A stretch of DNA of 63,622 nucleotides, the filler included, from Craspedostauros australis (lineage: Eukaryota), in NCBI GenBank assembly GCA_030167865.1. It is 12 parts of 12 records of this genome, joined end to end, with 100 filler letters (N's around TTAATTAATTAA, not from the genome) between each part and the next. Parts side by side here need not be neighbours in the genome. Positions count along the whole stretch, not along the records: positions 1 to 11,673 come from JALAGF010005259.1; 11 more parts are not named here. The stretch is one strand, 5' to 3'. Positions 1-63,622 of the stretch are shown here, piece by piece. The translations under genes were made by a program, and so were the position numbers. A model generated the notes under the pieces. The model did no database searches and was not told where the DNA came from. It was given only the letters and a program-made list of their open reading frames with translations. Within the stretch, counting starts at the first letter, position 1, and each line of letters starts with the position of its first letter.

Positions 1-170
1 GAGATGGAGATGGAAATGAAGATGGAATGATGTTGGATATTAGGTTAGTGCCATGTCGTGTGATGTCGTGTCATGTCGTGTAATGGTTCGAGAGAGTTGC
101 AAGAGTGGCTATGCCTGGTGCATAGCATAGAGGCGTAGCATATAGCGTGGTAGCAATGATTTGAACGTAC
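1..170 (-). other. 18S spliceosomal-type intron 8, 5' part only
   Basis: GATGATCAG|GTACGT followed by low-complexity non-rRNA sequence to the window edge; acceptor not visible. Confidence 0.82.
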
Positions 171-337
171 CTGATCATCTTCGATCCCCTGACTTTCGAT
201 CTTGATTGATAAAANNNNNNNNNNNNNNNNNNNNNNNNNNNNNNNNNNNNNNNNNNNNNNNNNNTCGATCTTGATTGATAAAAACATCCTTGACAAATGC
301 TTTCGCAGTAGTTCGTCTTCCAGAAATCCAAGAATTT

Positions 338-554
338 CTGTGGAGAGAGGGAAGTTGAATGATGACGAGTTCATGTTATACAGAGTGAAGATGGATAATA
401 TTGTGTGAGTGAATGGTTTCTTGTGTCTGCTGGTCTCGAGATACGGTGCTGTGCGTCGTTATAGTNNNNNNNNNNNNNNNNNNNNNNNNNNNNNNNNNNN
501 NNNNNNNNNNNNNNNTGCAATGTATCGCAATGTATTGCGTAATATAGTACTTAC
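338..554 (-). other. 18S spliceosomal-type intron 7 (contains an N gap, true length uncertain)
   Basis: CAGAGGTG|GTAAGT...CTCTCTCCACAG|AAATTCTTGG. Confidence 0.9.
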
Positions 555-879
555 CACCTCTGACAATGGAATACGAATGCCCCCAACTGTTCTCCTTAAT
601 CATTACCTTAGTGCGCAAACCAACAAAATAGTACCAAGGCCCTATCTTATTATTCCATGCTAAGATATTCAACGGCATAAGCCTGCTTTGAACACTCTAA
701 TTTTCTCACAGTAAATGATGGGCATCCCCTGCACGACAACTGAATGCCACACAGGTTCCACCCAAGGATGGCGACGTCGGCAAGCACAAACACTAAGTGT
801 CAGGCCGCCAACGTCTGCCAAAAATCCAACTACGAACTTTTTAACTGCAACAACATTAGTATACGCTATTGGAGCTGGA

Positions 880-1057
880 CTGTAGTTTCCAAAAGTGACA
901 GAGGGTAAAGTAGAGTAGAGTAGAGTGGAGTAGAGTAGGGTAGATATGGTTGTGTATGTGTGAGTATATGTATGATTGGCTGGCTGATCTATTGGTCCAA
1001 GGCTTCATTCCGAGGATGGCACGCCACCGTGTCACAGATTCTTGGAGTGTTACTTAC
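880..1057 (-). other. 18S spliceosomal-type intron 6 (178 nt)
   Basis: GCGGTAAT|GTAAGT...AAACTACAG|TCCAGCTCC. Confidence 0.93.
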
Positions 1058-1077
1058 ATTACCGCGGCTGCTGGCAC

Positions 1078-1276
1078 CTGTAATTGCAAGGGCAACGATA
1101 GTGGTGATAGTGATAGTGTGTATTGAGAGAAGTCAGTGAATGATTGAAAAAATTTGTTAGTTTGCTTGTTTGTTTTCGGTTCGGTTGATCGCTGCGCGTG
1201 TTGTGCCACGTCAGTTGTTGTTGCTGTTGCTGTTCCTGGTACTGCCGCTGTTACTGTTGCTGTTGCTGTTACTTAC
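1078..1276 (-). other. 18S spliceosomal-type intron 5 (199 nt)
   Basis: GGCAAGTCTG|GTAAGT...CAATTACAG|GTGCCAGC. Confidence 0.93.
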
Positions 1277-1376
1277 CAGACTTGCCCTCCAATTGATCCT
1301 CGATAAGAGATTTAAATTGTTCTCATTCCAATTGCCAGACCTAGAAAGGCCCGGCATTGTTATTTATTGTCACTAC

Positions 1377-1552
1377 CTGAAGTTGTTAGAGATGGGTAAG
1401 GGTGAAGGTAGGGGAGTGAAATGGTGTGTGAATGGGAATGGATGTGTGAGTGGGTGTTGTATATGGTATGTATGTGTATGCATGCTTTTACTATGGATCG
1501 ATGTGATGTGTATCTACTTTGACTTGGTGTGGTCGGTTCAAGTTGTACGTAC
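1377..1552 (-). other. 18S spliceosomal-type intron 4 (176 nt)
   Basis: CGAAGAG|GTACGT...TCTAACAACTTCAG|GTAGTGACAAT; CTAAC motif present. Confidence 0.93.
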
Positions 1553-1613
1553 CTCTTCGTGTCGAAATTGGGTAATTTACGCGCCTGCTGCCTTCCTTGG
1601 ATGTGGTGGCCGT

Positions 1614-1788
1614 CTGTAATTGTTGGAATGTTATTGTGAAAAGAAGGGGAGGATATAATATGTATGTGAGATGATTGATGATTGATTGAGTTGATTGAAT
1701 TAATTGATTTCATGTGAAATCCTTCGTGCACTCCATGTTGACATGTCACGAGATAATAATGAGAAGGCAGGAAAACAAGGAAACGTAC
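1614..1788 (-). other. 18S spliceosomal-type intron 3 (175 nt)
   Basis: CCTGAGAG|GTACGT...CAATTACAG|ACGGCCACCAC. Confidence 0.93.
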
Positions 1789-2076
1789 CTCTCAGGCCCC
1801 CTCTCCGGAATCAAACCCTAATCCNNNNNNNNNNNNNNNNNNNNNNNNNNNNNNNNNNNNNNNNNNNNNNNNNNGTTACCCGTCATCACCACGGTAGGCC
1901 AATAGCGTACCGTCCAAAGTTGATAGGGCAGAATCTTGAATGATCCATCGCCGCCAAAGGCATGCGATCCGCAATCTTATTATGAATCACCACATCACCT
2001 CGAAAGGGTTGGTTTCAATCTAATAAATACCACTCCAGAAGAGTGTTGACGCATGTATTAGCTCTAGAATTACTAC

Positions 2077-2276
2077 CTGTAGTTGTTAGATGTGAGAATT
2101 GAATGAATTGAATGAATTGGGTCAGGGGGAAGTTTGTGTGAGAATCGAGTTTACAGTTTGGGATGAGGTGGGAGTCAAGTCAAAAGACAGAAAGAAAGAA
2201 TGAGACAACAGCATCCGTGGGGAGTGTTGCTCAGTCCTTTGGTCTGTTCGAGATGGGTGCGGTGTGATGAACTTAC
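2077..2276 (-). other. 18S spliceosomal-type intron 2 (200 nt)
   Basis: GGATAACC|GTAAGT...TCTAACAACTACAG|GTAGTAATTC; CTAAC branch-like motif just before the acceptor. Confidence 0.93.
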
Positions 2277-2374
2277 GGTTATCCAAGTAGTAAGGGACTA
2301 TCAAATAAACGAAAACTGATATAATGAGCCGTTCGCAGTTTCAATGTATGATATTTATACTTGCACATGCATGG

Positions 2375-2567
2375 CTGTAGTTATAAGGGTGAAGCGTCAA
2401 GCGTGGTGTGAATGAGTGAAGGGTGGATGGAGAACAGTATTGTGTGAGTGAAAGGAATGAATGCAATGAATAATGCAATGGATGCTGTGGTTCGTATGGT
2501 GTCGACGTAAACGTGTGTGTTGACATGTGTTGACGACATGCGTGCATTGACAAGTATATTGACGTAC
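2375..2567 (-). other. 18S spliceosomal-type intron 1 (193 nt)
   Basis: GATTAAG|GTACGT...ATAACTACAG|CCATGCATG; removal restores GATTAAGCCATGCATG. Confidence 0.93.
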
Positions 2568-2808
2568 CTTAATCTTTGAGACGAGCGTATGACTACTGGC
2601 AGAATCAACCAGGTTGCTATGCTTAGTGCTCTCCGACGGCACCCGCGTCTGCGTGTGCGTACGGATTACAAAATGCAATGCAAATCAGTGATATGATGTG
2701 CTCTCGCATTCTCCCCTGGGCTCCTTCGGCACTTGCGTACCGAGGGAGGATCCGAGTTTGTAAGTAACGAGTTGTTGTTGGTGTTGTTGTTGTTGACGGT
2801 GATGATGT

Positions 2809-3597
2809 TGTTGGAAATCCGGGGTAGTAGTATAGTCTAATTCTTATTAAACTGTACCGTTTTAGAACTGTGAGAACAACATCTTCATTTCTCAATTCCT
2901 CAAGTCGCTTGCCCATGATGATGCCAGTAACGCCCTGTAGTTGCTTCTTCCTTCATCATAGCAATCCTCCTCCGTCATTCACATCTCGTTGTTCATGACA
3001 GGCGCATTTCATCATGCTCGTCCATTGAGGTTTTCTTCTACACTCCTGCAGTGCATGCATGCCGATGCTGAGTTTCATTCTCTCCCGATCAGGCATCCAT
3101 CACTCATTCAGTGCACTCCTCCGTGTTGTTCACTCACTCTTCTCACATGTTCACTGGTGGTCACACTTGGATCAGAACATGGTGTTCTGGCACGATCAAT
3201 CCAGTCCTTCGATGATATTCCAGTCCGCGCTTTGTTCTCCTTCGGCGGTTCTCTCTCAGTCACGTAATCATGTTCTGGGTTCTGAGTGACACAACCTTGA
3301 TAGCGTATTCGCATAGATGTTGGGTTCAACTGGTCAACCATCGTGCTTAGAACACTTTGGTGTTCCAGTCTCCCTTTCACATCCATTGTTCGCCATGTTG
3401 GGGCGTCAATCATCACAAACATGTCACGCCTTTAGTCTGTCCGTCGTCCGTCATACTCTTGACACACAGAGGAGGAAGGTTCACAATTGACTTGGGAGTG
3501 TGTCCGACTTCGGTAGATCGGTCAGTCTAATTTTGGTATTATGGGAGGTGCGGCAATCTGGGATATTACGACATAGTCGCATCCTCGATTCCTGACA
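2809..3597. mobile_element. Solo LTR, family A
   Basis: TGTTGGAAATCCGGGG...GATTCCTGACA ends shared with other copies; flanks TGATGT/TAATGT (6-bp TSD, 1 mismatch). Confidence 0.8.
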
Positions 3598-3662
3598 TAA
3601 TGTTGCCGTTGTCAGTGTTGTAACGTAACAAGACGTAACGAAACGTAACGCGACGTGACATA

Positions 3663-4131
3663 TGTTGGAAATCCGTGGTGGTGGGGATAGTAGAAAGCTA
3701 ATCGTTTGTTTGAATCTACTTCTCTGAACTGTGACCTCTTCATTGCTCTCAACTTCCAAAGTTCGATCTCCTCCTGAGATCTCCATGAGTTCATCTACCA
3801 GTCTAGCATACCCTCATCTTGCATTCATCCTGAATTCACCATGGTCCTGCATGCTCTACCGAGATTCCCATTGTTGGCAAGTTCCGCTCACGGAAGCCTA
3901 CGATCGTGGAAGACGGTGTTGGTTGATAGTCGGTGTGTTTGCTATTTCAATACATTGGGGCTCCGATCCTCTCGCTGTCCGTTCTCTTGCCCGATGCTCT
4001 CGGCGCGTTTGTCTGTTTCGTAGATTGGTCTCCTCTACCTCCGACTATGAGTCGGTACGCGAGATGCTCTCTCGCTACTCTTCTTATTCTCTCTCTCTCT
4101 CTCAATATCGTGTACTCGTGTTACACGATAT
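3663..4131. mobile_element. Nested LTR fragments: family-A-like end (3663-3871) followed by inverted family B fragment (3872 to about 4131)
   Basis: TGTTGGAAATCCG at 3663; TGTTGGCAAGTTCCGCTCACGG at 3872 is the reverse complement of the LTR-B ends at 23634 and 25826. Confidence 0.7.
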
Positions 4132-4581
4132 TAGCTCAAACTAGTTTTCCCATTAGTCGTGTTAAGATTTAGTCTAGTTAGTCAACTGTCCAACAGCTCA
4201 GAGTTTGAGCGGGATTGAAAACGTGACTCGATGTCGGTGGGATGAGGTCCCACCCTCGAATCGTGCTCTACTTAAGACGATGTCGCGTGTCCGCTGAATT
4301 TGGGTTTGGGCGATCGTGCCGTCCCACGCCACTTATGGGCGTGACATGACCTGTCCTGAACGGACAATCGGGTCAAACCGTTGGATGAACCTTGTTCCCC
4401 CAAATTGATCGGAAGAGAGTGAACAACAAACTCTCTCTCCGACAGTCACGAAATTGATGTCTCCTCTCGGAAATGGCAACATCGACACCGCGATGATTGC
4501 ACGTACGGAGACTCAACGCTCCACTATGTTACTACTAATAGAGATGATGCAGATCCAACTATAATGGATGCTGCACATCAC

Positions 4582-5307
4582 TGTTAGGAATTGAGGGTAC
4601 GACTTTGTCGGAATACCCATAATTGCCGCACCTCCCATCATTGTTCGTCACAGCTTTGAATATTANNNNNNNNNNNNNNNNNNNNNNNNNNNNNNNNNNN
4701 NNNNNNNNNNNNNNNNNNNNNNNNNNNNNNNNNNNNNNNNNNNNNNNNNNNNNNNNNNNNNNNNNNNNNNNNNNNNNNNNNNNNNNNNNNNNNNNNNNNN
4801 NNNNNNNNNNNNNNNNNNNNNNNNNNNNNNNNNNNNGACGACGTCGATCAGAACAGCATGTCCATGGGCAAGTGACGCACCTTCTTCAGAGGACAGCACA
4901 TGCCTCTCCTGCGGACAAGATCATCTGCAGGTTTGGAACATCAGAAAGGATCAGAATATCCGCAGGTTTGGAACATCACCAAAGGTGACATCGATCATGA
5001 GACGGCGGTGTCATGAGAATCAACGACGGAAACATGAGATAGGCAAGTGCTCAAGACTGCAGATCCCTACCATGCAAGCGTAGACAGCTACGACGATGCA
5101 GAGACAAGGAAGCAAGAACAGAGCATGATGAACGAAGAGGGAAGCACCTAAGAGACAACAGGATGCCCCGTGTCGTTACCGCGACAGATGCCTGTCAAGA
5201 AAACGAGATCAGAAGAGAAAGTGAGATTGTGCTCACAGTTCTAAAACGGTACAGTTTCTAACAGCAGATTAGAACTTAGTACTAACTATAACCCCGGATT
5301 TCCAACA
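4582..5307. mobile_element. Solo LTR, family A, inverted relative to the 2809 copy
   Basis: TGTTAGGAAT...CCCCGGATTTCCAACA flanked by perfect 6-bp TSD CATCAC. Confidence 0.85.
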
Positions 5308-6129
5308 CATCACATGCTCACAATCCAATTGAAAGTCTCATTTGGATTCGTACAGCTCTAAAGACTAAGACACATTCACACACTCAAACTCACCAACCTA
5401 CTGCACTAGCACGGATTGATCACCCTTCGGCGTTCAGCAAGTTCACCTCGTTTTCATTATCGTTTTATCAGATAATATGATATCCGAGAATCACATACGG
5501 GACTCAACTGGTATCCAAGACAAGAATCGATCGACTCGACGGTATCCGAGAGTCAGACATGTGACACGATCGTATCCGAGACTGAGAAGGATCCCAGAAG
5601 CATAGCTCTACCGCCCCGCACAGTATACTACTTCAAATCGGATCCTGGAGGAGAGGCATGATTGGTTCAAACAGTCCAGCCTACCAATGACACGGATGCA
5701 CGATACATTCAAACCAAAAGAGGAGAAACTTCAGATAGCAACGCGTATGCCGAGCAACTCAATGAAGCAACATCCATACAGAATTACACTCACAATTAGC
5801 AGCACAGTTACAATGCATTCCTAAGTCACTAGTTGTCACCAGAGCCAAGCAGCGTCCTCGTCCAAACCAGGCGAGTCCACTGCTGGGAAACAACATTGCG
5901 ACATAGGGGCCGTAGTCTCGTGTCTCGTGATGCTGGTCACGAAACCAACATCCCTGCCCCCTGCGACATACACGTGTGATTCGCATTCCTGCATTGAGGT
6001 CACGAACGTCACAACCCTGTTCGCATTCGGCACGTGGCGTTCTGCACCGCAAGACGCGTGCAGCTCACATTTTCTGTCACAAAGATCCAAAGTGAGAGTT
6101 GCGGTAATATACCATTTAACAACGATCAA

Positions 6130-6234
6130 CTCTACACTCTTGGGAGGTGCGGTAGTATATCATTTCAAAAACATTCGACTCCCACTATTGGGAGGTGCGG
6201 CAATTTGTCGTTTCAGAACACCCGATTCCTGACA
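6130..6234. mobile_element. Right end of another family-A-like LTR
   Basis: GGGAGGTGCGGCAAT...CCCGATTCCTGACA terminal motif as at 3597 and 22320. Confidence 0.55.
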
Positions 6235-6429
6235 TGCAGGCAGTAAGTTTGGATGTAGTCTGTCCCTAATTGAATTCCAACTCTGATGCTAGATTTCGAA
6301 CATCAAGGTAGGACACCAGACGTTTCTTCAGAGTCTGTCCTTCGGCGAATTGCAACCCGCTCTGTCGGTGTGACACGAAAGCAAGAACGGGAAAAAACGA
6401 AACATTCAAGTTTCGCAAAGTTTGGTTTC

Positions 6430-6545
6430 CAGAATTTGCATCTATGTTTTGAGTATAACGGTCACAACGTCTAGAAAAGAGGAAATGAACCCACGAACTT
6501 CCGCAACAACAACAAGGCACAGAAATCCAATCCGAGAAACCGCGC
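6430..6545. repeat. Dispersed repeat; inverted diverged copy at about 22640-22800
   Basis: AAATGAACCCACGAACTTCCGCAACAACAACAAGGCACAGAAATCC matches the reverse complement of GGATTTCGGTGTCTTGTTCTTGTTGTGGAAGTTCGTGAGTTCATTT. Confidence 0.55.
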
Positions 6546-8217
6546 GCAATCAAGCGGGGCGTGTTCGCACGACTGCAGACACACGCCTGAGGTCGGTTTC
6601 GGGCGTTTTGCTGTGGGTCCGTCTGAGAGGGCACAAAAGACGATTTTCGCCGCTCGCCGACGTCCAAGTTGAAGACAATGACGAGTCGCACCCATGTCCG
6701 AGTGAAAGCTAAATATCTAAAGCACGGGCGACTGCGGGAGATTTCTCAACTCAAACTCTCGTAACTTACAAAATAAACAGTTTAAGCATTCTAGGAAGGT
6801 CAATCCGCATCTTATTCATAGAGAGGAACATCATATTAAACTTAGAAGTAAATCTGGGAGGGCTTCCCGAGAAATGTGTCACATTTTCGCTCGATCGAGT
6901 CATAGAATAAACAACAACGGCAACGGAGAACAAAAGCAACACAACACCACCAGAACCGACACAGCCAAACACCAACTCCCTCTCTCTTTCTCTTTCTGGA
7001 GAGAAACACAAGGACAACGCAGATGATGGCGAAGGTCTCCTCTTTCCGACGTGCCGATGATGTGTTGAAGATGATGCACACTTCGGATCAACATGCGTGT
7101 GGGACACAGCAAGTTTGCGCAGAACGTTGCATTGAAGGGTGCATGAAGCATTTGGCGCAGAAGTATCGAGCATGAAGCGCGAAGTAGACCCAACAGATTC
7201 CGTTTGCCATCATGGGCAGTCAGATTTATTGGATCAGTCTCACTCGACCGTGCCCCTGCCATCAAGATCGACTTGAAGATGCAATAAATCACCATGTTGC
7301 GATCGGATCTGTGCCTCTTCCGTCTGGGGTTGGAATTTCATCTGAGTTGAAGCCCAAGTTGACCGGCTGGCCATGTGGGAACGCTGCACACGAGTACTTT
7401 GCAGGTGGTTCGTTGTCTGGGCAAAAAAAAAAAACACTGTTCGTTTCGCGTTTCCGTGAACACGCAAGATGTACTCCGTGTTGGCATGGTACGTCAAATG
7501 CGAGAACAAAATACTCTGCATTGGTGGAATTTATTGTCAGGGGTGAGCAACTACCACCTGTTTCCGATGTTACCTCAAGTACATTGGAATACCGTCGAAT
7601 GTCATCAGGGGCTGAAAAAGTCTTCGGTTGATTCGCTGGTACTGGGGAAGGAGAAGACGGACAAAATTGGTGGAAGATGAAATCGAGGTAGAAGCAGAAC
7701 AGGTTGGGGGTTGCTTCGTGGCACTACTCGTAGCCCTTACGCTTGCCCTAATTCCCGGGAATGCAGGAATAGCGTCACTAGAAGGAACAAAGCTAATCAC
7801 TCTACGAGGTCCTCCACGTGACGAGCAATGGACGCGATGTGCTCATGGATGCGAGCGATTCATTGGCGACAACGCCTGCGCTCCCGTCGATCTCGAGCAG
7901 CCATCATACCGTATCCTGGACAGCTCAACGATCAGGTCGCCGTCATCTTGGTTGCTGCCAGTTAAGGGTCGCTGGCTCTATCATCTTCAACACATCGCGT
8001 CATCGTGCAGAGAGCAGAGAGCAAGGCATGGATTCAGTATGGCAACATTATCATCACCCATACGGTTACCGGCATCGATGACAGCGATGAAGATCGTTGC
8101 GTCGCGTCGCGTCCAAACCAAATCCAAACCAAAGGCTCACAATTCCAATCTGGATCATCCTCGCACGCATCTGCAATATCAAGAAAACACAACCAACACG
8201 GAATCAACCAGCCAACC

Positions 8218-10648
8218 ATGATCGCACCTTCGACCATCATCGATCGTCTCATCGGCCTCGTGTCGCTCGCTTGCCTCATGTTTGCGAGTGGCAGCAAAGG
8301 TGTCCAAGCCGCCGCCAACACCGACCAGGGAGACTCGGTAAGTGAATTTTCAGACATACTGTCCGGTGCGAGGATACAAGTCTTGGGTATGGCAGTTGCG
8401 ACTTCCAGCTGGTTGCTGGTGCTGGTGCTGATGCTATGCCTCTCCCATCTATCTTCGAGGAAGGGATCCGTTTAAATTGCACGGTATGTCTATTCGCATA
8501 GTCCTTCTCACGCATAGAATGAGCCAATCCGTCACCTTTGTTCATCTCCTCATTTTGCACTTGCGCACCGCAACCATCCAAACGACTCTGCCACAGAGCA
8601 ACTCATACAAGGCATGCACCCCAGAAGAAGCCAACCTCGTCTTCCCAGGCTTAACTGCGGCGATCTCGGCGCGCAAAGGAGTGATCGAGATGGTGTGGCC
8701 CTCTGCGGAGTTCCATGACCCCACCGACAACTTCGCACACGAGGAGTGCCACGACATCGTGCACGAAGTCTTCATCGTGGAGGGTATCGTGAACTTTACG
8801 GAGCTCTTACTTGATGACCTTCGTGCGAATGAGTCCGTGCATAACCATGAGACCACCGACCTTATCCACACCGCTGAGAACCTCAAGCATGGAGTCAACC
8901 ACAGCGCACTCGTCATCGCCAAAGTTGGTGATGACTGGGTGTCTTCGAACCGAGAGAGCCGTACGTTGAAGGTCTCGACAGCAGACCCTGTGTTGAACCA
9001 ACATAACGTGACCTACTTGGAAGAAGACACGGAGTTTGTGCGGCATGTGAAGCACAGCGACGGGGTCTCGATGATCTTTCCAGCAAGCCAAAGCGGAAAT
9101 TTCGAGGAGGGAGACTGGATCACAGGCCAGGACATGAACGGCGAGCCTTACATCGTCAAGCTGCTGTCGTCAACGAAACCAGAAAGCACGAGCGGCGACT
9201 CCAGCAAAGGCATCGTCGTCTGGAAGGTGATGGATGGAACCCTTGCGGATATTTACGAGCGCCTCGACATGTCTGCGTCCGTGAAGGTCCCTGAAAATCC
9301 AGGAGATACTGATAGCCTTGGTGGCAGCGGTGGCGTGCTACAGTCTCGCATGGACCATATGGCAGCTGCTCAGCACGGTTTCCATTTTGACAAGAGCAAA
9401 AGCATTGGGCCCGTCGACATCGCCTATTCAGGTGATGTCGGCCTTTGGCTGGATTATAACGTGGACATGGGGATTCTCCCCGTTCATCTTGATGCGTGGG
9501 CTTCAGTCGAAGCCGTCCTCGAGCAAACAGCATCCCTCACGATTCAACAAACCCTCGCAAAAAACTTCAACAGAACCATCTCGCTACATGATTGGCAAGG
9601 CACATGGGTCACGTTTTTCGTGGGCGGAGCTCCTGTGTCTGTCAAAGTCACCCCCATCACCAAGGTGATCGTCAACGCCACGGCCACACTGGAAGGAGCT
9701 TTCGGAGTGTCTGCTTCGTCGCAAGACATGTATAGGTGGGAAGCTCAGTACGAGTTGAAGAAAGGATGGAGTTCGAAGATGATCAGTTCAAAGCCAGAGA
9801 GAGACTTCGACTACAATATCAGCGCCAGTGCATCCCTGGACCTTTACGGGGGATTGCAACTGGGAGTTGATCTGAAGGTGTACGGGCTTCTGCAGATGTC
9901 TCCTTTCATCGAGGCTGGACCTGATCTTTCCATTGGGGCCGCAAGCACCCCCAAAGCGCTGTTGTCGTTGTCGGAGAATAATTCTTCCATCAAGCAACTC
10001 TTCCACTTCACCAAATTCAACGCAGGCGTCAAATACGCGATTGGGGTGACTGTGGGAATTGATGCTACCCTCAAGATCCTCGGTAAGACAGTCATCGGGT
10101 TCAACCCCCATCGTACCTTTAAGCGTCAAAGACGCAAGACCCTCTTCGAGCTCCCCACCGCAAAACTCATGATCACGGAGTATCAGAGCTGTGCAGGAGA
10201 TGACGCTATACGGCTCACAGCAGAGATGCATGGGCACGATTACGATGGCTGGCTCTCAAACACGCTCGAGAGTGAATACGACAGCGCCATCGCACCATCA
10301 GACCATTGGACGGTTAAAAAAGAGGGAAATGATCCTGCAACTGTGAGCTTGGCATTGAAACGTTCAGCCATCGAGGATGTCGGCTTCTTCCGGCTTCCTG
10401 AGGATGGTGAGGTTCTCTACTTTGCGACTGGCGCAACCATTCCTCCTCTTCCGTTTTCTTATCTTCTCTTTGAGCATGATCTGGAGAGCATCGAAGGGAT
10501 GCCGGACATGAAGAAGTTTGACTGTTGCGATGATTCTGACTGTGCCAACAAGCGCGACAAGATTGCGGGGAGCCCAGATCGTCCCGTTTGTCGAGATTAC
10601 AAGTGCACCAACATCGAAGTGGATTCCAATTCCAGTTCTGAATTGTGA
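8218..10648 (+). CDS. Secreted hypothetical protein, about 723 aa, two exons (8218-8337, 8597-10648); beta-rich, C-terminal Cys cluster
   Basis: Exon 1 encodes signal-like MIAPSTIIDRLIGLVSLACLMFASG; the phase-0 intron GTAAGT...CCACAG joins in frame to the 683-codon ORF. Confidence 0.82.
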
Positions 10649-11717
10649 AGACCTGCATTACGAAAGGCTTGCTCTTGAACCTGAACCGATCACATCGAGT
10701 TTTCGCACTCGCACCTGTACTCTACTTACTTGTATTTGTATTGAGCTATTGATGGTCCGCCTGGGATTGTCGACGAATAGCGGGAATCGCCATGCCACAC
10801 CACACCATACGATACATTTGAAGATTTGCAGAGTCCTAGAGCACGATCACACCACATACGCATTGCAGTTGTAGTTACAGTTTCAGTTTCAGTTATAGTT
10901 TCAGTTTCAGTTTCAGTTACAGTTATAGTTACAGAGACAGTGACAATTGTATAATAGCTATCAACAACCTCCGTGGCTCTACTTTGTTCTGTCTCCAGAG
11001 CGAGTGTGTGTAGGGTATTGTTTTTGCGAAATTGTTCCCAGCAAGGCTCGATGGCTCCCTTGGAAGTGCGGTAGGCACTTCATGCACCCTGAAGCCCCCT
11101 TCACTCAAGAACAGGGTGCACTCAACAAACTGCGATCGCAAATGAAGGCGATAAACCCCATGTAGGAGGCATCTTACCGACCATGCAGGGCAACCCAAAG
11201 AACAACCGGACATGAAAGGAAAAGCGTGCCGCGCATACCACGGGTAGAGAGAGGCAAATTCACACCCAAGGAACCACGCAACAGCGACGCCACACAGAAT
11301 GAGCTCCCATCACAATGGGCGTTCTGAGGATCTACCAACAAGTGCCAAGCAAACATGCCTCGGGTGGAGAGCATCTGTTAATTATCGTGGCACGAGTACG
11401 CGCTCGGCTCTGATGGGAATAGTTTCAAACAGGAATAGAAAACCCTGAAAAGAAGAACTCTCACATCCACAATAGCAAGGGCAAAGACGACTTTGTTCAA
11501 TGAACACTTTTGAACAACACTCTACGAGTATGCTGACGGTCTTCGCTGCGTCGATTTCACATGTTGGAGAAGCGCAGGTGGAGAATATTCGTATTACATT
11601 ACTACGTTACGTGTCCAAAAGTCTGCGCATCCTTTTGGATTCAGGGTCTGACATTGACTTGTCGGGGGGGGGGNNNNNNNNNNNNNNNNNNNNNNNNNNN
11701 NNNNNNNNNNNNNNNNN

Positions 11718-11729
11718 TTAATTAATTAA
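11718..11729. other. Artificial contig-join linker TTAATTAATTAA within N-runs (also at 13403, 15012, 20331, 25274, 28142, 35274, 38398, 40268, 47552, 62329)
   Basis: Identical 12-mer giving stops in all six frames, always flanked by about 44 Ns. Confidence 0.97.
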
Positions 11730-11773
11730 NNNNNNNNNNNNNNNNNNNNNNNNNNNNNNNNNNNNNNNNNNNN

Positions 11774-13358
11774 CCTGTTGGGAGACTGTCTGCTGTCCCT
11801 CGCCAAGAGTAGAGCTGCCTGCGGGTTCTGCTGTTTCGACGAAGCGAATATTGCTGTAGGGGCTGTGTCCCCATGTTGAATATATCGTGGCCGTAGGTAT
11901 CCTTCCACCACCGCCAGGACCCATCGTCGCGGTACCACCTACCGAGCGGCTCGTGCAGGAGAAGGCCTCGAAAACACATGGACTTGCACCAGNNNNNNNN
12001 NNNNNNNNNNNNNNNNNNNNNNNNNNNNNNNNNNNNNNNNNNNNNNNNNNNNNNNNNNNNNNNNNNNNNNNNNNNNNNNNNNNNNNNNNNNNNNNNNNNN
12101 NNNNNNNNNNNNNNNNNNNNNNNNNNNNNNNNNNNNNNNNNNNNNNNNNNNNNNNNNNNNNNNNNNNNNNNNNNNNNNNNNNNNNNNNNNNNNNNNNNNN
12201 NNNNNNNNNNNNNNNNNNNNNNNNNNNNNNNNNNNNNNGAGCTGTGCTCCTTTGATGCTTTGTTCCAGCCAGATATCCGTGAGGAAGCTGTCTCCTTCCC
12301 ATTGGACCTTCGCTGTCGTCGTCGTCTCGTAAATCCGGATGCTGGTGTCTTGGAGTTGTTGCCATAGCCCNNNNNNNNNNNNNNNNNNNNNNNNNNNNNN
12401 NNNNNNNNNNNNNNNNNNNNNNNNNNNNNNNNNNNNNNNNNNNNNNNNNNNNNNNNNNNNNNNNNNNNNNNNNNNNNNNNNNNNNNNNNNNNNGGTTCCT
12501 CGATGCACCTCATCAAATGCAAGCTGTATTTGTGAAATCAGCTGGGCATTGGCCGGGTTAATGATTCCCAACCTGCCAAGCGAGGTTGTGCCGTACACAA
12601 GGGCCCGTGGGAAGTTCCTGGACACTCCCATTTTTGGAAGTGACGCCAGCAGCACCGGAGCCATGACTCGTCGCCATTGTTGTCTGGAAAGCTGCGTCAT
12701 CGGCAGGGCATACTCGATCGTCTTCAGGAACCTCAGTGATAGCGCCGACTTAGCGTCTTCCAGTGATATCTGTGCTGTCCGCATTCTGCCTCCAAAATCC
12801 TCGGCCTTCGCTCGCATCCTCTGCATCTGCTCTGTCTGGTCGCCGTCGAAATCAATGAACACTCCCAGTGTGAACAGGGGTTGGTCCATCGTCTTGTAGG
12901 GTATCTCTGGCCTGACACCATTTCCGTCCTCGATTTGGATGGTGGTGCAGGTGTCGACGTCCTTCCAGTCCCACTCGCCTTTGACGAACTTGGGCTGGAT
13001 GGCCCACCAAGCTGACTTAGCAGGAACCAACGCCCCGCCTGTCACTCTCAACAGCCGGCTCCAGTCGTGGACCATACTCTTGAATGCCTCCGTGTCGGCT
13101 CCTTCACTGCCTGTGACCTCCAGTCGGACCAGATCCGTGTCGTCAACAAACGCTGAGCCAAGGATCTCAATGACCTCTCCGTTGGGCGTTGTCACTTGGG
13201 ATGCATGGCCCAACTTGAGCATAGCATTGAACATCACGGAGCTGATGACGGCCCAAATCGCAGGACCCGCTCCGTTGCCTTGTCCAATGCCATGCATTTC
13301 ACAGTCTGGGCCTCGACGGTATGACCTATCTGACACCCCGTACGCTGTGCTGATGCGG
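11774..13358 (-). mobile_element. Non-LTR retrotransposon reverse transcriptase fragment
   Basis: RT motifs GIGQGNGAGPAIW, AFVDDTDL, GGALVPAKSAW, TLGVFI; gapped contig. Confidence 0.85.
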
Positions 13359-15354
13359 NNNNNNNNNNNNNNNNNNNNNNNNNNNNNNNNNNNNNNNNNN
13401 NNTTAATTAATTAANNNNNNNNNNNNNNNNNNNNNNNNNNNNNNNNNNNNNNNNNNNNGGCGATGGTGTCCATGTAGCATTCTGTGGCAATGCTGCAGGT
13501 GCCCACCTTGTGCCTACTCTAGCAATCCACTGATTAGATTCTGATCATTGAACGATAGGTATGTTCATACACTAGACAGCGTACGACAGCACCATCATAC
13601 CCACTCTGGCTTGCGCAGGTGTGTGAGAGCCGCAACCTGGAGTTGTGCCGTGCCAACTCCTTATTTGCCTTGGGTCCTCCGTATCCAATTTCTGGTTCCC
13701 CGATTTTCTCCCAAATCAATCTACTGAATTTTTCAATAGTGGTATACNNNNNNNNNNNNNNNNNNNNNNNNNNNNNNNNNNNNNNNNNNNNNNNNNNNNN
13801 NNNNNCTTTGCACGATCCTCTCCGTTGGATGAACTCCATACCTTGATTTCAACGCTTCCGACAACCCACCCACCAATACATTGCATGCGATTCACCCTGT
13901 GCTATTTTTAGTTCGGCGCGTTGTGTTGCTGGATTCTCGTTTTCTCTCGTCTTATTTCTCACGATAAAGTCGCAACATCTTCCCCTTTCCGCTGCGTTCA
14001 CGGACTCCATCGGTTTCGACAGCTACATGCCCGGACTGGCGCCGTATTCTTCGCCTTGTCATCTACTTTGTAGTCGTCCAATTGTTATTTCGCAATTCCG
14101 TCTGGTGCTATTTTTACCCAACCAAATCCATACCCATGCAAATTCCTCTCCGTCGTCATGCACCTTCTGGAGGGCATCGTCAGTGTCATGCACGATTGCC
14201 GCGATTGAGGTGAGTCTATGCCATTCCAGTTGCATCAACCATTCATATTGCTCAATACTGTATGGTGTTTGGCTGATGGGAAAGGGGAGGTTGGGCCTGA
14301 GCGATCTACACGCTCCGAATTGATGTTGCTCGCAATCCTCTTGCGAGGGCTCCGGACTCTGGCAGACTGTGTGTTGACTTTCAAGTGCTCGCGAATCTGT
14401 GTGGTGTTGGCCTTTTCGAATTCCACCAATGGAAGGAGATGAACATGGCATTGATTCAGCAAGCTACGCAGGTTTGCGGATGACCCGGATGCTGGAGATG
14501 GTGCGGGGCATGATGTCCTACCGCTTTGCATCACGAGGCCAACGACTCAAGCAACAGAATTGACGATCAGCGACAGCAGTGGGCTAATTGCAGCGGCTTC
14601 CGAAATATGTGGAACTATGGACGCGCTCCTGCACCATTGTGAGCGCTGCACTTTTGTGGTTCCATCATGGTTCGAAGATCGACTTGGCGTCATCTACTTG
14701 TCTCATACTTGACAATAGACTGCATCCCTTGGTCGATGCCCGATCCAGTTTTGTTGTCTTGATCGAAAATGTGGGTGTGAAATTGGCGCACTTTGGTCGA
14801 ATCTGATTGGATGGGAATCGTCAATGGTTAAGTGCAAATGTCGTTTGTTGCTCGCAAGGACAAATTACATTGAACAAACGAACAACGAAGAACCAAAGTT
14901 TGTCCGAAAATCAAGAAAACAACACGACAAGATCACAAATGACAGATTCATGGACCAACGATCCAGCNNNNNNNNNNNNNNNNNNNNNNNNNNNNNNNNN
15001 NNNNNNNNNNNTTAATTAATTAANNNNNNNNNNNNNNNNNNNNNNNNNNNNNNNNNNNNNNNNNNNNCGCCACCGCAGAAGGCGGAAACAACCCACCAGC
15101 AGGAGCACCCAAAGGGGCACCAGTGGGGGCCGCAGAGCCACCGCCACCACCTGAAGGAGACGAGCGAGAGGCAGAGCGAACGGACCCGAAGTCGAAGACC
15201 GTCATGGCGGGAAGAGAGACGGGCGGGCGGAAAGGAAAATTTTCACAGCAAGGAAGGACGGGTTTTCGATGATCAACCACGAAACCGCGCGCTTGCTTGA
15301 TGCTNNNNNNNNNNNNNNNNNNNNNNNNNNNNNNNNNNNNNNNNNNNNNNNNNN

Positions 15355-15494
15355 ATGTTACTGTGGATTATACATGCTATGGCAAATGGAATTGAAAGAG
15401 ATGAAGATGTTATGCTCACAGTTCTGAGAATGCAACAATAGGAATAGGTAACCAGATATAACTAATAAGGCTGGGTTACCCCGGATTTCCAACA
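15355..15494. mobile_element. Family A LTR end (partial)
   Basis: GCTCACAGTTCT...CCCCGGATTTCCAACA as at 5232-5307. Confidence 0.65.
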
Positions 15495-17570
15495 TCTCTC
15501 TGCTTGCAATCCTCGCCACTGCAACACGTCAGGATCCGTCTTGGTGTCAGAATCCAGATGTGTAATTCAATCTGGTTTCAGGGCATGTCAAGAGGAGGCT
15601 AGATCAGTACTTGTTCGTCCGTGACCTGTCTCATTCTCTTCCAGTCATACCTCCTTAGTTGAGACACAAGTGGGTTGGAGCGGTTTCGGCGAAATTGTCA
15701 GAATCCACCGAGTCGTCCAGTATCTGTGACTGGGGACTAGGCGTAAGATGCCAATCATCAAATGGTGTCATCACCAACTTCACACCCAAAATCACAACAA
15801 CTCCCTCATCCTCTGTCGTCTGTCATGTTCCTTGAAGGTTTGGATCATCTTGCATGATGCAACATCATCCGGCATCATCAATAGTAGCATTATGCTTCAT
15901 TCCACACAGCTCTTTCTCTCTCTTGTGTTCCAGCTTGGTTGTGCGTTTGAATCGTATCCTGAACCAACACGAACCATGAAATGATCAGATCATGAGCCGA
16001 TGGCTCAACGAGAAACGAAAATGAGAATGTGCAAAATACTGGGTGCCGTAGACAAGGTACCATGAAAGAATGACAGTACTGTGAGATAGCTACTAGCCTG
16101 AGTTGGTTGAACCTAAGAATGCAAAGATTCTAACCAATGCATGCAGAGCATAGGAATGTAGGAGCAACAGCATGGACATGAACAAAGGTCAGAGTGTAAG
16201 CTCACAACTCTTAAGTTTGCAATGGCATTCAAGTTCCAACAGAGTTTACAGTGAACGCCTCCTTCTCGATCTGATCAATTGCTGAAGGATATGTTCTTCC
16301 TACGTTACTACCAATTTCTCAAGTCAAACACAGGATGTGGTTCATTTCATTTGCCATCAGTTTGCACACCAGCACCTTACGATCGTGCCAAGTAGTTGCA
16401 GTGCATTGGATCACCTGGTCAATCCTGACTGACCAGTTGGGTGCTTCTACATTGACTTCCTTCTGAAGGATCAAATGGGACAGCGGCATCAACAGATCTT
16501 TGTGCAACATCGCTGTGGTGCGCAGCGATGTCAGCACTGTCCAATTGAGCAACGGCAGGGCAGATTCATCTGCAGCACTCATCTCACTTGTCACTGGCAG
16601 CAAGTACTTCTCTGATGCATGGTTTTCCCACCACACCATCCACGCCCCAGTGCGATATGCAAGATTGATGTCCCATTCCAGCTGTCCCAGACGATCATGC
16701 AAACCACCGCAGAAATTGCGACAGTGACGAATCAGCAAGGGTGGTGCATGAGGAATGGCATGGATGGTGTCGTCTGGGAACTTGGAACACATCTCAACAT
16801 GCCATTGCAAGTACACTTGGATTTGTTGGGACAGCTGTGTAAAGAGATGGTGCAAATGTTGCATGGGCAGCTGCATGTTGGTATTGGGTGGTGATCATCT
16901 AGGATGAGACAGATGGGTCAACATCAAATCTGCCTGGTCGTTGATGGTATGAAATGCAGAGAACTGCAGGGAACGATTCATTGTCCAAAGCGCCATCATG
17001 GCCATAGCCGCCATCACCATCAGCATATACATGCCATTCTTCTCATGAATGCCAGCAGCCTCATGAAAATGGATCTTGCCCATCTTCTCTAGTCGCCATC
17101 ATGAGGATGTATTCCCAAGGAACGGACCATGACGGACGACGCAGTCTCTCACATCCTTTGTACATGTTGTGTGTGCCACTGTAGAGTATCTGTTGCCGCC
17201 ATTCCCGCCGTTTCTGGCACCACTGTCACTAGTGTTGTGATCTTTATTTATGTTCCTGTGCTTGCCAGGTCAGTTGTTTCTGGGTTTTGCTGCAGTTTGT
17301 GTGTTGGCGGTGGTGACGATTGGGGATGACGATCTCGTGCAATTCCACACGAAAAAAACACCAGCGACAGCAGCAACAACGACAAAGAGACATTTGGCAC
17401 CAACACAGTATCCTTCACTCGATTAGTGACTGAGACAGTGCAGAAGACACAAGCCGAGCCAAAGTTGACATCATCGTCATAGAGTGCTCTGCTTTGCCAG
17501 CACAACATAGGAAAATGCGGGGAGAGTACGAGCGAGAGCATGCTGGTATGTGTGACTGTGTATGTGATGA

Positions 17571-20285
17571 TTAGAGTTCTTGACAGGCTGATGGGGATGG
17601 TCCAGGGCAGTCTGTGGCTGCATCGTCAATTACGTACGTTTCTGTCGCTGACGTACACAGTGATCCTTGGGCGCACTTGGTGCAGGAGGCGGCTGTCGTG
17701 CAGACTCCTGTTCTGATGATGATGTCATTGGCTGCACTGATACTTTCGCCAAGTTGGGAACACGTGCTCTCGCCCGAGCAGGCATCATCTTCGATGATCA
17801 CGCTTCCTTCATATTTGTTCGTTGAGCGATGCAATCTGAGGCAAGCACTCCCCTTTTGGCACGCATTCTTTCCGATGAAGACACTTGCCACGATCGGCGT
17901 CTGGGGTGGAGACAACTGTTGCCTTTTGCGCACCGCAAGGCCAAAGCATGAAAATGCTTCATCACATGATCCTTCTTCCACTCGCATATTTCCAAATGTG
18001 TTACTTCCAATCCCACTGCAACTCTGCTCTGCAACACAAGCTCTTGGTCCGATCACACTGAATCCGACTTCGATACCAGCAGCTGGCTTACTTAAGAAAT
18101 AGTGCAGTTGAAAACAGGCATTGTCTCCCTTGCAACTGTCAAGGATGATTGCGTTGGGATGTACCCAAAAGCAAGCGTCTTTTCCGGTACACGACCTTGA
18201 GCTCACCGTCGTGACACCACTATTAGAAGGGTCGGTGATGCAAGCATTATCACCGGTGCAGCATTCCACACCGCATGCCTTCGTCACCACAGGCCCGCTG
18301 CCAGTGAAGAGCTTCTTGCCCTCGTCCACGATGGCCAACAATGCGGTGATCACATTTTCGTCGTTCTTGATCTTGTTAAAGCGTGCCTGCGCCACCTCCA
18401 CCATCACGGGCTGTGGAGGGTCTGCATCATTGCATCCAAAGATGCTCTTGATCATCTTGCGCTTCCCTTCAGCCAGAGCATCAACCATGGAGACGAAGTC
18501 CGCGCATGTGCCTGTTGCATCATCGCACAATACATCGCCAGTGACGGAATTGAACATTGTTGTGTGGTCACCCGGTTTTTCGAGACATCCTACGGTGAAG
18601 GATGCCGGGGGGGGAAGCGTCGGACTACTTGTTCTTGTAGGCAGTTGCGAAGGCTGTGAGCTTGTTGATGGCATGTCAGATGGTTGGGTGGATGGGAGTG
18701 CGGATGGCTCCTCGGACGGCTGTACGGAAGGCTGTACGGACGGAAGGTTGGTGGGCTGTTCGGTCGGCTCTTCAGTCGGAAGGTCGGAGGGCTGTGCAGA
18801 CGGCACCTCAGACGGGACTTGCGATGGACTGCTTGACGGGAGTGAGCTCGGGATATCTGACGGCATCTCAGACGGAACTTGCGATGGACTGTGTGACGGA
18901 AGATATGAGGGCGTCCGAGACGGCGAGTTGGATGGGGCGCTGGTTGGACTGGACGTGAGAGGTGTTGGGAAAGGAGTTGGAGAGAATGTCGGACAGTCTG
19001 TGGGCAAGGTGTCCTTGCCAATACAGTACTCCTCCACTTTGTCACCAGTAGGATTGCCCCCAGAGCTGCTGCCTCCCTTTGGGCAGGCCCCGTCCACGTT
19101 GCTGATGAAGTAGAATTCATTAGGGCTGCACTCCGTCTTCGTCATGCATCCTCTGCAGCCTTCGAAACTGCCGCATCCATCAGGAGGGACAATGATATCC
19201 GTCCTCATCCTGTCACTGAAGCCCATCTTCTCGCATGAGCCATCAGCAGCGCAACCACCAGCACCAATGGTCAGGCTGCCTGCAGCCTTGCCACCAGCAC
19301 CATGGTTGACAGTGGAATGGGCATCCTTGCAGGCGTTGGCGCCTACGCACGCATTCGGGCCAATGTCGATGTGGCTGCGGAAGCGATATGATGGTGCTGA
19401 TTGCTCCACACGGCGGCCAGTGGAGTTGCATGCCTCTGACCCAACGCATGCACCAGAATGGATAGTCACATCACCATGGGAGCGGCGTCCCACTCCCTCG
19501 CAAGAGTGAGGAGTGGTGCATGCCATCTCACCGATGAAGGTGACTCCTGTGATGGACGGATTGATTTCATTTTCGTTCATCAACTCGCATGCGCTGTCTC
19601 CAGTGCAGGAGGAATCGAGAATGAGCGGGTTGGGGCCCATATCCTTGCATGCGCTGCCGCCAGTGCATGATGTGATGGCGACGGTCATGAATGGAGGAGA
19701 GATGGAGGCGGAACCGGTGACTGAGGTGCATCCAGAGGATCCTTGGCAGCATGGGTCTGCGACAGGAGGCGATTGCATCGCAGCGATGGCCGCGCATGCT
19801 GCCTTCATTGCGTCTGGTCGTTCGGTGACGAGGATTGCGTTGGTGGCAGCGACCACGGCCAATTGGCCAGCAAGCACGTCGCTGGATGCGTACTTGTTGA
19901 AGAGCTTGCGTGCAGCTCCTTCACCGAGGTCTCCGGCGCACGCGAAGAAGTTCTGCAGTTGCTCGGATTCCTTGACAGCGCTGATGGCTTCGCGGCAGGA
20001 TGGCTTGGCAGAGTTGCAGATGATGGTCTTGGCGCTTACCTCTTGCTGTGTGAGGGCGGTATTGCCATCCGGCTTGCAAATGACCTTGACGGTAGAATCA
20101 AAGACCACTGGGGCAGCTGATGGTTTGGCAGTTGGCAGGAGCGTCGGTTGAGAGGTCGGCAACGCGGTTGGCTGAGCGACAGGTGCCATCGAGGGCATCT
20201 CCGAAATCAAGCCTGTTGGCGGCCCAGTAGGCAATGCGGTTGGCGCGGTTGTTTCTGCAACAGCCGGGTTTTCAGTGGGTGGCAC
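17571..20285 (-). CDS. Cys-rich/PTS-mucin extracellular protein, 5'-partial (>904 aa), two homologous Cys-repeat modules
   Basis: Long ORF with PT/PS linkers and repeated (S/A)CxGxxAC motifs in two blocks; runs into the gap at 20287. Confidence 0.85.
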   Translation of the reverse strand: MPPTENPAVAETTAPTALPTGPPTGLISEMPSMAPVAQPTALPTSQPTLLPTAKPSAAPVVFDSTVKVICKPDGNTALTQQEVSAKTIICNSAKPSCREAISAVKESEQLQNFFACAGDLGEGAARKLFNKYASSDVLAGQLAVVAATNAILVTERPDAMKAACAAIAAMQSPPVADPCCQGSSGCTSVTGSASISPPFMTVAITSCTGGSACKDMGPNPLILDSSCTGDSACELMNENEINPSITGVTFIGEMACTTPHSCEGVGRRSHGDVTIHSGACVGSEACNSTGRRVEQSAPSYRFRSHIDIGPNACVGANACKDAHSTVNHGAGGKAAGSLTIGAGGCAADGSCEKMGFSDRMRTDIIVPPDGCGSFEGCRGCMTKTECSPNEFYFISNVDGACPKGGSSSGGNPTGDKVEEYCIGKDTLPTDCPTFSPTPFPTPLTSSPTSAPSNSPSRTPSYLPSHSPSQVPSEMPSDIPSSLPSSSPSQVPSEVPSAQPSDLPTEEPTEQPTNLPSVQPSVQPSEEPSALPSTQPSDMPSTSSQPSQLPTRTSSPTLPPPASFTVGCLEKPGDHTTMFNSVTGDVLCDDATGTCADFVSMVDALAEGKRKMIKSIFGCNDADPPQPVMVEVAQARFNKIKNDENVITALLAIVDEGKKLFTGSGPVVTKACGVECCTGDNACITDPSNSGVTTVSSRSCTGKDACFWVHPNAIILDSCKGDNACFQLHYFLSKPAAGIEVGFSVIGPRACVAEQSCSGIGSNTFGNMRVEEGSCDEAFSCFGLAVRKRQQLSPPQTPIVASVFIGKNACQKGSACLRLHRSTNKYEGSVIIEDDACSGESTCSQLGESISAANDIIIRTGVCTTAASCTKCAQGSLCTSATETYVIDDAATDCPGPSPSACQEL

Positions 20286-20923
20286 TNNNNNNNNNNNNNN
20301 NNNNNNNNNNNNNNNNNNNNNNNNNNNNNNTTAATTAATTAANNNNNNNNNNNNNNNNNNNNNNNNNNNNNNNNNNNNNNNNNNNNGTGCCATGAGGAGG
20401 AGGAGAGAGGATGCACTGTTGTCGCCAAGTATTTGTGAAAAGCTGCACCAAAAGCACCAGAATCCGGTGCTGGGATTGTGAAGGAGACAGTGCCGAAAAA
20501 CTGATGCATGACGAGAAGCACGACAAGCATGTTGGTGGACGCAGGTACCAGACATCGAAATAGCAAGGTAGAATATGATTACCCCAGATCCCATGANNNN
20601 NNNNNNNNNNNNNNNNNNNNNNNNNNNNNNNNNNNNNNNNNNNNNNTAGCAAGGTAGAATATGATTACCCCAGATCCCATGACGTCGAGAAAGCAAGACA
20701 GGCGCACGGAAAGGAACCCCTGAGACATGATCAATGACGCCGTGCTGTATCGTGGGTTTTTTTTTTTTTGAATCGCCAAATAAATGTGTTACTCGAAGGA
20801 GTCAGAAAAAAAACAACCCACTTTCGGGTTTCGGACCGAAATCGTTTTTTTTTCTGCAACACGGGACATCGTGGAGGAACATGGGACTTAAGTAGTACAA
20901 GTGGTATTTTCGGCGAGCTTGCA

Positions 20924-21026
20924 TTTGCGTCNNNNNNNNNNNNNNNNNNATTTGCGTCCGGACGCAAACTGAGCGTTCAATTTGCGTCCGGACGCAAGCT
21001 ACGTAGAGAATGCGTCCGGACGCAAG
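20924..21026. repeat. Array of palindromes TTTGCGTCCGGACGCAAA at about 30-bp period
   Basis: Copies at 20951, 20981 and 21011, plus a partial copy at 20924. Confidence 0.8.
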
Positions 21027-21569
21027 AAAAACGTCATTATGGATATCCATGGTGAGTTTTGTTTCACGGTGTTCTTAGCGCGCCTGCTGTTAAGACCCCG
21101 GTGAGCGAAAAGGTTACGCCCAAGTTGGCGTCGCATCTGCGATCCTGCTATAACCTTTATGACGCCTTATAATATACGTTATTTAGATGTATGTAGAGGA
21201 ACTACATTCTTGAAACTTATATTGGATGGGTTAGGAGGTCATGAAGGTACCTATTCTGTCGTGTTGTATCGTGCGTTAGATTCAGTTTTTGGGATGCGAC
21301 ATGGATGCGACTCATCACTGACTCCAAATTTGATTTTGGCGAGCGGCGAAAATGTTCTTTTTTCCTCTCTCAGACGGACTCACAGCAAGGCATTCGAAGC
21401 CGCCCTCAGACGTGTCTACAGTCGTGCGAACGGGCACACATTCCGGCTGTTTTTGGCCCCAATTGATTGCACGCAGTTTCTCGCGGTGGACTCGGAACAG
21501 GTGTGGAGGAGCAAAACTGCACCAGCATGCGATGGTACGTACGTGCACTGCGCTGTGCCATACGACATT

Positions 21570-22320
21570 TGTTGGAAATCCGGGGTTAGGTAGTAGATTA
21601 ATCTGTTATCAATCTGTACCAATTTAGAACTGTGAGAACAAACTCCTTGGCTCTCCAATTCCAGTTCAGCAGCAAGTGTAATCTGTAGCAGTTCACCATG
21701 ATCATGCACTTGTTCATGGTTGCTTTCATCTGCTTCATCNNNNNNNNNNNNNNNNNNNNNNNNNNNNNNNNNNNNNNNNNNNNNNNNNNNNNNNNNNNNN
21801 NNNNNNNNNNNNNNNNNNNNNNNNNNNNNNNNNGGTACCTTCAGCATGGGTCTCAGTCTGATCGATCCCACTTGACCTTCGGTTCCTCAGTATTCCACCT
21901 GCGCCATCATCACATACTCACCGGTCATGTTTAATGCATGTCGCGTCGTCATTCGTGCTCTTGAGCGGATAGGAGCATCGCCTCTGTTTCGCTTTCTCAG
22001 AGAGGCGATCCCTTGTCCGTCGATGCGCGTCGACATGTCTGATACATATCGACAGTTTCGCCCATAGTCTTGGCTCATGTGCGATTACNNNNNNNNNNNN
22101 NNNNNNNNNNNNNNNNNNNNNNNNNNNNNNNNNNNNNNNNNNNNNNNNNNNNNNNNNNNNNNNNNNNNNNNNNNNNNNNNNNNNNNNNNNNNNNNNNNNN
22201 NNNNNNNNNNNNNNNNNNNNNNNNNNNNNNNNNNNNNNNNNTCGTCGAGTTGTGAAGATATTATTGGGAGGTGCGGCAATCATGGGTATCTTGGTAAAAG
22301 CGTACCCCCGATTCCTGACA
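21570..22320. mobile_element. Solo LTR, family A
   Basis: TGTTGGAAATCCGGGG...CCGATTCCTGACA with perfect 6-bp TSD GACATT. Confidence 0.85.
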
Positions 22321-22837
22321 GACATTAGGATGGGATGAAGGTGCAGAGCTATCAGCATATTCCACCAGGTATAGTGAGATGCTACTTTTGCTTTTGCTGA
22401 TGCTGGTAGTACTTCGTGAGCGCGGCAACTGTGATCAATGGCAGGTTCGTCGCACCATGATCTCGCGCGTTCCACGTGTGGTCTCTCATTTCATACAAGG
22501 GGCACGAGACTCTGTGACAAGATAGGTGCAGGAGGATAAGGNNNNNNNNNNNNNAAATAAAGTCAGCTGGCGACTACGGCACATTCCTGATGTACGCTGC
22601 TGTGCTCTGCTGTGCTCTTCTCGAGTTGCTGAGTTGCCGAGTTGCCGTTCGTTGCGGATTTCGGTGTCTTGTTCTTGTTGTGGAAGTTCGTGAGTTCATT
22701 TTGCTCTTTTCTTGATCACGTTTCATTCCTTTTCCTGGTTCTTTTCCATGTCGCACTCAAAGAAGCGCTCTGTACTTTTTTCTGATTTTGGTGGACATAC
22801 AGACGTAGTATATGATGTTTTGGTAGAAGCCTGTGCG

Positions 22838-23634
22838 TGTCGAGATGTACATGTGAGTATACGTCAAGATGTACATGTATATGTGCATCGTTCACCTGTT
22901 ATTCTCTCATACGCACTTGGACGGTATAACTATACTCGTGTCAATAGTATACTATCATTCGTCAGAATTACAGGGGAAATGGAACACACAAAAAGGGGCA
23001 AGATTTCTGGAGGAAATTTGCAAATAACGATTTCTGGGAGAATCCGAAGATCGTCCGTCCATGCATCAATGGTACCAAGAGAATCTTGAGGTACTTCCCA
23101 ACTAAACCTCAGATGACGATATCATCTGACAGACTACTGCATCACCAATGGAACNNNNNNNNNNNNNNNNNNNNNNNNNNNNNNNNNNNNNNNNNNNNNN
23201 NNNNNNNNNNNCCACGTCGACAGCTGTCTCCAAGTCAGAGCAGGAGGCGAAGATACGATGACCTATGAAGATCATGGATACTGAAGGTGAACTTCAAATG
23301 GTAAGTACTCATGGAGTAGAAGCCAGTACTGAATGAACGGAGTATCGAATGCGGAGCACGCATCGAACATGGAGTATCGTGTTGCACGAGCACACGATGT
23401 TGAGAAAGAGAGAGAGAGAGAGAATACAGATAGGAGCGAGAGAGGATCTCGCGTACCGACTCATAGTCGGAACCTGAATCTACGAAACAGATTGAAGCGC
23501 CGAGAGCATCGGGCAAGAGAACGAACGGACATCGAGAGTATCGGAGTGCCAACGTAATGAAATAGCAAACAGACGACTATCAACCAATACCATCTTCCAC
23601 GTTCGTAGGTTACCGTGAGCGGAACTTGCCAACA
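22838..23634 (+). mobile_element. Solo LTR, family B
   Basis: TGTCGAGATG...GGAACTTGCCAACA with perfect 6-bp TSD TGTGCG; homologous to the LTR preceding the gag at 25330-25826. Confidence 0.85.
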
Positions 23635-23964
23635 TGTGCGGAACAAAACCAAATCAGATACTGCGCTCGCGAATTGTGGACTGCTTTGTGCCTGTCGACA
23701 CACATTCCCCAGAAGAATCGGTTCTGGGACACCCGGCAAGTGCATCGAATACTTCAGTTTACGACTAGTACGACTCGAAAGTGCTTTTTGTCATTTGTTG
23801 TGTTTCTTCGTTGTTTGTGAGATGTTGACAAAGCAAATGTCGCAGCGACGTCTTGGTTTGATTTATTGATATTTATTGTTTATCAATCGGTGGTACTCGG
23901 ACATATTCAGTCATTGCTTCCGTGTTGTTGAAGCGTCATCGAGTCCCGTCGAACCTGCTTCCTT

Positions 23965-24160
23965 TTGCAAAAAATGCATTTGCAGTGCATTTAATGCATT
24001 TGGGGTTCAAAAAATGCAATTGAAGTGCATTAAATGCAATTGGAGTGCATTAAATGCAAATGGAGTGCATTAAATGCATTTGTAGTGCATTAAATGCAAT
24101 TGGAGTGCATTAAATGCATTTGGAGTGGAAAAAATGCATTTGAAGTGCATTAAATGCACT
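23965..24160. repeat. 20-bp-period tandem repeat with near-palindromic core TGCATTAAATGCA
   Basis: About 9 units such as GTGCATTAAATGCAATTGGA. Confidence 0.85.
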
Positions 24161-25329
24161 TCATCGGTTTGGCTGTCCACAATTCGTGAATGGATCCTCC
24201 TGGCGTCGACTTGCCACATCCAACCACTGGGTGCGAAAGTGGTGGTTGCATGAGGCAGACGTACTGTTTGCGAACGGAAGGTGGTCGTGGTGAGCAAGAA
24301 CAATTCTCCTGCTGCCAATTCAGTGGTTCTTGTAAGCCCCATGCTGGGTACCATCGTGTTTTCTGTAAGCCCCATGCTGGGTACCATCATGTTTTCCTGA
24401 AGATAACTAATCGGAAAACACTACTTTCTTATCCGTCCATGTACCGTGTTGTTGAATAGGGTTAGACATATTTAGCTAGCGTCTACGACACAAATACTGG
24501 CTGGCTTGTCCTCAACACGGACAAAAAACATGACATCATCAACGGTCGATGACAGACCGCAACTGTATTCAATGGTGTGGATGGTGATGTTGTGACAGGT
24601 CCAGTGCCATGTCGGTTGCTCACGCTGTTGGCGATTTGGCTCCTTTGGGTGTTTCCTCCTGCCGGTTTTGTGTCAAGCAGCAAAGCATTGGTGGTGCCAT
24701 CCCTACATGTCGGCCACACCAGCCACACGTATGAATGCTACACAACATAATGTTATGTAATGTAATAGAGTGCAGTGACTTATCCTTTGCTATGCACAAC
24801 AAAATACAATACTAAATAATACTTGGCTAGTTTGTGAATGTTCTACAAAGTCCTGTGCAATCTGCTTTGTTCCCCTTGGACATGGGACACCATGATCATC
24901 TGCTGAGCTGTTGACATGGTGCAGAAAGAGACTGGTGACAGTAGTGTTGTTATCCTTGTTGTTTCTTGCATCGTGATTCAAGTGCTTGCGGATGCAATAC
25001 AACCAAAACAAGAAGTAAAGAGGGGGAGCAGATGAGCAACAGTCAGAAGCCAATGATGGCCATTGGCGACGACGAGCAGAGAGGAGGTCCAAACACACAG
25101 GCAGGGAATAGACCTGAAACAAGGACGAGGCTGTACTATAGAGTAGGTGTTAGAACGTAATCGTAGATGGGTTTGAAGATACCGCACCGAGAACGTAGAG
25201 TGATCAAGTCGTTGTTGTTGGTGAGGAGANNNNNNNNNNNNNNNNNNNNNNNNNNNNNNNNNNNNNNNNNNNNTTAATTAATTAANNNNNNNNNNNNNNN
25301 NNNNNNNNNNNNNNNNNNNNNNNNNNNNN

Positions 25330-28097
25330 GTCAGAGCAGGAGGCGAAGATCCGATGACCGAAGGACATCAGCATCATGGATACAGAAGGTGAACTTCAAA
25401 TGGCGAGTACTCACGGAGTAGGAGCCAGTACTGAATGAACGGAGTGTCAAATATGGAGTACGTATCGAACACGGAATATCGTGCGCGACGAGCACACGAT
25501 GTTGAGAGAGAGAGAGAATACAGAGAGGAGCGAGAGAGCATCTCGCGTACCGACTCATAGNNNNNNNNNNNNNNNNNNNNNNNNNNNNNNNNNNNNNNNN
25601 NNNNNNNNNNGAGAGAATACAGAGAGGAGCGAGAGAGCATCTCGCGTACCGACTCATAGTCGGAGACTGAATCTACAAAACAGATTGAAGCACCAAGAGC
25701 ATCGGGCAAGAGAACGGCGTATACCGAGAGGATCGGAGTAGCCAACTAATGAAATAGCAAACAGACGACTATCAACCAACACCATCTTCCACGATCGTAG
25801 GTTACCGTGAGCGGAACTTGCCAACACGTTTATAAACGATAGATCAGGGCGAGCCTGTGGATCGGATCGTGCGAGGAAGACGAACATCATTCAAGAGCAG
25901 CAGGCTGAATGAGCGAGGAAGAGGAATTGAGAGACATCCCTCTGTCCAACCCGACTATCAAGCAAGAAGAAGGTGCGAGTGAGACTCCACCATGAGAAGA
26001 GAAGGAAGTAGCAGCGGCTACTGTCCTATCAGGCGAAGACGCAAGCGCCATCGACGAGACCGAAGAGGAACAGTCTGCAAGGCAACATCGCGAGAAGGAG
26101 AGGATTCTCAAGGCGATCAAGCAAGAGGAGACTGGTGTGACGAAGAGCATTCGCACAGCCAAACGAAGTGGGAAAAGTGAGACACCACCAGGAGGAGAAT
26201 TTGTGACGAAAACAATCTCCGCGCAACAACAGGCGAAAACCGAAAAAGTGACAACACAGAAACAAACGGAAATCAAGGGCGCGAGCGCACCAACAACGCA
26301 ACAACGAATCAACATGGCGACATCAGCCAACATGAACAAGCGACGCATCAAGGCGCCGATGTTCAACGGTGAACAGGAAGACTATAGCGCATGGGAGTCC
26401 CAAGCGAAGGCATACGCTTGTGCACAGAAGACGAGAGACGTGATGTTGGGCAAGACCAAGGTGCCAACAGTGAACGAGATCGCGGCAGCCGCCGGTGAAG
26501 CCAAGGAAGCGATGGAAGAGATCTACGAGCTGGGATGTGATTGCTTCAGCGATCTGATCCTCATGATGGATGCAGAGAAAGGAAAAGGCAAGCAGGCCAT
26601 CCAATACATCAACCAATGCATCTCTGACGACTACCCCGAAGGAGACGCACACGCAGCGTGGAACGTTCTCGCGGAGAAGTTTCGACCATCCGACGCGGCG
26701 ACAAAGATCAAACTCAAGCGCCAATTCAACAACGAAAAGATGAAGAGAGACTCGGACCCAGACATCTACATCACATGACTCGAGGGTCTACGCTCGCGTC
26801 TTCACGATGTCAAGTACGAGATCACAGACGAGGAAATGATCATGCAAATCCTCAGCACGGTGAGCAACGAGTACAGTACACACATCGTGAACTTCCAACA
26901 TCAACTCACGTACAATCCGGAACTGATTACCATCAACACGATCAGAGGAGTACTCTGCACTGCATACGCCACTCACAAAGGAGGCAAAGCGTACGTCGAC
27001 GACTTCCAAGACAGCAACACGAAGAGCAACGACACTGGCTTCACGAGCACCAGTAACTTCAAGGGTACTTGCCACAACTGTGGCGTGTATGGTCATAGAT
27101 CCGCCGATTGTCCAGAACGCAAGAAATCGAACAACAAGAAAAACAACAACAACAAGATGAACGGAAAGCGCAACAACAATCGCAACAACAACCGCAACAA
27201 GGGAAGCGGCTTCAACGGGAAGTGCAACTACTGTGGCATCTTCGGACATCGCGAGGCGGAGTGCCAAAAGAAGAAGTTCAACGAGAAGAAGAAGAACAAC
27301 GAACAAGCCAACGCGGCAACGGAAGGACACGACAAGAGCGGGCACGAGATGGTACTCTTGGCGAAAGACATGCTGCTCTGCATGTTGGTGTCCGACGACT
27401 ACATTGAAGACTCCTTCTTCGATAACTTCGAATACGTCGGAAGTGACGACGAAGTACAGGACGATGAGATCGTTCCTGAGTGGCTCAGTGAGGAGCCAAT
27501 CATCCACGAGGTGGATCCAAGACGCGAAGTGAGCTACAAATGCTGCTTCAACGCGCACGACCTGATCGGTCCATACGGCGACGGAGCTGAGATGGGCAGC
27601 GAGGCCAACGATAGCGACATCGAAGAGGCAATGAGCGAAGACAACGAGGACGCCGACGAGAACGGCTCAGACAAAGACGCCGACGAGGACAGCGCAGATG
27701 GAGACGACGACGACACCATCAGAGACGGGGCGAACCGCGCCGAGGCGCCGCCTCCCCCAGCAATGCGAAACGAGAGAACGGGCATCTTCGATGAAGAGGA
27801 CAGCGACGAAGCTGAGGACCGTCCAAGCGATACGTTCAATCCGTATGAACACGTCGTCTATCCAATCCGAATCCAATTCCCACCGGAACCAAATCCCAGA
27901 AGAGTCGACGACATCTACCGACTCCAGACCTTCCCGGAACCAACGGTCACTGCAAAACGAATGCAGAAGCAGCTCATCTACGATGCGGTTCTAACAGCTG
28001 CATTACCAATGTTCCCAGGGTTCGTGAACGAACCACTGCGATACATTTGGGTGAACATGGTAAGCACCATCCTATCCGATAACTTCAAATCAATTGA
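25330..28097 (+). mobile_element. Ty1/copia 5' portion: LTR-B (to 25826) and gag pseudogene (from ATG 25909; in-frame stops at 25993 and 26776)
   Basis: Gag-like APMFNGEQEDYSAW...AWNVLAEKF; two CCHC knuckles CHNCGVYGHRSADC and CNYCGIFGHREAEC. Confidence 0.88.
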
Positions 28098-28197
28098 NNN
28101 NNNNNNNNNNNNNNNNNNNNNNNNNNNNNNNNNNNNNNNNNTTAATTAATTAANNNNNNNNNNNNNNNNNNNNNNNNNNNNNNNNNNNNNNNNNNNN

Positions 28198-31100
28198 CCC
28201 TCCCCTCTTTTCAGTCACGAATCATTCCCGATTCCCATGCTACGGTCCATCTAAGCCAACCAACGCATGTGGGAACTATATTACCCACTCGAGTGAACGA
28301 AGGTGCAGTCGTGCCTGATCGTGACTGAAACTTTAACAAAATAAGTACATATTCGGAATCTACGTAAAATTATGTCGAGGGGTATTTAATTAAAAAATCG
28401 GGAGAGTTGTGGATCAAAAGTTATAGACCTTGCAATAGTTTTGGTCTTCGGCCGTTNNNNNNNNNNNNNNNNNNNNNNNNNNNNNNNNNNNNNNNNNNNN
28501 NNNNNNAGGGGTATTTAATTAAAAAATCGGGAGAGTTGTGGATCAAAAGTTATAGACCTTGCAATAGTTTTGGTCTTCGGCCGTTGTAGACCTTCTTTAG
28601 ACTTCGCCGGGTATCGCCGAAACTCGCTGATGATGTCACACCTGTTCCTATTTTGAATTATTTGTCGCTTGCGATCTGGTTCTGACACGATTCACAATTT
28701 CCCACGTCACATTTTCCTTCAATGTTTCCGCACTTTCGACTGTTTGTTTTGCCGCATGTNGATGCAAATCATCGTGGGTTTGCTCCAAATTCTCGTCTTC
28801 CTTGGCTTTGCACCGTCCAAATTCTTCTTCGTCACAACCAGAATCATGCAGCGTTGGTTGTGCACTGGTGCTCGCAGCCACACTTACCATTGTGCACTCC
28901 ATTGTTTCAGCGGTTTTTGACTTCTTTTCTTGTTCTTTTTTGAACTTGAGATAGTCCGTGATGAGGTATGCTTCTACTCTCAGTGGTGATACGTGTAGTT
29001 GAACGTACCAGTCTGTTTTCACCCGTTCCATCGCCATCAGTTGTCGGTGTGCGTCGTACTCCGACATTCTGTTCCTCGAGTCATGGCAAGCAAGTGCGCA
29101 GATTTTGTTCAGCTCTGCCAACACAAAGTCAGGATAGGCTCAAACGATCGAGTCTTCTTTGCGGCGCAACCCGGTGTTGCAACAGGAGGAAGATCCATAG
29201 CAGCAGTTGTATCCTTCCACATCGCGTCATGATCAGCAGTTTCCATGAGGTTGTTGTGGGGGGCTGTTTTGAATACATTCGCTTCACTCTGTTTCACACT
29301 CTTCTGGGCTTTACGCCTCATCTTTGCCTTTTTGTATCAACTGGTACTGGTTGGCGTGACTACTTGTGGTCTTCCTTCACCGTCGCGCCAAGTTCGTGCA
29401 CAACGGAGCACTCCCAAGCCTCTTCCTCCTCCATTTTGGCATTGGTGACATTCGAAGCTTCAATTAACCAAGCTTTCTCATCCTCGTATTGAATCTCGTG
29501 AGTGTTGGGAACACCAAGCATGTTTGCAGACCATTGAGTTCTTGGGCTCGTACAGTGAGTCAGCCACTTGCCCTTCAATAGGGAAGCGTCAACCAGCAAC
29601 ATTGTGGTGCCTTTGATGTCTCCAAATTGCAGGGCTTTCAAGATAATCGCCATCCCTTCCGTCGCCATCGCCATTACCTGTTGCCTTGTCACCATTGCCA
29701 TCCCTGCTGTCAAAGTGCACAAGAAACCACTGAAGACGTATTGGCCCGTTGGTGTGTGCCCTGGTCGGAGCTCTTGTTCTTTTATTGTGAGTTGTCCGAA
29801 GACAATCCCCTGACCAGTATTTTGACTAATATGATTAGTAGAGAGGTGAAAGGTACAGAGAAAGCTGTCACGCCCATTGATCTCAAGGTGGACCCCTGTA
29901 GAACAGGGTTGTGGCAAGAAGTGTTAGTGTTGGCCTCACCAATGCCTTGGTGAGCATGTCAGCGAAGTTCTGAGCTGATGGGACGTGGATTGGAACCAGT
30001 GTCCCAGCTCCCACAGCCTCACGGACTCAGTGAAATGATATTGCCACATGCTTCTTTTGCAATAGGCTGTCTGCGATCGTCGTTTTCGAGATCACCACAT
30101 TGTTGTCGCAGAATGTGACCGTCGGTGATTGGACGTGGACTCCCAGCGATCGGAGTGCGTATCGGAGTGCAATGATTTCTTCCGTCACTGATCGCATCGC
30201 GTTGAATTCTGCTCCGTATGTAGACATTGTGACTGATGTCTGCCGCTTGTTCGAGAAGTACACAGGCGTCCTGCCAAGGAAAAGGATGATCCCGGTGTTT
30301 GATCGGCGTGTGACAAAATCGTGCGCATGGTCAGCATTGACGAATGCATACATCGGCAGCTCCGGATAGATTGGCTTTGGTGACCGGTCGTCGACGTCCT
30401 CCTGTGCCTCAGGGTATTCTTCCTTCATTTGCACCACCAATTCTGGGTTGGACGGCGTCGAGTTGAAGTTGTCGAATATCAATGGTTTGGAGTCAATTTG
30501 TGTTCTGAGGGTGGACATACTCTTGAGATAGCCCCATATCTTGAGAGCTCTAGCTAGATGTCCTTTCCGTGGTGTTGCAGTGAATTGAGAGAGTGAAGAA
30601 GTTGCAAAGGCGACGTCGAACCGTCCAAGTTGAATGACCCAGTTCAGCATGCCGATGAGCTGCTGGAAATGTTGGTGTTCATCTGGTGTGCGTAGTTCGG
30701 AGTCATCCGTTTCTGGATGGTCCTTGTCCCACATGGGAACATGCTGGTCATGGAGTGTTCCATGCTGCCGTTCGATGTTCTCCATCACGTTTGCGATGTA
30801 TTTGTCACATCCAACGCTCCATTTGTCTTTCACATTCCTGGAATCATCGTTGCCCAGATAGTATTTGGGTGGTCCAATGTCTTTGATGGTGTAGACTTGC
30901 TGGATGACCTTCATGTATTGGTCCGGTTCTTTTGCCACGATCTTGAATTCATCAACATGCATGCATATGTAGTCATACCCAGTGTCGCCCCCTCCATTTG
31001 ATCCATACGTCCTGGTCATGCCATGATGGAGAGAACCCCATGGATGAGAGTGTATTTGCGAAGTGAGCATGGAATCTTTGCGTGCTCGATCGGAGTCCAT

Positions 31101-34100
31101 ACAACGCCTTCCTGAGTACGATTGTCTGACCCTCTCTGAAATCAAACTATTTTCCTGCCCTCGCGTACATCTTCTCGTTGATGTAGGCATTGACGAATGC
31201 ATTCCCCACGTCGCCATAGAGTTGCTTCAGCTTGTTTGCGTCCATGATGACATCGAGTATCCGTACACTGGTTGATTTGACGGTTGATGAGTATACTCTG
31301 ATATTGTCAGCGAGTTCAATGAGGTGACCACCAGCTACCAGCCGCCCCTTGCGCCGCAGATCCTGTTTCACAGCAAAGATGAGCCAGAGCTTGGTGCTCT
31401 GGTAGTACAATGAAGGTCGGTGAGTGGATGGATGGAATTCAAAGCAATCGAGGTCAATCAGAGCGTCGATCTCTGTCTTTGCTGCGTCCTTCCACAATGT
31501 GTTGCCATTGGCTTCGTCAAGTTGGAGTGCGTGTCGCATGTTGCGTGGCACTTCTACACTGTATTGGAATACTGTAGCGAAGAAGTCCTTGTTCGGCTTC
31601 TTCTTTCCTGGTCGTATGCGCCTCAGGATGGCGATACTGTCGTTGTTGTCGACTGTGAAGGTGTGCGTGCGCTCGATTCGTCGCATGCGTCTGTGTATCG
31701 CGCGAACAGCGTGCTTTGCCCGTTTTAGTATTGTCGTTGACTGTCGATTGTGCCTGTCGTGCCGTTTTGGCTCGTTGGTGATGATGTATCGCGCCACGAG
31801 CTCGGGATGGTCTGCCCTCAGGATGTTGTATCGGAACCATTGAGTTTCATCATTGTCCCATTTCACATTGAGATGGAGATGTCCGTCTTGGAATGAGTGG
31901 CCTGCGATGGATGTAATTGCTGGTTCGTTCGTATCGTCTTTTGTGATCTGATTTTGGAACATCTAATCATGCTCGCTCAGCCAGAGTGTCGATACGCTCC
32001 TGAATCCGCTACTGGGGAGGATCTGGAATCCTCGCTGCTTCATAGTCATCGGAATCTCTCGAGATGTCCACAGTTGAGAGCTTGTCTTCCCCTTTGCCAT
32101 TGGATATCATGCTCATAGGCCCGCTGTTATGGTTGTTGTTGTCGTCAATGATGACATTCTGCTGACCGAACCATCAGTCGTCATGCGGAATAGCATTTTC
32201 ATTGACCACGACGCCCCTGGTCTCCAGCGGTCCCTCCTCAGGAATGCGAGCAGCCGCCCCCGACCGCACGGGAATCACGTCGATGGCCTCACGGACCTGT
32301 CAAGCAAGTTGCGCCAGCATCGTCTTGGTTCGCGCTCGTTGCCCCAAGTTGTCTCTGGTAGTAGTGTGTATGAGATCGAGGCGTGCGATGCGCTGAACTT
32401 CCTTGTCGGTGATTTGCGGAGCGCTTGCGTCTTCCGTGATTCGTGGTTCCACAATGTTCCGTGCCAGGGCGGTGCCATTGGTTTCGTCGTCGCCCCGCGG
32501 CAACCATATGTTGTATGTGAAAGGGTCTCCATGGTCCCATGCGATTCCCAGGAAGTAACCTGGTTTGAATGGGTGATGTGGAAACTTGGTCATCGGCTCG
32601 AAATACCAGACCTGTTGAAAGAACGTGAACCTGAACATATAGATGTCCGGAGTGTTCCTGTGGAGCAGTTCAATGGGATTCTTCCATTGGATGCTCTCTT
32701 TCGCCGTGTAGTTTGATACATTGATGGCGTGTTGTACCGTGTAGCACCAGAAGGCAAGCGGTACGGACGCCGCCCAAAGCAATTTGTATGCGTGTCGCTT
32801 GATGTCGCCGATCGCCTGCTCCGCTCGGTTTTGATTCTGATTCATGGAAGCAGTGAAGGAGTGCTCGATCATGTACCGCATCGTCACAGCCTTCCATGCC
32901 TTGACGGCTTGGACCTGTGAGTAGTCCGAGATGAGTAGGTCAGGTGCCCTGACCTGCACAATGAAATCGGTGAGCGCCTCTGGCGCCATCGCCTCTCTGC
33001 TGAGCGGCTTGGCCCAGATGAATTTGGACTCGCTGTGTGCAAAGAGCTGGAAGCACTTGTAGTGTCAAATGGATGGGACCATGGAGAAGAATAGATCGGT
33101 TTCCACTCTTCCCTTGATTTGGTGTGGCCGTAGCGCGCCCGCTCGCTGCGCACGGTACTGCCTCGGGATGGGTCTTGACTCCGCCTCGATGGGAGTATCG
33201 GCCAGCTGCGTCGATGCTGCTTTCATTTTCTCAACCACCTGTTGTGGGAGATGCCGGAAGACCTTGTTGAAGTCAACACTGGTGTGGGATCGCCAAATGC
33301 GTCTGTGTCTGTCGCATATAGTAATATACTTAGTTTGAGTTTGCTCGCGAGCTGTCGGTTTACGAATTGGGATGCGCAGGGTATTGCCGTCGTGATTGGC
33401 CAGCGGGATGCTGATGTCGCCAGACGATATCTGTTGCTGCCTGTTGTATTGTCGAAGCCGATCATAGATGCTGATGTCAGACATGCGCATGTGGTGTGTA
33501 TTGAACAGCAACTGCATCTGCTGTGCATGCTTGTCGAGAGCCACGTAATATGCCTTGATGAGGATCACTCCGCCTTCTGGCGGCTTGTACGCTGCCACTG
33601 CGTCAACCATCGGGAACGTCTCGATTTGCGAGTCCACTGTCGCCACTTGGGGTGGAACTGCTGCTGGTGATTTTGGGCTACCACCCATCCAGACTCATGA
33701 ACAATGTCGCCGTCCGCGCCTGAGTCTAGAATGATATAGCCATGGCTACTATTCGTTACTCTTGCCCGTCGAATCGTGTGCTCTGTATGTGGGTCAGCGC
33801 TTCTTGGACGTGACTCTCGTAGCGTATCCGGAGTCGTATGCCCTGGCCCGCTCTCCGCGGCCTTTTGCGTCAAGTCCACACTGTCTTAGTCCTTGATGCA
33901 TATGGTGACCTCCGACTGCTGGCACGAAGTGCCCATCATTGGTTGTCAGGAGCCATTGTCACATGATCCATACTTCTTGGTTCGATTGGTCTTGTTGCCA
34001 AATCTGGTGCGCTTGTTGGGTTTGCGCTGAGCGTGCTGCTCCTGGGTCTTGGCAAACTCAGCGGGTTTGTTGTGCTTGAATGTCTCCTTGCTGATGAGCT

Positions 34101-35229
34101 CTCCTGTCTCGCGGAAGTAACGCGAGGATTCCACCATGAGCACTTGTGCTGGGGTGAGACGGCTTCTGAATACAATATCTGGAAGTCGGTACATCGACAG
34201 TTTCTTGCAATCCCCGGATGTAGCTTCAAACGGTCGCTTGCGGTCCGTTTGCCCGTCCTTCTGGTGCGCGCGTCGATTGCGCCATGGAGATCTGTCGATC
34301 TCCACGTTGGAGAGGACCTTGTCGTGCTTCATGAGAGTCTCGCGGACCCAATTGAAGGACTCGTCTGTCTCTTGGAGGCGAGAGACCGTACTGGTGAATT
34401 GCTCATCGCGAATGTTGCGGAAGAATCTTGCAATCTTCTGCTTGTCACTCATGGCCTTGCCATTGTCTTTGATTGTCTGAACAGACATGGAGAAGTCATT
34501 GACGAACGCGCTGAACGGTCAAGATCCGTCGTAGACAAGTTTGGACAGTTTGTCTTCCTCTGTTGCCACAATGTCGGCCCTGTTCTCAGTGGATTTGTAT
34601 GTGCGGATGAGGGCCTGGAAGGCTGCATGACCGCTGTCTCTTTCCGCAAGGACCATGTAGTTAGCGTGTCCTTTGCACGTTTTCGATTTGAGCACTGCGT
34701 AGAACTGGGTGTCGACGTCCTCGCAGTAGTGGGCCCGGCGTGTTTCTTGCATGTAGTCTGCGTATCTGGTCGTGACCAGCTGGCGGATGAAGTCAATCTT
34801 CCACTGGTACCATTCGATGTTGAGTCCGCTGAATGGCTCCACCTCTAGCAGCGTGACTTTGTCATACTTCCATCCGGTTGGCGTTGATGGCGATCGGCGT
34901 ACTTCCAGTGGGCGCCTTGGTGAGTGTACCACAACCTTTGTCGGAATGTGTGTACTCGGATGTGTATGCATCAGTCACACTTGCGCGCCATCATCCAGAA
35001 TATTTGGTGGCGGAATCACGACCCAAAACTATGACGTCACAGGAATACCACCGCGATACCACGAGGATACCGCGATACTACGATAGCAGGATACCGCGAT
35101 ACCAGCGGATACCACAGTATCCATCACATGTGACGTCACATCGAAACCTTAACTACCAGGTCTACAGGAATGAAATATGTTGTGAATATTCCATCAGATT
35201 CGATCAATCATCAGGTTCAACAAAACCTG
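28198..35229 (-). mobile_element. Degenerate near-complete Ty1/copia (CoDi-like) retrotransposon: gag (about 34970-33950), protease (about 33740), integrase (about 33150-32300), RT-RNaseH (31960-29883), PPT at 28198
   Basis: ILDSGAD, TDLFFS, NQNRAE, RRKGRLVAGGH, DVGNAFVNA, ADHAHDFVTRRS, STYGAEF, KKHVAISFH and NFADMLTK in copia order (PR-INT-RT-RH); several frameshifts and stops; AAAAGAGGGGAGGG purine tract at the contig end. Confidence 0.93.
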
Positions 35230-35329
35230 NNNNNNNNNNNNNNNNNNNNNNNNNNNNNNNNNNNNNNNNNNNNTTAATTAATTAANNNNNNNNNNNNNNN
35301 NNNNNNNNNNNNNNNNNNNNNNNNNNNNN

Positions 35330-38300
35330 AGCGGACCAACAAGCGGACCAACAAGCGGACCAACAAGCGGACCAACAAGCGGACCAACAAGCGGACCAAC
35401 AAGCGGACCAACATCTGGACCAACAAGCGGACCTACTTCTGGACCAACCTCTGGACCAACATCTGGACCAACATCTGGACCAACTTCAGGACCAACCTCT
35501 GGCCCAACATCCGGACCTACTTCGGGACCAACCAGCGGACCCACATCCGGACCCACATCAGGACCGACATCTGGACCAACCTCTGGACCTACTTCGGGCC
35601 CAACATCTGGACCTACCAGCGGACCTACCAGCGGACCAACATCCGGCCCAACGTCTGGACCAACGTCTGGACCAACGTCTGGACCAACCAGTGGACCAAC
35701 CAGTGGACCAACCAGTGGACCAACCTCTGGACCAACCTCTGGACCAACCTCTGGACCAACATCCGGACCAACCAGCGGCCCAACNNNNNNNNNNNNNNNN
35801 NNNNNNNNNNNNNNNNNNNNNNNNNNNNNNNNNNAGCGGCCCAACTTCGGGACCTACTTCCGGCCCAACCAGTGGACCAACCTCCGGACCTACCTCTGGA
35901 CCTACCTCCGGACCAACCTCCGGACCAACATCTGGGCCAACATCCGGCCCAACTAGCGGGCCAACCAGCGGACCAACATCTGGACCAACTTCCGGGCCTA
36001 CTTCTGGACCAACCAGCGGCCCAACTTCGGGACCTACTTCCGGCCCAACCAGCGGACCAACCTCTGGACCAACGTCCGGACCAACATCTGGACCAACTAG
36101 CGGACCAACTAGCGGACCAACTAGCGGACCAACTAGCGGGCCAACCTCTGGACCAACATCTGGACCAACCTCTGGACCAACATCTGGACCAACCTCTGGA
36201 CCTACTTCGGGACCAACAAGCGGACCAACAAGCGGACCAACAAGCGGACCAACATCTGGGCCTACCTCGGGACCAACTAGCGGACCAACATCTGGACCAA
36301 CCAGTGGACCAACTTCTGGACCAACCAGTGGACCAACTTCCGGACCTACCTCTGGACCAACCAGCGGCCCAACTTCGGGACCTACTTCCGGCCCAACCAG
36401 TGGACCAACCTCCGGACCTACCTCTGGACCTACCTCCGGACCAACCAGCGGCCCAACATCTGGACCAACCTCCGGACCAACATCTGGGCCAACATCTGGA
36501 CCCACCAGCGGCCCAACCAGCGGACCAACTTCCGGACCAACATCTGGACCTACTAGCGGCCCAACTTCCGGACCCACCAGCGGACCAACATCCGGCCCAA
36601 CTTCCGGCCCAACTAGCGGACCAACTAGCGGACCAACATCTGGACCAACATCTGGGCCAACATCCGGCCCAACATCTGGACCAACCTCTGGACCAACCTC
36701 TGGACCAACTAGCGGACCTACCAGCGGACCAACGTCAGGACCAACATCTGGACCAACATCTGGACCAACCTCTGGACCAACCTCTGGACCAACCTCTGGA
36801 CCAACTTCAGGACCAACCAGTGGACCAACATCCGGACCAACTTCCGGCCCAACAAGCGGACCAACATCTGGACCTACTAGCGGACCAACATCTGGCCCAA
36901 CATCTGGACCAACTTCCGGACCAACCAGTGGACCAACCAGCGGCCCAACCAGCGGCCCAACTAGCGGGCCAACTAGCGGACCAACTAGCGGACCAACTAG
37001 CGGACCAACTAGTGGACCAACCAGTGGCCCAACTTCCGGCCCAACATCTGGACCTACTTCCGGCCCAACTAGTGGACCAACTTCGGGGCCAACATCTGGC
37101 CCAACATCTGGACCAACATCTGGACCAACCAGCGGACCAACTCCACAGCCAACATCCCAGCCAACAGCCAGTGCTGCACCAACCAACTGCGTTGATCCAG
37201 ATGGCGCCAAGCTCGTCGAATCCACTGATCCTTCCTACACTGCCGACCCCAAGCCAATCATCCTCACATTCGAGAGCGACGATGCAACACTTGTCGAATT
37301 CGACTTCGTTCAGAACATCATCAACGGAGTCATCCCTCATGTCTTCATCAAGTACCACAAGTCTGAGACTGGTATCAAGGAATGTGCTGAGTTTACAAAT
37401 GTCGGAGAGAACACTCCAATCTCGCTTTCTGCCGAGTGTGTGGACATGTCCACGAATGTGGTGATCTACATCTACACTGGNNNNNNNNNNNNCAGTGAGA
37501 ACTGCGAGGCATGCAGCCTTCCAAGTGATGACGGCGAAGGTGGCTCAGGCAATCCAGACAGCTTTGCTGCGTACTACTTTGATGTTCCATGCAACACCGA
37601 GTGTATCGAACCAACTGCAGCCCCAACTTCGGCGCCGACCAGCGGACCAACCTCGGGACCAACCTCTGGACCAACATCCGGACCAACCTCTGGCCCAACA
37701 TCTGGACCAACATCCGGCCCAACTAGCGGACCAACATCTGGACCAACTTCGGGACCAACCAGCGGACCAACCAGCGGACCAACATCCGGTCCAACCTCTG
37801 GACCAACTTCTGGACCAACTAGCGGACCAACCAGCGGACCAACCTCTGGACCAACTAGCGGGCCGACTTCCGGACCAACAAGCGGACCAACTAGCGGCCC
37901 AACTTCGGGACCAACATCCGGCCCAACGTCTGGACCAACCAGTGGACCAACTTCAGGTCCAACATCTGGACCAACATCTGGCCCAACATCTGGACCAACT
38001 TCCGGACCAACCAGTGGCCCAACTAGCGGGCCAACATCTGGTCCAACTTCTGGCCCAACTTCGGGACCAACCAGCGGACCCACATCTGGACCTACTTCCG
38101 GCCCAACCTCTGGACCAACCTCTGGACCAACCAGTGGACCAACCTCTGGGCCAACTTCTGGACCAACTAGCGGCCCAACTTCGGGACCAACATCTGGACC
38201 AACCGGCGGCCCGACTTCGGGACCTACTTCGGGCCCAACCTCTGGACCAACCTCTGCACCAACCAGCGGACCAACCTCTGGGCCAACATCTGGACCAACT

Positions 38301-38353
38301 AGCGGCCCAACATCTGGACCAACCAGCGGACCAACTTCGGGACCAACCTCGGG
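35330..38353 (+). CDS. Mucin-like protein fragment: about 200 GPTS tetrapeptide repeats around a Cys-rich globular domain (about 37170-37610); both ends in gaps
   Basis: The GPTS frame reads through into the non-repetitive domain CVDPDG...ECAEFTNV...AECVD...CEACSLP...YYFDVPC. Confidence 0.9.
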
Positions 38354-38504
38354 NNNNNNNNNNNNNNNNNNNNNNNNNNNNNNNNNNNNNNNNNNNNTTA
38401 ATTAATTAANNNNNNNNNNNNNNNNNNNNNNNNNNNNNNNNNNNNNNNNNNNNTGCACCCTCGCCACAGTCCTGTACGCAGTGGCAACCCCAACCCACAC
38501 ATCT

Positions 38505-38690
38505 CTGACCCTAACCCTAACCCAGGTCTTGGCCCTCTGGACCCCTAGCCCTAACCCCAGCCCTAACCCTAACATTGAGTAACTTCATGGCTCTGTCTGA
38601 GTAATGTCAGCCACACGCAGTTGCCTCCCTCGTCTCTTCCAAGTTGCCGAAACTCCAACCGGAACCCCAACCCTAACTCTAGCCCTGAAC
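38505..38690. repeat. Degenerate CCCTAA (telomere-like) hexamers
   Basis: CCCTAACCCTAACCC...CCCTAGCCCTAACCCCAGCCCTAACCCTAAC, plus a short run near 38665. Confidence 0.55.
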
Positions 38691-39836
38691 AACTGCTTCC
38701 CTCNNNNNNNNNNNNNNNNNNNNNNNNNNNNNNNNNNNNNNNNNNNNNNNNNNNNNNNNNNNNNNNNNNNNNNNNNTTGCTTTTCTCCCACTTTTTTGCT
38801 TCCTGCACTGTTTCGATCCATTTCAACGGCCGCCGTTCCAGCGTTTTTGATTCGATTTCACGATTTTTACAGTTTGTTTCGTCGGAGGTATCTTCCAGAA
38901 CGTTCTTTGAACTCTTTGGCGCCAATGAAAAGTAATCAATATTGTCGATTGTGACTGCGGTATCCGGACAGACGCCATATCTNNNNNNNNNNNNNNNNNN
39001 NNNNNNNNNNNNNNNNNNNNNNNNNNNNNNNNNNNNNNNNNNNNNNNNNNNNNNNNNNNNNNNNNNNNNNNNNNNNCCATTTCCATCGGCATCCCTTGGC
39101 AACTGCACGTACCATACTCGCTCGCCATCATCTTTTTTCAATCAAGAGCATCATGCACAAACACGTTCATCTTCTGAAGTGCTTCATCCCGCGCCCAACT
39201 GCCATCTCTCATTGCTTCGATCAATTGACCGATCGCCGCTCGTGTTCAGTTGGTGGGTTGTACCGTTACGGTCACTCATTCCTGCTTGTGCGACCGTNNN
39301 NNNNNNNNNNNNNNNNNNNNNNNNNNNNNNNNNNNNNNNNNNNNNNNCATATCTGCTGAGTAAAACCTGGCACGTTGGCTCGAAGGCTTCGTTGAGAATC
39401 TCAACGCACGAGCCATCCAAAGAGACAGACTCAGAGAAACAAAGACAAGAAACAAGTCAACACAAGAGATGAAAGGGGCCACGTGTTGACTGGTGGGAAA
39501 CATCGCGTCGCGTGGCTTCGCATCATCCGTTGCCATTTCCATTTTCATCGGCATCCCTTGGCAACCGCACGTACCATACTCGCTCGCCATCATCTTTTTT
39601 CAATCAAGAGCATCATGCACAAGCACGTTCATCTTCTGAAGTGCTTCATCCCACGCCCAACTGCCATCTCTCATTGCTTCGATCAATTGACCGATCGCCG
39701 CTCGTATTCAGTTGGTGGGTTGTACCGTTACGGTCACTCATTCCTGCTTGTGCGGCTGTGACAATTCCAACGCATCACAATGCACCACACCACAACACAC
39801 CATCACCCACCACAACACACCACAGCGCAAAGAGAA

Positions 39837-40894
39837 ATGAACATGGCAGACGATCCCTCCATCTCATTGGAGGATGAGGATAACAAATCCTCCATGAGCT
39901 TCGACTCCAAGGCCAACGAGATGTGCCTCAACACGCTCGGCGGTCCCACCAAGCCCAAGANCAGATCCTGCAAGCTTCTCAATGTCCCCAAGACAAGACC
40001 AGATCCTGCTGCAAAATGAGGGACATCCTCCTGGCCGCAGCGGATTCTGATCCTTCGTCTCTCACAAAGGCGGGATGTTCCAGGACGATCCGCGACTGGG
40101 TGAGAGGCACGGATATGGCACCAGCGCCTGTGGTCTTCAAAGGTGAAAAATCCGACATCGCGGTCTCCGCCTACGTTGACGATCAGAGGGTGCGCGGCAG
40201 GGGCATTTACGAAATCCGCACGANNNNNNNNNNNNNNNNNNNNNNNNNNNNNNNNNNNNNNNNNNNNTTAATTAATTAANNNNNNNNNNNNNNNNNNNNN
40301 NNNNNNNNNNNNNNNNNNNNNNNTGGGCGTTTTCTCATTGATCTTGTCAATGACATGGGTGTGAAGAGCGGAAATTTCTCTGGGTATCACATCCGAGTCC
40401 CTTCTTCAATCCACGACTTCGACAAGTGGACTGCGACAGTCCCTGTCGACATGCCATTGGTCGCCAATCGTGCCCTCGTGATTCGCGGACCCAGCACTTA
40501 CGGCTGGCATCGCAATCCGCACGACTTCTACTTAACCGACGAAGAAGCTGGGAGNGCAAGAATTGCGCTTGGATCCACCATGGCAAGCATCGAAGGATCG
40601 GAGCATCGGAAGTACTCCTACTGGCTTCTCATTTTCCCTGCTGGTGTTGCGTTCGACCACAACGTCTTCGAAAAACTCACNGACAACGCCATCCGCACTC
40701 ACATCTCTGTGCAAGAGGCAGACGAAACCGCAACTGAGCTCGGGTGTGTCACTTATGGAGCATCGGCATACTGGAAAGTCGTGGTGCAAGGCGGTCGCTT
40801 GAATGCCAAGCCTGCCGCGAAGGGCATGAAGAACTATCTCGCCATGTTGAAGGCGAAGAAGACTGGCGGTGGAAATGGCGATGGCGACGTCTAG
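39837..40894 (+). CDS. Hypothetical protein, probable transposon accessory ORF (broken by linker and ambiguous bases)
   Basis: Coding-like ORF 40355-40894 (179 aa) plus frameshifted ORF pieces 39837-40223; whether the two parts belong together across the linker is uncertain. Confidence 0.5.
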
Positions 40895-41075
40895 GTAGTA
40901 GTTGGTACAGCACAGCACAACACAGAACAAGAGCAGCTGCAATTGGAACTGCGGCATCGACGTAACAAGATAATGAGTGAACATGTGAAGTATAGTATTG
41001 ATTGGTATGTTGCCTAGTTTAGTGTCCTACTGATATGGTGGGGTTGGTGTTGTGCTGCGCTCTGCCTTGTGTCCA

Positions 41076-41492
41076 TCAGGCCATGCCCGGATTGCGAGGG
41101 ATTTCATCAACACCAACGAAGCGATGATCCGCGTCATCGCCAAGCTGTACACGGATCTGCGATGCTTGCTTCATCTTCCGAATAAGGATGTTTTGGAAGC
41201 CTCCGATATCCCCAGTGTCGAGGATGTTGCACTCGCACATCGCCATCGCAAGCTTGTCGACCAGCTTGTTGATATCAGCATGCTGTTGCAAGATCGCCTC
41301 GACTTTGTTCTCTGGGATCTTGCGGCGCTTGACGTTGTCCTTGCTGATCGCGGTTGCCTTCAGATGCCCGTTGTCCAATTGCAAGATAACCGGAATGCGA
41401 GTCTTCGTTCGTGCCTTCTGGGTATTCACCCACCCAATAAGGCCTTTGTACTTGCCACCAACGGCTGTGATTGGTTTTCCTTTCATTGCCAT
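41076..41492 (-). CDS. 138-aa basic protein with N-terminal KOW-like motif; probable transposon accessory ORF
   Basis: ATG-started ORF MAMKGKPITAVGGKYKGLIGWV..., divergent from the transposase. Confidence 0.6.
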   Translation of the reverse strand: MAMKGKPITAVGGKYKGLIGWVNTQKARTKTRIPVILQLDNGHLKATAISKDNVKRRKIPENKVEAILQQHADINKLVDKLAMAMCECNILDTGDIGGFQNILIRKMKQASQIRVQLGDDADHRFVGVDEIPRNPGMA

Positions 41493-42054
41493 GTTGTTCT
41501 GGAAGAGATGAACTATGGCATCATCATCTGTGCCAACATGTTGACAACAGCAACAGTAACAGCAACGCGACTAGTGGCAATGCTCGTGGTTGGCAACTCG
41601 CGAACACGGGGCCCAACGAGTAACAGTAACAGCGATTGAATTTGATTTCGCGGGTTTGAGACANNNNNNNNNNNNNNNNNNNNNNNNNNNNNNNNNNNNN
41701 NNNNNNNNNNNNNACGAGTAACAGTAACAGCGATTGAATTTGATTTCGCGGGTTTGAGACATGTCGCCAAAGGGGTTGGCTCGATTACTTCTCTGTGCAC
41801 GAGTATGATCACATGTTGCTGTTTGCTTTCGTGCGCGCTGGCGATTTCGTGGCGTTCGGTTGTTTTGATCGATCGCATCGCCATCGGCTGTAGCGTTCAC
41901 GGCACACTGTTGATTCTTCAACCAGAAGTGCAAGTTGTACAACTACTGTCAGCATTAGCATCAGCATTAGCATAAAGAGTAGCAAGAGGAACATCAGACT
42001 TCGCAACAACAGCAACAGCAACGAAGACAATCATCGCGCACCAACCACTGCAGC

Positions 42055-43074
42055 ATGTTTTTGAGTCCAAACACTGTTCTCACGCTCGGGCTTCAGCTGG
42101 TGGGGATTCAACACACCGAACAAACATCAAAACGCACTCTTGTCAAACTCTTCCGACAACATTACGGTTCCAATCCGCTTGATGTTGCCGAGATCTGGTT
42201 TGACTTGTGTCATACGACGATCTCTGAAGCTGCGATTGGCACGAAAGAGCAAACAATGAAAGGGTTCACATTCTATATGATTGCTCTCTATTATCTGTGG
42301 CTCTATCCAAAGAACTCGGGCGTCATCGTTTCCCGTTTCGGTATCTGTGAGCGGTATGCCCGAGGCGAAGCANTTTGGAACTGGATCAAACGCATCGCAG
42401 CATTGCGCGCAAAGAAGATCGTCTGGACCAAGTCGTTGGACCACCCCAATTCAGCCATTTTCGCAGTGACGGTTGATGGCACTGATTTCCGCACGTGGGA
42501 ACCCAAGCACCCAACACTGCCAGTGGACCGAGCGCAGTTCTCTCACAAATTTAATCATNNNNNNNNNNNNNNNNNNNNNNNNNNNNNNNNNNNNNNNNNN
42601 NNNNNNNNGGAACCCAAGCACCCAACACTGCCAGTGGACCGAGCGCAGTTCTCTCACAAATTTAATCATGGCGCGGTGAAGTACGAGATCGCAATTTCGG
42701 TCTTCACATCAAAATGCGTTTGGATCAACGGTCCATTTCCAGGCGGAACACATGACAGAACCATCTTCCGCCAAGGTCTCAAGGACAAAATCGCAAGAGG
42801 CAAATTGGCCATCGCCGACCGGGGATACCAAACAAGCGAACCCAACGAACGCAAAAAANTGTCATTGCCAAGCGGCACAGATTCGNGACACCTCGCCAAG
42901 TTCAAGAGCCGAGCTCGTTGCCGACANGAGAGCTTCAACGGTCGGATCAAAAAATTCAAGATCATGGATGACACCTTTCGCCACGGTCACCAGTGCCATG
43001 TACACGCCTTCGAAGCTGTGTGTGTGATTCTGCAGTACCAAATGGACAACGGGTCTGAATTGTTCGCAGTGTAG
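42055..43074 (+). mobile_element. PIF/Harbinger-superfamily (DDE_Tnp_4-like) transposase
   Basis: VDGTDF, SHKFNHGAVKYEI, WINGPFPGGTHD, IADRGY and RxESFNGRIKKF give a D-D-E triad; repeated CATTAATGAGAAA subterminal-like motifs at 43321-43393. Confidence 0.9.
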
Positions 43075-44152
43075 CTTGTTCATGCTTCATTGTCACTAGT
43101 AACAAAATTAGCCCACTATTGTTGTGCTTATTCCTTGTCATCTCGGGTGTTGAGACTCATGTTGCTGTATTTGTTTGGTAATCATCTGTCGTCAAGTTGC
43201 GTGGGCAGAGAAGACCGGCTGCGATGGAATGTCAGTGTGGCACGTCATTCACGAGTGATTGAGGCTGGTCTTGTAGAATTGCGCTGGGCCCAATTGCTTT
43301 TCATTTTTTGGAGCGAAACTCATTAATGAGAAACGCGTTTTCATTAACCATTTTATTTTACATTATCGGGACTGGCTTTACATTAATGAGAAAGCGAAAA
43401 CCATTTTTCATTGCGCTTGCCATTTTTTGTTCCGGAGAGATATTTCACGGGACTCGATAGCTTCAACAACAAATATCAATACGGCAGGTGCATGCCTGAA
43501 TGAATGTCATTGATATTAAAGTGAGAGCCATTATTTAACATATCATTCCCAACGTACTTTTTACAGCGATGGCCTTCTAAGAGGAGAACGAAGCGAAGAA
43601 TTGAAGGAGAAGAGCGATGAGGTCGAATTAGTCGAATACTGACGTGGTTGATACATTTGCCGAGTGTCCCTGCACTCGCGCTTGTTTTTCTCATGTAGCA
43701 TGCCTCCATGAGTATAGAGAGAAAGGAGAAAAGAAACGCACACCACATCCGCATAAAGATAGTCTCAACAGTGGATGTGTCCTCGCAGTTAGTCTTCAGG
43801 AGAGAGGGCACACGGAGAGAGCAGAATACAAATAATAATGTTCCAATATAATATTGTTATGCACTCCTGATTTACGATTACTTTTCATACATACATGCCC
43901 GCACTGCCCTGCTCTCTCCTCTCAATGCTGTGTGCGCGCTGCATTCCGTCAGAACACCCGTAGAGCGAGAGAGAGAGAGAGACCGTCGCATCCGCTTGTA
44001 ATCGTGCGCTCGTGTTGTGCAACAAGTAGTAGCACATCACAAGTACTATGATCACATGTGTACGGGCTGGTGGATGGAGCTCAAAGGTATTGCTGTATAT
44101 CTTTTGCTCCTTTCCAGTCTATTCTATGCCCAACATCCGACCCTACTCTACT

Positions 44153-45184
44153 CTATTCGTTCACGCTGCTCACCTGCTGCGAAATCGCAAGCAAGCACAG
44201 CATCAGAGCAGGGTCCGCATCGGACCGCACCATGGAGATGTTGTCGGCCAGCGACAAGCTCGCATCGTTGGATTCACGTTCTTGGATCTCCTCGATCGAT
44301 GTTGCAACCGTGTTGGCGGGGCTGCGGTATTCCTCTGCCTCCAGGTCGGTGTGGTTGGCATGATTGGGAAGCTGCCGGATGGTCCATCCCAACTGTTTCT
44401 TGCGATGCCGCGACGTAGATCCGGCCGCTGGTGTCGACTCGCCGTACTCGAAGCTGTACTTTCGGGACACGGCTGATGATGTTCCTTCGTGTTGCTTGAT
44501 GTCCATGAAGACACTCCGGATTGTAGCTGACGCAGCGGGCGATTCGTCCGTGGGTACTGACCGCACGCAGCCCTTGATGTCCGCCCAAAGCTGCATGTTT
44601 TGCCTGGGCTTGCGCCGGCCGTTGTGCGGCGGACCGGCAGCATTCGAGTACACCTTGTACTTGAACATGCTCGCGCACTGCGAGGATGTCTTGCGACCCC
44701 GACAGCGCTTGCGCAAGATCTTGGCGGCCACCTGACCGAACTCGTCCCACAGCAACAGCTTCTCGCCGCTGCTGCAGATCTGCAGTGTCGACGCGGGCTT
44801 GGTGTTGGGGGAGGCCACCAGCTGCTTCTCCATGATCTTGTACACCACATCTCCTCGTTTGTTCGCGCATTTCTTCATGGTCAGCTTTGCGGATCCCGGA
44901 GAAGAGATGATTTGTGGAATGGAAGGGCAAAGGGAGGCGGTTTCCAAGCTCAGGGAGGTGGAGGACATGTCATTGTCGGTGACGGCTTCGCCTTCGACGC
45001 TGTTGGCTGCTCGCTTTCTGCCATTGTCGAGAGGCGTCAACTGTGACAATCCCTTGGATCGGTCGGCACCATGAGCCACCGCCATTGCAGCATTCGCTAC
45101 TCCAGCCCTGGATCCAGGTTCGGCCCGGTCCTTTCGTGAAGTCGATTTGTCTGCTGCGCTAGGTCTGAATCTGAAGAAAGGCAT
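44153..45184 (-). CDS. Hypothetical protein, possible tubby/LURP-one-like beta-barrel
   Basis: 343-aa ATG-started ORF with beta-strand pattern ending in hydrophobic helix DPALMLCLLAI; fold assignment by eye. Confidence 0.65.
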   Translation of the reverse strand: MPFFRFRPSAADKSTSRKDRAEPGSRAGVANAAMAVAHGADRSKGLSQLTPLDNGRKRAANSVEGEAVTDNDMSSTSLSLETASLCPSIPQIISSPGSAKLTMKKCANKRGDVVYKIMEKQLVASPNTKPASTLQICSSGEKLLLWDEFGQVAAKILRKRCRGRKTSSQCASMFKYKVYSNAAGPPHNGRRKPRQNMQLWADIKGCVRSVPTDESPAASATIRSVFMDIKQHEGTSSAVSRKYSFEYGESTPAAGSTSRHRKKQLGWTIRQLPNHANHTDLEAEEYRSPANTVATSIEEIQERESNDASLSLADNISMVRSDADPALMLCLLAISQQVSSVNE

Positions 45185-46415
45185 GATTGCACGAGTTTGT
45201 ATGCGGTCAAGGATCTGATGGGTTTCCTGTGTGTGGTTGCAGATATCGTTGCGCTTGTCTTCTGATGGCTGGCGGTGTTCAATTTATGTGAGGATGAAAG
45301 ATGATCAAATTGTACCCTCTGCTGTTTCGGGAGTTGCCGTTTTCGTTACTGCTGTTGCTTTGGTGGCGACGATACTGACTGAGCCGATTGCGAAGGGAGT
45401 GTGTTGTGCCGGAAAGGGCGGTGTGCATAGAGTCTCTCTGCCGGGTCGTCTCGATGACTCTGGAAGCTTTCTTTTGCTTGTGTTGGATTAGGATGGCACG
45501 CTATCGTACATTTAGGATAGGGAGGTGCAATTGCGTGCTTTTCGCGTTTGTGTGGTGTGGTGTTGTGCATCCTCTTTCAGCGAAGTCGATTTTGTGAGGC
45601 GAGATGGAAGCACGACCACACAGCCCGAAAGGTCGTCGCCTTTTTGTTGATGTGTCTGGCGTTCTCGCCAAGGACCACTCCACGAGTTTAAATGAAGCTT
45701 CGCTACCCTCCTCTCTCGCCTCGTTGCGCCCAACCAAGACCCCTCCACCCACAGCCAAGACCAAGACGGTCCATGTAGCTCGCATCAGGACCGACATCAA
45801 TCTTGCGCTGTGTGCTATCGCGACATGAGAAAAATCATTTCTGAGTTCGGCATCGCGAATCGGCATCGGCCCCAGACCTCTCCTTCTCGCCGTCCCGCAT
45901 GGCACATCACTCTGGCAGAATGCTTGTGCATTGATCGTACTGCTGGCCGCTTCAGATGCCTCTGCTGTGCTCGTTTGTCATGTCAGCGGTCCCATCGCGT
46001 TCCATGCACTTCCGCAAAGTGCAATTCTGTCTACTCTTGCGGAGACCTGTCATCACCGCCGTTCATACTATTAGTCGCACAAATCAGCGTGTTTGGCGAA
46101 CTGCCGCGCGCATTGTCCACGTTCATGCCGCGGAACAGGTGTTCGCTTTCTCCCACGATTGAGGAGTTGGACTCACATGAATAGATTCTCTGAAATCCGG
46201 GTGGCTCAAAGCTAAAGCGAAACTGGTATGTGCAGGCAGTGCAGGTAGAGAGGAGACCACAAGACCAAGGTCAGTTGCATGCGCCCCCAATTTAGCCACC
46301 TATTGTTATCACCCGCCGTACGCGTATGACATGCATGCGGCTATGTTGAGCTGGAGCCGAGTCGCCGTGGCGCACTCGAAACCGCTCTTGACTCCCAATC
46401 GACCATGGCACGGCG

Positions 46416-47507
46416 TCACACGTACCGCAGAAGGAACTGCATCACCGCGTCATGATGATCGGAGACCATCTCATGATGCGCGTAGCAAATCGCGAGTTCC
46501 TGTTCCACACATGCCCACAGCCAAGTGTGATGCGCGAAGCTGGTGCGGGGCCATGATGAGTACCTCTCCTCTTTGTTGGAATGGGCGATGTGCATGTCGA
46601 GGAAGACATTGGATGGAATGCTCAGCTCTGCGCCGTCCTGCAGCACGGACAAGTGGTCGTACCCCAGGCGCTTCAGGATGGGATCGATGAGCCAGCGATC
46701 GGGACGTTGGATCAGCTGGTAGTCATCGTCGCTCACGAATCCACCTTCCTGCAATTCATGGATGAGCCGTCGGCATCCTTCGTTGCCCAATTCTGGCAGG
46801 TACTGTTCACAACGCTGCGGCGTGAATGGTCTTGGATGTATCCGGAATTCCTCGTGGATGGAGTTGGTATGATCCAGGATCTCATAGTTGTCCTCCACGT
46901 TCTCGTGCGTGTTGGAATCGCGCGGCATGTGAATCCATATCGATGGCGCGTACGCGGTGGTGTTGTCAATGTTGGCGAGGTTGTCAACGTCGTCGATATA
47001 GTGGTAGGTGGAGTACAATGCCATGGCGGCGAAGTCGTAGTCCTCATCTTCCAACCAGAAGACCTCCGAGACGCCCATGGACATGCCCGTGGCCAGGATG
47101 CGGAGCGCGTTCCGTTCGTCATCGTCGTTGTTGTTGTTGCCGTTGGTTTTGCCGCTTGCATTCTCTTCTCCGTGAGTAGCATCCGCATCTGCCTGTTCCT
47201 TTCCAGTGTGCACCTTGAACCCCGTGACCCTGGTGAATTCGTCAATCTGCTTCTGAACCAACGGCATGTCCCTGTGACTCCAGCAGCCGGATGGTTTCGA
47301 TGCCGTGAAGGATATGATGGCGAGGTTGTGCCTCAGCGTCGCATGGGCAACGATGCGGTCTTGCGGTAGAATAAAGAAATCGACGCCAGTGTGCCTGCAG
47401 CCGTGGAAGAAGAAGAGCACTGCCGTTGGTGATCCGCTTGGTGGGAGCATGTAGTATGCCGTTGGGGCATCGTTGGCGTTGAGCATCTTGGGCACGAGAG
47501 CACCATA
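46416..47507 (-). CDS. Alpha/beta-hydrolase-like protein, 5'-partial
   Basis: LFFFHGC, nucleophile-elbow-like GMSMG, HMPRD and C-terminal HHEM. Confidence 0.78.
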   Translation of the reverse strand, partial: YGALVPKMLNANDAPTAYYMLPPSGSPTAVLFFFHGCRHTGVDFFILPQDRIVAHATLRHNLAIISFTASKPSGCWSHRDMPLVQKQIDEFTRVTGFKVHTGKEQADADATHGEENASGKTNGNNNNDDDERNALRILATGMSMGVSEVFWLEDEDYDFAAMALYSTYHYIDDVDNLANIDNTTAYAPSIWIHMPRDSNTHENVEDNYEILDHTNSIHEEFRIHPRPFTPQRCEQYLPELGNEGCRRLIHELQEGGFVSDDDYQLIQRPDRWLIDPILKRLGYDHLSVLQDGAELSIPSNVFLDMHIAHSNKEERYSSWPRTSFAHHTWLWACVEQELAICYAHHEMVSDHHDAVMQFLLRYV

Positions 47508-47607
47508 NNNNNNNNNNNNNNNNNNNNNNNNNNNNNNNNNNNNNNNNNNNNTTAATTAATTAANNNNNNNNNNNNNNNNNNNNNNNNNNNNNNNNNNNNN
47601 NNNNNNN

Positions 47608-50600
47608 GTCCACCACAGTCTCTGTCTTGCTGGTTCCGTCCGGTCCTCCCAGCGAACCGTCGGCGATCTGATCGCCGGTCTCGCGCTCCGTGGACACGGC
47701 CTTGACGATGATCGAGTTGTTGCCCTCGTACACGCCGGAAAGCTGGGGACGGGGGGTGAACAGGATGCCTCTGCCGTTCGTCACGTCCAGGGCATCGTTC
47801 AGTGCGTCCTCGCGCGCCTGGGCGCTGTCCTCAAGAGCGGTCAGGTTCGTTGTGTTCATCACGTACACGCCGTTGCCGAGCGAGGTGAAGGTCACGCCCG
47901 TTGGGAGGTTGGCGTTGCCACCAACCACACTCAGCTCACCGATCGGTCCGAAGTCGTCCGACGGCACCTCCCAGACAATCGAAGTCACCTCCGAGTTGTC
48001 CGGTCCGTCTGCGCTGTGCGTCACGTTCACATCGATGATCGCTGTGTTGTCTTCCTGGATGCTGATGTTGTTGGCGGACACGATCGGTGGGTCCGCGCGG
48101 GCCTGGATGATGATCGGATGGACGAAGTCTGTGTCAAACTCGTCCGACTGCCCGATCTCCACGTCCAGTGTGGTCACTGTCACGTTGATGCTTGTGTCCC
48201 TGTCCGTGTGCTCTGGGCCCACGGTGAGGTTGAAGGCGGCCAACGTCTCGCGGATGTGCTGCTCGGCCTGCTCTCGTGTTGCTTGGTCCAGATCGCCAAG
48301 GGTGCCCGCAGAACGGGCATCCTCGATGAGCTTGCTCGTGATGATGTACGACAGCGTTCCATCGTTGTTGTCGACGTACTCCACCAGACCGCTGTTCGAT
48401 CCGGTTCCGTTGCTGTCGATGGTGGGGAGCACGTAGGTTCCGCTGAAGGAGAATTCCTCCTGGCTGTTGTTTGTGGGCACCGTCAGCCGCACTCGGGTGA
48501 TGGTCTCGGTGTCGGCGTTGTTGCCAACTCCGCTGCCATCGTCGACGACGCGGATTCCGCTCACGGGATCGGCCAGGTCTTCTCCCACTCGCACGGGTGC
48601 GTAGTCCTCGATGCCAAGAGAGGCGGTCGAATTGAGGATCGCTGGATCGGCGACTGGGGATACAAAGATGGAAAGAGTGACAGGTTCAGACACTCCAGTG
48701 GCATTGCCAGTGGAGGATGTATCGATGAGAACACCCCGGACAGATGGAGTCAGTTCTCCACTGAAGTGGACGGGGGGAAGGATTGTGATATTCTCATTTG
48801 GAATGCGGAGATATCCATCGATAGGTGAGGCGGTGATTGGTTCACCATTGAACAGAATGGTCGTGTTCTCCGGCAAACTGCTGATATTCAGCTCCATCAA
48901 GAAGATTTCGGATGTATCCGGGTCAGATCCACCAGTTGCCGAGACTGCGAAGTCCAACTCTTGGTCTTCAATGCCGGTGAAATTTGGTGTTTGTGGGATA
49001 ACGAAGATTTCATCTGATGCCACTGGATCCACCGGGATGACGAATGAATCGACCGAGGTAGCACGAGGGATGGCGACTTCGCCGTCCTCGGTTGGATTGG
49101 ACTCAATGGCCGTCACGATGACCGTCACGTTGATGTCCTCTCCATTTCCAAACCCTGGTCTGATCTCCAGCTCTTCCATCGCTTCTTCGATCTGGCTGGC
49201 GTTGCCTGTCAGCGTCACCACGCCATCGATGATGGTGATGTTCACATCTGGGTAGGATGCGTTGCTGGGGAATCTCACCACAGGTGCGTTGCCGTTTCCT
49301 GGCGTCGTCAGAATGATCGTCACGTCCTCGAACGTCTCCGATCCATCGAAGTCGTTCAGGCTCACGTTGACTGGGTAGTTCTTCAGTGGCGAGTTCTCGG
49401 CGACGGTCACCATGGTCTCATTTCCAGCCTCTACGGATGGCTGATCGACCACGGCGAGCACTGTCACGTAGTACTTCAGCGAGAACGAGTCTTCGACTGT
49501 CGTCACGCCATTCGAGTCTGTCACCGTTCCGTTCAGCTGGACNNNNNNNNNNNNNNNNNNNNNNNNNNNNNNNNNNNNNNNNNNNNNNNNNNATGCGAAC
49601 GATCAACTCGATCACGCCGCTGAAGTTGTCAGGTGGCACGATGCTCACTTCCTTGTCGGTTGGCAACACCAGGAAGCCATCGGGTGTGAAGTTGTCCGGG
49701 TCGGTGAGGTTGACGGGGACGCCGTCCACCAGGATCTGGCTTCCATCAGGGATGCTTGTTCCGTTGATTTGGAGGAATCCGGGTGTCTCGGAACCGTCTG
49801 GATCGTCAGAGCCAGTGATCTCGTCAACCCTCAGGTCAATGCCCGTTACTGGATCCTCGATGCCTGACACATTCGGAAGGATCAGTTGGTCAGAAGTGAC
49901 CGGATCCACCGGGATGACGAATGAATCGACCGTGGTGGCACGAGGGATGGCGACTTCGCCGTCCTCGGTTGGATTGGACTCAATGGCCGTCACGATGATC
50001 GTCACGTTGATGTCCTCTCCATTTCCAAACCCTGGTCTGATCTCCAGCTCTTCCATCGCTTCTTCGATCTGGCTGGCGTTGCCTGTCAGCGTCACCACGC
50101 CATCGATGATGGTGATGTTCACGTCTGGGTAGGATGCGTTGCTGGGGAATCTCACCACCGGCACGCTGCCGTTTCCTGGCGTCGTCAGAATGATCGTCAC
50201 GTTCTCGAACGTCTCCGATCCATCGAGGTCGTTCAGGCTCACGTTGACTGGGTAGTTCTTCAGTGGCGAGTTCTCGGCGACGGCCACCATGGTCTCATTT
50301 CCAGCCTCTACGGATGGCTGATCGACCACGGCGAACACTGTCACGTAGTACTTCAGCGAGAACGAGTCTTCGACTGTCGTCACGCCATTCGAGTCTGTCA
50401 CCGTTCCGTTCAGCTGGACGACGAAGTTCTTGTCGTCATCGTCGGCCAGGGTGATGTTGAAGCTCTCCAGCACGGTCAGCACCTCGGTGCTGTTGGCTCC
50501 GCTGAGGGTGATTGTGGTTCCAGCTGGTCCCTCGGTCACGTTCACCGTGACGCCCGGGATTCCGTTGTGGCTGGTGGTCTGCAGGTTGGGTGGCAGGCCG

Positions 50601-53013
50601 GACACGAGCAGATCCAAGGATTCGGATCCGTCCGTGTCGTCGAGGGAGTCGGCAGAGATGTTGAGCAGCTCGCCGAGCTCCACGATCAGGTCTGTGTCGG
50701 CGGTCACCGTCATGACGTTCTCGAACACGGTCAGGTTCTGCGCCTGGATGTTTGGTGACGACGCCACGGGGGTGATCGTCACTGGAATCTGGATTTCCAC
50801 AGTCTCTGTCTTGCTGGTTCCGTCCGATCCTCCAAAGGAGTCATCTGCGAGATCACCTTGCGTGTAGATTTCTGTGGACACGGCCTTGACGATGATCGAG
50901 TTGTTGCCCTCGTACACACCTGAGACTCCTGGACGCGGGACGAATACGATACCAGCGGCAAGCACCTTATCTAGGATTTTCTCCCTGTTTTCTGGATCAC
51001 CCGAAGCCTCAGTTGTGTTCAGCAAGTAACATCCATCACTCAAAAGCTCCACCTGGATCAGTGGTTCTAGTGCGCTGGTCAATCCAGGAAGCTCAATTGT
51101 TCCGATGGGCCCTCCACCGTCGCTCGGTGGGCATATTTCTATGCTCAAGTATTCAGAATTATCGTCGTCGTCGCTTCTTCCTGCCGTGACATTGAAAAGT
51201 GCAGAACCGTCTTCTTGGACGGTGATGTTTGTCGTCGCAAATTCGATTGTTGGGGGATCCGCGTTGCCCAATATTGTCACGAGGTGAAGTCCGGTCGCTT
51301 GATCATTGATGTTCCCACTGTCATCGGTGATTGTTACTGTCAAATTGAACGGCCCTGCGAGGTGACTTGGTGGTAGAATCTCCACCGTGTCGAGAAGACC
51401 GCGTAGTTCTGCCTCTGTGGTACCAGAAATTGTAAACACATAGCTCGAGTCTGTGACGTTTAGTGTAACGTTCCCTTGCGTTCCATTCACAAACGTCAGG
51501 ATTGTCCCAATTGGGAAATCCGTTATGTCAGCTTGGTTGATGGATTCAGGTCGTGCAGGGTCTTTTACCCAGTCGATGTTTCTCCCAATGTTCACTTTCC
51601 TGTCTTCGATGCCCTGAGACGTTCCCACCAAAGTGAATGCATTTGGAAATGCGCTCGGGACTTCGCTTGGAACATCGCTCGGTTGCGAAGACTCCGTTGG
51701 GGACGAACTTGGCGTATCCGTTGGGGCGCTGGTTGGAGCACTGGTCGGGTCACTGGTCGGATTACTTGTTGGTTGAGTGGTCGGGTTGCTGGTTGGCGCA
51801 GACGTTGGTGCAGACGTTGGTCGGCTGGTTGGCCGACTGGTTGGTGCAGACGTTGGTGCGGACGTTGGAGCAGACGTTGGTCGGCTGGTTGGCCGACTGG
51901 TTGGTGCAGACGTTGGCTGGCTGGTTGGTGTAGAAGTTGGTCCAGTAGTCGGTCGGCTGGTTGGTGCAGACGTTGGCGCAGAAGTTGGCCCGGTAGTTGG
52001 TGCAGACGTTGGTGTAGAAGTTGGTCCAGTAGTCGGTCCGCCGGTTGGTGCAGACGTTGGCGCAGTAGTTGGTTCGGTGGTCGGTGCAGATGTCGGTGCA
52101 AAAGTCGGTCCAGTAGTTGGTGCAGTAGTTGGTGCAGTAGTTGGTGCCGCAGTTGGTGCAGTAGTTGGTGCAGCAGTTGGTGCAGAAGTTGGTACAGAAG
52201 TTGGTGCAGAAGTCGGTCCTGACGTAGGTTCGCTGGTTGGTGATCCCGTTGGCGGGACCACAACGCCGAAATCCTCATCGGTGTCGTTGTCGTCGCATGA
52301 CTTGGGAGTCTGCGTGATAAAATATAGCGTGTGAGTTTACAATTATGAAGCTGCGTACATATCCAAGACGCAATATGTCCCCAACTTACCGGTGCACCAT
52401 TTGGACCGTTTGGACCAGACCCAGGTCCGCTCGGTCCTGGACCTGGACCTGGGCCTGTTGGAGAACTCTCCGGCGTTGGTCCTGAGGGACCTGGTCCAGG
52501 AGTACTTCCTGGGGTTGAACCCTTGGAACCACCTTTGCCGTCATCTCCCTTTCCACCTTTGCCGCCGTCGCCCTTTCCACCTTTGCCGTCATCTCCCTTT
52601 CCACCTTTGCCACCTTTGCCGCCGTCGCCCTTTCCACCTTTGCCGTCATCTCCCTTGCCGCCTTTGCCACTCTTACTGTCTTTGCTAGAAGGAGTGCTTG
52701 GTCCATTCGGATCCGAGCTCTCTTCAGTTGGCCCCTGACCGGGGGTCCCTGCAGGAGAGGGAGCATTCCCACCGCCAAGATCGATTCCGCCGTTGCCATT
52801 GCCGCTACCATCATCACATCCCTGTGCTCAAAACAAAAACGTAGACAGTGGTGAGAGAAGAAAAGAACAAATTTCGGAAATATTTGTGCACAACATGATG
52901 TGTATACAACCAACACTCAATGCAGATGAAGCATGGAACTTGTGTTCACTTACATCGCCGAAGGTCAATTCACTTCCAAAAAGAGTGACACATTCGTTCA
53001 GCTGTCACACGTG

Positions 53014-53092
<79 letters not shown>

Positions 53093-55645
53093 ATAGCAGT
53101 ATGAAGATGCGTGGTGAGCGATCGCGTTCAATGCGAAAGAATCCAGCGCCCCAACCGTTGCATTTTTCGTCCTGGAGCTTGCATAGACTTACCGTTGGGA
53201 CAGACATGGATGAGAGATTGAGACTATCGAATGCAGGATTTGTGACTGCGGACGGGGGGGTTCCAGGGGCTGATCCACTGGAATCAGTCGCACCATCGTC
53301 CTTCGCATATCTACGCTTAGCACTCTTGCCGTCGCCCTTGCCGTCGCCCTTGCCATCACCCTTGCCATCACCCTTGCCACCACCCTTGCCGCCGCCCTTG
53401 CCACTAGGTTCAGGTGCGGTGGGGCTTCCAGGGGTTGGAGAAGATGGATTCAAAGGGCTATTCTCTGGTGATCCGTTTTCAATTCCGTATGTCGCAATGC
53501 ACAAAGATTTCATCGTATCGATGAGGGCCTTGCATTCAGCCTTCGCGTGTATTGTAGTGCAGGAGCATACATCAGAGAGAGAAAGAGAGGTGAAGATACC
53601 AAGAAATGATTGGTTAGGTGAGCAGATCGATCATTCAATCCCGCACAGCACAGCAGAGCACAGCACAACGCGATGAGACTTACTACCGTAAGGAAGCTGG
53701 GAGCTGCGGGTCCTCTGTCAACAGGGGATGTTTCAGGGTTCGTTGGATTTAGGGCTGCCTCGGGGTCTGTGGGGCTTTGGGTTACTGCCGCGGTCCTAGG
53801 CGCGGCTGTGGCATCAGGTATGATAGGAACGCGAGTGGTCACAACATCAGATCCAATTCCGACAGCGACCTTCACGAAACGACGCTTGAGATCCTTGCTG
53901 TCACCTTCTTCATCCGCGCCCTTGCCCTTGCCGTCGCCCTTGCCGTCGCCCTTGCCGTCGCCCTTGCCGTCGCCCTTGCCATCACCCTTGCCTTTACCTT
54001 TGCCCTTCCCTCCAGGAGTAGGGCTGGGCGGTCCAGGTGAAGGGGGAACGTTTCCAGATTCGTCTCTATCCAAGCACATTTTCACAAGTTCAAGATGGGT
54101 ATAGCCGGAGGGGTCGAACGAAGTTGATTCGTCTTCTTCGATGATGGGGGGATCCGTGGGTGCGAATTGCAATGATTTCGAATCAGGATGCCCTGGAAGC
54201 GTGACAACTGCGCCCGGTGTGTTCCAAGTCTTCTTCCACGACTTTTGCCATGTCTTCGCATCTGTAGTTGATCCGAAGACGGGGGTCTTCAAGCGTCTCG
54301 CGTAAAGTCTGTGATGTCCCTTAGAAATGTCCAGTTCGTAGTCGAATTCGCCAGACCTGTCGTCTTTCCAGGGTGTCTCCGGCCCAGGATTCAATAAGTA
54401 CACCTCGTAAAAGCCATCTGCCATTCCCGGTTCCAAATCGTACAGTCTGCCTTGTCCAAAGTCAAGTCCTGTAACCGTGTTGAGATATGCGATCTCTTCG
54501 TCGCTCATGCGACCACGATCCTCGCGTCCCTCAAAGTCCAGCTCCACCATTTCTGGTCCGGTTCTATCAGTCTTGTCCCATGTTCTCTCGAATTCTTTGT
54601 GGACGGGCTCGGAGTGTTCAGCGGATTCTGGATTGGAAGGCGATTCTGGGTCGTTGTCATTACCAGCGGTTCTTGACACCCCCTCATCGTTCTCACCCAA
54701 ATCATTGGCTCCACTAGCATCTCCGGTCCGCCCAGGCTTGAAAGAGGATCTTCCTTGGTTGGAATGAGCGTTGTCGGCCCGACCCGTTCCTTTGGAACTG
54801 GGTTTCGGCTTCTGCGACAGCAAAAGAGATGTTGCAAATTAGGGCGGCAATGCAGGGCGTGAAGATGTTAGAGCACGTCAGGCAAAGAGGCAGTCATCAA
54901 TGAACGATGCAATGGAACATCATCGGCTCCAAGTTGCGCTGTCGCAGAGGCCTGTGTGGAGCCGGCAATCACTTTGCAGGATGTCGCCGGCACCCACGAA
55001 GTGAAGACTTACCGATGCTCCCCCGCCACTCTGAGTGGATCCTCTTGGTCGTCTGCGCTTGTTTGTCCGGGGACGAAAGAGAGAGCTCTCACCTCCATCA
55101 TCGCCTCCGTTAACAACGCCGTTTCCTCTTTTTCCTCCACCACCTCCTTGGTCTCTTCCTCCTTCTGCGACGCGTCCTCCGACAGCGTCTCCTTCTCCGA
55201 CATGTCCTCCGACAACGTCTCCTCCACCACTTCCTCCGCTTCCTTCTCCGACGCGTCCTCCGACAGCGTCTCCTCCACCACCACTTCCTCCGCTTCCTCC
55301 TTCTCCGACGCGTCCTCCGACAACGTCTCCTCCACCACCACGTCCTCCGCTTCCTCCTTCTCCGACATGTCCTCCGACAATGTCTCCTCCACCGCTTCCT
55401 CCTCCGACGACGCGTCCTCCGACAACGTCTCCTCCTCCACCACTTCCTCCGCTTCCTTCGCCGACGCGTCCTCCGACTCCTGCGTCATCTCCGTGGAAGA
55501 CACTTCTTCCGACGACACCTCCACCATCATCGCTTCCTCCGCCTCTTCCTCTTCCTCCGCCTCCTTGAGCCCGAGCTTGCTCCGATCCTACTGCTCCGAA
55601 GAGCAGAGGCATCAGCAACAAGCGGCCGAGCATCTCAAGCTTCAT
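47608..55645 (-). CDS. Giant secreted adhesin/mucin, 3'-partial, >2,400 aa. Exons 55645-55013, 54811-53684, 53540-53193, 53001-52954, 52821-52390, 52309 to <47608
   Basis: Signal peptide MKLEMLGRLLLMPLLFGAVG; five GTAAGT...AG phase-0 introns link the ORFs in frame; Gly-rich and GKGD/GKG repeats, PTS stalk, then tandem cadherin/Ig-like repeats with DxDGSE motifs. Confidence 0.85.
53015..53092. repeat. (GAAA)n microsatellite in adhesin intron 3
   Basis: About 19 perfect GAAA units. Confidence 0.95.
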
Positions 55646-57096
55646 CCTCCTCGTTCTGCTGTCAGCAATTTCTCACTATTGCTTCTGGCAACTCCTCACT
55701 TTGACGCTGGTTAGCTTCTCACGCTCGCCTTCGATTTTTGGTTTTCACCTCGTCTCGCTGGCTCGCTCACTCTCTTGCACTGATCTGACTGTTTCCTGTC
55801 CGATTGAAAGAGAGTTATGAGGACGTGCAGTCTCGTCATCCATGGAGCAGCCGAGAGCCGAGGCAAACAACACGAAAAAGCGAGAAAGAAACGCGGAACA
55901 ACCTCACTCACCACGCCCACGAAAAAAAGAAAAACACAAAGAGTCGCCGACGCTGGCGATGGCAGCGCACGGCGCCCGATGGAAACAAGACGGCAACGCG
56001 ACACCTCCGCTGCGCACATAAATCTTGTCCTTCTCTTGTAGGTGGTACGTGTTCGTCGTACCCTTTGGCGCTTCTCATCATCCATCCGCGACAGGAGGTG
56101 CGTGTTGGTTACTCCGCGACTGTGAGGCCGTCGCGTTGCCGCACAGAGCGAAGTTGTTCTTTGTTGGCCCAACGCGGTCGAGCAAAATGACCGAACTAAA
56201 GACTGGAATTGGCGCTATTTCTCCGATGACGACTTGGCTTGCGTGTCGCAATGACACGACTGGGTCGTTGTGACTTCTACCCCTACATAAGAAAGAGACT
56301 GAATGGAGTGCGGAAACACCGAAGTGCTTCGCCCTTCGCATCGTGGCAGGATAGAGACTGTTTTTATGATGAATGATTGGCAGATGGGAGGGCATTTTTG
56401 TCGCTTGCGACAGCGGATTGCTTCTGTATCCTGGAGATGGGCCTGACACCAGATGACGATTTGGCAGAACAGAATCACGCTCCAAATACACCCAAACCAA
56501 CCAATCAGAGATCCTGTGGCTGCGATGACGAGGTCTGTCATGCGCACGTTGATAGATTGAACAAGCGCATTTTCGGATACCATGTACACTGATACGTATT
56601 GGTCAGAAACGGATGGCGGTCAGGCCTGATACCTGAAACATAAATCACTTTTCCGAAGTCCTCCGGATGAGGTGCACCAACACTTTTCTCCAGATCATTG
56701 TGGTTGTTGGACGCGCTGCCCTTGCTGACGAACGGATGATCTCCTCGAGTGAAGCACCCCGATCTTATCCAGAGTACTCTACTTGGAGCACATACCATGG
56801 GAAATATCAGTTTCATGAAGCAGCCCCTGAAGGTATCACGGGCCGAGGCTTTATAGCAGATTAGAGTGCATAGAACCATCATGAATATCCCATCGCGATT
56901 AACCTTGCGTGCTGTACTCCCAGTTGTGTGTGCCATGCTGCCTCTCTCTCTCTCTCTCTCTGTGGATGACATGATCTGCAGCAACAAGATGCATGCACAT
57001 GCGACGTCGGGAGCAAACAGACGAGTTGGGCAGGACGAACTCCAACAACATACACAGAGACATACATGCATGAATACATACAGAAATATAGACATG

Positions 57097-57132
<36 letters not shown>

Positions 57133-57510
57133 TGCACTCCATTCGCGTCCTTGTTGGACCTCTGAGCTTGCCATCACCTGCCGAGTGTGAACTGAAACTG
57201 ATTAATACTCGCAAGTGTTAGAGTAGTCAATAAGCAGAAGTTCTGGGTGGGTAGGATTGTATAATATGATGCCATGAGTAATATCATCGGAGTGGGAGTA
57301 CAAAACAAGGTCCGACGCACAGGAGCAAATACTTCCTTGTTTGGATAAGATGGATGATTATTCGGTGTAGACGCCTGGTGGAGCACTACAGCCATTTCGG
57401 GTTGTATTCTCGCACACGACAGAGTATTGTAGCGAGTGAAGATGTGAATAGAGGGGAGATGTGTGGATGCGACCGTGCCAGCACACGGCTGAACCTCACG
57501 TCGAAGTGAC

Positions 57511-58704
57511 CTAGTAACGTCCTCGACCTCCGCCTCGTCCGAAGCGCCCAGGCGACCTTCCACCTCGCCCCCCTCTGCCGCCGAAGCCCGATCTACCAAA
57601 CCCGCCTCGGCCGCGTCCTCCTCTTCCACCGCCTCGCCCACCTCCTCGACCACCTCCTCTTCCACCTCCTCGACCACCACGTCCGCCGCCTCGCCCGCCA
57701 CCACGACCACCTCCCGACCCACCAGGATTCGTAAATCGAGATAGCGGCAACAGTTTGTCTGTGCCAATATACACCAAATCATTGGGTTGAAAGCTCTTGC
57801 TCAGGACTCCAGGGTCTGTCTTTATCGTGAAGAAGACTTCGGTGGTCTTGCCAAGGATTTCATCGACCTTGCCGATCTTGCGTTTGTTCTCGAGATAAAT
57901 GCCGGCATTGAAGTACGGAACTTTCTCAGAGAGTGTCCATCTACACACTAGGTCAGCCTCGGCATCGTGAAGAACCGATCCAGCCTCTGGTCACCGAGCG
58001 GGCATTAGTTTTGCAGGGTGACACCAGCGCAGTGAATCGGCATGCCATCGAATAAAAACATCACAGAGAATCGAACGAGAAGAGGAATGTGATATTGCGC
58101 GAGGATCAAGCGTGCGATTTTGGGTATTGGTGGGGATGCGGTAACGTACCATGCGTGATATCAGTTGGCACGCACGAAAGTTTGGTGGGGGATGTTGAGG
58201 TGTCATGTTGATGTGAGTGTAGGAACATAAATATTATTGGATGTATTGCAGATGGCGAAAGTCATCGAGTAGGTATGGATGTAAACAGGAGTGTGGCTCG
58301 TAGTCGAGTGGAGTCGAGTCGAGTATTAGTCGAGTGGGGGACGCGACATTGATACATGTGTTCCATATGAGCAACGACAGCCTGCTGGAGAACACTGGCC
58401 GCCGCCGTTGTTACGCATCAGATTGAGCAAGGAAGACGGTGAAGCACTCTCGTGTTTTCGTGCACAATCAAAAAGACCATTCTGTGTGACGACAAACGAA
58501 CGATGAGTGATCGGAATACGGGGCTTGGGGTATGGCAACGGCAACATCAGGGCAACGACACAGCCATCGCGGAAACGCACCAACTATCTCCGCGGGCGGT
58601 CCTTCATCGCGGAATGATCTACCACCGCGTCCGCCTCTGCCGCCACGACCTCCGCGACCTCCGCGGAAGCCTCTTCCGCCGCCTCTGCCTCCTCTGAAAC
58701 TCAT
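57511..58704 (-). CDS. GAR1: H/ACA snoRNP subunit GAR1, 199 aa, two exons (58704-58581, 57986-57511)
   Basis: RGG boxes at both ends; core [12 protein letters not shown]...[25 protein letters not shown]...[14 protein letters not shown]...CAG phase-1 intron restores the frame. Confidence 0.96.
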
Positions 58705-61181
58705 CCTCGGGCTGATGGATTGATTCCACTCGCTCTATTGTGGGTGGAAGAGGTATCAAGCACACTCGTGTGAGGTCGATGAACGACAAAGCCGTTGGAT
58801 GCGTGGTTCGTAGATGATGCCACCGCCAATCTGTGTCGATCCTCGTGTTTGGCTTTGACAGTCACGGTCGTTGCTGGCAACGTCTGTTTTGATGCTATTG
58901 ATGTCGGACTGTCAACTGTAAAGTTTCAACTGTTGAGTGTCGATGTTGTTGATGTCGGTGGTGCTGTTCGTGTCTGACTCCCGGTGGTTGGGCTTGCAAG
59001 ATCGGAGCGACGAGGAGATCAGCACAGAAGGATGGATACCCGATTGCATGTGCCAACGGTGCTCATGGTGCTTTTGTCTGTTTCAGATTTTTCTTGTGGT
59101 GTTGGCATGAGTTGCTCATAACCCATTGATTCTCAAGCATATGACCCACGTCAGCCAATGACCGTACGACCACGGCAGGATTTTGAAAAAATGGGCTCCT
59201 ATAGAGACTATAATTCAACCATGTATACTTTAACACATTGGTAATAAGGGAAAGGTGCTAGACAGTGAGTCCGGGCCTTGGTTATAAAGTTATGAGGTGA
59301 TGAACATGGCCAAGCTATCTCTAATAGGGCCTTTGTGAGTGCGTTTTTTGCGTTGTTCCTCGTCTTGCAAGTTTTTGTCAATGAGACTGATTCGGTACAT
59401 TTCTGGTTGGTTCACGGATCCGAGACCGTCTCGAACTCGATTTTGGGCCAAACATTCGTGAATGAAACGTACTCACGGGCAGACGACACAATTTCGCGAC
59501 ACACTCAACATCGCGAAACAAAGCAGCCACCCTGCACAACTGCTCCAAGTGCTTCCGCTGCTCTTCCAACGCTCATCTTTGTTTCGGTTGGCTCAATATA
59601 GTGCATGGGGGAGGAATAACCGCTCATGCACGAGTGGTGGCCCAGTCCATGCCCCACTCAAAGAGCACGGCGATGATGGAGAGTGGCGTTGGCATCATCA
59701 CCCCAGTGGATGACCCTGTTGGACTGTTGAGAATGCCCTTGTTCACATTGTACGATCCCAGTGGTTCAATCCAACTCTTGTTGAAGAAACTGTCTCCAGC
59801 ATCTGAAGTGGATCATTTTTGAAGCATACAATGAGATACAGTCTGCTGGATTGAAGTGAGTGTGCTGGGGAAGAAGCAATCGCGGAGCCCATCCGGTCGT
59901 CATCAATCCAAAGCGAGAGTGATCATTTCGAATATCGGCTCGCGCAACCCCCAAAACGTCCTTCTTCATGTATGGCAAAATTGTACGTAATTTGTACTAC
60001 TGATTGATATAAACGTTTCAATTTCAAATTTCAAATTTCCAGATTGCCCTCATCTTTTATCATTGACATTCGTCATACGTCACTGTCAAATTGTGTTGTC
60101 CAATCATTTCGTCTCATCGTCATGACGTATGCACACGTACATACGGACAGACAGTGTTTTGTTCCCGCAAAACCTCAAAACCAAACAAATCCAACACATC
60201 GTTTGGCGAGAGGTGTTGAGTGCACCAACACATTCGCCCCAATAACACTGTTAGCAACAGAAATAATCACAACAAACGCAATTACGTCCACCACAGCAAG
60301 TCCACCAGGGGCGCAGGTCAACATTGTCACCAACAACGACGCCATTGTGGCCATCGACCATATGCTCAATGTGTGCTGAGTAGAGGAACACTGCGCAGTT
60401 TGGTATCGACAGCGTTGTCAACGACCATGATACACTATCATGGCATGAACACACCAATGAAGCCATCCACCAAACTACTTCACTAACACATGCCACAGCA
60501 TCATCAGCGGGCTTCTCTTCTCAAGTGGCCTATCGCCACAATACATGCAATGCTGTGCGGCATTCCATGTATTTGAAGAAGCGACTATGGCACTCGCCCG
60601 TTGCCACATGCCACATGAGGCCTACCATGGTAGAGTCCCGATCTTGTACACCTACGGGCTCTTGGCTCCAGGATGTTTGCGTGCAAACCTGGACAGCCAA
60701 GGGCAAAGCTGCATCGGCACTCCCGTGATGGCGTTTTCCTGGGATACACTGCTACAGCGTCCAACATTGAGTAGAACAACGTATCCACGGGCCAAGTGAA
60801 AACAATGGCCCATTCCACCATTGACAAGGCTCACTACAACGCTCAGGAGCGATTGCCAGGGCCGCAGCTCCTGTACAACCTTGTCCTTCAGGAACATCAA
60901 CCCGATGCAGTTGCCATCGCGGCTGTGCTTCCTATCCTGTAACACGAGCTCTGTCCCGTGACTGCGTCAAGATTGCAGCGCGCATGCCTTTGCCACTTGG
61001 AGAGCTTGCGAACATCCCCACGCATGCGTCAGCGGCCATCCTGCGTATGACTGTCCCTTCTGATCCAGATTCAGTCCTGGGGTCCATTTCATCGGTGATC
61101 CGTTCGGCGCGAGTTTCCGATGCACCGTGTCTCTTTCCGGGAGCGATGACACCCTTGGGCTTGACCTTGAGATGGACGACA

Positions 61182-61747
61182 TTGTCGGAATGTGTGTACT
61201 CGGATGTGTATGCATCAGTCACACTTGCGTACCATCAAGAATATTTGGTGGCGGAATCACGACCCAAAACTAATGATGTCACAACGATACCACCATGATA
61301 CCATGAGGATACTATGATACTACAATACCAGGATATCGCAATACCAGCGGATACCACAGTATCCAACACAAGTGATGTCACCTCAAGGCCTTACCTACCA
61401 GGTCTACAGAGAATGAAATATGTTTTAAATAATCCATCAGATTCTATCAATCATCAGATTCAACAAAGCCCAAGAACGAAACAACGACAAGACAACAAGA
61501 GAGAAACAACAACACGAAAATCAAGTCAACGTCAACGAGCAACAGGAGAGCAATGTGCATGGAGGTGCAAGAATATTGCACCAGCAATGAGAGCAAGGAA
61601 GAGATGGATCAAGAGAGCATCTTGATCATCTCATTCCGCACACTTGCTCATCAACAATCAATAACAGCAACAGTAACAAGTAACAGAAACACTTTCAGCA
61701 AAGAGTGTTGACTACTACCGATTCTCCATGCGCAGAGCCTTCCAACA
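61182..61747 (-). mobile_element. Remnant LTR/5' leader of the copia family seen at 28198-35229
   Basis: 61182-61466 closely matches 34938-35225; TTCCAACA (TGTTGGAA on minus) LTR-like end at 61747. Confidence 0.7.
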
Positions 61748-62384
61748 CACGCTCTCTCTCTCTTCATGTTATCACTGCGTGATACTCTGTATTTGATATG
61801 TACTCAATCGTCCTGTCTCATATTGACCTACTACTTCATGCGGAGTTTTCAATGTCTTGCTTGAACTCCTCCTTTACATATCCATGATCTCCATGANGCC
61901 ACAGTAATAGAATCTTTGGATTCTGTTCTGATGTGGAGTCAGCTGTTGATGTGGGGACACATGACATCGTGTCAGTGCCAGCTGTCGTTCCATGCTCCTT
62001 CACATTCCATATTCCATTGATGATGTAGATGGGAGGCAAAGTTATTGTCATTTTGGGTATAGTTGTGAAATATTTCGACCTGGACTTGATGTCACTTGTT
62101 TCTGTCGAATGGATGGACAGACCAAATATCTGATGCTCTCAGATAATGTTGTTCACCCATTGCCTTCCGAAATGGTGAACACATTGGCGCGCGTAAATTT
62201 GTGATGTGATTCACTCAATCACGCTTCATTGATGACACGAATGTTAGCGCCATTTGCACAGAGAGTACAAGAGAACAATGGGTGNNNNNNNNNNNNNNNN
62301 NNNNNNNNNNNNNNNNNNNNNNNNNNNNTTAATTAATTAANNNNNNNNNNNNNNNNNNNNNNNNNNNNNNNNNNNNNNNNNNNN

Positions 62385-63622
62385 AGCTGTGAAATCGATG
62401 TGAGGGTACTTGCCGAGCTGATCACGAGTGGGACAACGCATGTCCATGTAGGACAGACCATGACGAATTGAGAGTGGAATGACGCGGCCATCGGTTGTGA
62501 TGATCGTCTGTCGACCGCCTGGCAGGTGTCGTGGCCGCTCATTGACGTCAATGCCGAAGGAAGCGAGTTGGTTGGAAGAATGGATGGTCTTCCCCTTTCC
62601 GTACAGAGCGTATTGGTGAAATACGGCAATGATGGGACCTTCGGTGGTGTCGACAAGTCCAGCAACAGTCCCAATGTCAAGGTTGGCAATCGCAGAATCG
62701 CCAATGCCATTGACATCCGCTGTGTGACCAGTCTTGCACAGTACGAGGACGTCGTCACCAGCCAGGCCACCATTGGCACCGCTGTCGACGAGAGATCCAT
62801 GATGAGCTTTGGATGTCTTGTGGAAGTCGTAGCGGACCATGGCCTGGTTGGCAAGGCGCCAGGTCTGACCCTTGTAGGTCAGGATGGGTTCGTCAGTGGA
62901 AGGTGTGGACTTGGCATTNNNNNNNNNNNNNNNNNNNNNNNNNNNNNNNNNNNNNNNNNNNNNNNNNNAGTCCCAATGTCAAGGTTGGCAATCGCAGAAT
63001 CGCCAATGCCATTGACATCCGCTGTGTGACCAGTCTTGCACAGTACGAGGACATCGTCACCAGCCAGGCCACCATTGGCACCGCTGTCGACGAGAGATCC
63101 ATGATGAGCTTTGGATGTCTTGTGGAAGTCGTAGCGGACCATGGCCTGGTTGGCAAGGCGCCAGGTNNNNNNNNNNNNNNNNNNNNNNNNNNNNNNNNNN
63201 NNNNNNNNNNNNNNNNNNNNNNNNNNNNNNNNNNNNNNNNNNNNNNNNNNNNNNNNNNNNNNNNNNNNNNNNNNNNNNNNNNNNNNNNNNNNNNNNNNNN
63301 NNNNNNNAGAATGCCCATCCGACTTGGAGGTAGTTGCCTTGTTGGCTGCGCGCTGACGTCCGCCCTTTCCGCGATTGGGATCCCATTTTCCCTTGGCTTC
63401 AAGGAATGCTTGACGCTGAGATCGCTCCATCTTCATCCATTCCTCGCGTGGGATACGAGGACGAGGATCCTTGGAGTAATCCTTATCCTTGCTCCATGCC
63501 TGTGCTTGGCCTCGAACACCGGAGTGCTTGGCATTATGCACCTTGCGACTGGAACGTCCGCGAGGCTTGACACGGTCGAGACGTTGAGCATGGCTGCGTA
63601 CGAGCGCGAAAGTACGCTCGAA
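62385..63622 (-). mobile_element. Ty1/copia (CoDi-like) gag-protease fragment
   Basis: Protease-like LVDSGANGGLAGDD, FHQYALYGKGKTIHSSNQL, IPLSIRHGLSYMDMRCPT; segment duplicated around gaps. Confidence 0.85.

Follow-up and report, generated by a model that had tools for sequence, protein, structure and literature searches.

Probable spliceosomal introns crowding a diatom's nuclear 18S rRNA gene

The 5' part of a nuclear diatom 18S rRNA gene, found at one end of the window (the whole stretch of 63.6 kb of DNA that was analysed), is interrupted by eight inserts which are probably genuine U2-type (GT-AG) spliceosomal introns. Pol I produces ribosomal RNA in the nucleolus, whereas the usual substrates of spliceosomes are Pol II transcripts, and natural genes forcing both together are therefore rare test cases. 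With introns of this class, ribosome production from this 18S locus would depend on the spliceosome, and Pol I transcription and splicing may be coupled in an unusual way.

Gene structure and splice signals

The Rfam model RF01960 (SSU_rRNA_eukarya) matched the minus strand at 169..2615 (407 bits, E 1e-119) and scored 169 bits for 189-900. The gene has its 5' end at 2615 and continues past window position 1; its minus-strand orientation is a correction to an earlier note on this DNA, which had the coordinates 1..2615 right. In covariance-model alignments the exons conform to the eukaryotic SSU model, non-canonical pairs being few. The gene includes three 50-N scaffold gaps, one in intron 7 (466-515) and two in exons (215-264 and 1825-1874), and all 15 intron-exon junctions stand in sequence without gaps, the gap-free block 516-1824 containing four complete introns. 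The gap in exon 8 is flanked on either side by an identical 19 nt, which indicates that the contig ends overlap, and at the gap in exon 3 the model expects about 3 nt (59 vs 12 positions in the alignment); these two exonic gaps may correspond to differences among rDNA copies.

The window as a whole consists of contigs chained by 11 N44-TTAATTAATTAA-N44 linkers, with many further 50-N gaps, and physical linkage to the rDNA is confined to positions 1-11673. A reading of the 44-N and 50-N runs as hiding a repeated conserved gene was rejected, the runs being contig linkers and scaffold gaps. In the spacer upstream of the gene (2616..6218) no other RNA family was matched.

The eight inserts open with GTAAGT (4/8) or GTACGT (4/8), and all eight fit a GTRNGT-like 5' splice site; since a random insert would open with either hexamer at a chance of 2/4096, eight donors out of eight did not arise by chance. 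The seven complete introns measure 175-217 nt, the length of intron 7 including its 50-N gap, and every one ends in CAG (CTACAG in three, TTACAG in two, TTCAG and CCACAG in one each). CTAAC is present at -13 in introns 2 and 4, two of the seven complete introns. These observations bear out the earlier note in its statements that eight inserts start with GTAAGT or GTACGT, that the seven complete ones span 175-220 nt and end in CAG, and that two of them have CTAAC just upstream of the acceptor. Six of the eight sites have G as the last exon base before the donor (-1), in keeping with splice-site contexts (binomial p 0.005 for a G content of 26%).

Excision in silico restores the expected 18S spacing, the extra length relative to the covariance model being equal to the intron length: 207-7=200 nt at intron 2, 179-4=175 at intron 3, 189-13=176 at intron 4, 396-19=377=199+178 at introns 5 and 6 together and 220-3=217 at intron 7. 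At intron 1 the agreement is only rough (203-8=195 with four deleted columns, against 193 nt), the aligner misplacing a few columns. The claim that removal of the inserts restores the 18S sequence to the nucleotide is thereby upheld for the model spacing at the sites, and for intron 1 only roughly.

Table 1. Coordinates of the 18S locus and of the Gar1 intron within the window (box: CTCACAYA-type box)
Feature	Position	Strand	Length	Description
18S 5' part, 8 introns	1..2615	minus	~990 nt spliced	Rfam RF01960
Exon 1	2568..2615	minus	48 nt	
Intron 1	2375..2567	minus	193 nt	GTACGT...CTACAG; G 10%; CTCACACA box 2441-2448
Exon 2	2277..2374	minus	98 nt	
Intron 2	2077..2276	minus	200 nt	GTAAGT...CTAAC(-13)...CTACAG; G 10%; box 2135-2142
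Exon 3	1789..2076	minus		includes 50-N scaffold gap 1825-1874
Intron 3	1614..1788	minus	175 nt	GTACGT...TTACAG; G 9%; CTCACATA box 1663-1670
Exon 4	1553..1613	minus	61 nt	
Intron 4	1377..1552	minus	176 nt	GTACGT...CTAAC(-13)...TTCAG; G 7%; box 1443-1450
Exon 5	1277..1376	minus	100 nt	
Intron 5	1078..1276	minus	199 nt	GTAAGT...TTACAG; G 15%; (CAA/CAG)n-like 5' part; without exact box
Exon 6	1058..1077	minus	20 nt	micro-exon, universally conserved 18S segment; flanking introns 199 + 178 nt
Intron 6	880..1057	minus	178 nt	GTAAGT...CTACAG; G 13%; box 957-964
Exon 7	555..879	minus	325 nt	contains V4 variable region
Intron 7	338..554	minus	217 nt as assembled	GTAAGT...CCACAG; includes 50-N gap 466-515; box 402-409
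Exon 8	171..337	minus	true length about 98 nt	with 50-N gap 215-264
Intron 8	1..170	minus	5' 170 nt	GTACGT donor; truncated at window start
Upstream spacer (5' ETS + intergenic spacer)	2616..6218	minus		inverted and direct sub-repeats
Gar1 intron	57987..58580	minus	594 nt	other contig; GTGCGT...CTAAT...CAG; G 18%; only homology-defined mRNA intron in window

Intron composition, a shared box and the host mRNA intron

The G content of the 18S introns is 7-15% vs 26% in the exons, a level to which only about the G-poorest 1% of 190-nt segments in the rest of the analysed DNA descend (mean 26%). Through this depletion the introns are nearly without internal GT and AG dinucleotides. Their 3' halves contain 1-9% G, and between the last internal AG and the acceptor there are 82-153 nt, a pyrimidine/A-rich tail free of AG. 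Judged from composition, G depletion would leave the introns unstructured, averting misfolding with the rRNA as well as cryptic splice sites.

The introns also have a short sequence in common, which was first noticed by eye and thus post hoc; in a later unbiased k-mer test, on introns that are however CA-rich, the exact 8-mer CTCACACA was found in five of the eight (at least five reached by 2/500 dinucleotide shuffles) and a shared 9-mer in four of the eight (0/500 dinucleotide shuffles). The pattern CTCACAYA occurs in six of the eight introns, in each case at a distance of 57-85 nt from the acceptor, and fits YTNAY; we propose it as a candidate branch site, though an unusually remote one. The 3' ends are RMAAYTWCAG-like in 6/7 introns. 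Both the box and the AG-free tail are new relative to the earlier note, which had called the interiors unrelated: nothing aligns beyond the box and the ends, but a short CTCACAYA-type box is shared, so the interiors are not wholly unrelated.

With the inserts read as spliceosomal introns, the rDNA unit would be transcribed as pre-rRNA and the GTAAGT and GTACGT donors would be recognised by U1. The branch site would be the CTCACAYA box or, in two introns, the CTAAC at -13, and the acceptor would be the first AG beyond the long G-depleted tail. Exon ligation, with the 20-nt micro-exon included, would then yield normal 18S rRNA.

Pfam searches of 13 and then 85 window ORFs returned Gar1 as the only conserved gene. 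Its best named relatives are diatoms (73-83% identity), and this single protein, encoded on a contig other than that of the rDNA, points to a host closest to raphid pennate diatoms. The donor of the Gar1 intron has C at +4 in common with the four GTACGT donors of the 18S introns, and the CAG end is shared as well, whereas the Gar1 intron is longer, less poor in G and without the exact box; with one homology-defined mRNA intron, the likeness of the 18S introns to host mRNA introns rests on one example. A Gar1 model in which ATG runs directly into GTACGT near 58148 did not hold, since homologues in diatoms have an upstream exon with the GAR domain, which sets the donor at 58580. A search of G-poor regions with donors within the window yielded no convincing case of further mRNA introns, and the ORF at 53513-54838 had no usable match in the ESM Atlas.

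Origin of the introns and competing readings

One origin compatible with spliceosomal introns, which we consider possible but doubtful, is that all eight are diverged copies of one rDNA-specific lineage, spread by reverse splicing or in an introner-like manner, as opposed to eight independent gains. The narrow length class, the same base composition, the CTCACAYA box at a constant distance and the resemblance of the 3' ends argue for it, but these common features could equally be functional splice signals. Comparison of the eight introns with blastn gave nothing beyond a 30-nt match of 83% between introns 1 and 7, and their MAFFT alignment had a mean column identity of 42%, with no alignable similarity apart from the box and the ends. 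A blastn search for intron copies elsewhere in the window returned low-complexity matches only, and neither terminal inverted repeats nor consistent target-site duplications were seen at the introns; the near-identical copies, terminal repeats and duplications by which introner-like elements or transposons are judged are accordingly not found within the 63.6 kb.

An unlikely alternative takes the rDNA unit described here as a minor or silent variant; the 18S rRNA would then come from intron-free copies and the introns would be tolerated passengers. Differences in intron presence and absence within individuals, indicated by the title of Han et al. 2018 and reported in the account by Gaonkar et al. 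(PMC6306197), would be in line with such a variant, as would the two exonic gaps, since gaps of this sort arise where repeat copies differ. A decaying copy should, however, show exon damage, whereas here the exons are undamaged and agree with the SSU model; intron-free copies should moreover erase the introns through conversion. The introns are mutually unalignable bar the one box. Genomic PCR in Chaetocerotaceae, as described in PMC6306197, recovered intron-bearing sequences, which also counts against a silent variant.

We regard as highly improbable a non-spliceosomal route of removing or keeping the inserts, in which degenerate group I or group II introns would be helped by proteins, or in which spacers would be cut out without ligation to give a fragmented 18S rRNA, even if many degenerate, non-self-splicing group I introns are reported from lichen rDNA (PMC8527467). 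No group I or group II intron, nor any other non-SSU Rfam family, was matched at E<=1 on either strand of positions 1-3200, and the fold-energy z-scores of the introns against shuffles ranged from -1.25 to +0.48, without excess stability, in agreement with the view in the earlier note that the inserts lack obvious group I core motifs. Neither the group I P3-P8 core nor the six-domain group II structure with its domain V was found, as judged by Rfam, by length and by z-scores near 0, and inserts of this length and G content cannot form a ribozyme core. Such routes would also leave unexplained why 15/15 junctions have strict GTAAGT/GTACGT...CAG ends, and a free 20-nt rRNA piece has no known precedent in nuclear 18S rRNA. 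An assembly artefact, with foreign or misjoined sequence in a collapsed rDNA contig, is hardly credible, for although the assembly is fragmentary (11 linkers and many 50-N gaps) and rDNA is difficult for short-read assembly, every junction is gap-free, four complete introns stand in one block, and misjoins would not yield precise GT...AG inserts the excision of which restores the gene at eight sites.

Published counterparts and biological meaning

The probable spliceosomal introns described here are of the same kind as the rDNA introns published for Chaetocerotaceae and, by citation, attributed to Olifantiella, a rare arrangement that is on record for lichen fungi too; the earlier note had likewise mentioned a precedent in a few diatoms, which is found for Chaetocerotaceae in PMC6306197 and, through a citation, for Olifantiella. 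The account by Gaonkar et al. 2018 (PMC6306197) gives 17 spliceosomal sites in Chaetocerotaceae 18S genes, a single gene having as many as 11 inserts (10 spliceosomal and one group I), splicing being assumed there rather than demonstrated. Its consensus comprises GTAAGT (GTDHNN), a variable region, YTRAC, a CT-rich tract and YNHAG, usually YAYAG, over 96-199 bp. All donors of our introns fit this consensus and so do the acceptors (YNHAG 7/7, YAYAG 6/7), whereas YTRAC is present at -13 in 2/7 only, the box elsewhere reading YTCAC. Lengths of 175-217 nt fall at the upper end of the typical 96-199 nt in Chaetocerotaceae and slightly beyond it, and in both cases many introns per gene, with variable interiors and a CT-rich tract, lie in conserved core segments.

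In nominal numbering, five of the sites fall within 0-6 nt of those in Chaetocerotaceae (~387 vs 385/386, ~448 vs 442/443, ~548 vs 548/549, ~893 vs 888-892 and ~991 vs 989/990), and for those near 48, 146 and 568 the Chaetocerotaceae table lists nothing comparable. In that family a group IC1 site (549/550) is one nucleotide from the spliceosomal site 548/549 (PMC6306197). The first ~990 nt hold eight introns here, whereas no taxon in Table 1 of PMC6306197 has more than four inserts in that stretch. The target of primer Ch-690F, listed as disrupted by Chaetocerotaceae introns #5-7, spans the site of intron 7 in our gene; the V4 reverse-primer site has two misfits here, and the host is absent from the misfit taxa listed by Gaonkar et al. 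Chaetocerotaceae are centric, whereas the present host groups with pennates by one protein. Spliceosomal rDNA introns in a pennate diatom, the lineage suggested here by Gar1, are attributed to Olifantiella sp., for which Gaonkar et al. cite Han et al. 2018 (J Phycol; via PMC6306197), whose title speaks of heterogeneity in intron presence and absence among copies.

Nuclear group I rDNA introns interrupt the same conserved rRNA segments as the introns here; they are ribozymes of at least 400 nt with a conserved core, in contrast to the present inserts, which have GT-AG ends and neither an Rfam match nor excess structure. Intron 5 presumably adjoins a classical SSU group I intron site. Outside diatoms, Bhattacharya et al. 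2000 reportedly described spliceosomal introns from ascomycete rDNA, including that of lichen-forming species. Both there and here, spliceosomal-type introns occupy an ectopic place in Pol I genes; those of fungi need the spliceosome and are absent from the mature rRNA, and the same would hold for those of the diatom. In fungi the introns are small (57 bp in the yeast model), few per gene and found beside many degenerate group I introns, unlike the at least eight introns of about 190 nt here; the part of the gene within the window contains no group I intron. According to PMC8527467, on Cladonia grayi and a yeast model, a lichen spliceosomal intron placed in all rDNA copies of yeast was correctly removed from Pol I transcripts and slowed growth 4.4-6 fold. 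The idea of coupling between Pol I transcription and splicing is not new, having been discussed for lichens and modelled in yeast (PMC8527467). PMC8070900 concerns organelle group II introns only, and PMC11646303 goes no further than a general statement.

Public sequence collections were also searched. A 24-nt V4-specific stretch had no match in metagenome contigs, and exon 6 plus its donor had none in metagenome contigs or in genome contigs, so that neither relatives nor intron-free forms were recovered there. A word search of sequencing runs with 516-1824 returned 19 runs, the best sharing 0.63 of the sampled words (its RNA or DNA kind being a guess), 16 runs of RNA or guessed type sharing 0.14-0.15 and two runs of the best run's study next to none, shares from which nothing follows as to expression, habitat or splicing.

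The published diatom cases rest on PCR sequences, whereas here a genome-assembled locus carries at least eight introns per kb. It would offer a system in which to study splicing pace in relation to ribosome production, the definition of a 20-nt exon, and whether G-free unstructured introns are required inside a folding rRNA. In addition, the introns break common 18S barcoding primer targets, one of them the V4 forward-primer site, which extends over exons 6 and 7, so that the organism would be missed or mis-sized in DNA metabarcoding.

We put forward, tentatively and as an unlikely outcome, a wider proposal in which all or nearly all rDNA units carry dense spliceosomal introns, at least eight in the first kb and likely well over a dozen in 18S and 28S together. 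These would form an rDNA-specific class, marked by G depletion, an AG-free tail of 80-150 nt, a conserved CTCACAYA box serving as a remote branch site and a micro-exon of 20 nt, which would have spread within the gene by reverse splicing and would be served by spliceosomes acting on Pol I transcripts at the flux of ribosome production. If this were true, no natural case of ribosome biogenesis dependent on the spliceosome would be more extreme than this organism, which could then serve as a model.

An 18S rRNA gene interrupted by eight introns

The Rfam search placed a eukaryotic SSU rRNA gene on the minus strand, running from its 5' end at 2615 to the window start (407 bits, E 1e-119), as the sole family reaching gathering score across the 63.6 kb. 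An earlier note had described an 18S gene with introns at 1..2615, which we confirm with the strand corrected to minus. The assembled exons measure 48, 98, 288, 61, 100, 20, 325 and 167 nt, with scaffold gaps inflating the lengths of 288 and 167 nt; seven complete introns lie between them and the start of an eighth comes after the last (I1-I8, numbered from the gene 5' end). As had been noted from the sequence, the eight insertions open with GTAAGT or GTACGT and the complete ones end in CAG. Each donor stands at 4/8 sites, the seven complete introns are 175-217 nt long, and their acceptors read CTACAG (three times), TTACAG (twice), TTCAG and CCACAG. The exon base preceding the donor is G at 6/8 sites (p 0.005), all eight sites lie within conserved core segments of 18S, and the 20-nt exon comes from a loop region that is universally conserved.

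Introns of the 18S gene, the Gar1 gene and inter-contig spacers
Feature	Position	Strand	Remarks
I1	2375-2567	minus	193 nt
I2	2077-2276	minus	200 nt; CTAAC 13 nt before acceptor
I3	1614-1788	minus	175 nt
I4	1377-1552	minus	176 nt; CTAAC 13 nt before acceptor
I5	1078-1276	minus	199 nt
I6	880-1057	minus	178 nt
I7	338-554	minus	217 nt, 50-N gap included
I8	1-170	minus	truncated by window start
Gar1 (H/ACA snoRNP), two exons	57514-58704	minus	Pfam and diatom homologues
Gar1 exon 1	58704..58581	minus	encodes N-terminal glycine-arginine-rich domain
Gar1 intron	58580..57987	minus	594 nt, phase-1; homologue alignment
Gar1 exon 2	57986..57514	minus	second glycine-arginine-rich stretch at its end
TTAATTAATTAA spacers	11674-11773, 13359, 14968, 20287, 25230, 28098, 35230, 38354, 40224, 47508, 62285		

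In covariance-model alignments the surplus unaligned sequence equals the intron length (200, 175, 176, 199+178 and 217 nt), so that excision gives back the expected 18S gene, and the spliced exons match the SSU model with few non-canonical pairs. As regards spacing, the earlier claim of exact restoration holds at the sites of the other complete introns; at I1 the spacing fit is approximate only, a few columns being misplaced by the aligner.

Rather than one molecule, the window is made up of at least 12 contigs strung together by eleven N44-TTAATTAATTAA-N44 spacers; physical linkage to the rDNA covers 1-11673 only, and genes past 11673 are unlinked. Its many 50-N runs are scaffold gaps, three of them within the 18S gene. 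Identical 19 nt flank gap 215-264, so the contig ends overlap, and collapsing it brings the exon to a normal length of about 98 nt; gap 1825-1874 stands where the model leads one to expect some 3 nt (59 vs 12 positions), and gap 466-515 falls within I7. Where gaps interrupt plain exon, they suggest that rDNA copies differ from one another, or possibly that a ninth intron is concealed.

Composition of the introns and a shared box

Sense-strand G makes up 7-15% of the rDNA introns vs 26% of the exons, and 1-9% of the introns' 3' halves; elsewhere, 190-nt windows average 26% G and 1.3% of them have 15% or less. The final internal AG lies 82-153 nt upstream of the acceptor, which leaves an extended pyrimidine- and A-rich stretch devoid of AG. 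The inserts are unstructured, with minimum free energies of -0.03 to -0.13 kcal/mol per nt vs -0.12 to -0.33 for exons and fold z-scores against shuffles of -1.25 to +0.48. A permissive Rfam scan of both strands of 1-3200 matched no RNA family besides SSU at E<=1; group I and group II cores are therefore absent, in agreement with the earlier note as regards group I.

Interiors described in that note as unrelated and microsatellite-like are indeed otherwise unalignable (mean column identity 42%; a single inter-intron blastn match, 30 nt at 83%, I1 vs I7), with the exception of a short box common to several introns. By unbiased k-mer counts, CTCACACA is present in 5/8 introns, a number reached by 2/500 dinucleotide-preserving shuffles, and ACTCACACA in 4/8 (0/500). 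The pattern YTCACRYA, chosen post hoc for a box spotted by eye and with matches inflated by the CA-rich intron composition, is found in 6/8 introns, at distances from the 3' end that all fall within 57-85 nt. Outside the introns it has 7 occurrences in some 122 kb of remaining window, counting both strands, and none in exons. This box conforms to the loose branch-site pattern YTNAY, and together with the long AG-free tract it could mark a distant branch site. Alternatively, the branch may lie near the acceptor, at the CTAAC that the earlier note had seen in two introns (-13) or at AAC/AAT at -7 to -9 (6/7).

Surroundings of the rDNA and other contigs

The 18S upstream spacer (2616-6218) has a palindromic layout with inverted pairs of 60 nt (3538-3597 / 4582-4641, 82%) and 31 nt (2849-2879 / 5227-5257, 97%), and a unit containing GGGAGGTGCGG recurs in direct orientation, three copies in all, within 6087-6218; these repeats may be promoter or enhancer repeats. 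No RNA family was matched in 2600-11700, so this stretch contains neither a linked 5S nor the 28S end of the unit before. On the plus strand, antisense to the 5' ETS, 2760-2940 starts with GTAAGTAAC, nine bases identical to the I5 and I6 openings. A (GTT)n run comes next, then ...TAAC...CTGTAG about 180 nt on; the whole is intron-sized and on the opposite strand, but not G-poor, and may be due to chance.

Gar1, on another contig, was the sole conserved protein gene detected (Pfam on 13, then 85 ORFs). Among named relatives, raphid pennate diatoms rank highest (Bacillariaceae sp. 83%, Nitzschia inconspicua 81%, Amphora 79%, Epithemia 78%), vs 67% for a centric diatom and 67% for a brown alga. 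Its intron holds 18% G, ends in a CAG acceptor with CTAAT some 27 nt ahead of it, and opens with a GTGCGT donor whose +4 C recurs in the four GTACGT donors of the rDNA; this mRNA intron (n=1, too few to judge what is typical of the genome) is unlike the rDNA introns in length and composition. Exon 6 plus donor had 0 matches in public genome and metagenome contigs, and a 24-nt V4-specific stretch of the 18S had 0 in the metagenome contigs.

At 52957-53192 (minus), GTAAGT at 53192 leads into an extended (TTTC)n microsatellite, with ...ACAG some 190 nt on; in size and style this is like the introns of the rDNA, but the reading frames on either side are not confidently joinable. A tandem repeat whose 12-nt unit is similar to AGCGGACCAACA spans about 3 kb at 35250-38400 with several frames open (ORFs of 530-904 aa) and is a low-complexity repeat protein or satellite. 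ORF 42055-43074 (+) encodes a DDE_Tnp_4 transposase domain of Harbinger type (E 3e-12) and ORF 26836-28149 (+) a CCHC zinc knuckle (E 3e-7); together they suggest mobile-element remnants on contigs other than that of the rDNA. Long ORFs 17571-20285 (-) and 49418-52261 (-), of 904 and 947 aa, both open with PT-repeat regions (PF04886, E 9e-12 and 6e-21), and one has in addition a weak DUF7640 match.

Published rDNA introns and probable mode of removal

Spliceosomal rDNA introns in diatoms, mentioned in the earlier note, are indeed published: the nearest study, Gaonkar et al. 2018 (PMC6306197), reports for Chaetocerotaceae 18S 17 spliceosomal sites and 2 of group IC1, with eleven inserts (ten spliceosomal) in one species, whose added length exceeds the gene itself, and cites records from Olifantiella (Han et al. 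2018) and ascomycetes (Bhattacharya et al. 2000). The present introns agree with the consensus given there (GTAAGT, variable region, YTRAC, CT-rich tract, YAYAG; typically 96-199 bp), and are therefore of a known kind. Gap-corrected and hand-counted, the sites in the spliced gene lie at about 48, 146, 387, 448, 548, 568, 893 and 991; 5/8 are within 0-6 nt of Chaetocerotaceae sites 385/6, 442/3, 548/9, 888-892 and 989/90, the two numberings being unaligned, whereas those near 48, 146 and 568 have no counterpart in the table of that source. The target of primer Ch-690F, disrupted by Chaetocerotaceae sites #5-7, spans the I7 site here, and the V4 reverse-primer site here is absent from the variants listed there. 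The table of the same source gives at most 4 inserts per taxon in the first kilobase, vs eight introns here.

As read from the sequence, GT-AG signals are complete at every site and excision gives an intact 18S. Removal from pre-rRNA by the major spliceosome is a reasonable inference: yeast carrying a lichen spliceosomal intron in every rDNA copy correctly spliced its Pol I transcripts, with growth 4.4-6-fold slower (PMC8527467). As the earlier note proposed, making ribosomes from this locus may rely heavily on the spliceosome. Judging from composition, G-free unstructured interiors would avoid both cryptic GT/AG sites and base pairs with the rRNA as it folds. That the eight introns descend from one rDNA-specific lineage, which is compatible with spliceosomal removal, is a doubtful possibility. 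That this is a silent variant copy, with rRNA supplied by intron-free units, appears unlikely, and handling of the inserts by a non-spliceosomal route quite improbable. Least probable is an assembly artefact, very unlikely since the gaps all lie clear of the intron-exon junctions and four complete introns fall within 516-1824, a block free of gaps. The locus is a real, clean case of a rare, already published arrangement, worth recording for its dense packing, micro-exon, G depletion and shared box.

What the first reader, a model, noticed from the sequence alone, without database searches (positions are those of the whole stretch)
880..1276. 20-nt rRNA micro-exon equal to the universal 530-loop (515F) motif
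Seen: introns 5 and 6 bracket exactly GTGCCAGCAGCCGCGGTAAT (1077-1058). Known: this is helix 18 / the 530 loop of the decoding centre. Inference: skipping this exon would give a non-functional small subunit, so splicing must be very accurate or could be a control point. All eight introns lie in conserved segments and six follow a G (four follow AG), consistent with gain by reverse splicing at proto-splice sites.
Basis: partly seen in the sequence, partly recalled or inferred. Interest (0 to 1): 0.72.

Follow-up and report, generated by a model that had tools for sequence, protein, structure and literature searches.

The report
Intron-dense 18S gene with micro-exon
A nuclear small-subunit ribosomal RNA gene, probably from a diatom, is split by at least eight mRNA-type introns, two of which isolate the 20-base decoding-centre loop as a tiny exon; such introns are already known in diatom and lichen ribosomal genes.

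Summary
Window 1-2615 (minus strand) is the 5' ~990 nt of a eukaryotic 18S rRNA gene (Rfam RF01960). It is cut by eight GT-AG insertions of 175-217 nt. Introns 5 (1276-1078) and 6 (1057-880) bracket exactly GTGCCAGCAGCCGCGGTAAT (1077-1058), inside a gap-free stretch of assembly.

The insertions look spliceosomal:
- 8 of 8 start GTAAGT or GTACGT, and 7 of 7 complete ones end YAG.
- They are G-poor (0.11) and full of microsatellites.
- They are not structured, and Rfam finds no group I match.
- 4 of 8 follow AG (P=0.001).

This kind of intron is already published: 17 spliceosomal sites, up to 11 inserts (group I included) per gene, in Chaetocerotaceae diatoms (PMC6306197), and in lichen fungi. 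By my arithmetic four sites here coincide with published ones. The site after GGTAAT is not in that table, but a metagenome contig carries an intron there too.

With eight introns in 991 nt, an exon of 20 nt or less is expected 71% of the time.

The "control point" idea has no support.

Verdict: a new member of a known kind, of moderate interest.

The parts
1..2615 (-). 5' part (about 990 mature nt) of a eukaryotic 18S rRNA gene; continues beyond window position 1
   Evidence: Rfam RF01960, 407 bits, E 1.4e-119. It is the only family match in the 63.6-kb window. Alignments.
2568..2615 (-). exon 1 (48 nt)
2375..2567 (-). intron 1 (193 nt), aag|GTACGT...CTACAG|cc
2277..2374 (-). exon 2 (98 nt)
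2077..2276 (-). intron 2 (200 nt), acc|GTAAGT...CTAACAACTACAG|gt
1789..2076 (-). exon 3 (288 positions, including the N50 gap at 1825-1874)
1614..1788 (-). intron 3 (175 nt), gag|GTACGT...AATTACAG|ac
1553..1613 (-). exon 4 (61 nt)
1377..1552 (-). intron 4 (176 nt), gag|GTACGT...CTAACAACTTCAG|gt
1277..1376 (-). exon 5 (100 nt); its end is the 5' strand of helix 18
1078..1276 (-). intron 5 (199 nt), ctg|GTAAGTAACA...AATTACAG|gt; starts with a hexanucleotide microsatellite (TRF unit GTTGCT on the + strand)
1058..1077 (-). exon 6, the 20-nt micro-exon GTGCCAGCAGCCGCGGTAAT (530 loop of helix 18)
880..1057 (-). intron 6 (178 nt), aat|GTAAGTAACA...AAACTACAG|tc; holds a pentanucleotide microsatellite (TRF unit GTAGA on the + strand)
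   Evidence: An intron at the same site occurs in metagenome contig L001.
555..879 (-). exon 7 (325 nt; 3' strand of helix 18, the V4 region, up to the 690-loop region)
338..554 (-). intron 7 (217 positions, including the N50 gap at 466-515), gtg|GTAAGT...CTCCACAG|aa
171..337 (-). exon 8 (167 positions, including the N50 gap at 215-264, whose flanks repeat the same 19 nt)
1..170 (-). intron 8, 5' part only, cag|GTACGT...; its 3' end lies outside the window

Best explanation
This is the 5' half of a nuclear 18S rRNA gene of a stramenopile alga, most likely a diatom. The taxon is my recollection of diatom 18S sequences and was not confirmed by any tool.

The gene has acquired at least eight spliceosomal-type (U2-type GT-AG) introns at conserved sites. 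This is the same phenomenon already described for Chaetocerotaceae diatoms and for lichen-forming ascomycetes.

The 20-nt exon arises because two independent introns lie 20 nt apart, just before and just after the 530-loop sequence. Helix 18 is therefore encoded in three exons: its 5' strand in exon 5, its loop in exon 6 and its 3' strand in exon 7.

Inferred mechanism:
- The long precursor is made from the rDNA and the spliceosome removes each short intron on its own (intron definition).
- Twenty nucleotides is too short for two spliceosomes to sit side by side, so introns 5 and 6 are probably removed one after the other.
- Only then can helix 18 fold.
- A skipped product would lack the decoding loop and would be discarded.

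Shown here: the gene, the intron borders and signals, the lack of ribozyme-like features, the site bias, and one independent intron at the same site. Inferred only: transcription, splicing, ligation, splicing order, and that this copy is a working one.
For: Gene identity: Rfam SSU_rRNA_eukarya, 407 bits. The exon flanks match the consensus at high posterior probability, and no non-standard pairs are flagged in helix 18.

Splice signals: 8 of 8 introns start GTAAGT or GTACGT. 7 of 7 complete introns end YAG, and 6 of those 7 end YAYAG. Lengths are uniform at 175-217 nt.

Composition: G is 0.11 in introns against 0.255 in exons. All 20 tandem-repeat rows in 1-2700 fall inside introns.

Not ribozymes: no Rfam match other than the SSU gene at E<=1 in 1-4600. 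Intron 5, the micro-exon and intron 6 together fold worse than shuffles, z=+1.66.

Site bias: 4 of 8 introns follow AG (P=0.0010), 6 of 8 follow G (P=0.0047), and 3 of 8 sit at AG|R (P=0.0027).

Published precedent:
- PMC6306197 (passages and Table 1 read) describes short 18S inserts in Chaetocerotaceae. They have a GTDHNN (usually GTAAGT) start, a YTRAC motif, a CT-rich tract and a YNHAG (usually YAYAG) end, at 17 sites, with up to 11 inserts (group I included) per gene.
- By cumulative exon length (my arithmetic), introns 3, 5, 7 and 8 fall on their sites 385-386, 548-549, 891-892 and 989-990, within sliding ambiguity.
- Yeast removes a lichen spliceosomal intron from its own Pol I rRNA (PMC8527467; bioRxiv 10.1101/276220; passages read).

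Independent occurrence: metagenome contig L001 has a GTAAGT...AAACTACAG intron of 416 nt at exactly the intron-6 site.

Read data: one public run (X1) holds 0.63 of the sampled words of 516-1823, whereas exons alone could give at most 0.31. The intron-bearing form therefore exists in read data. That run may be the assembly's own source.
Against: - No RNA evidence.
- A strict YTRAY branch motif occurs in the last 60 nt of only 4 of 7 complete introns (I1, I2, I4, I5). In I5 it is 59 nt from the end.
- I could define only one mRNA intron in the window, in a Gar1 gene, and it looks different: GTGCGT start, 594 nt, CCAG end, G 0.18.
- Low-G GTAMGT...YAYAG segments are otherwise nearly absent from the window: 5 of the 6 found are rDNA introns.
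- It is a gapped short-read draft with three N50 gaps inside the gene, one of them with duplicated 19-nt flanks. Copy number is unknown and other copies may differ.
- The taxon is not verified by any tool.
Confidence: 0.75

Rival explanations
1. This is a silent or minor rDNA copy (an orphan, an array-edge copy or a pseudogene) whose introns are tolerated because it is not used. The working rDNA repeats would have fewer introns or none.
For: The 9 kb upstream on the same scaffold, and the whole window, contain no LSU or 5.8S match, so no preceding repeat unit is visible. The assembly breaks three times inside the gene, once with overlapping 19-nt ends, which can happen when copies differ. Intra-individual presence/absence of such introns is reported for Chaetoceros (PMC6306197). 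The title of Han et al. 2018 on Olifantiella points the same way, but I saw only the title.
Against: The exons show no decay. All conserved blocks match the Rfam consensus and the helix 18 pairs are intact. The splice signals are perfect in 8 of 8 and 7 of 7 introns, which would not be maintained in a dead copy. A run of only 13 million letters holds well over the exon share of words. That is easier to explain if the intron-bearing form is abundant, but the kind of run is unknown.
Confidence: 0.12
2. The insertions are removed by a route other than the spliceosome. They could be excised as internal spacers that leave a fragmented 18S rRNA, or be degenerate self-splicing or protein-assisted introns.
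For: rRNA is normally made by Pol I, away from the spliceosome. 3 of 7 complete introns lack a strict branch motif near the 3' end. Degenerate, non-self-splicing group I introns exist in lichen rDNA (PMC8527467).
Against: Uniform GTAAGT/GTACGT starts and YAG ends in every intron. No group I or other Rfam match at E<=1. The region is less structured than shuffled sequence. A true group I intron is easily recognised in L001 with the same tool (64.9 bits). A free 20-nt rRNA piece carrying the decoding loop is unprecedented to my knowledge.
Confidence: 0.06
3. This is an assembly artefact or chimera: intron-like sequence was wrongly threaded between rRNA fragments in a gapped short-read draft.
For: The window is a chain of small contigs with many gaps, and the gene itself has three N50 gaps.
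Against: The block 516-1824, with introns 4, 5 and 6 complete, parts of introns 3 and 7, and exons 4 to 7, is gap-free. Every insertion sits precisely at a GT...AG border that restores the consensus when removed. Run X1 holds intron words, though it may be the source data. An unrelated metagenome contig shows the same site occupied.
Confidence: 0.04

Closest known systems
Spliceosomal introns in 18S/28S rDNA of Chaetocerotaceae diatoms (Gaonkar et al. 2018, PMC6306197; abstract, passages and Table 1 read)
   Same: Short GT-AG inserts with a GTAAGT-type start and a YAYAG-type end, in conserved 18S segments, many per gene (up to 11 inserts, group I included). By my arithmetic four sites coincide: 385-386, 548-549, 891-892 and 989-990. 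An S516 group I intron occurs next to the 548-549 site in that family, as in contig L001.
   Different: Introns here are longer (175-217 nt against typically 96-199 nt). No taxon in their Table 1 has this combination of sites. The sites after about 48, 146 and 568 (the one after GGTAAT) are not in their table, so no 20-nt exon is reported there. Intron 4 lies about 5 nt from their 442-443 site. Density is higher here: 8 introns in the first ~990 nt.
Spliceosomal introns in rDNA of lichen-forming ascomycetes (Bhattacharya et al. 2000, recalled and seen only in reference lists; Cladonia grayi work in PMC8527467 and bioRxiv 10.1101/276220, passages read)
   Same: mRNA-type introns in Pol I-transcribed rRNA genes at conserved sites. 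They are removed from mature rRNA, and yeast spliceosomes can remove one from rRNA. The proto-splice-site argument was, as I recall, made in the 2000 paper.
   Different: A different kingdom. The fungal introns are few per gene and much shorter (57 nt in the C. grayi example). They coexist with many degenerate group I introns, which are absent here.
Olifantiella sp. rDNA introns (Han et al. 2018, J Phycol; title and citations only, paper not held)
   Same: A diatom with rDNA introns and presence/absence heterogeneity. PMC6306197 cites it as the other diatom case of spliceosomal rDNA introns.
   Different: I could not read it, so sites and numbers cannot be compared.
S516 group I introns with His-Me finger homing endonuclease genes
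   Same: They occupy the same loop. In L001 a group I intron (RF00028, 64.9 bits) with a PF05551 ORF sits 2 nt inside the motif, and with the downstream GT-AG intron it leaves an 18-nt exon.
   Different: The window's introns 5 and 6 have no ribozyme core, no ORF and no significant structure.
Insertions in the 18S rDNA of the diatom endosymbiont of the dinotom Durinskia kwazulunatalensis (PMC12519138, passages read)
   Same: Short insertions in a diatom-derived 18S gene, reported there as absent from mature rRNA.
   Different: There are four insertions of 86-95 bp, which mostly lack known intron motifs according to that paper. Here all carry canonical GT-AG signals.

Membership tests
U2-type spliceosomal (GT-AG) introns | 5' splice site GTRNGT-like | tested here: met
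   8 of 8: GTAAGT in I2, I5, I6, I7 and GTACGT in I1, I3, I4, I8
U2-type spliceosomal (GT-AG) introns | 3' splice site YAG | tested here: met
   7 of 7 complete introns end CAG. Intron 8's end is outside the window.
U2-type spliceosomal (GT-AG) introns | Branch-site motif (YTRAY) shortly upstream of the 3' splice site | tested here: inconclusive
   A strict YTRAY occurs in the last 60 nt of 4 of 7 complete introns: CTAAC at -13 in I2 and I4, TTGAC at -26 in I1, CTGAC at -59 in I5. None in I3, I6 or I7.
U2-type spliceosomal (GT-AG) introns | Absent from the mature RNA, with exons ligated | not testable with these tools
The 15 RNA runs listed hold only 0.13-0.14 of the words, which is the conserved parts.
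U2-type spliceosomal (GT-AG) introns | Removal depends on the spliceosome | not testable with these tools
   Needs an experiment. By analogy only: yeast removes a lichen rDNA intron of this type (PMC8527467).
U2-type spliceosomal (GT-AG) introns | Resemble the same genome's mRNA introns | tested here: inconclusive
   Only one mRNA intron was found, in Gar1: GTGCGT...CCAG, 594 nt, G 0.18. It is C-rich like the rDNA introns but longer and with other end motifs.
Diatom rDNA spliceosomal introns as described for Chaetocerotaceae | GTDHNN start, YNHAG end, short length, in conserved 18S core | tested here: met
   All starts and all 7 ends fit (against PMC6306197). Lengths of 175-217 nt are at or just above their 96-199 nt range. 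The flanks are conserved.
Diatom rDNA spliceosomal introns as described for Chaetocerotaceae | Host is a diatom | not tested
   The diatom assignment rests on my recollection of diatom 18S variable regions. No tool here holds eukaryotic reference rRNAs. The atlas and protein searches gave no taxon.
Group I introns | Conserved ribozyme core detectable by the covariance model RF00028 | tested here: not met
   No match at E<=1 in window 1-4600. The positive control L001 scores 64.9 bits. The fold z-score is +1.66.
Introner-like or transposon-derived intron families | Introns are near-copies of each other or of other genomic elements | tested here: not met
   Of 36 pairwise local alignments, the best are I1-I7 (score 36, z 8.5) and I2-I3 (score 34, z 5.6); all others have z below 4. 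No BLAST match of 1-2615 elsewhere in the window. Only 63 kb was available, so genome-wide copies are not excluded.

The most novel reading that the evidence does not exclude
In this lineage ribosome production is tied to the spliceosome. At least eight introns in the first kilobase of 18S interrupt the 530, 690 and 790 loops (loop assignment from recalled E. coli numbering). Small-subunit assembly would then wait for ordered splicing, and inclusion of the 20-nt decoding-loop exon would act as a rate-limiting step or checkpoint. The cell could use it to throttle ribosome output, for example in resting stages, much as proposed for lichen rDNA introns and desiccation tolerance.
Probability: 0.08. 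Interest if true: 0.75.

Novelty: new member of a known kind. Interest (0 to 1): 0.4.

Why it matters
How a spliceosome deals with a Pol I transcript that is being packed into a pre-ribosome is still unexplained. Only fungi have been studied experimentally.

A genome-sequenced alga with 8 or more mRNA-type introns in half of its 18S gene would be a demanding natural test case. One of its exons is only 20 nt long and carries the decoding-centre loop. It could address splicing order, micro-exon recognition without a reading frame, and the cost of introns to ribosome biogenesis.

There is also a practical point. The introns destroy the binding sites of universal 18S primers in genomic DNA. Introns 5 and 6 abut both ends of the 515F target. 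By my recalled numbering, intron 8 cuts the 785F/806R region. Organisms like this will be missed or mis-sized in DNA metabarcoding, as PMC6306197 already warns for Chaetoceros.

Tried and rejected
- Read evidence. The look-up of sequencing runs listed 19 runs. Nothing was laid, so expression, splicing, exon skipping and depth are untested.
- Own genome. None is held, so other rDNA copies could not be sought.
- Earlier notes of this scan. Four look-ups found nothing bearing on this locus.
- Taxon. The atlas search with the Gar1 fragment gave only generic eukaryote clusters. The 738-aa ORF upstream on the rDNA scaffold has no homologue at E<=1e-5 among 8000 scored candidates of near length.
- Pfam scans of 17 and 122 ORFs gave only PT repeats, zinc knuckle, DDE_Tnp_4, glycine zipper, Gar1 and some weak hits. 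That was too little to build a set of mRNA introns.
- Introner idea. Rejected within the window.
- Group I or structured intron idea. Rejected.
- Searches for the micro-exon plus 5' splice-site pattern: 1 contig in metagenome contigs, 0 in genome contigs, 0 in viral contigs.
- Papers. Bhattacharya 2000 and Han 2018 are not held. A search for position 514/534 led only to a yeast numbering that is a different site. PMC8070900, PMC4201569, PMC11646303, PMC11007259, PMC10756210 and PMC9790305 added nothing beyond citations.
- Not in print, as far as searched. I found no mention of a micro-exon at the 530 loop in the searches. The supplements of PMC6306197 (S1 Fig, a PDF map of intron sites) were not read and could bear on site identity.

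Full report
**What is there**

The minus strand of window 1-2615 matches the Rfam eukaryotic small-subunit rRNA model (RF01960, 407 bits, E 1.4e-119). This is the only RNA-family match in the 63.6-kb window. The alignment shows well-conserved rRNA blocks separated by large unaligned insertions.

Reading the strand directly and tabulating it gives eight exons of 48, 98, 288, 61, 100, 20, 325 and 167 positions. Three of these include a 50-N gap. There are eight insertions:

| Intron | Coordinates (minus strand) | Length |
|---|---|---|
| I1 | 2567-2375 | 193 |
| I2 | 2276-2077 | 200 |
| I3 | 1788-1614 | 175 |
| I4 | 1552-1377 | 176 |
| I5 | 1276-1078 | 199 |
| I6 | 1057-880 | 178 |
| I7 | 554-338 | 217, including 50 N |
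| I8 | from 170 | runs off the window start |

The gene is therefore only its 5' ~990 mature nucleotides. The rest lies outside the window.

**The observation**

Exon 6 is exactly GTGCCAGCAGCCGCGGTAAT at 1077-1058. It is preceded by ...AATTACAG and followed by GTAAGTAACA. Removing I5 and I6 restores the universal sequence running from ...caagtctg through the 20-mer into tccagctcc....

The block 516-1824 contains no N, so this architecture is contiguous assembly and not a scaffold join. In the Rfam structure line the two strands of the helix that closes this loop lie in exon 5 and exon 7, and no non-standard pairs are flagged there. Helix 18 is thus encoded in three exons.

By the usual E. coli numbering, which I recall from the name of the 515F primer and did not test, the micro-exon is 515-534. 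That places I5 after 514 and I6 after 534. By the same recalled numbering, I7 falls in the 690 loop and I8 in the 790 loop.

**What the insertions are**

- All eight begin GTAAGT or GTACGT. All seven complete ones end CAG, six of them YAYAG.
- They are uniform in length.
- They are G-poor and C/A-rich: G 0.11 against 0.255 in exons.
- They are full of short tandem repeats. All 20 Tandem Repeats Finder rows in 1-2700 fall inside introns.
- No Rfam family other than the SSU gene itself matches 1-4600 at E<=1. The same library readily finds a group I intron in a comparison contig.
- I5, the micro-exon and I6 together fold less well than dinucleotide shuffles (z = +1.66, with 97 of 100 shuffles folding at least as well).
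- The introns are not copies of one another. Of 36 pairs, I1-I7 (score 36, z 8.5) and I2-I3 (score 34, z 5.6) stand out, each only a short local match; all others have z below 4. They have no BLAST match elsewhere in the window.

These features fit spliceosomal-type introns. They do not fit ribozymes, introner families or spacers.

The weak points are these. A strict YTRAY branch motif lies in the last 60 nt of only 4 of 7 complete introns. The one mRNA intron I could define in the window interrupts a Gar1 gene and looks rather different: GTGCGT...CCAG, 594 nt, G 0.18. A scan for low-G GTAMGT...YAYAG segments found six in the window, five of them rDNA introns. The window holds few recognisable genes, so this says little.

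**Site preference**

Four of eight introns follow AG (I1, I3, I4, I8) and six follow G. Against the composition of the exons, the binomial tails are 0.0010 for four or more of eight after AG, 0.0047 for six or more of eight after G, and 0.0027 for three or more of eight at AG|R.

It fits insertion at proto-splice sites. It would equally arise if only introns at such sites splice well enough to survive in an essential gene. Nothing here separates reverse splicing from other routes of gain.

**Is the micro-exon special?**

With eight introns placed at random in 991 nt, some exon of 20 nt or less appears in 71% of trials, by simulation and by the analytic value. A tiny exon is therefore the expected by-product of this intron density. 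That it is the 530 loop follows from introns favouring conserved segments.

I5 and I6 share the same first ten letters (GTAAGTAACA). With 28 possible pairs this is not significant by itself.

**Context and quality of the assembly**

The window is not one chromosome stretch. Eleven N44-TTAATTAATTAA-N44 linkers show that it is a chain of separate contigs. The rDNA scaffold is 1-11673.

Inside the gene are three 50-N gaps. The gap in exon 8 has the same 19 nt on both sides, so two contig ends overlap there. Between the flanks of the gap in exon 3, by my recollection of diatom 18S, only about three nucleotides are expected. It could hide a further intron or nothing at all.

No 28S or 5.8S lies upstream within the scaffold. 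A ~260-nt element upstream of the gene (3872-4132) recurs at about 82% identity on two other contigs of the window. No whole genome is held, so copy number and other rDNA copies could not be examined.

**Independent data**

One public run (X1, 13 million letters, kind uncertain) holds 0.63 of the sampled 31-letter words of 516-1823. At most 0.314 of such words lie wholly in exons, so that run contains intron sequence. It may be the very sample the assembly came from and is not independent proof.

Fifteen RNA runs hold 0.13-0.14 of the words, about what conserved exon parts of relatives would give. Transcription, splicing, exon skipping and depth therefore remain untested.

A scan of JGI metagenome contigs for the end of the micro-exon followed by a GTRNGT start found one contig, L001. 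Reading 5' to 3', it shows:
- the same exon-5 end;
- a group I intron inserted two nucleotides into the motif (RF00028, 64.9 bits), carrying a 182-aa His-Me finger homing endonuclease ORF (PF05551, E 7e-15);
- an 18-nt exon;
- a 416-nt GTAAGT...AAACTACAG intron at exactly the I6 site, with a branch-like motif (gctaac) upstream.

So the site after GGTAAT is occupied in at least one other organism, and a micro-exon at the 530 loop is not unique to this genome. The same pattern has no match in the prokaryote genome collection or in the viral contigs.

**Comparison with what is known**

Gaonkar et al. 2018 (PMC6306197; abstract, passages and Table 1 read) report short inserts at 17 locations in the 18S of Chaetocerotaceae diatoms. 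The inserts have a GTDHNN (usually GTAAGT) start, a YTRAC motif, a CT-rich tract and a YNHAG (usually YAYAG) end. There are up to 11 inserts (group I included) per gene, and there is presence/absence variation even within individuals. The authors call them spliceosomal and cite Han et al. 2018 (Olifantiella) as the other diatom case and Bhattacharya et al. 2000 for ascomycetes. I could not read those two papers.

From cumulative exon lengths, corrected by me for the gaps, the introns here follow mature positions of about 48, 146, 387, 448, 548, 568, 893 and 991. The comparison below allows one or two nucleotides of sliding where intron and exon ends repeat the same letters, and an offset of one to two in numbering. 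It is arithmetic, not an alignment.

| Intron here | Their Table 1 site |
|---|---|
| I3 | 385-386 |
| I5 | 548-549 |
| I7 | 891-892 |
| I8 | 989-990 (the I7-I8 spacing of 98 is identical) |
| I4 | about 5 nt from 442-443 |
| I1, I2, I6 | no counterpart |

No taxon in their table has this combination of sites.

For fungi, a lichen spliceosomal rDNA intron placed in all yeast rDNA repeats is correctly removed from the Pol I transcript, at a cost to growth (PMC8527467; bioRxiv 10.1101/276220; passages read). Insertions in the 18S of a diatom endosymbiont are reported as absent from its rRNA (PMC12519138).

That the present organism is a diatom is my recollection of diatom 18S variable regions, helped by the match of intron style and sites. 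No tool confirmed it.

**How it most likely works**

Shown: the gene, the borders, the signals, the absence of ribozyme features and the site bias.

Inferred:
- The precursor is transcribed with all introns.
- Each short intron is recognised on its own.
- The 3' signals of I5 and the 5' splice site of I6 are only 20 nt apart, so the two are probably removed in sequence, not at once.
- After the first removal the exon is 120 or 345 nt long and the second removal is ordinary.
- Helix 18 and its loop can form only after both removals.
- Joining exon 5 directly to exon 7 would delete the decoding loop and give a dead subunit.

That splicing must be accurate is therefore true but trivial. I found no evidence that it is used as a control point.

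**Verdict**

The phenomenon belongs to a published kind, spliceosomal-type introns in diatom and fungal rDNA. This locus is a dense new example with at least one site, and a micro-exon, not listed in the paper I could read. Interest is moderate, and the open question of how a spliceosome handles pre-rRNA remains.

Noticed in passing
window 11674-11773 and ten further places (13359, 14968, 20287, 25230, 28098, 35230, 38354, 40224, 47508, 62285): N44-TTAATTAATTAA-N44 linkers (all-frame stop spacers) show that the window is a chain of separate small contigs, not a continuous chromosome stretch. Neighbourhood arguments across them are invalid.
   Followed up: partly
L001 1-1408 (metagenome contig): An S516 group I intron (RF00028, 64.9 bits) with a His-Me finger homing endonuclease ORF (PF05551) is followed by an 18-nt exon. 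Then comes a 416-nt GT-AG intron at the same site as the window's intron 6. This is a mixed ribozyme/spliceosomal bracket of the 530 loop.
   Followed up: partly
window 215-264 and 1825-1874: The 50-N gap in exon 8 has identical 19-nt flanks, so the contig ends overlap. The gap in exon 3 sits where, by my recollection of diatom 18S, only about 3 nt are expected. Either could mark differences between rDNA copies or a hidden intron.
   Followed up: no
window 3872-4132; copies at 23375-23634 and 25475-25826: A ~260-nt element upstream of the 18S gene, with a (GA)n run, recurs at 82-86% identity on two other contigs of the window. It may be a spacer repeat or a dispersed element.
   Followed up: no
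window 57514-58700, minus strand: A Gar1 (H/ACA snoRNP) gene with RGG-rich tails and one 594-nt GTGCGT...CCAG intron. It is the only clear mRNA intron found in the window.
   Followed up: partly
window 35286-38405 (+), 17571-20330 (-), 49418-52336 (-): Very long ORFs made largely of PT/PTSG-type repeats (Pfam PT repeat, E down to 1e-88). One of these contigs begins with degenerate CCCTAA telomere-like repeats at about 38454-38700.
   Followed up: no
window 41983-43074 (+) and 26779-28149 (+): ORFs with a DDE_Tnp_4 (Harbinger/PIF-type) transposase domain and a CCHC zinc knuckle. The unplaced contigs seem rich in mobile-element remains.
   Followed up: no
window 8432-10648 (+): A 738-codon open frame on the rDNA scaffold, with no Pfam family and no homologue at E<=1e-5 among 8000 scored candidates of near length. 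It may be an orphan gene or a chance frame.
   Followed up: partly
window 1267-1276 and 1048-1057, minus strand: Introns 5 and 6, the two that flank the micro-exon, share the same first ten letters (GTAAGTAACA). The rest of the two introns is unrelated.
   Followed up: partly
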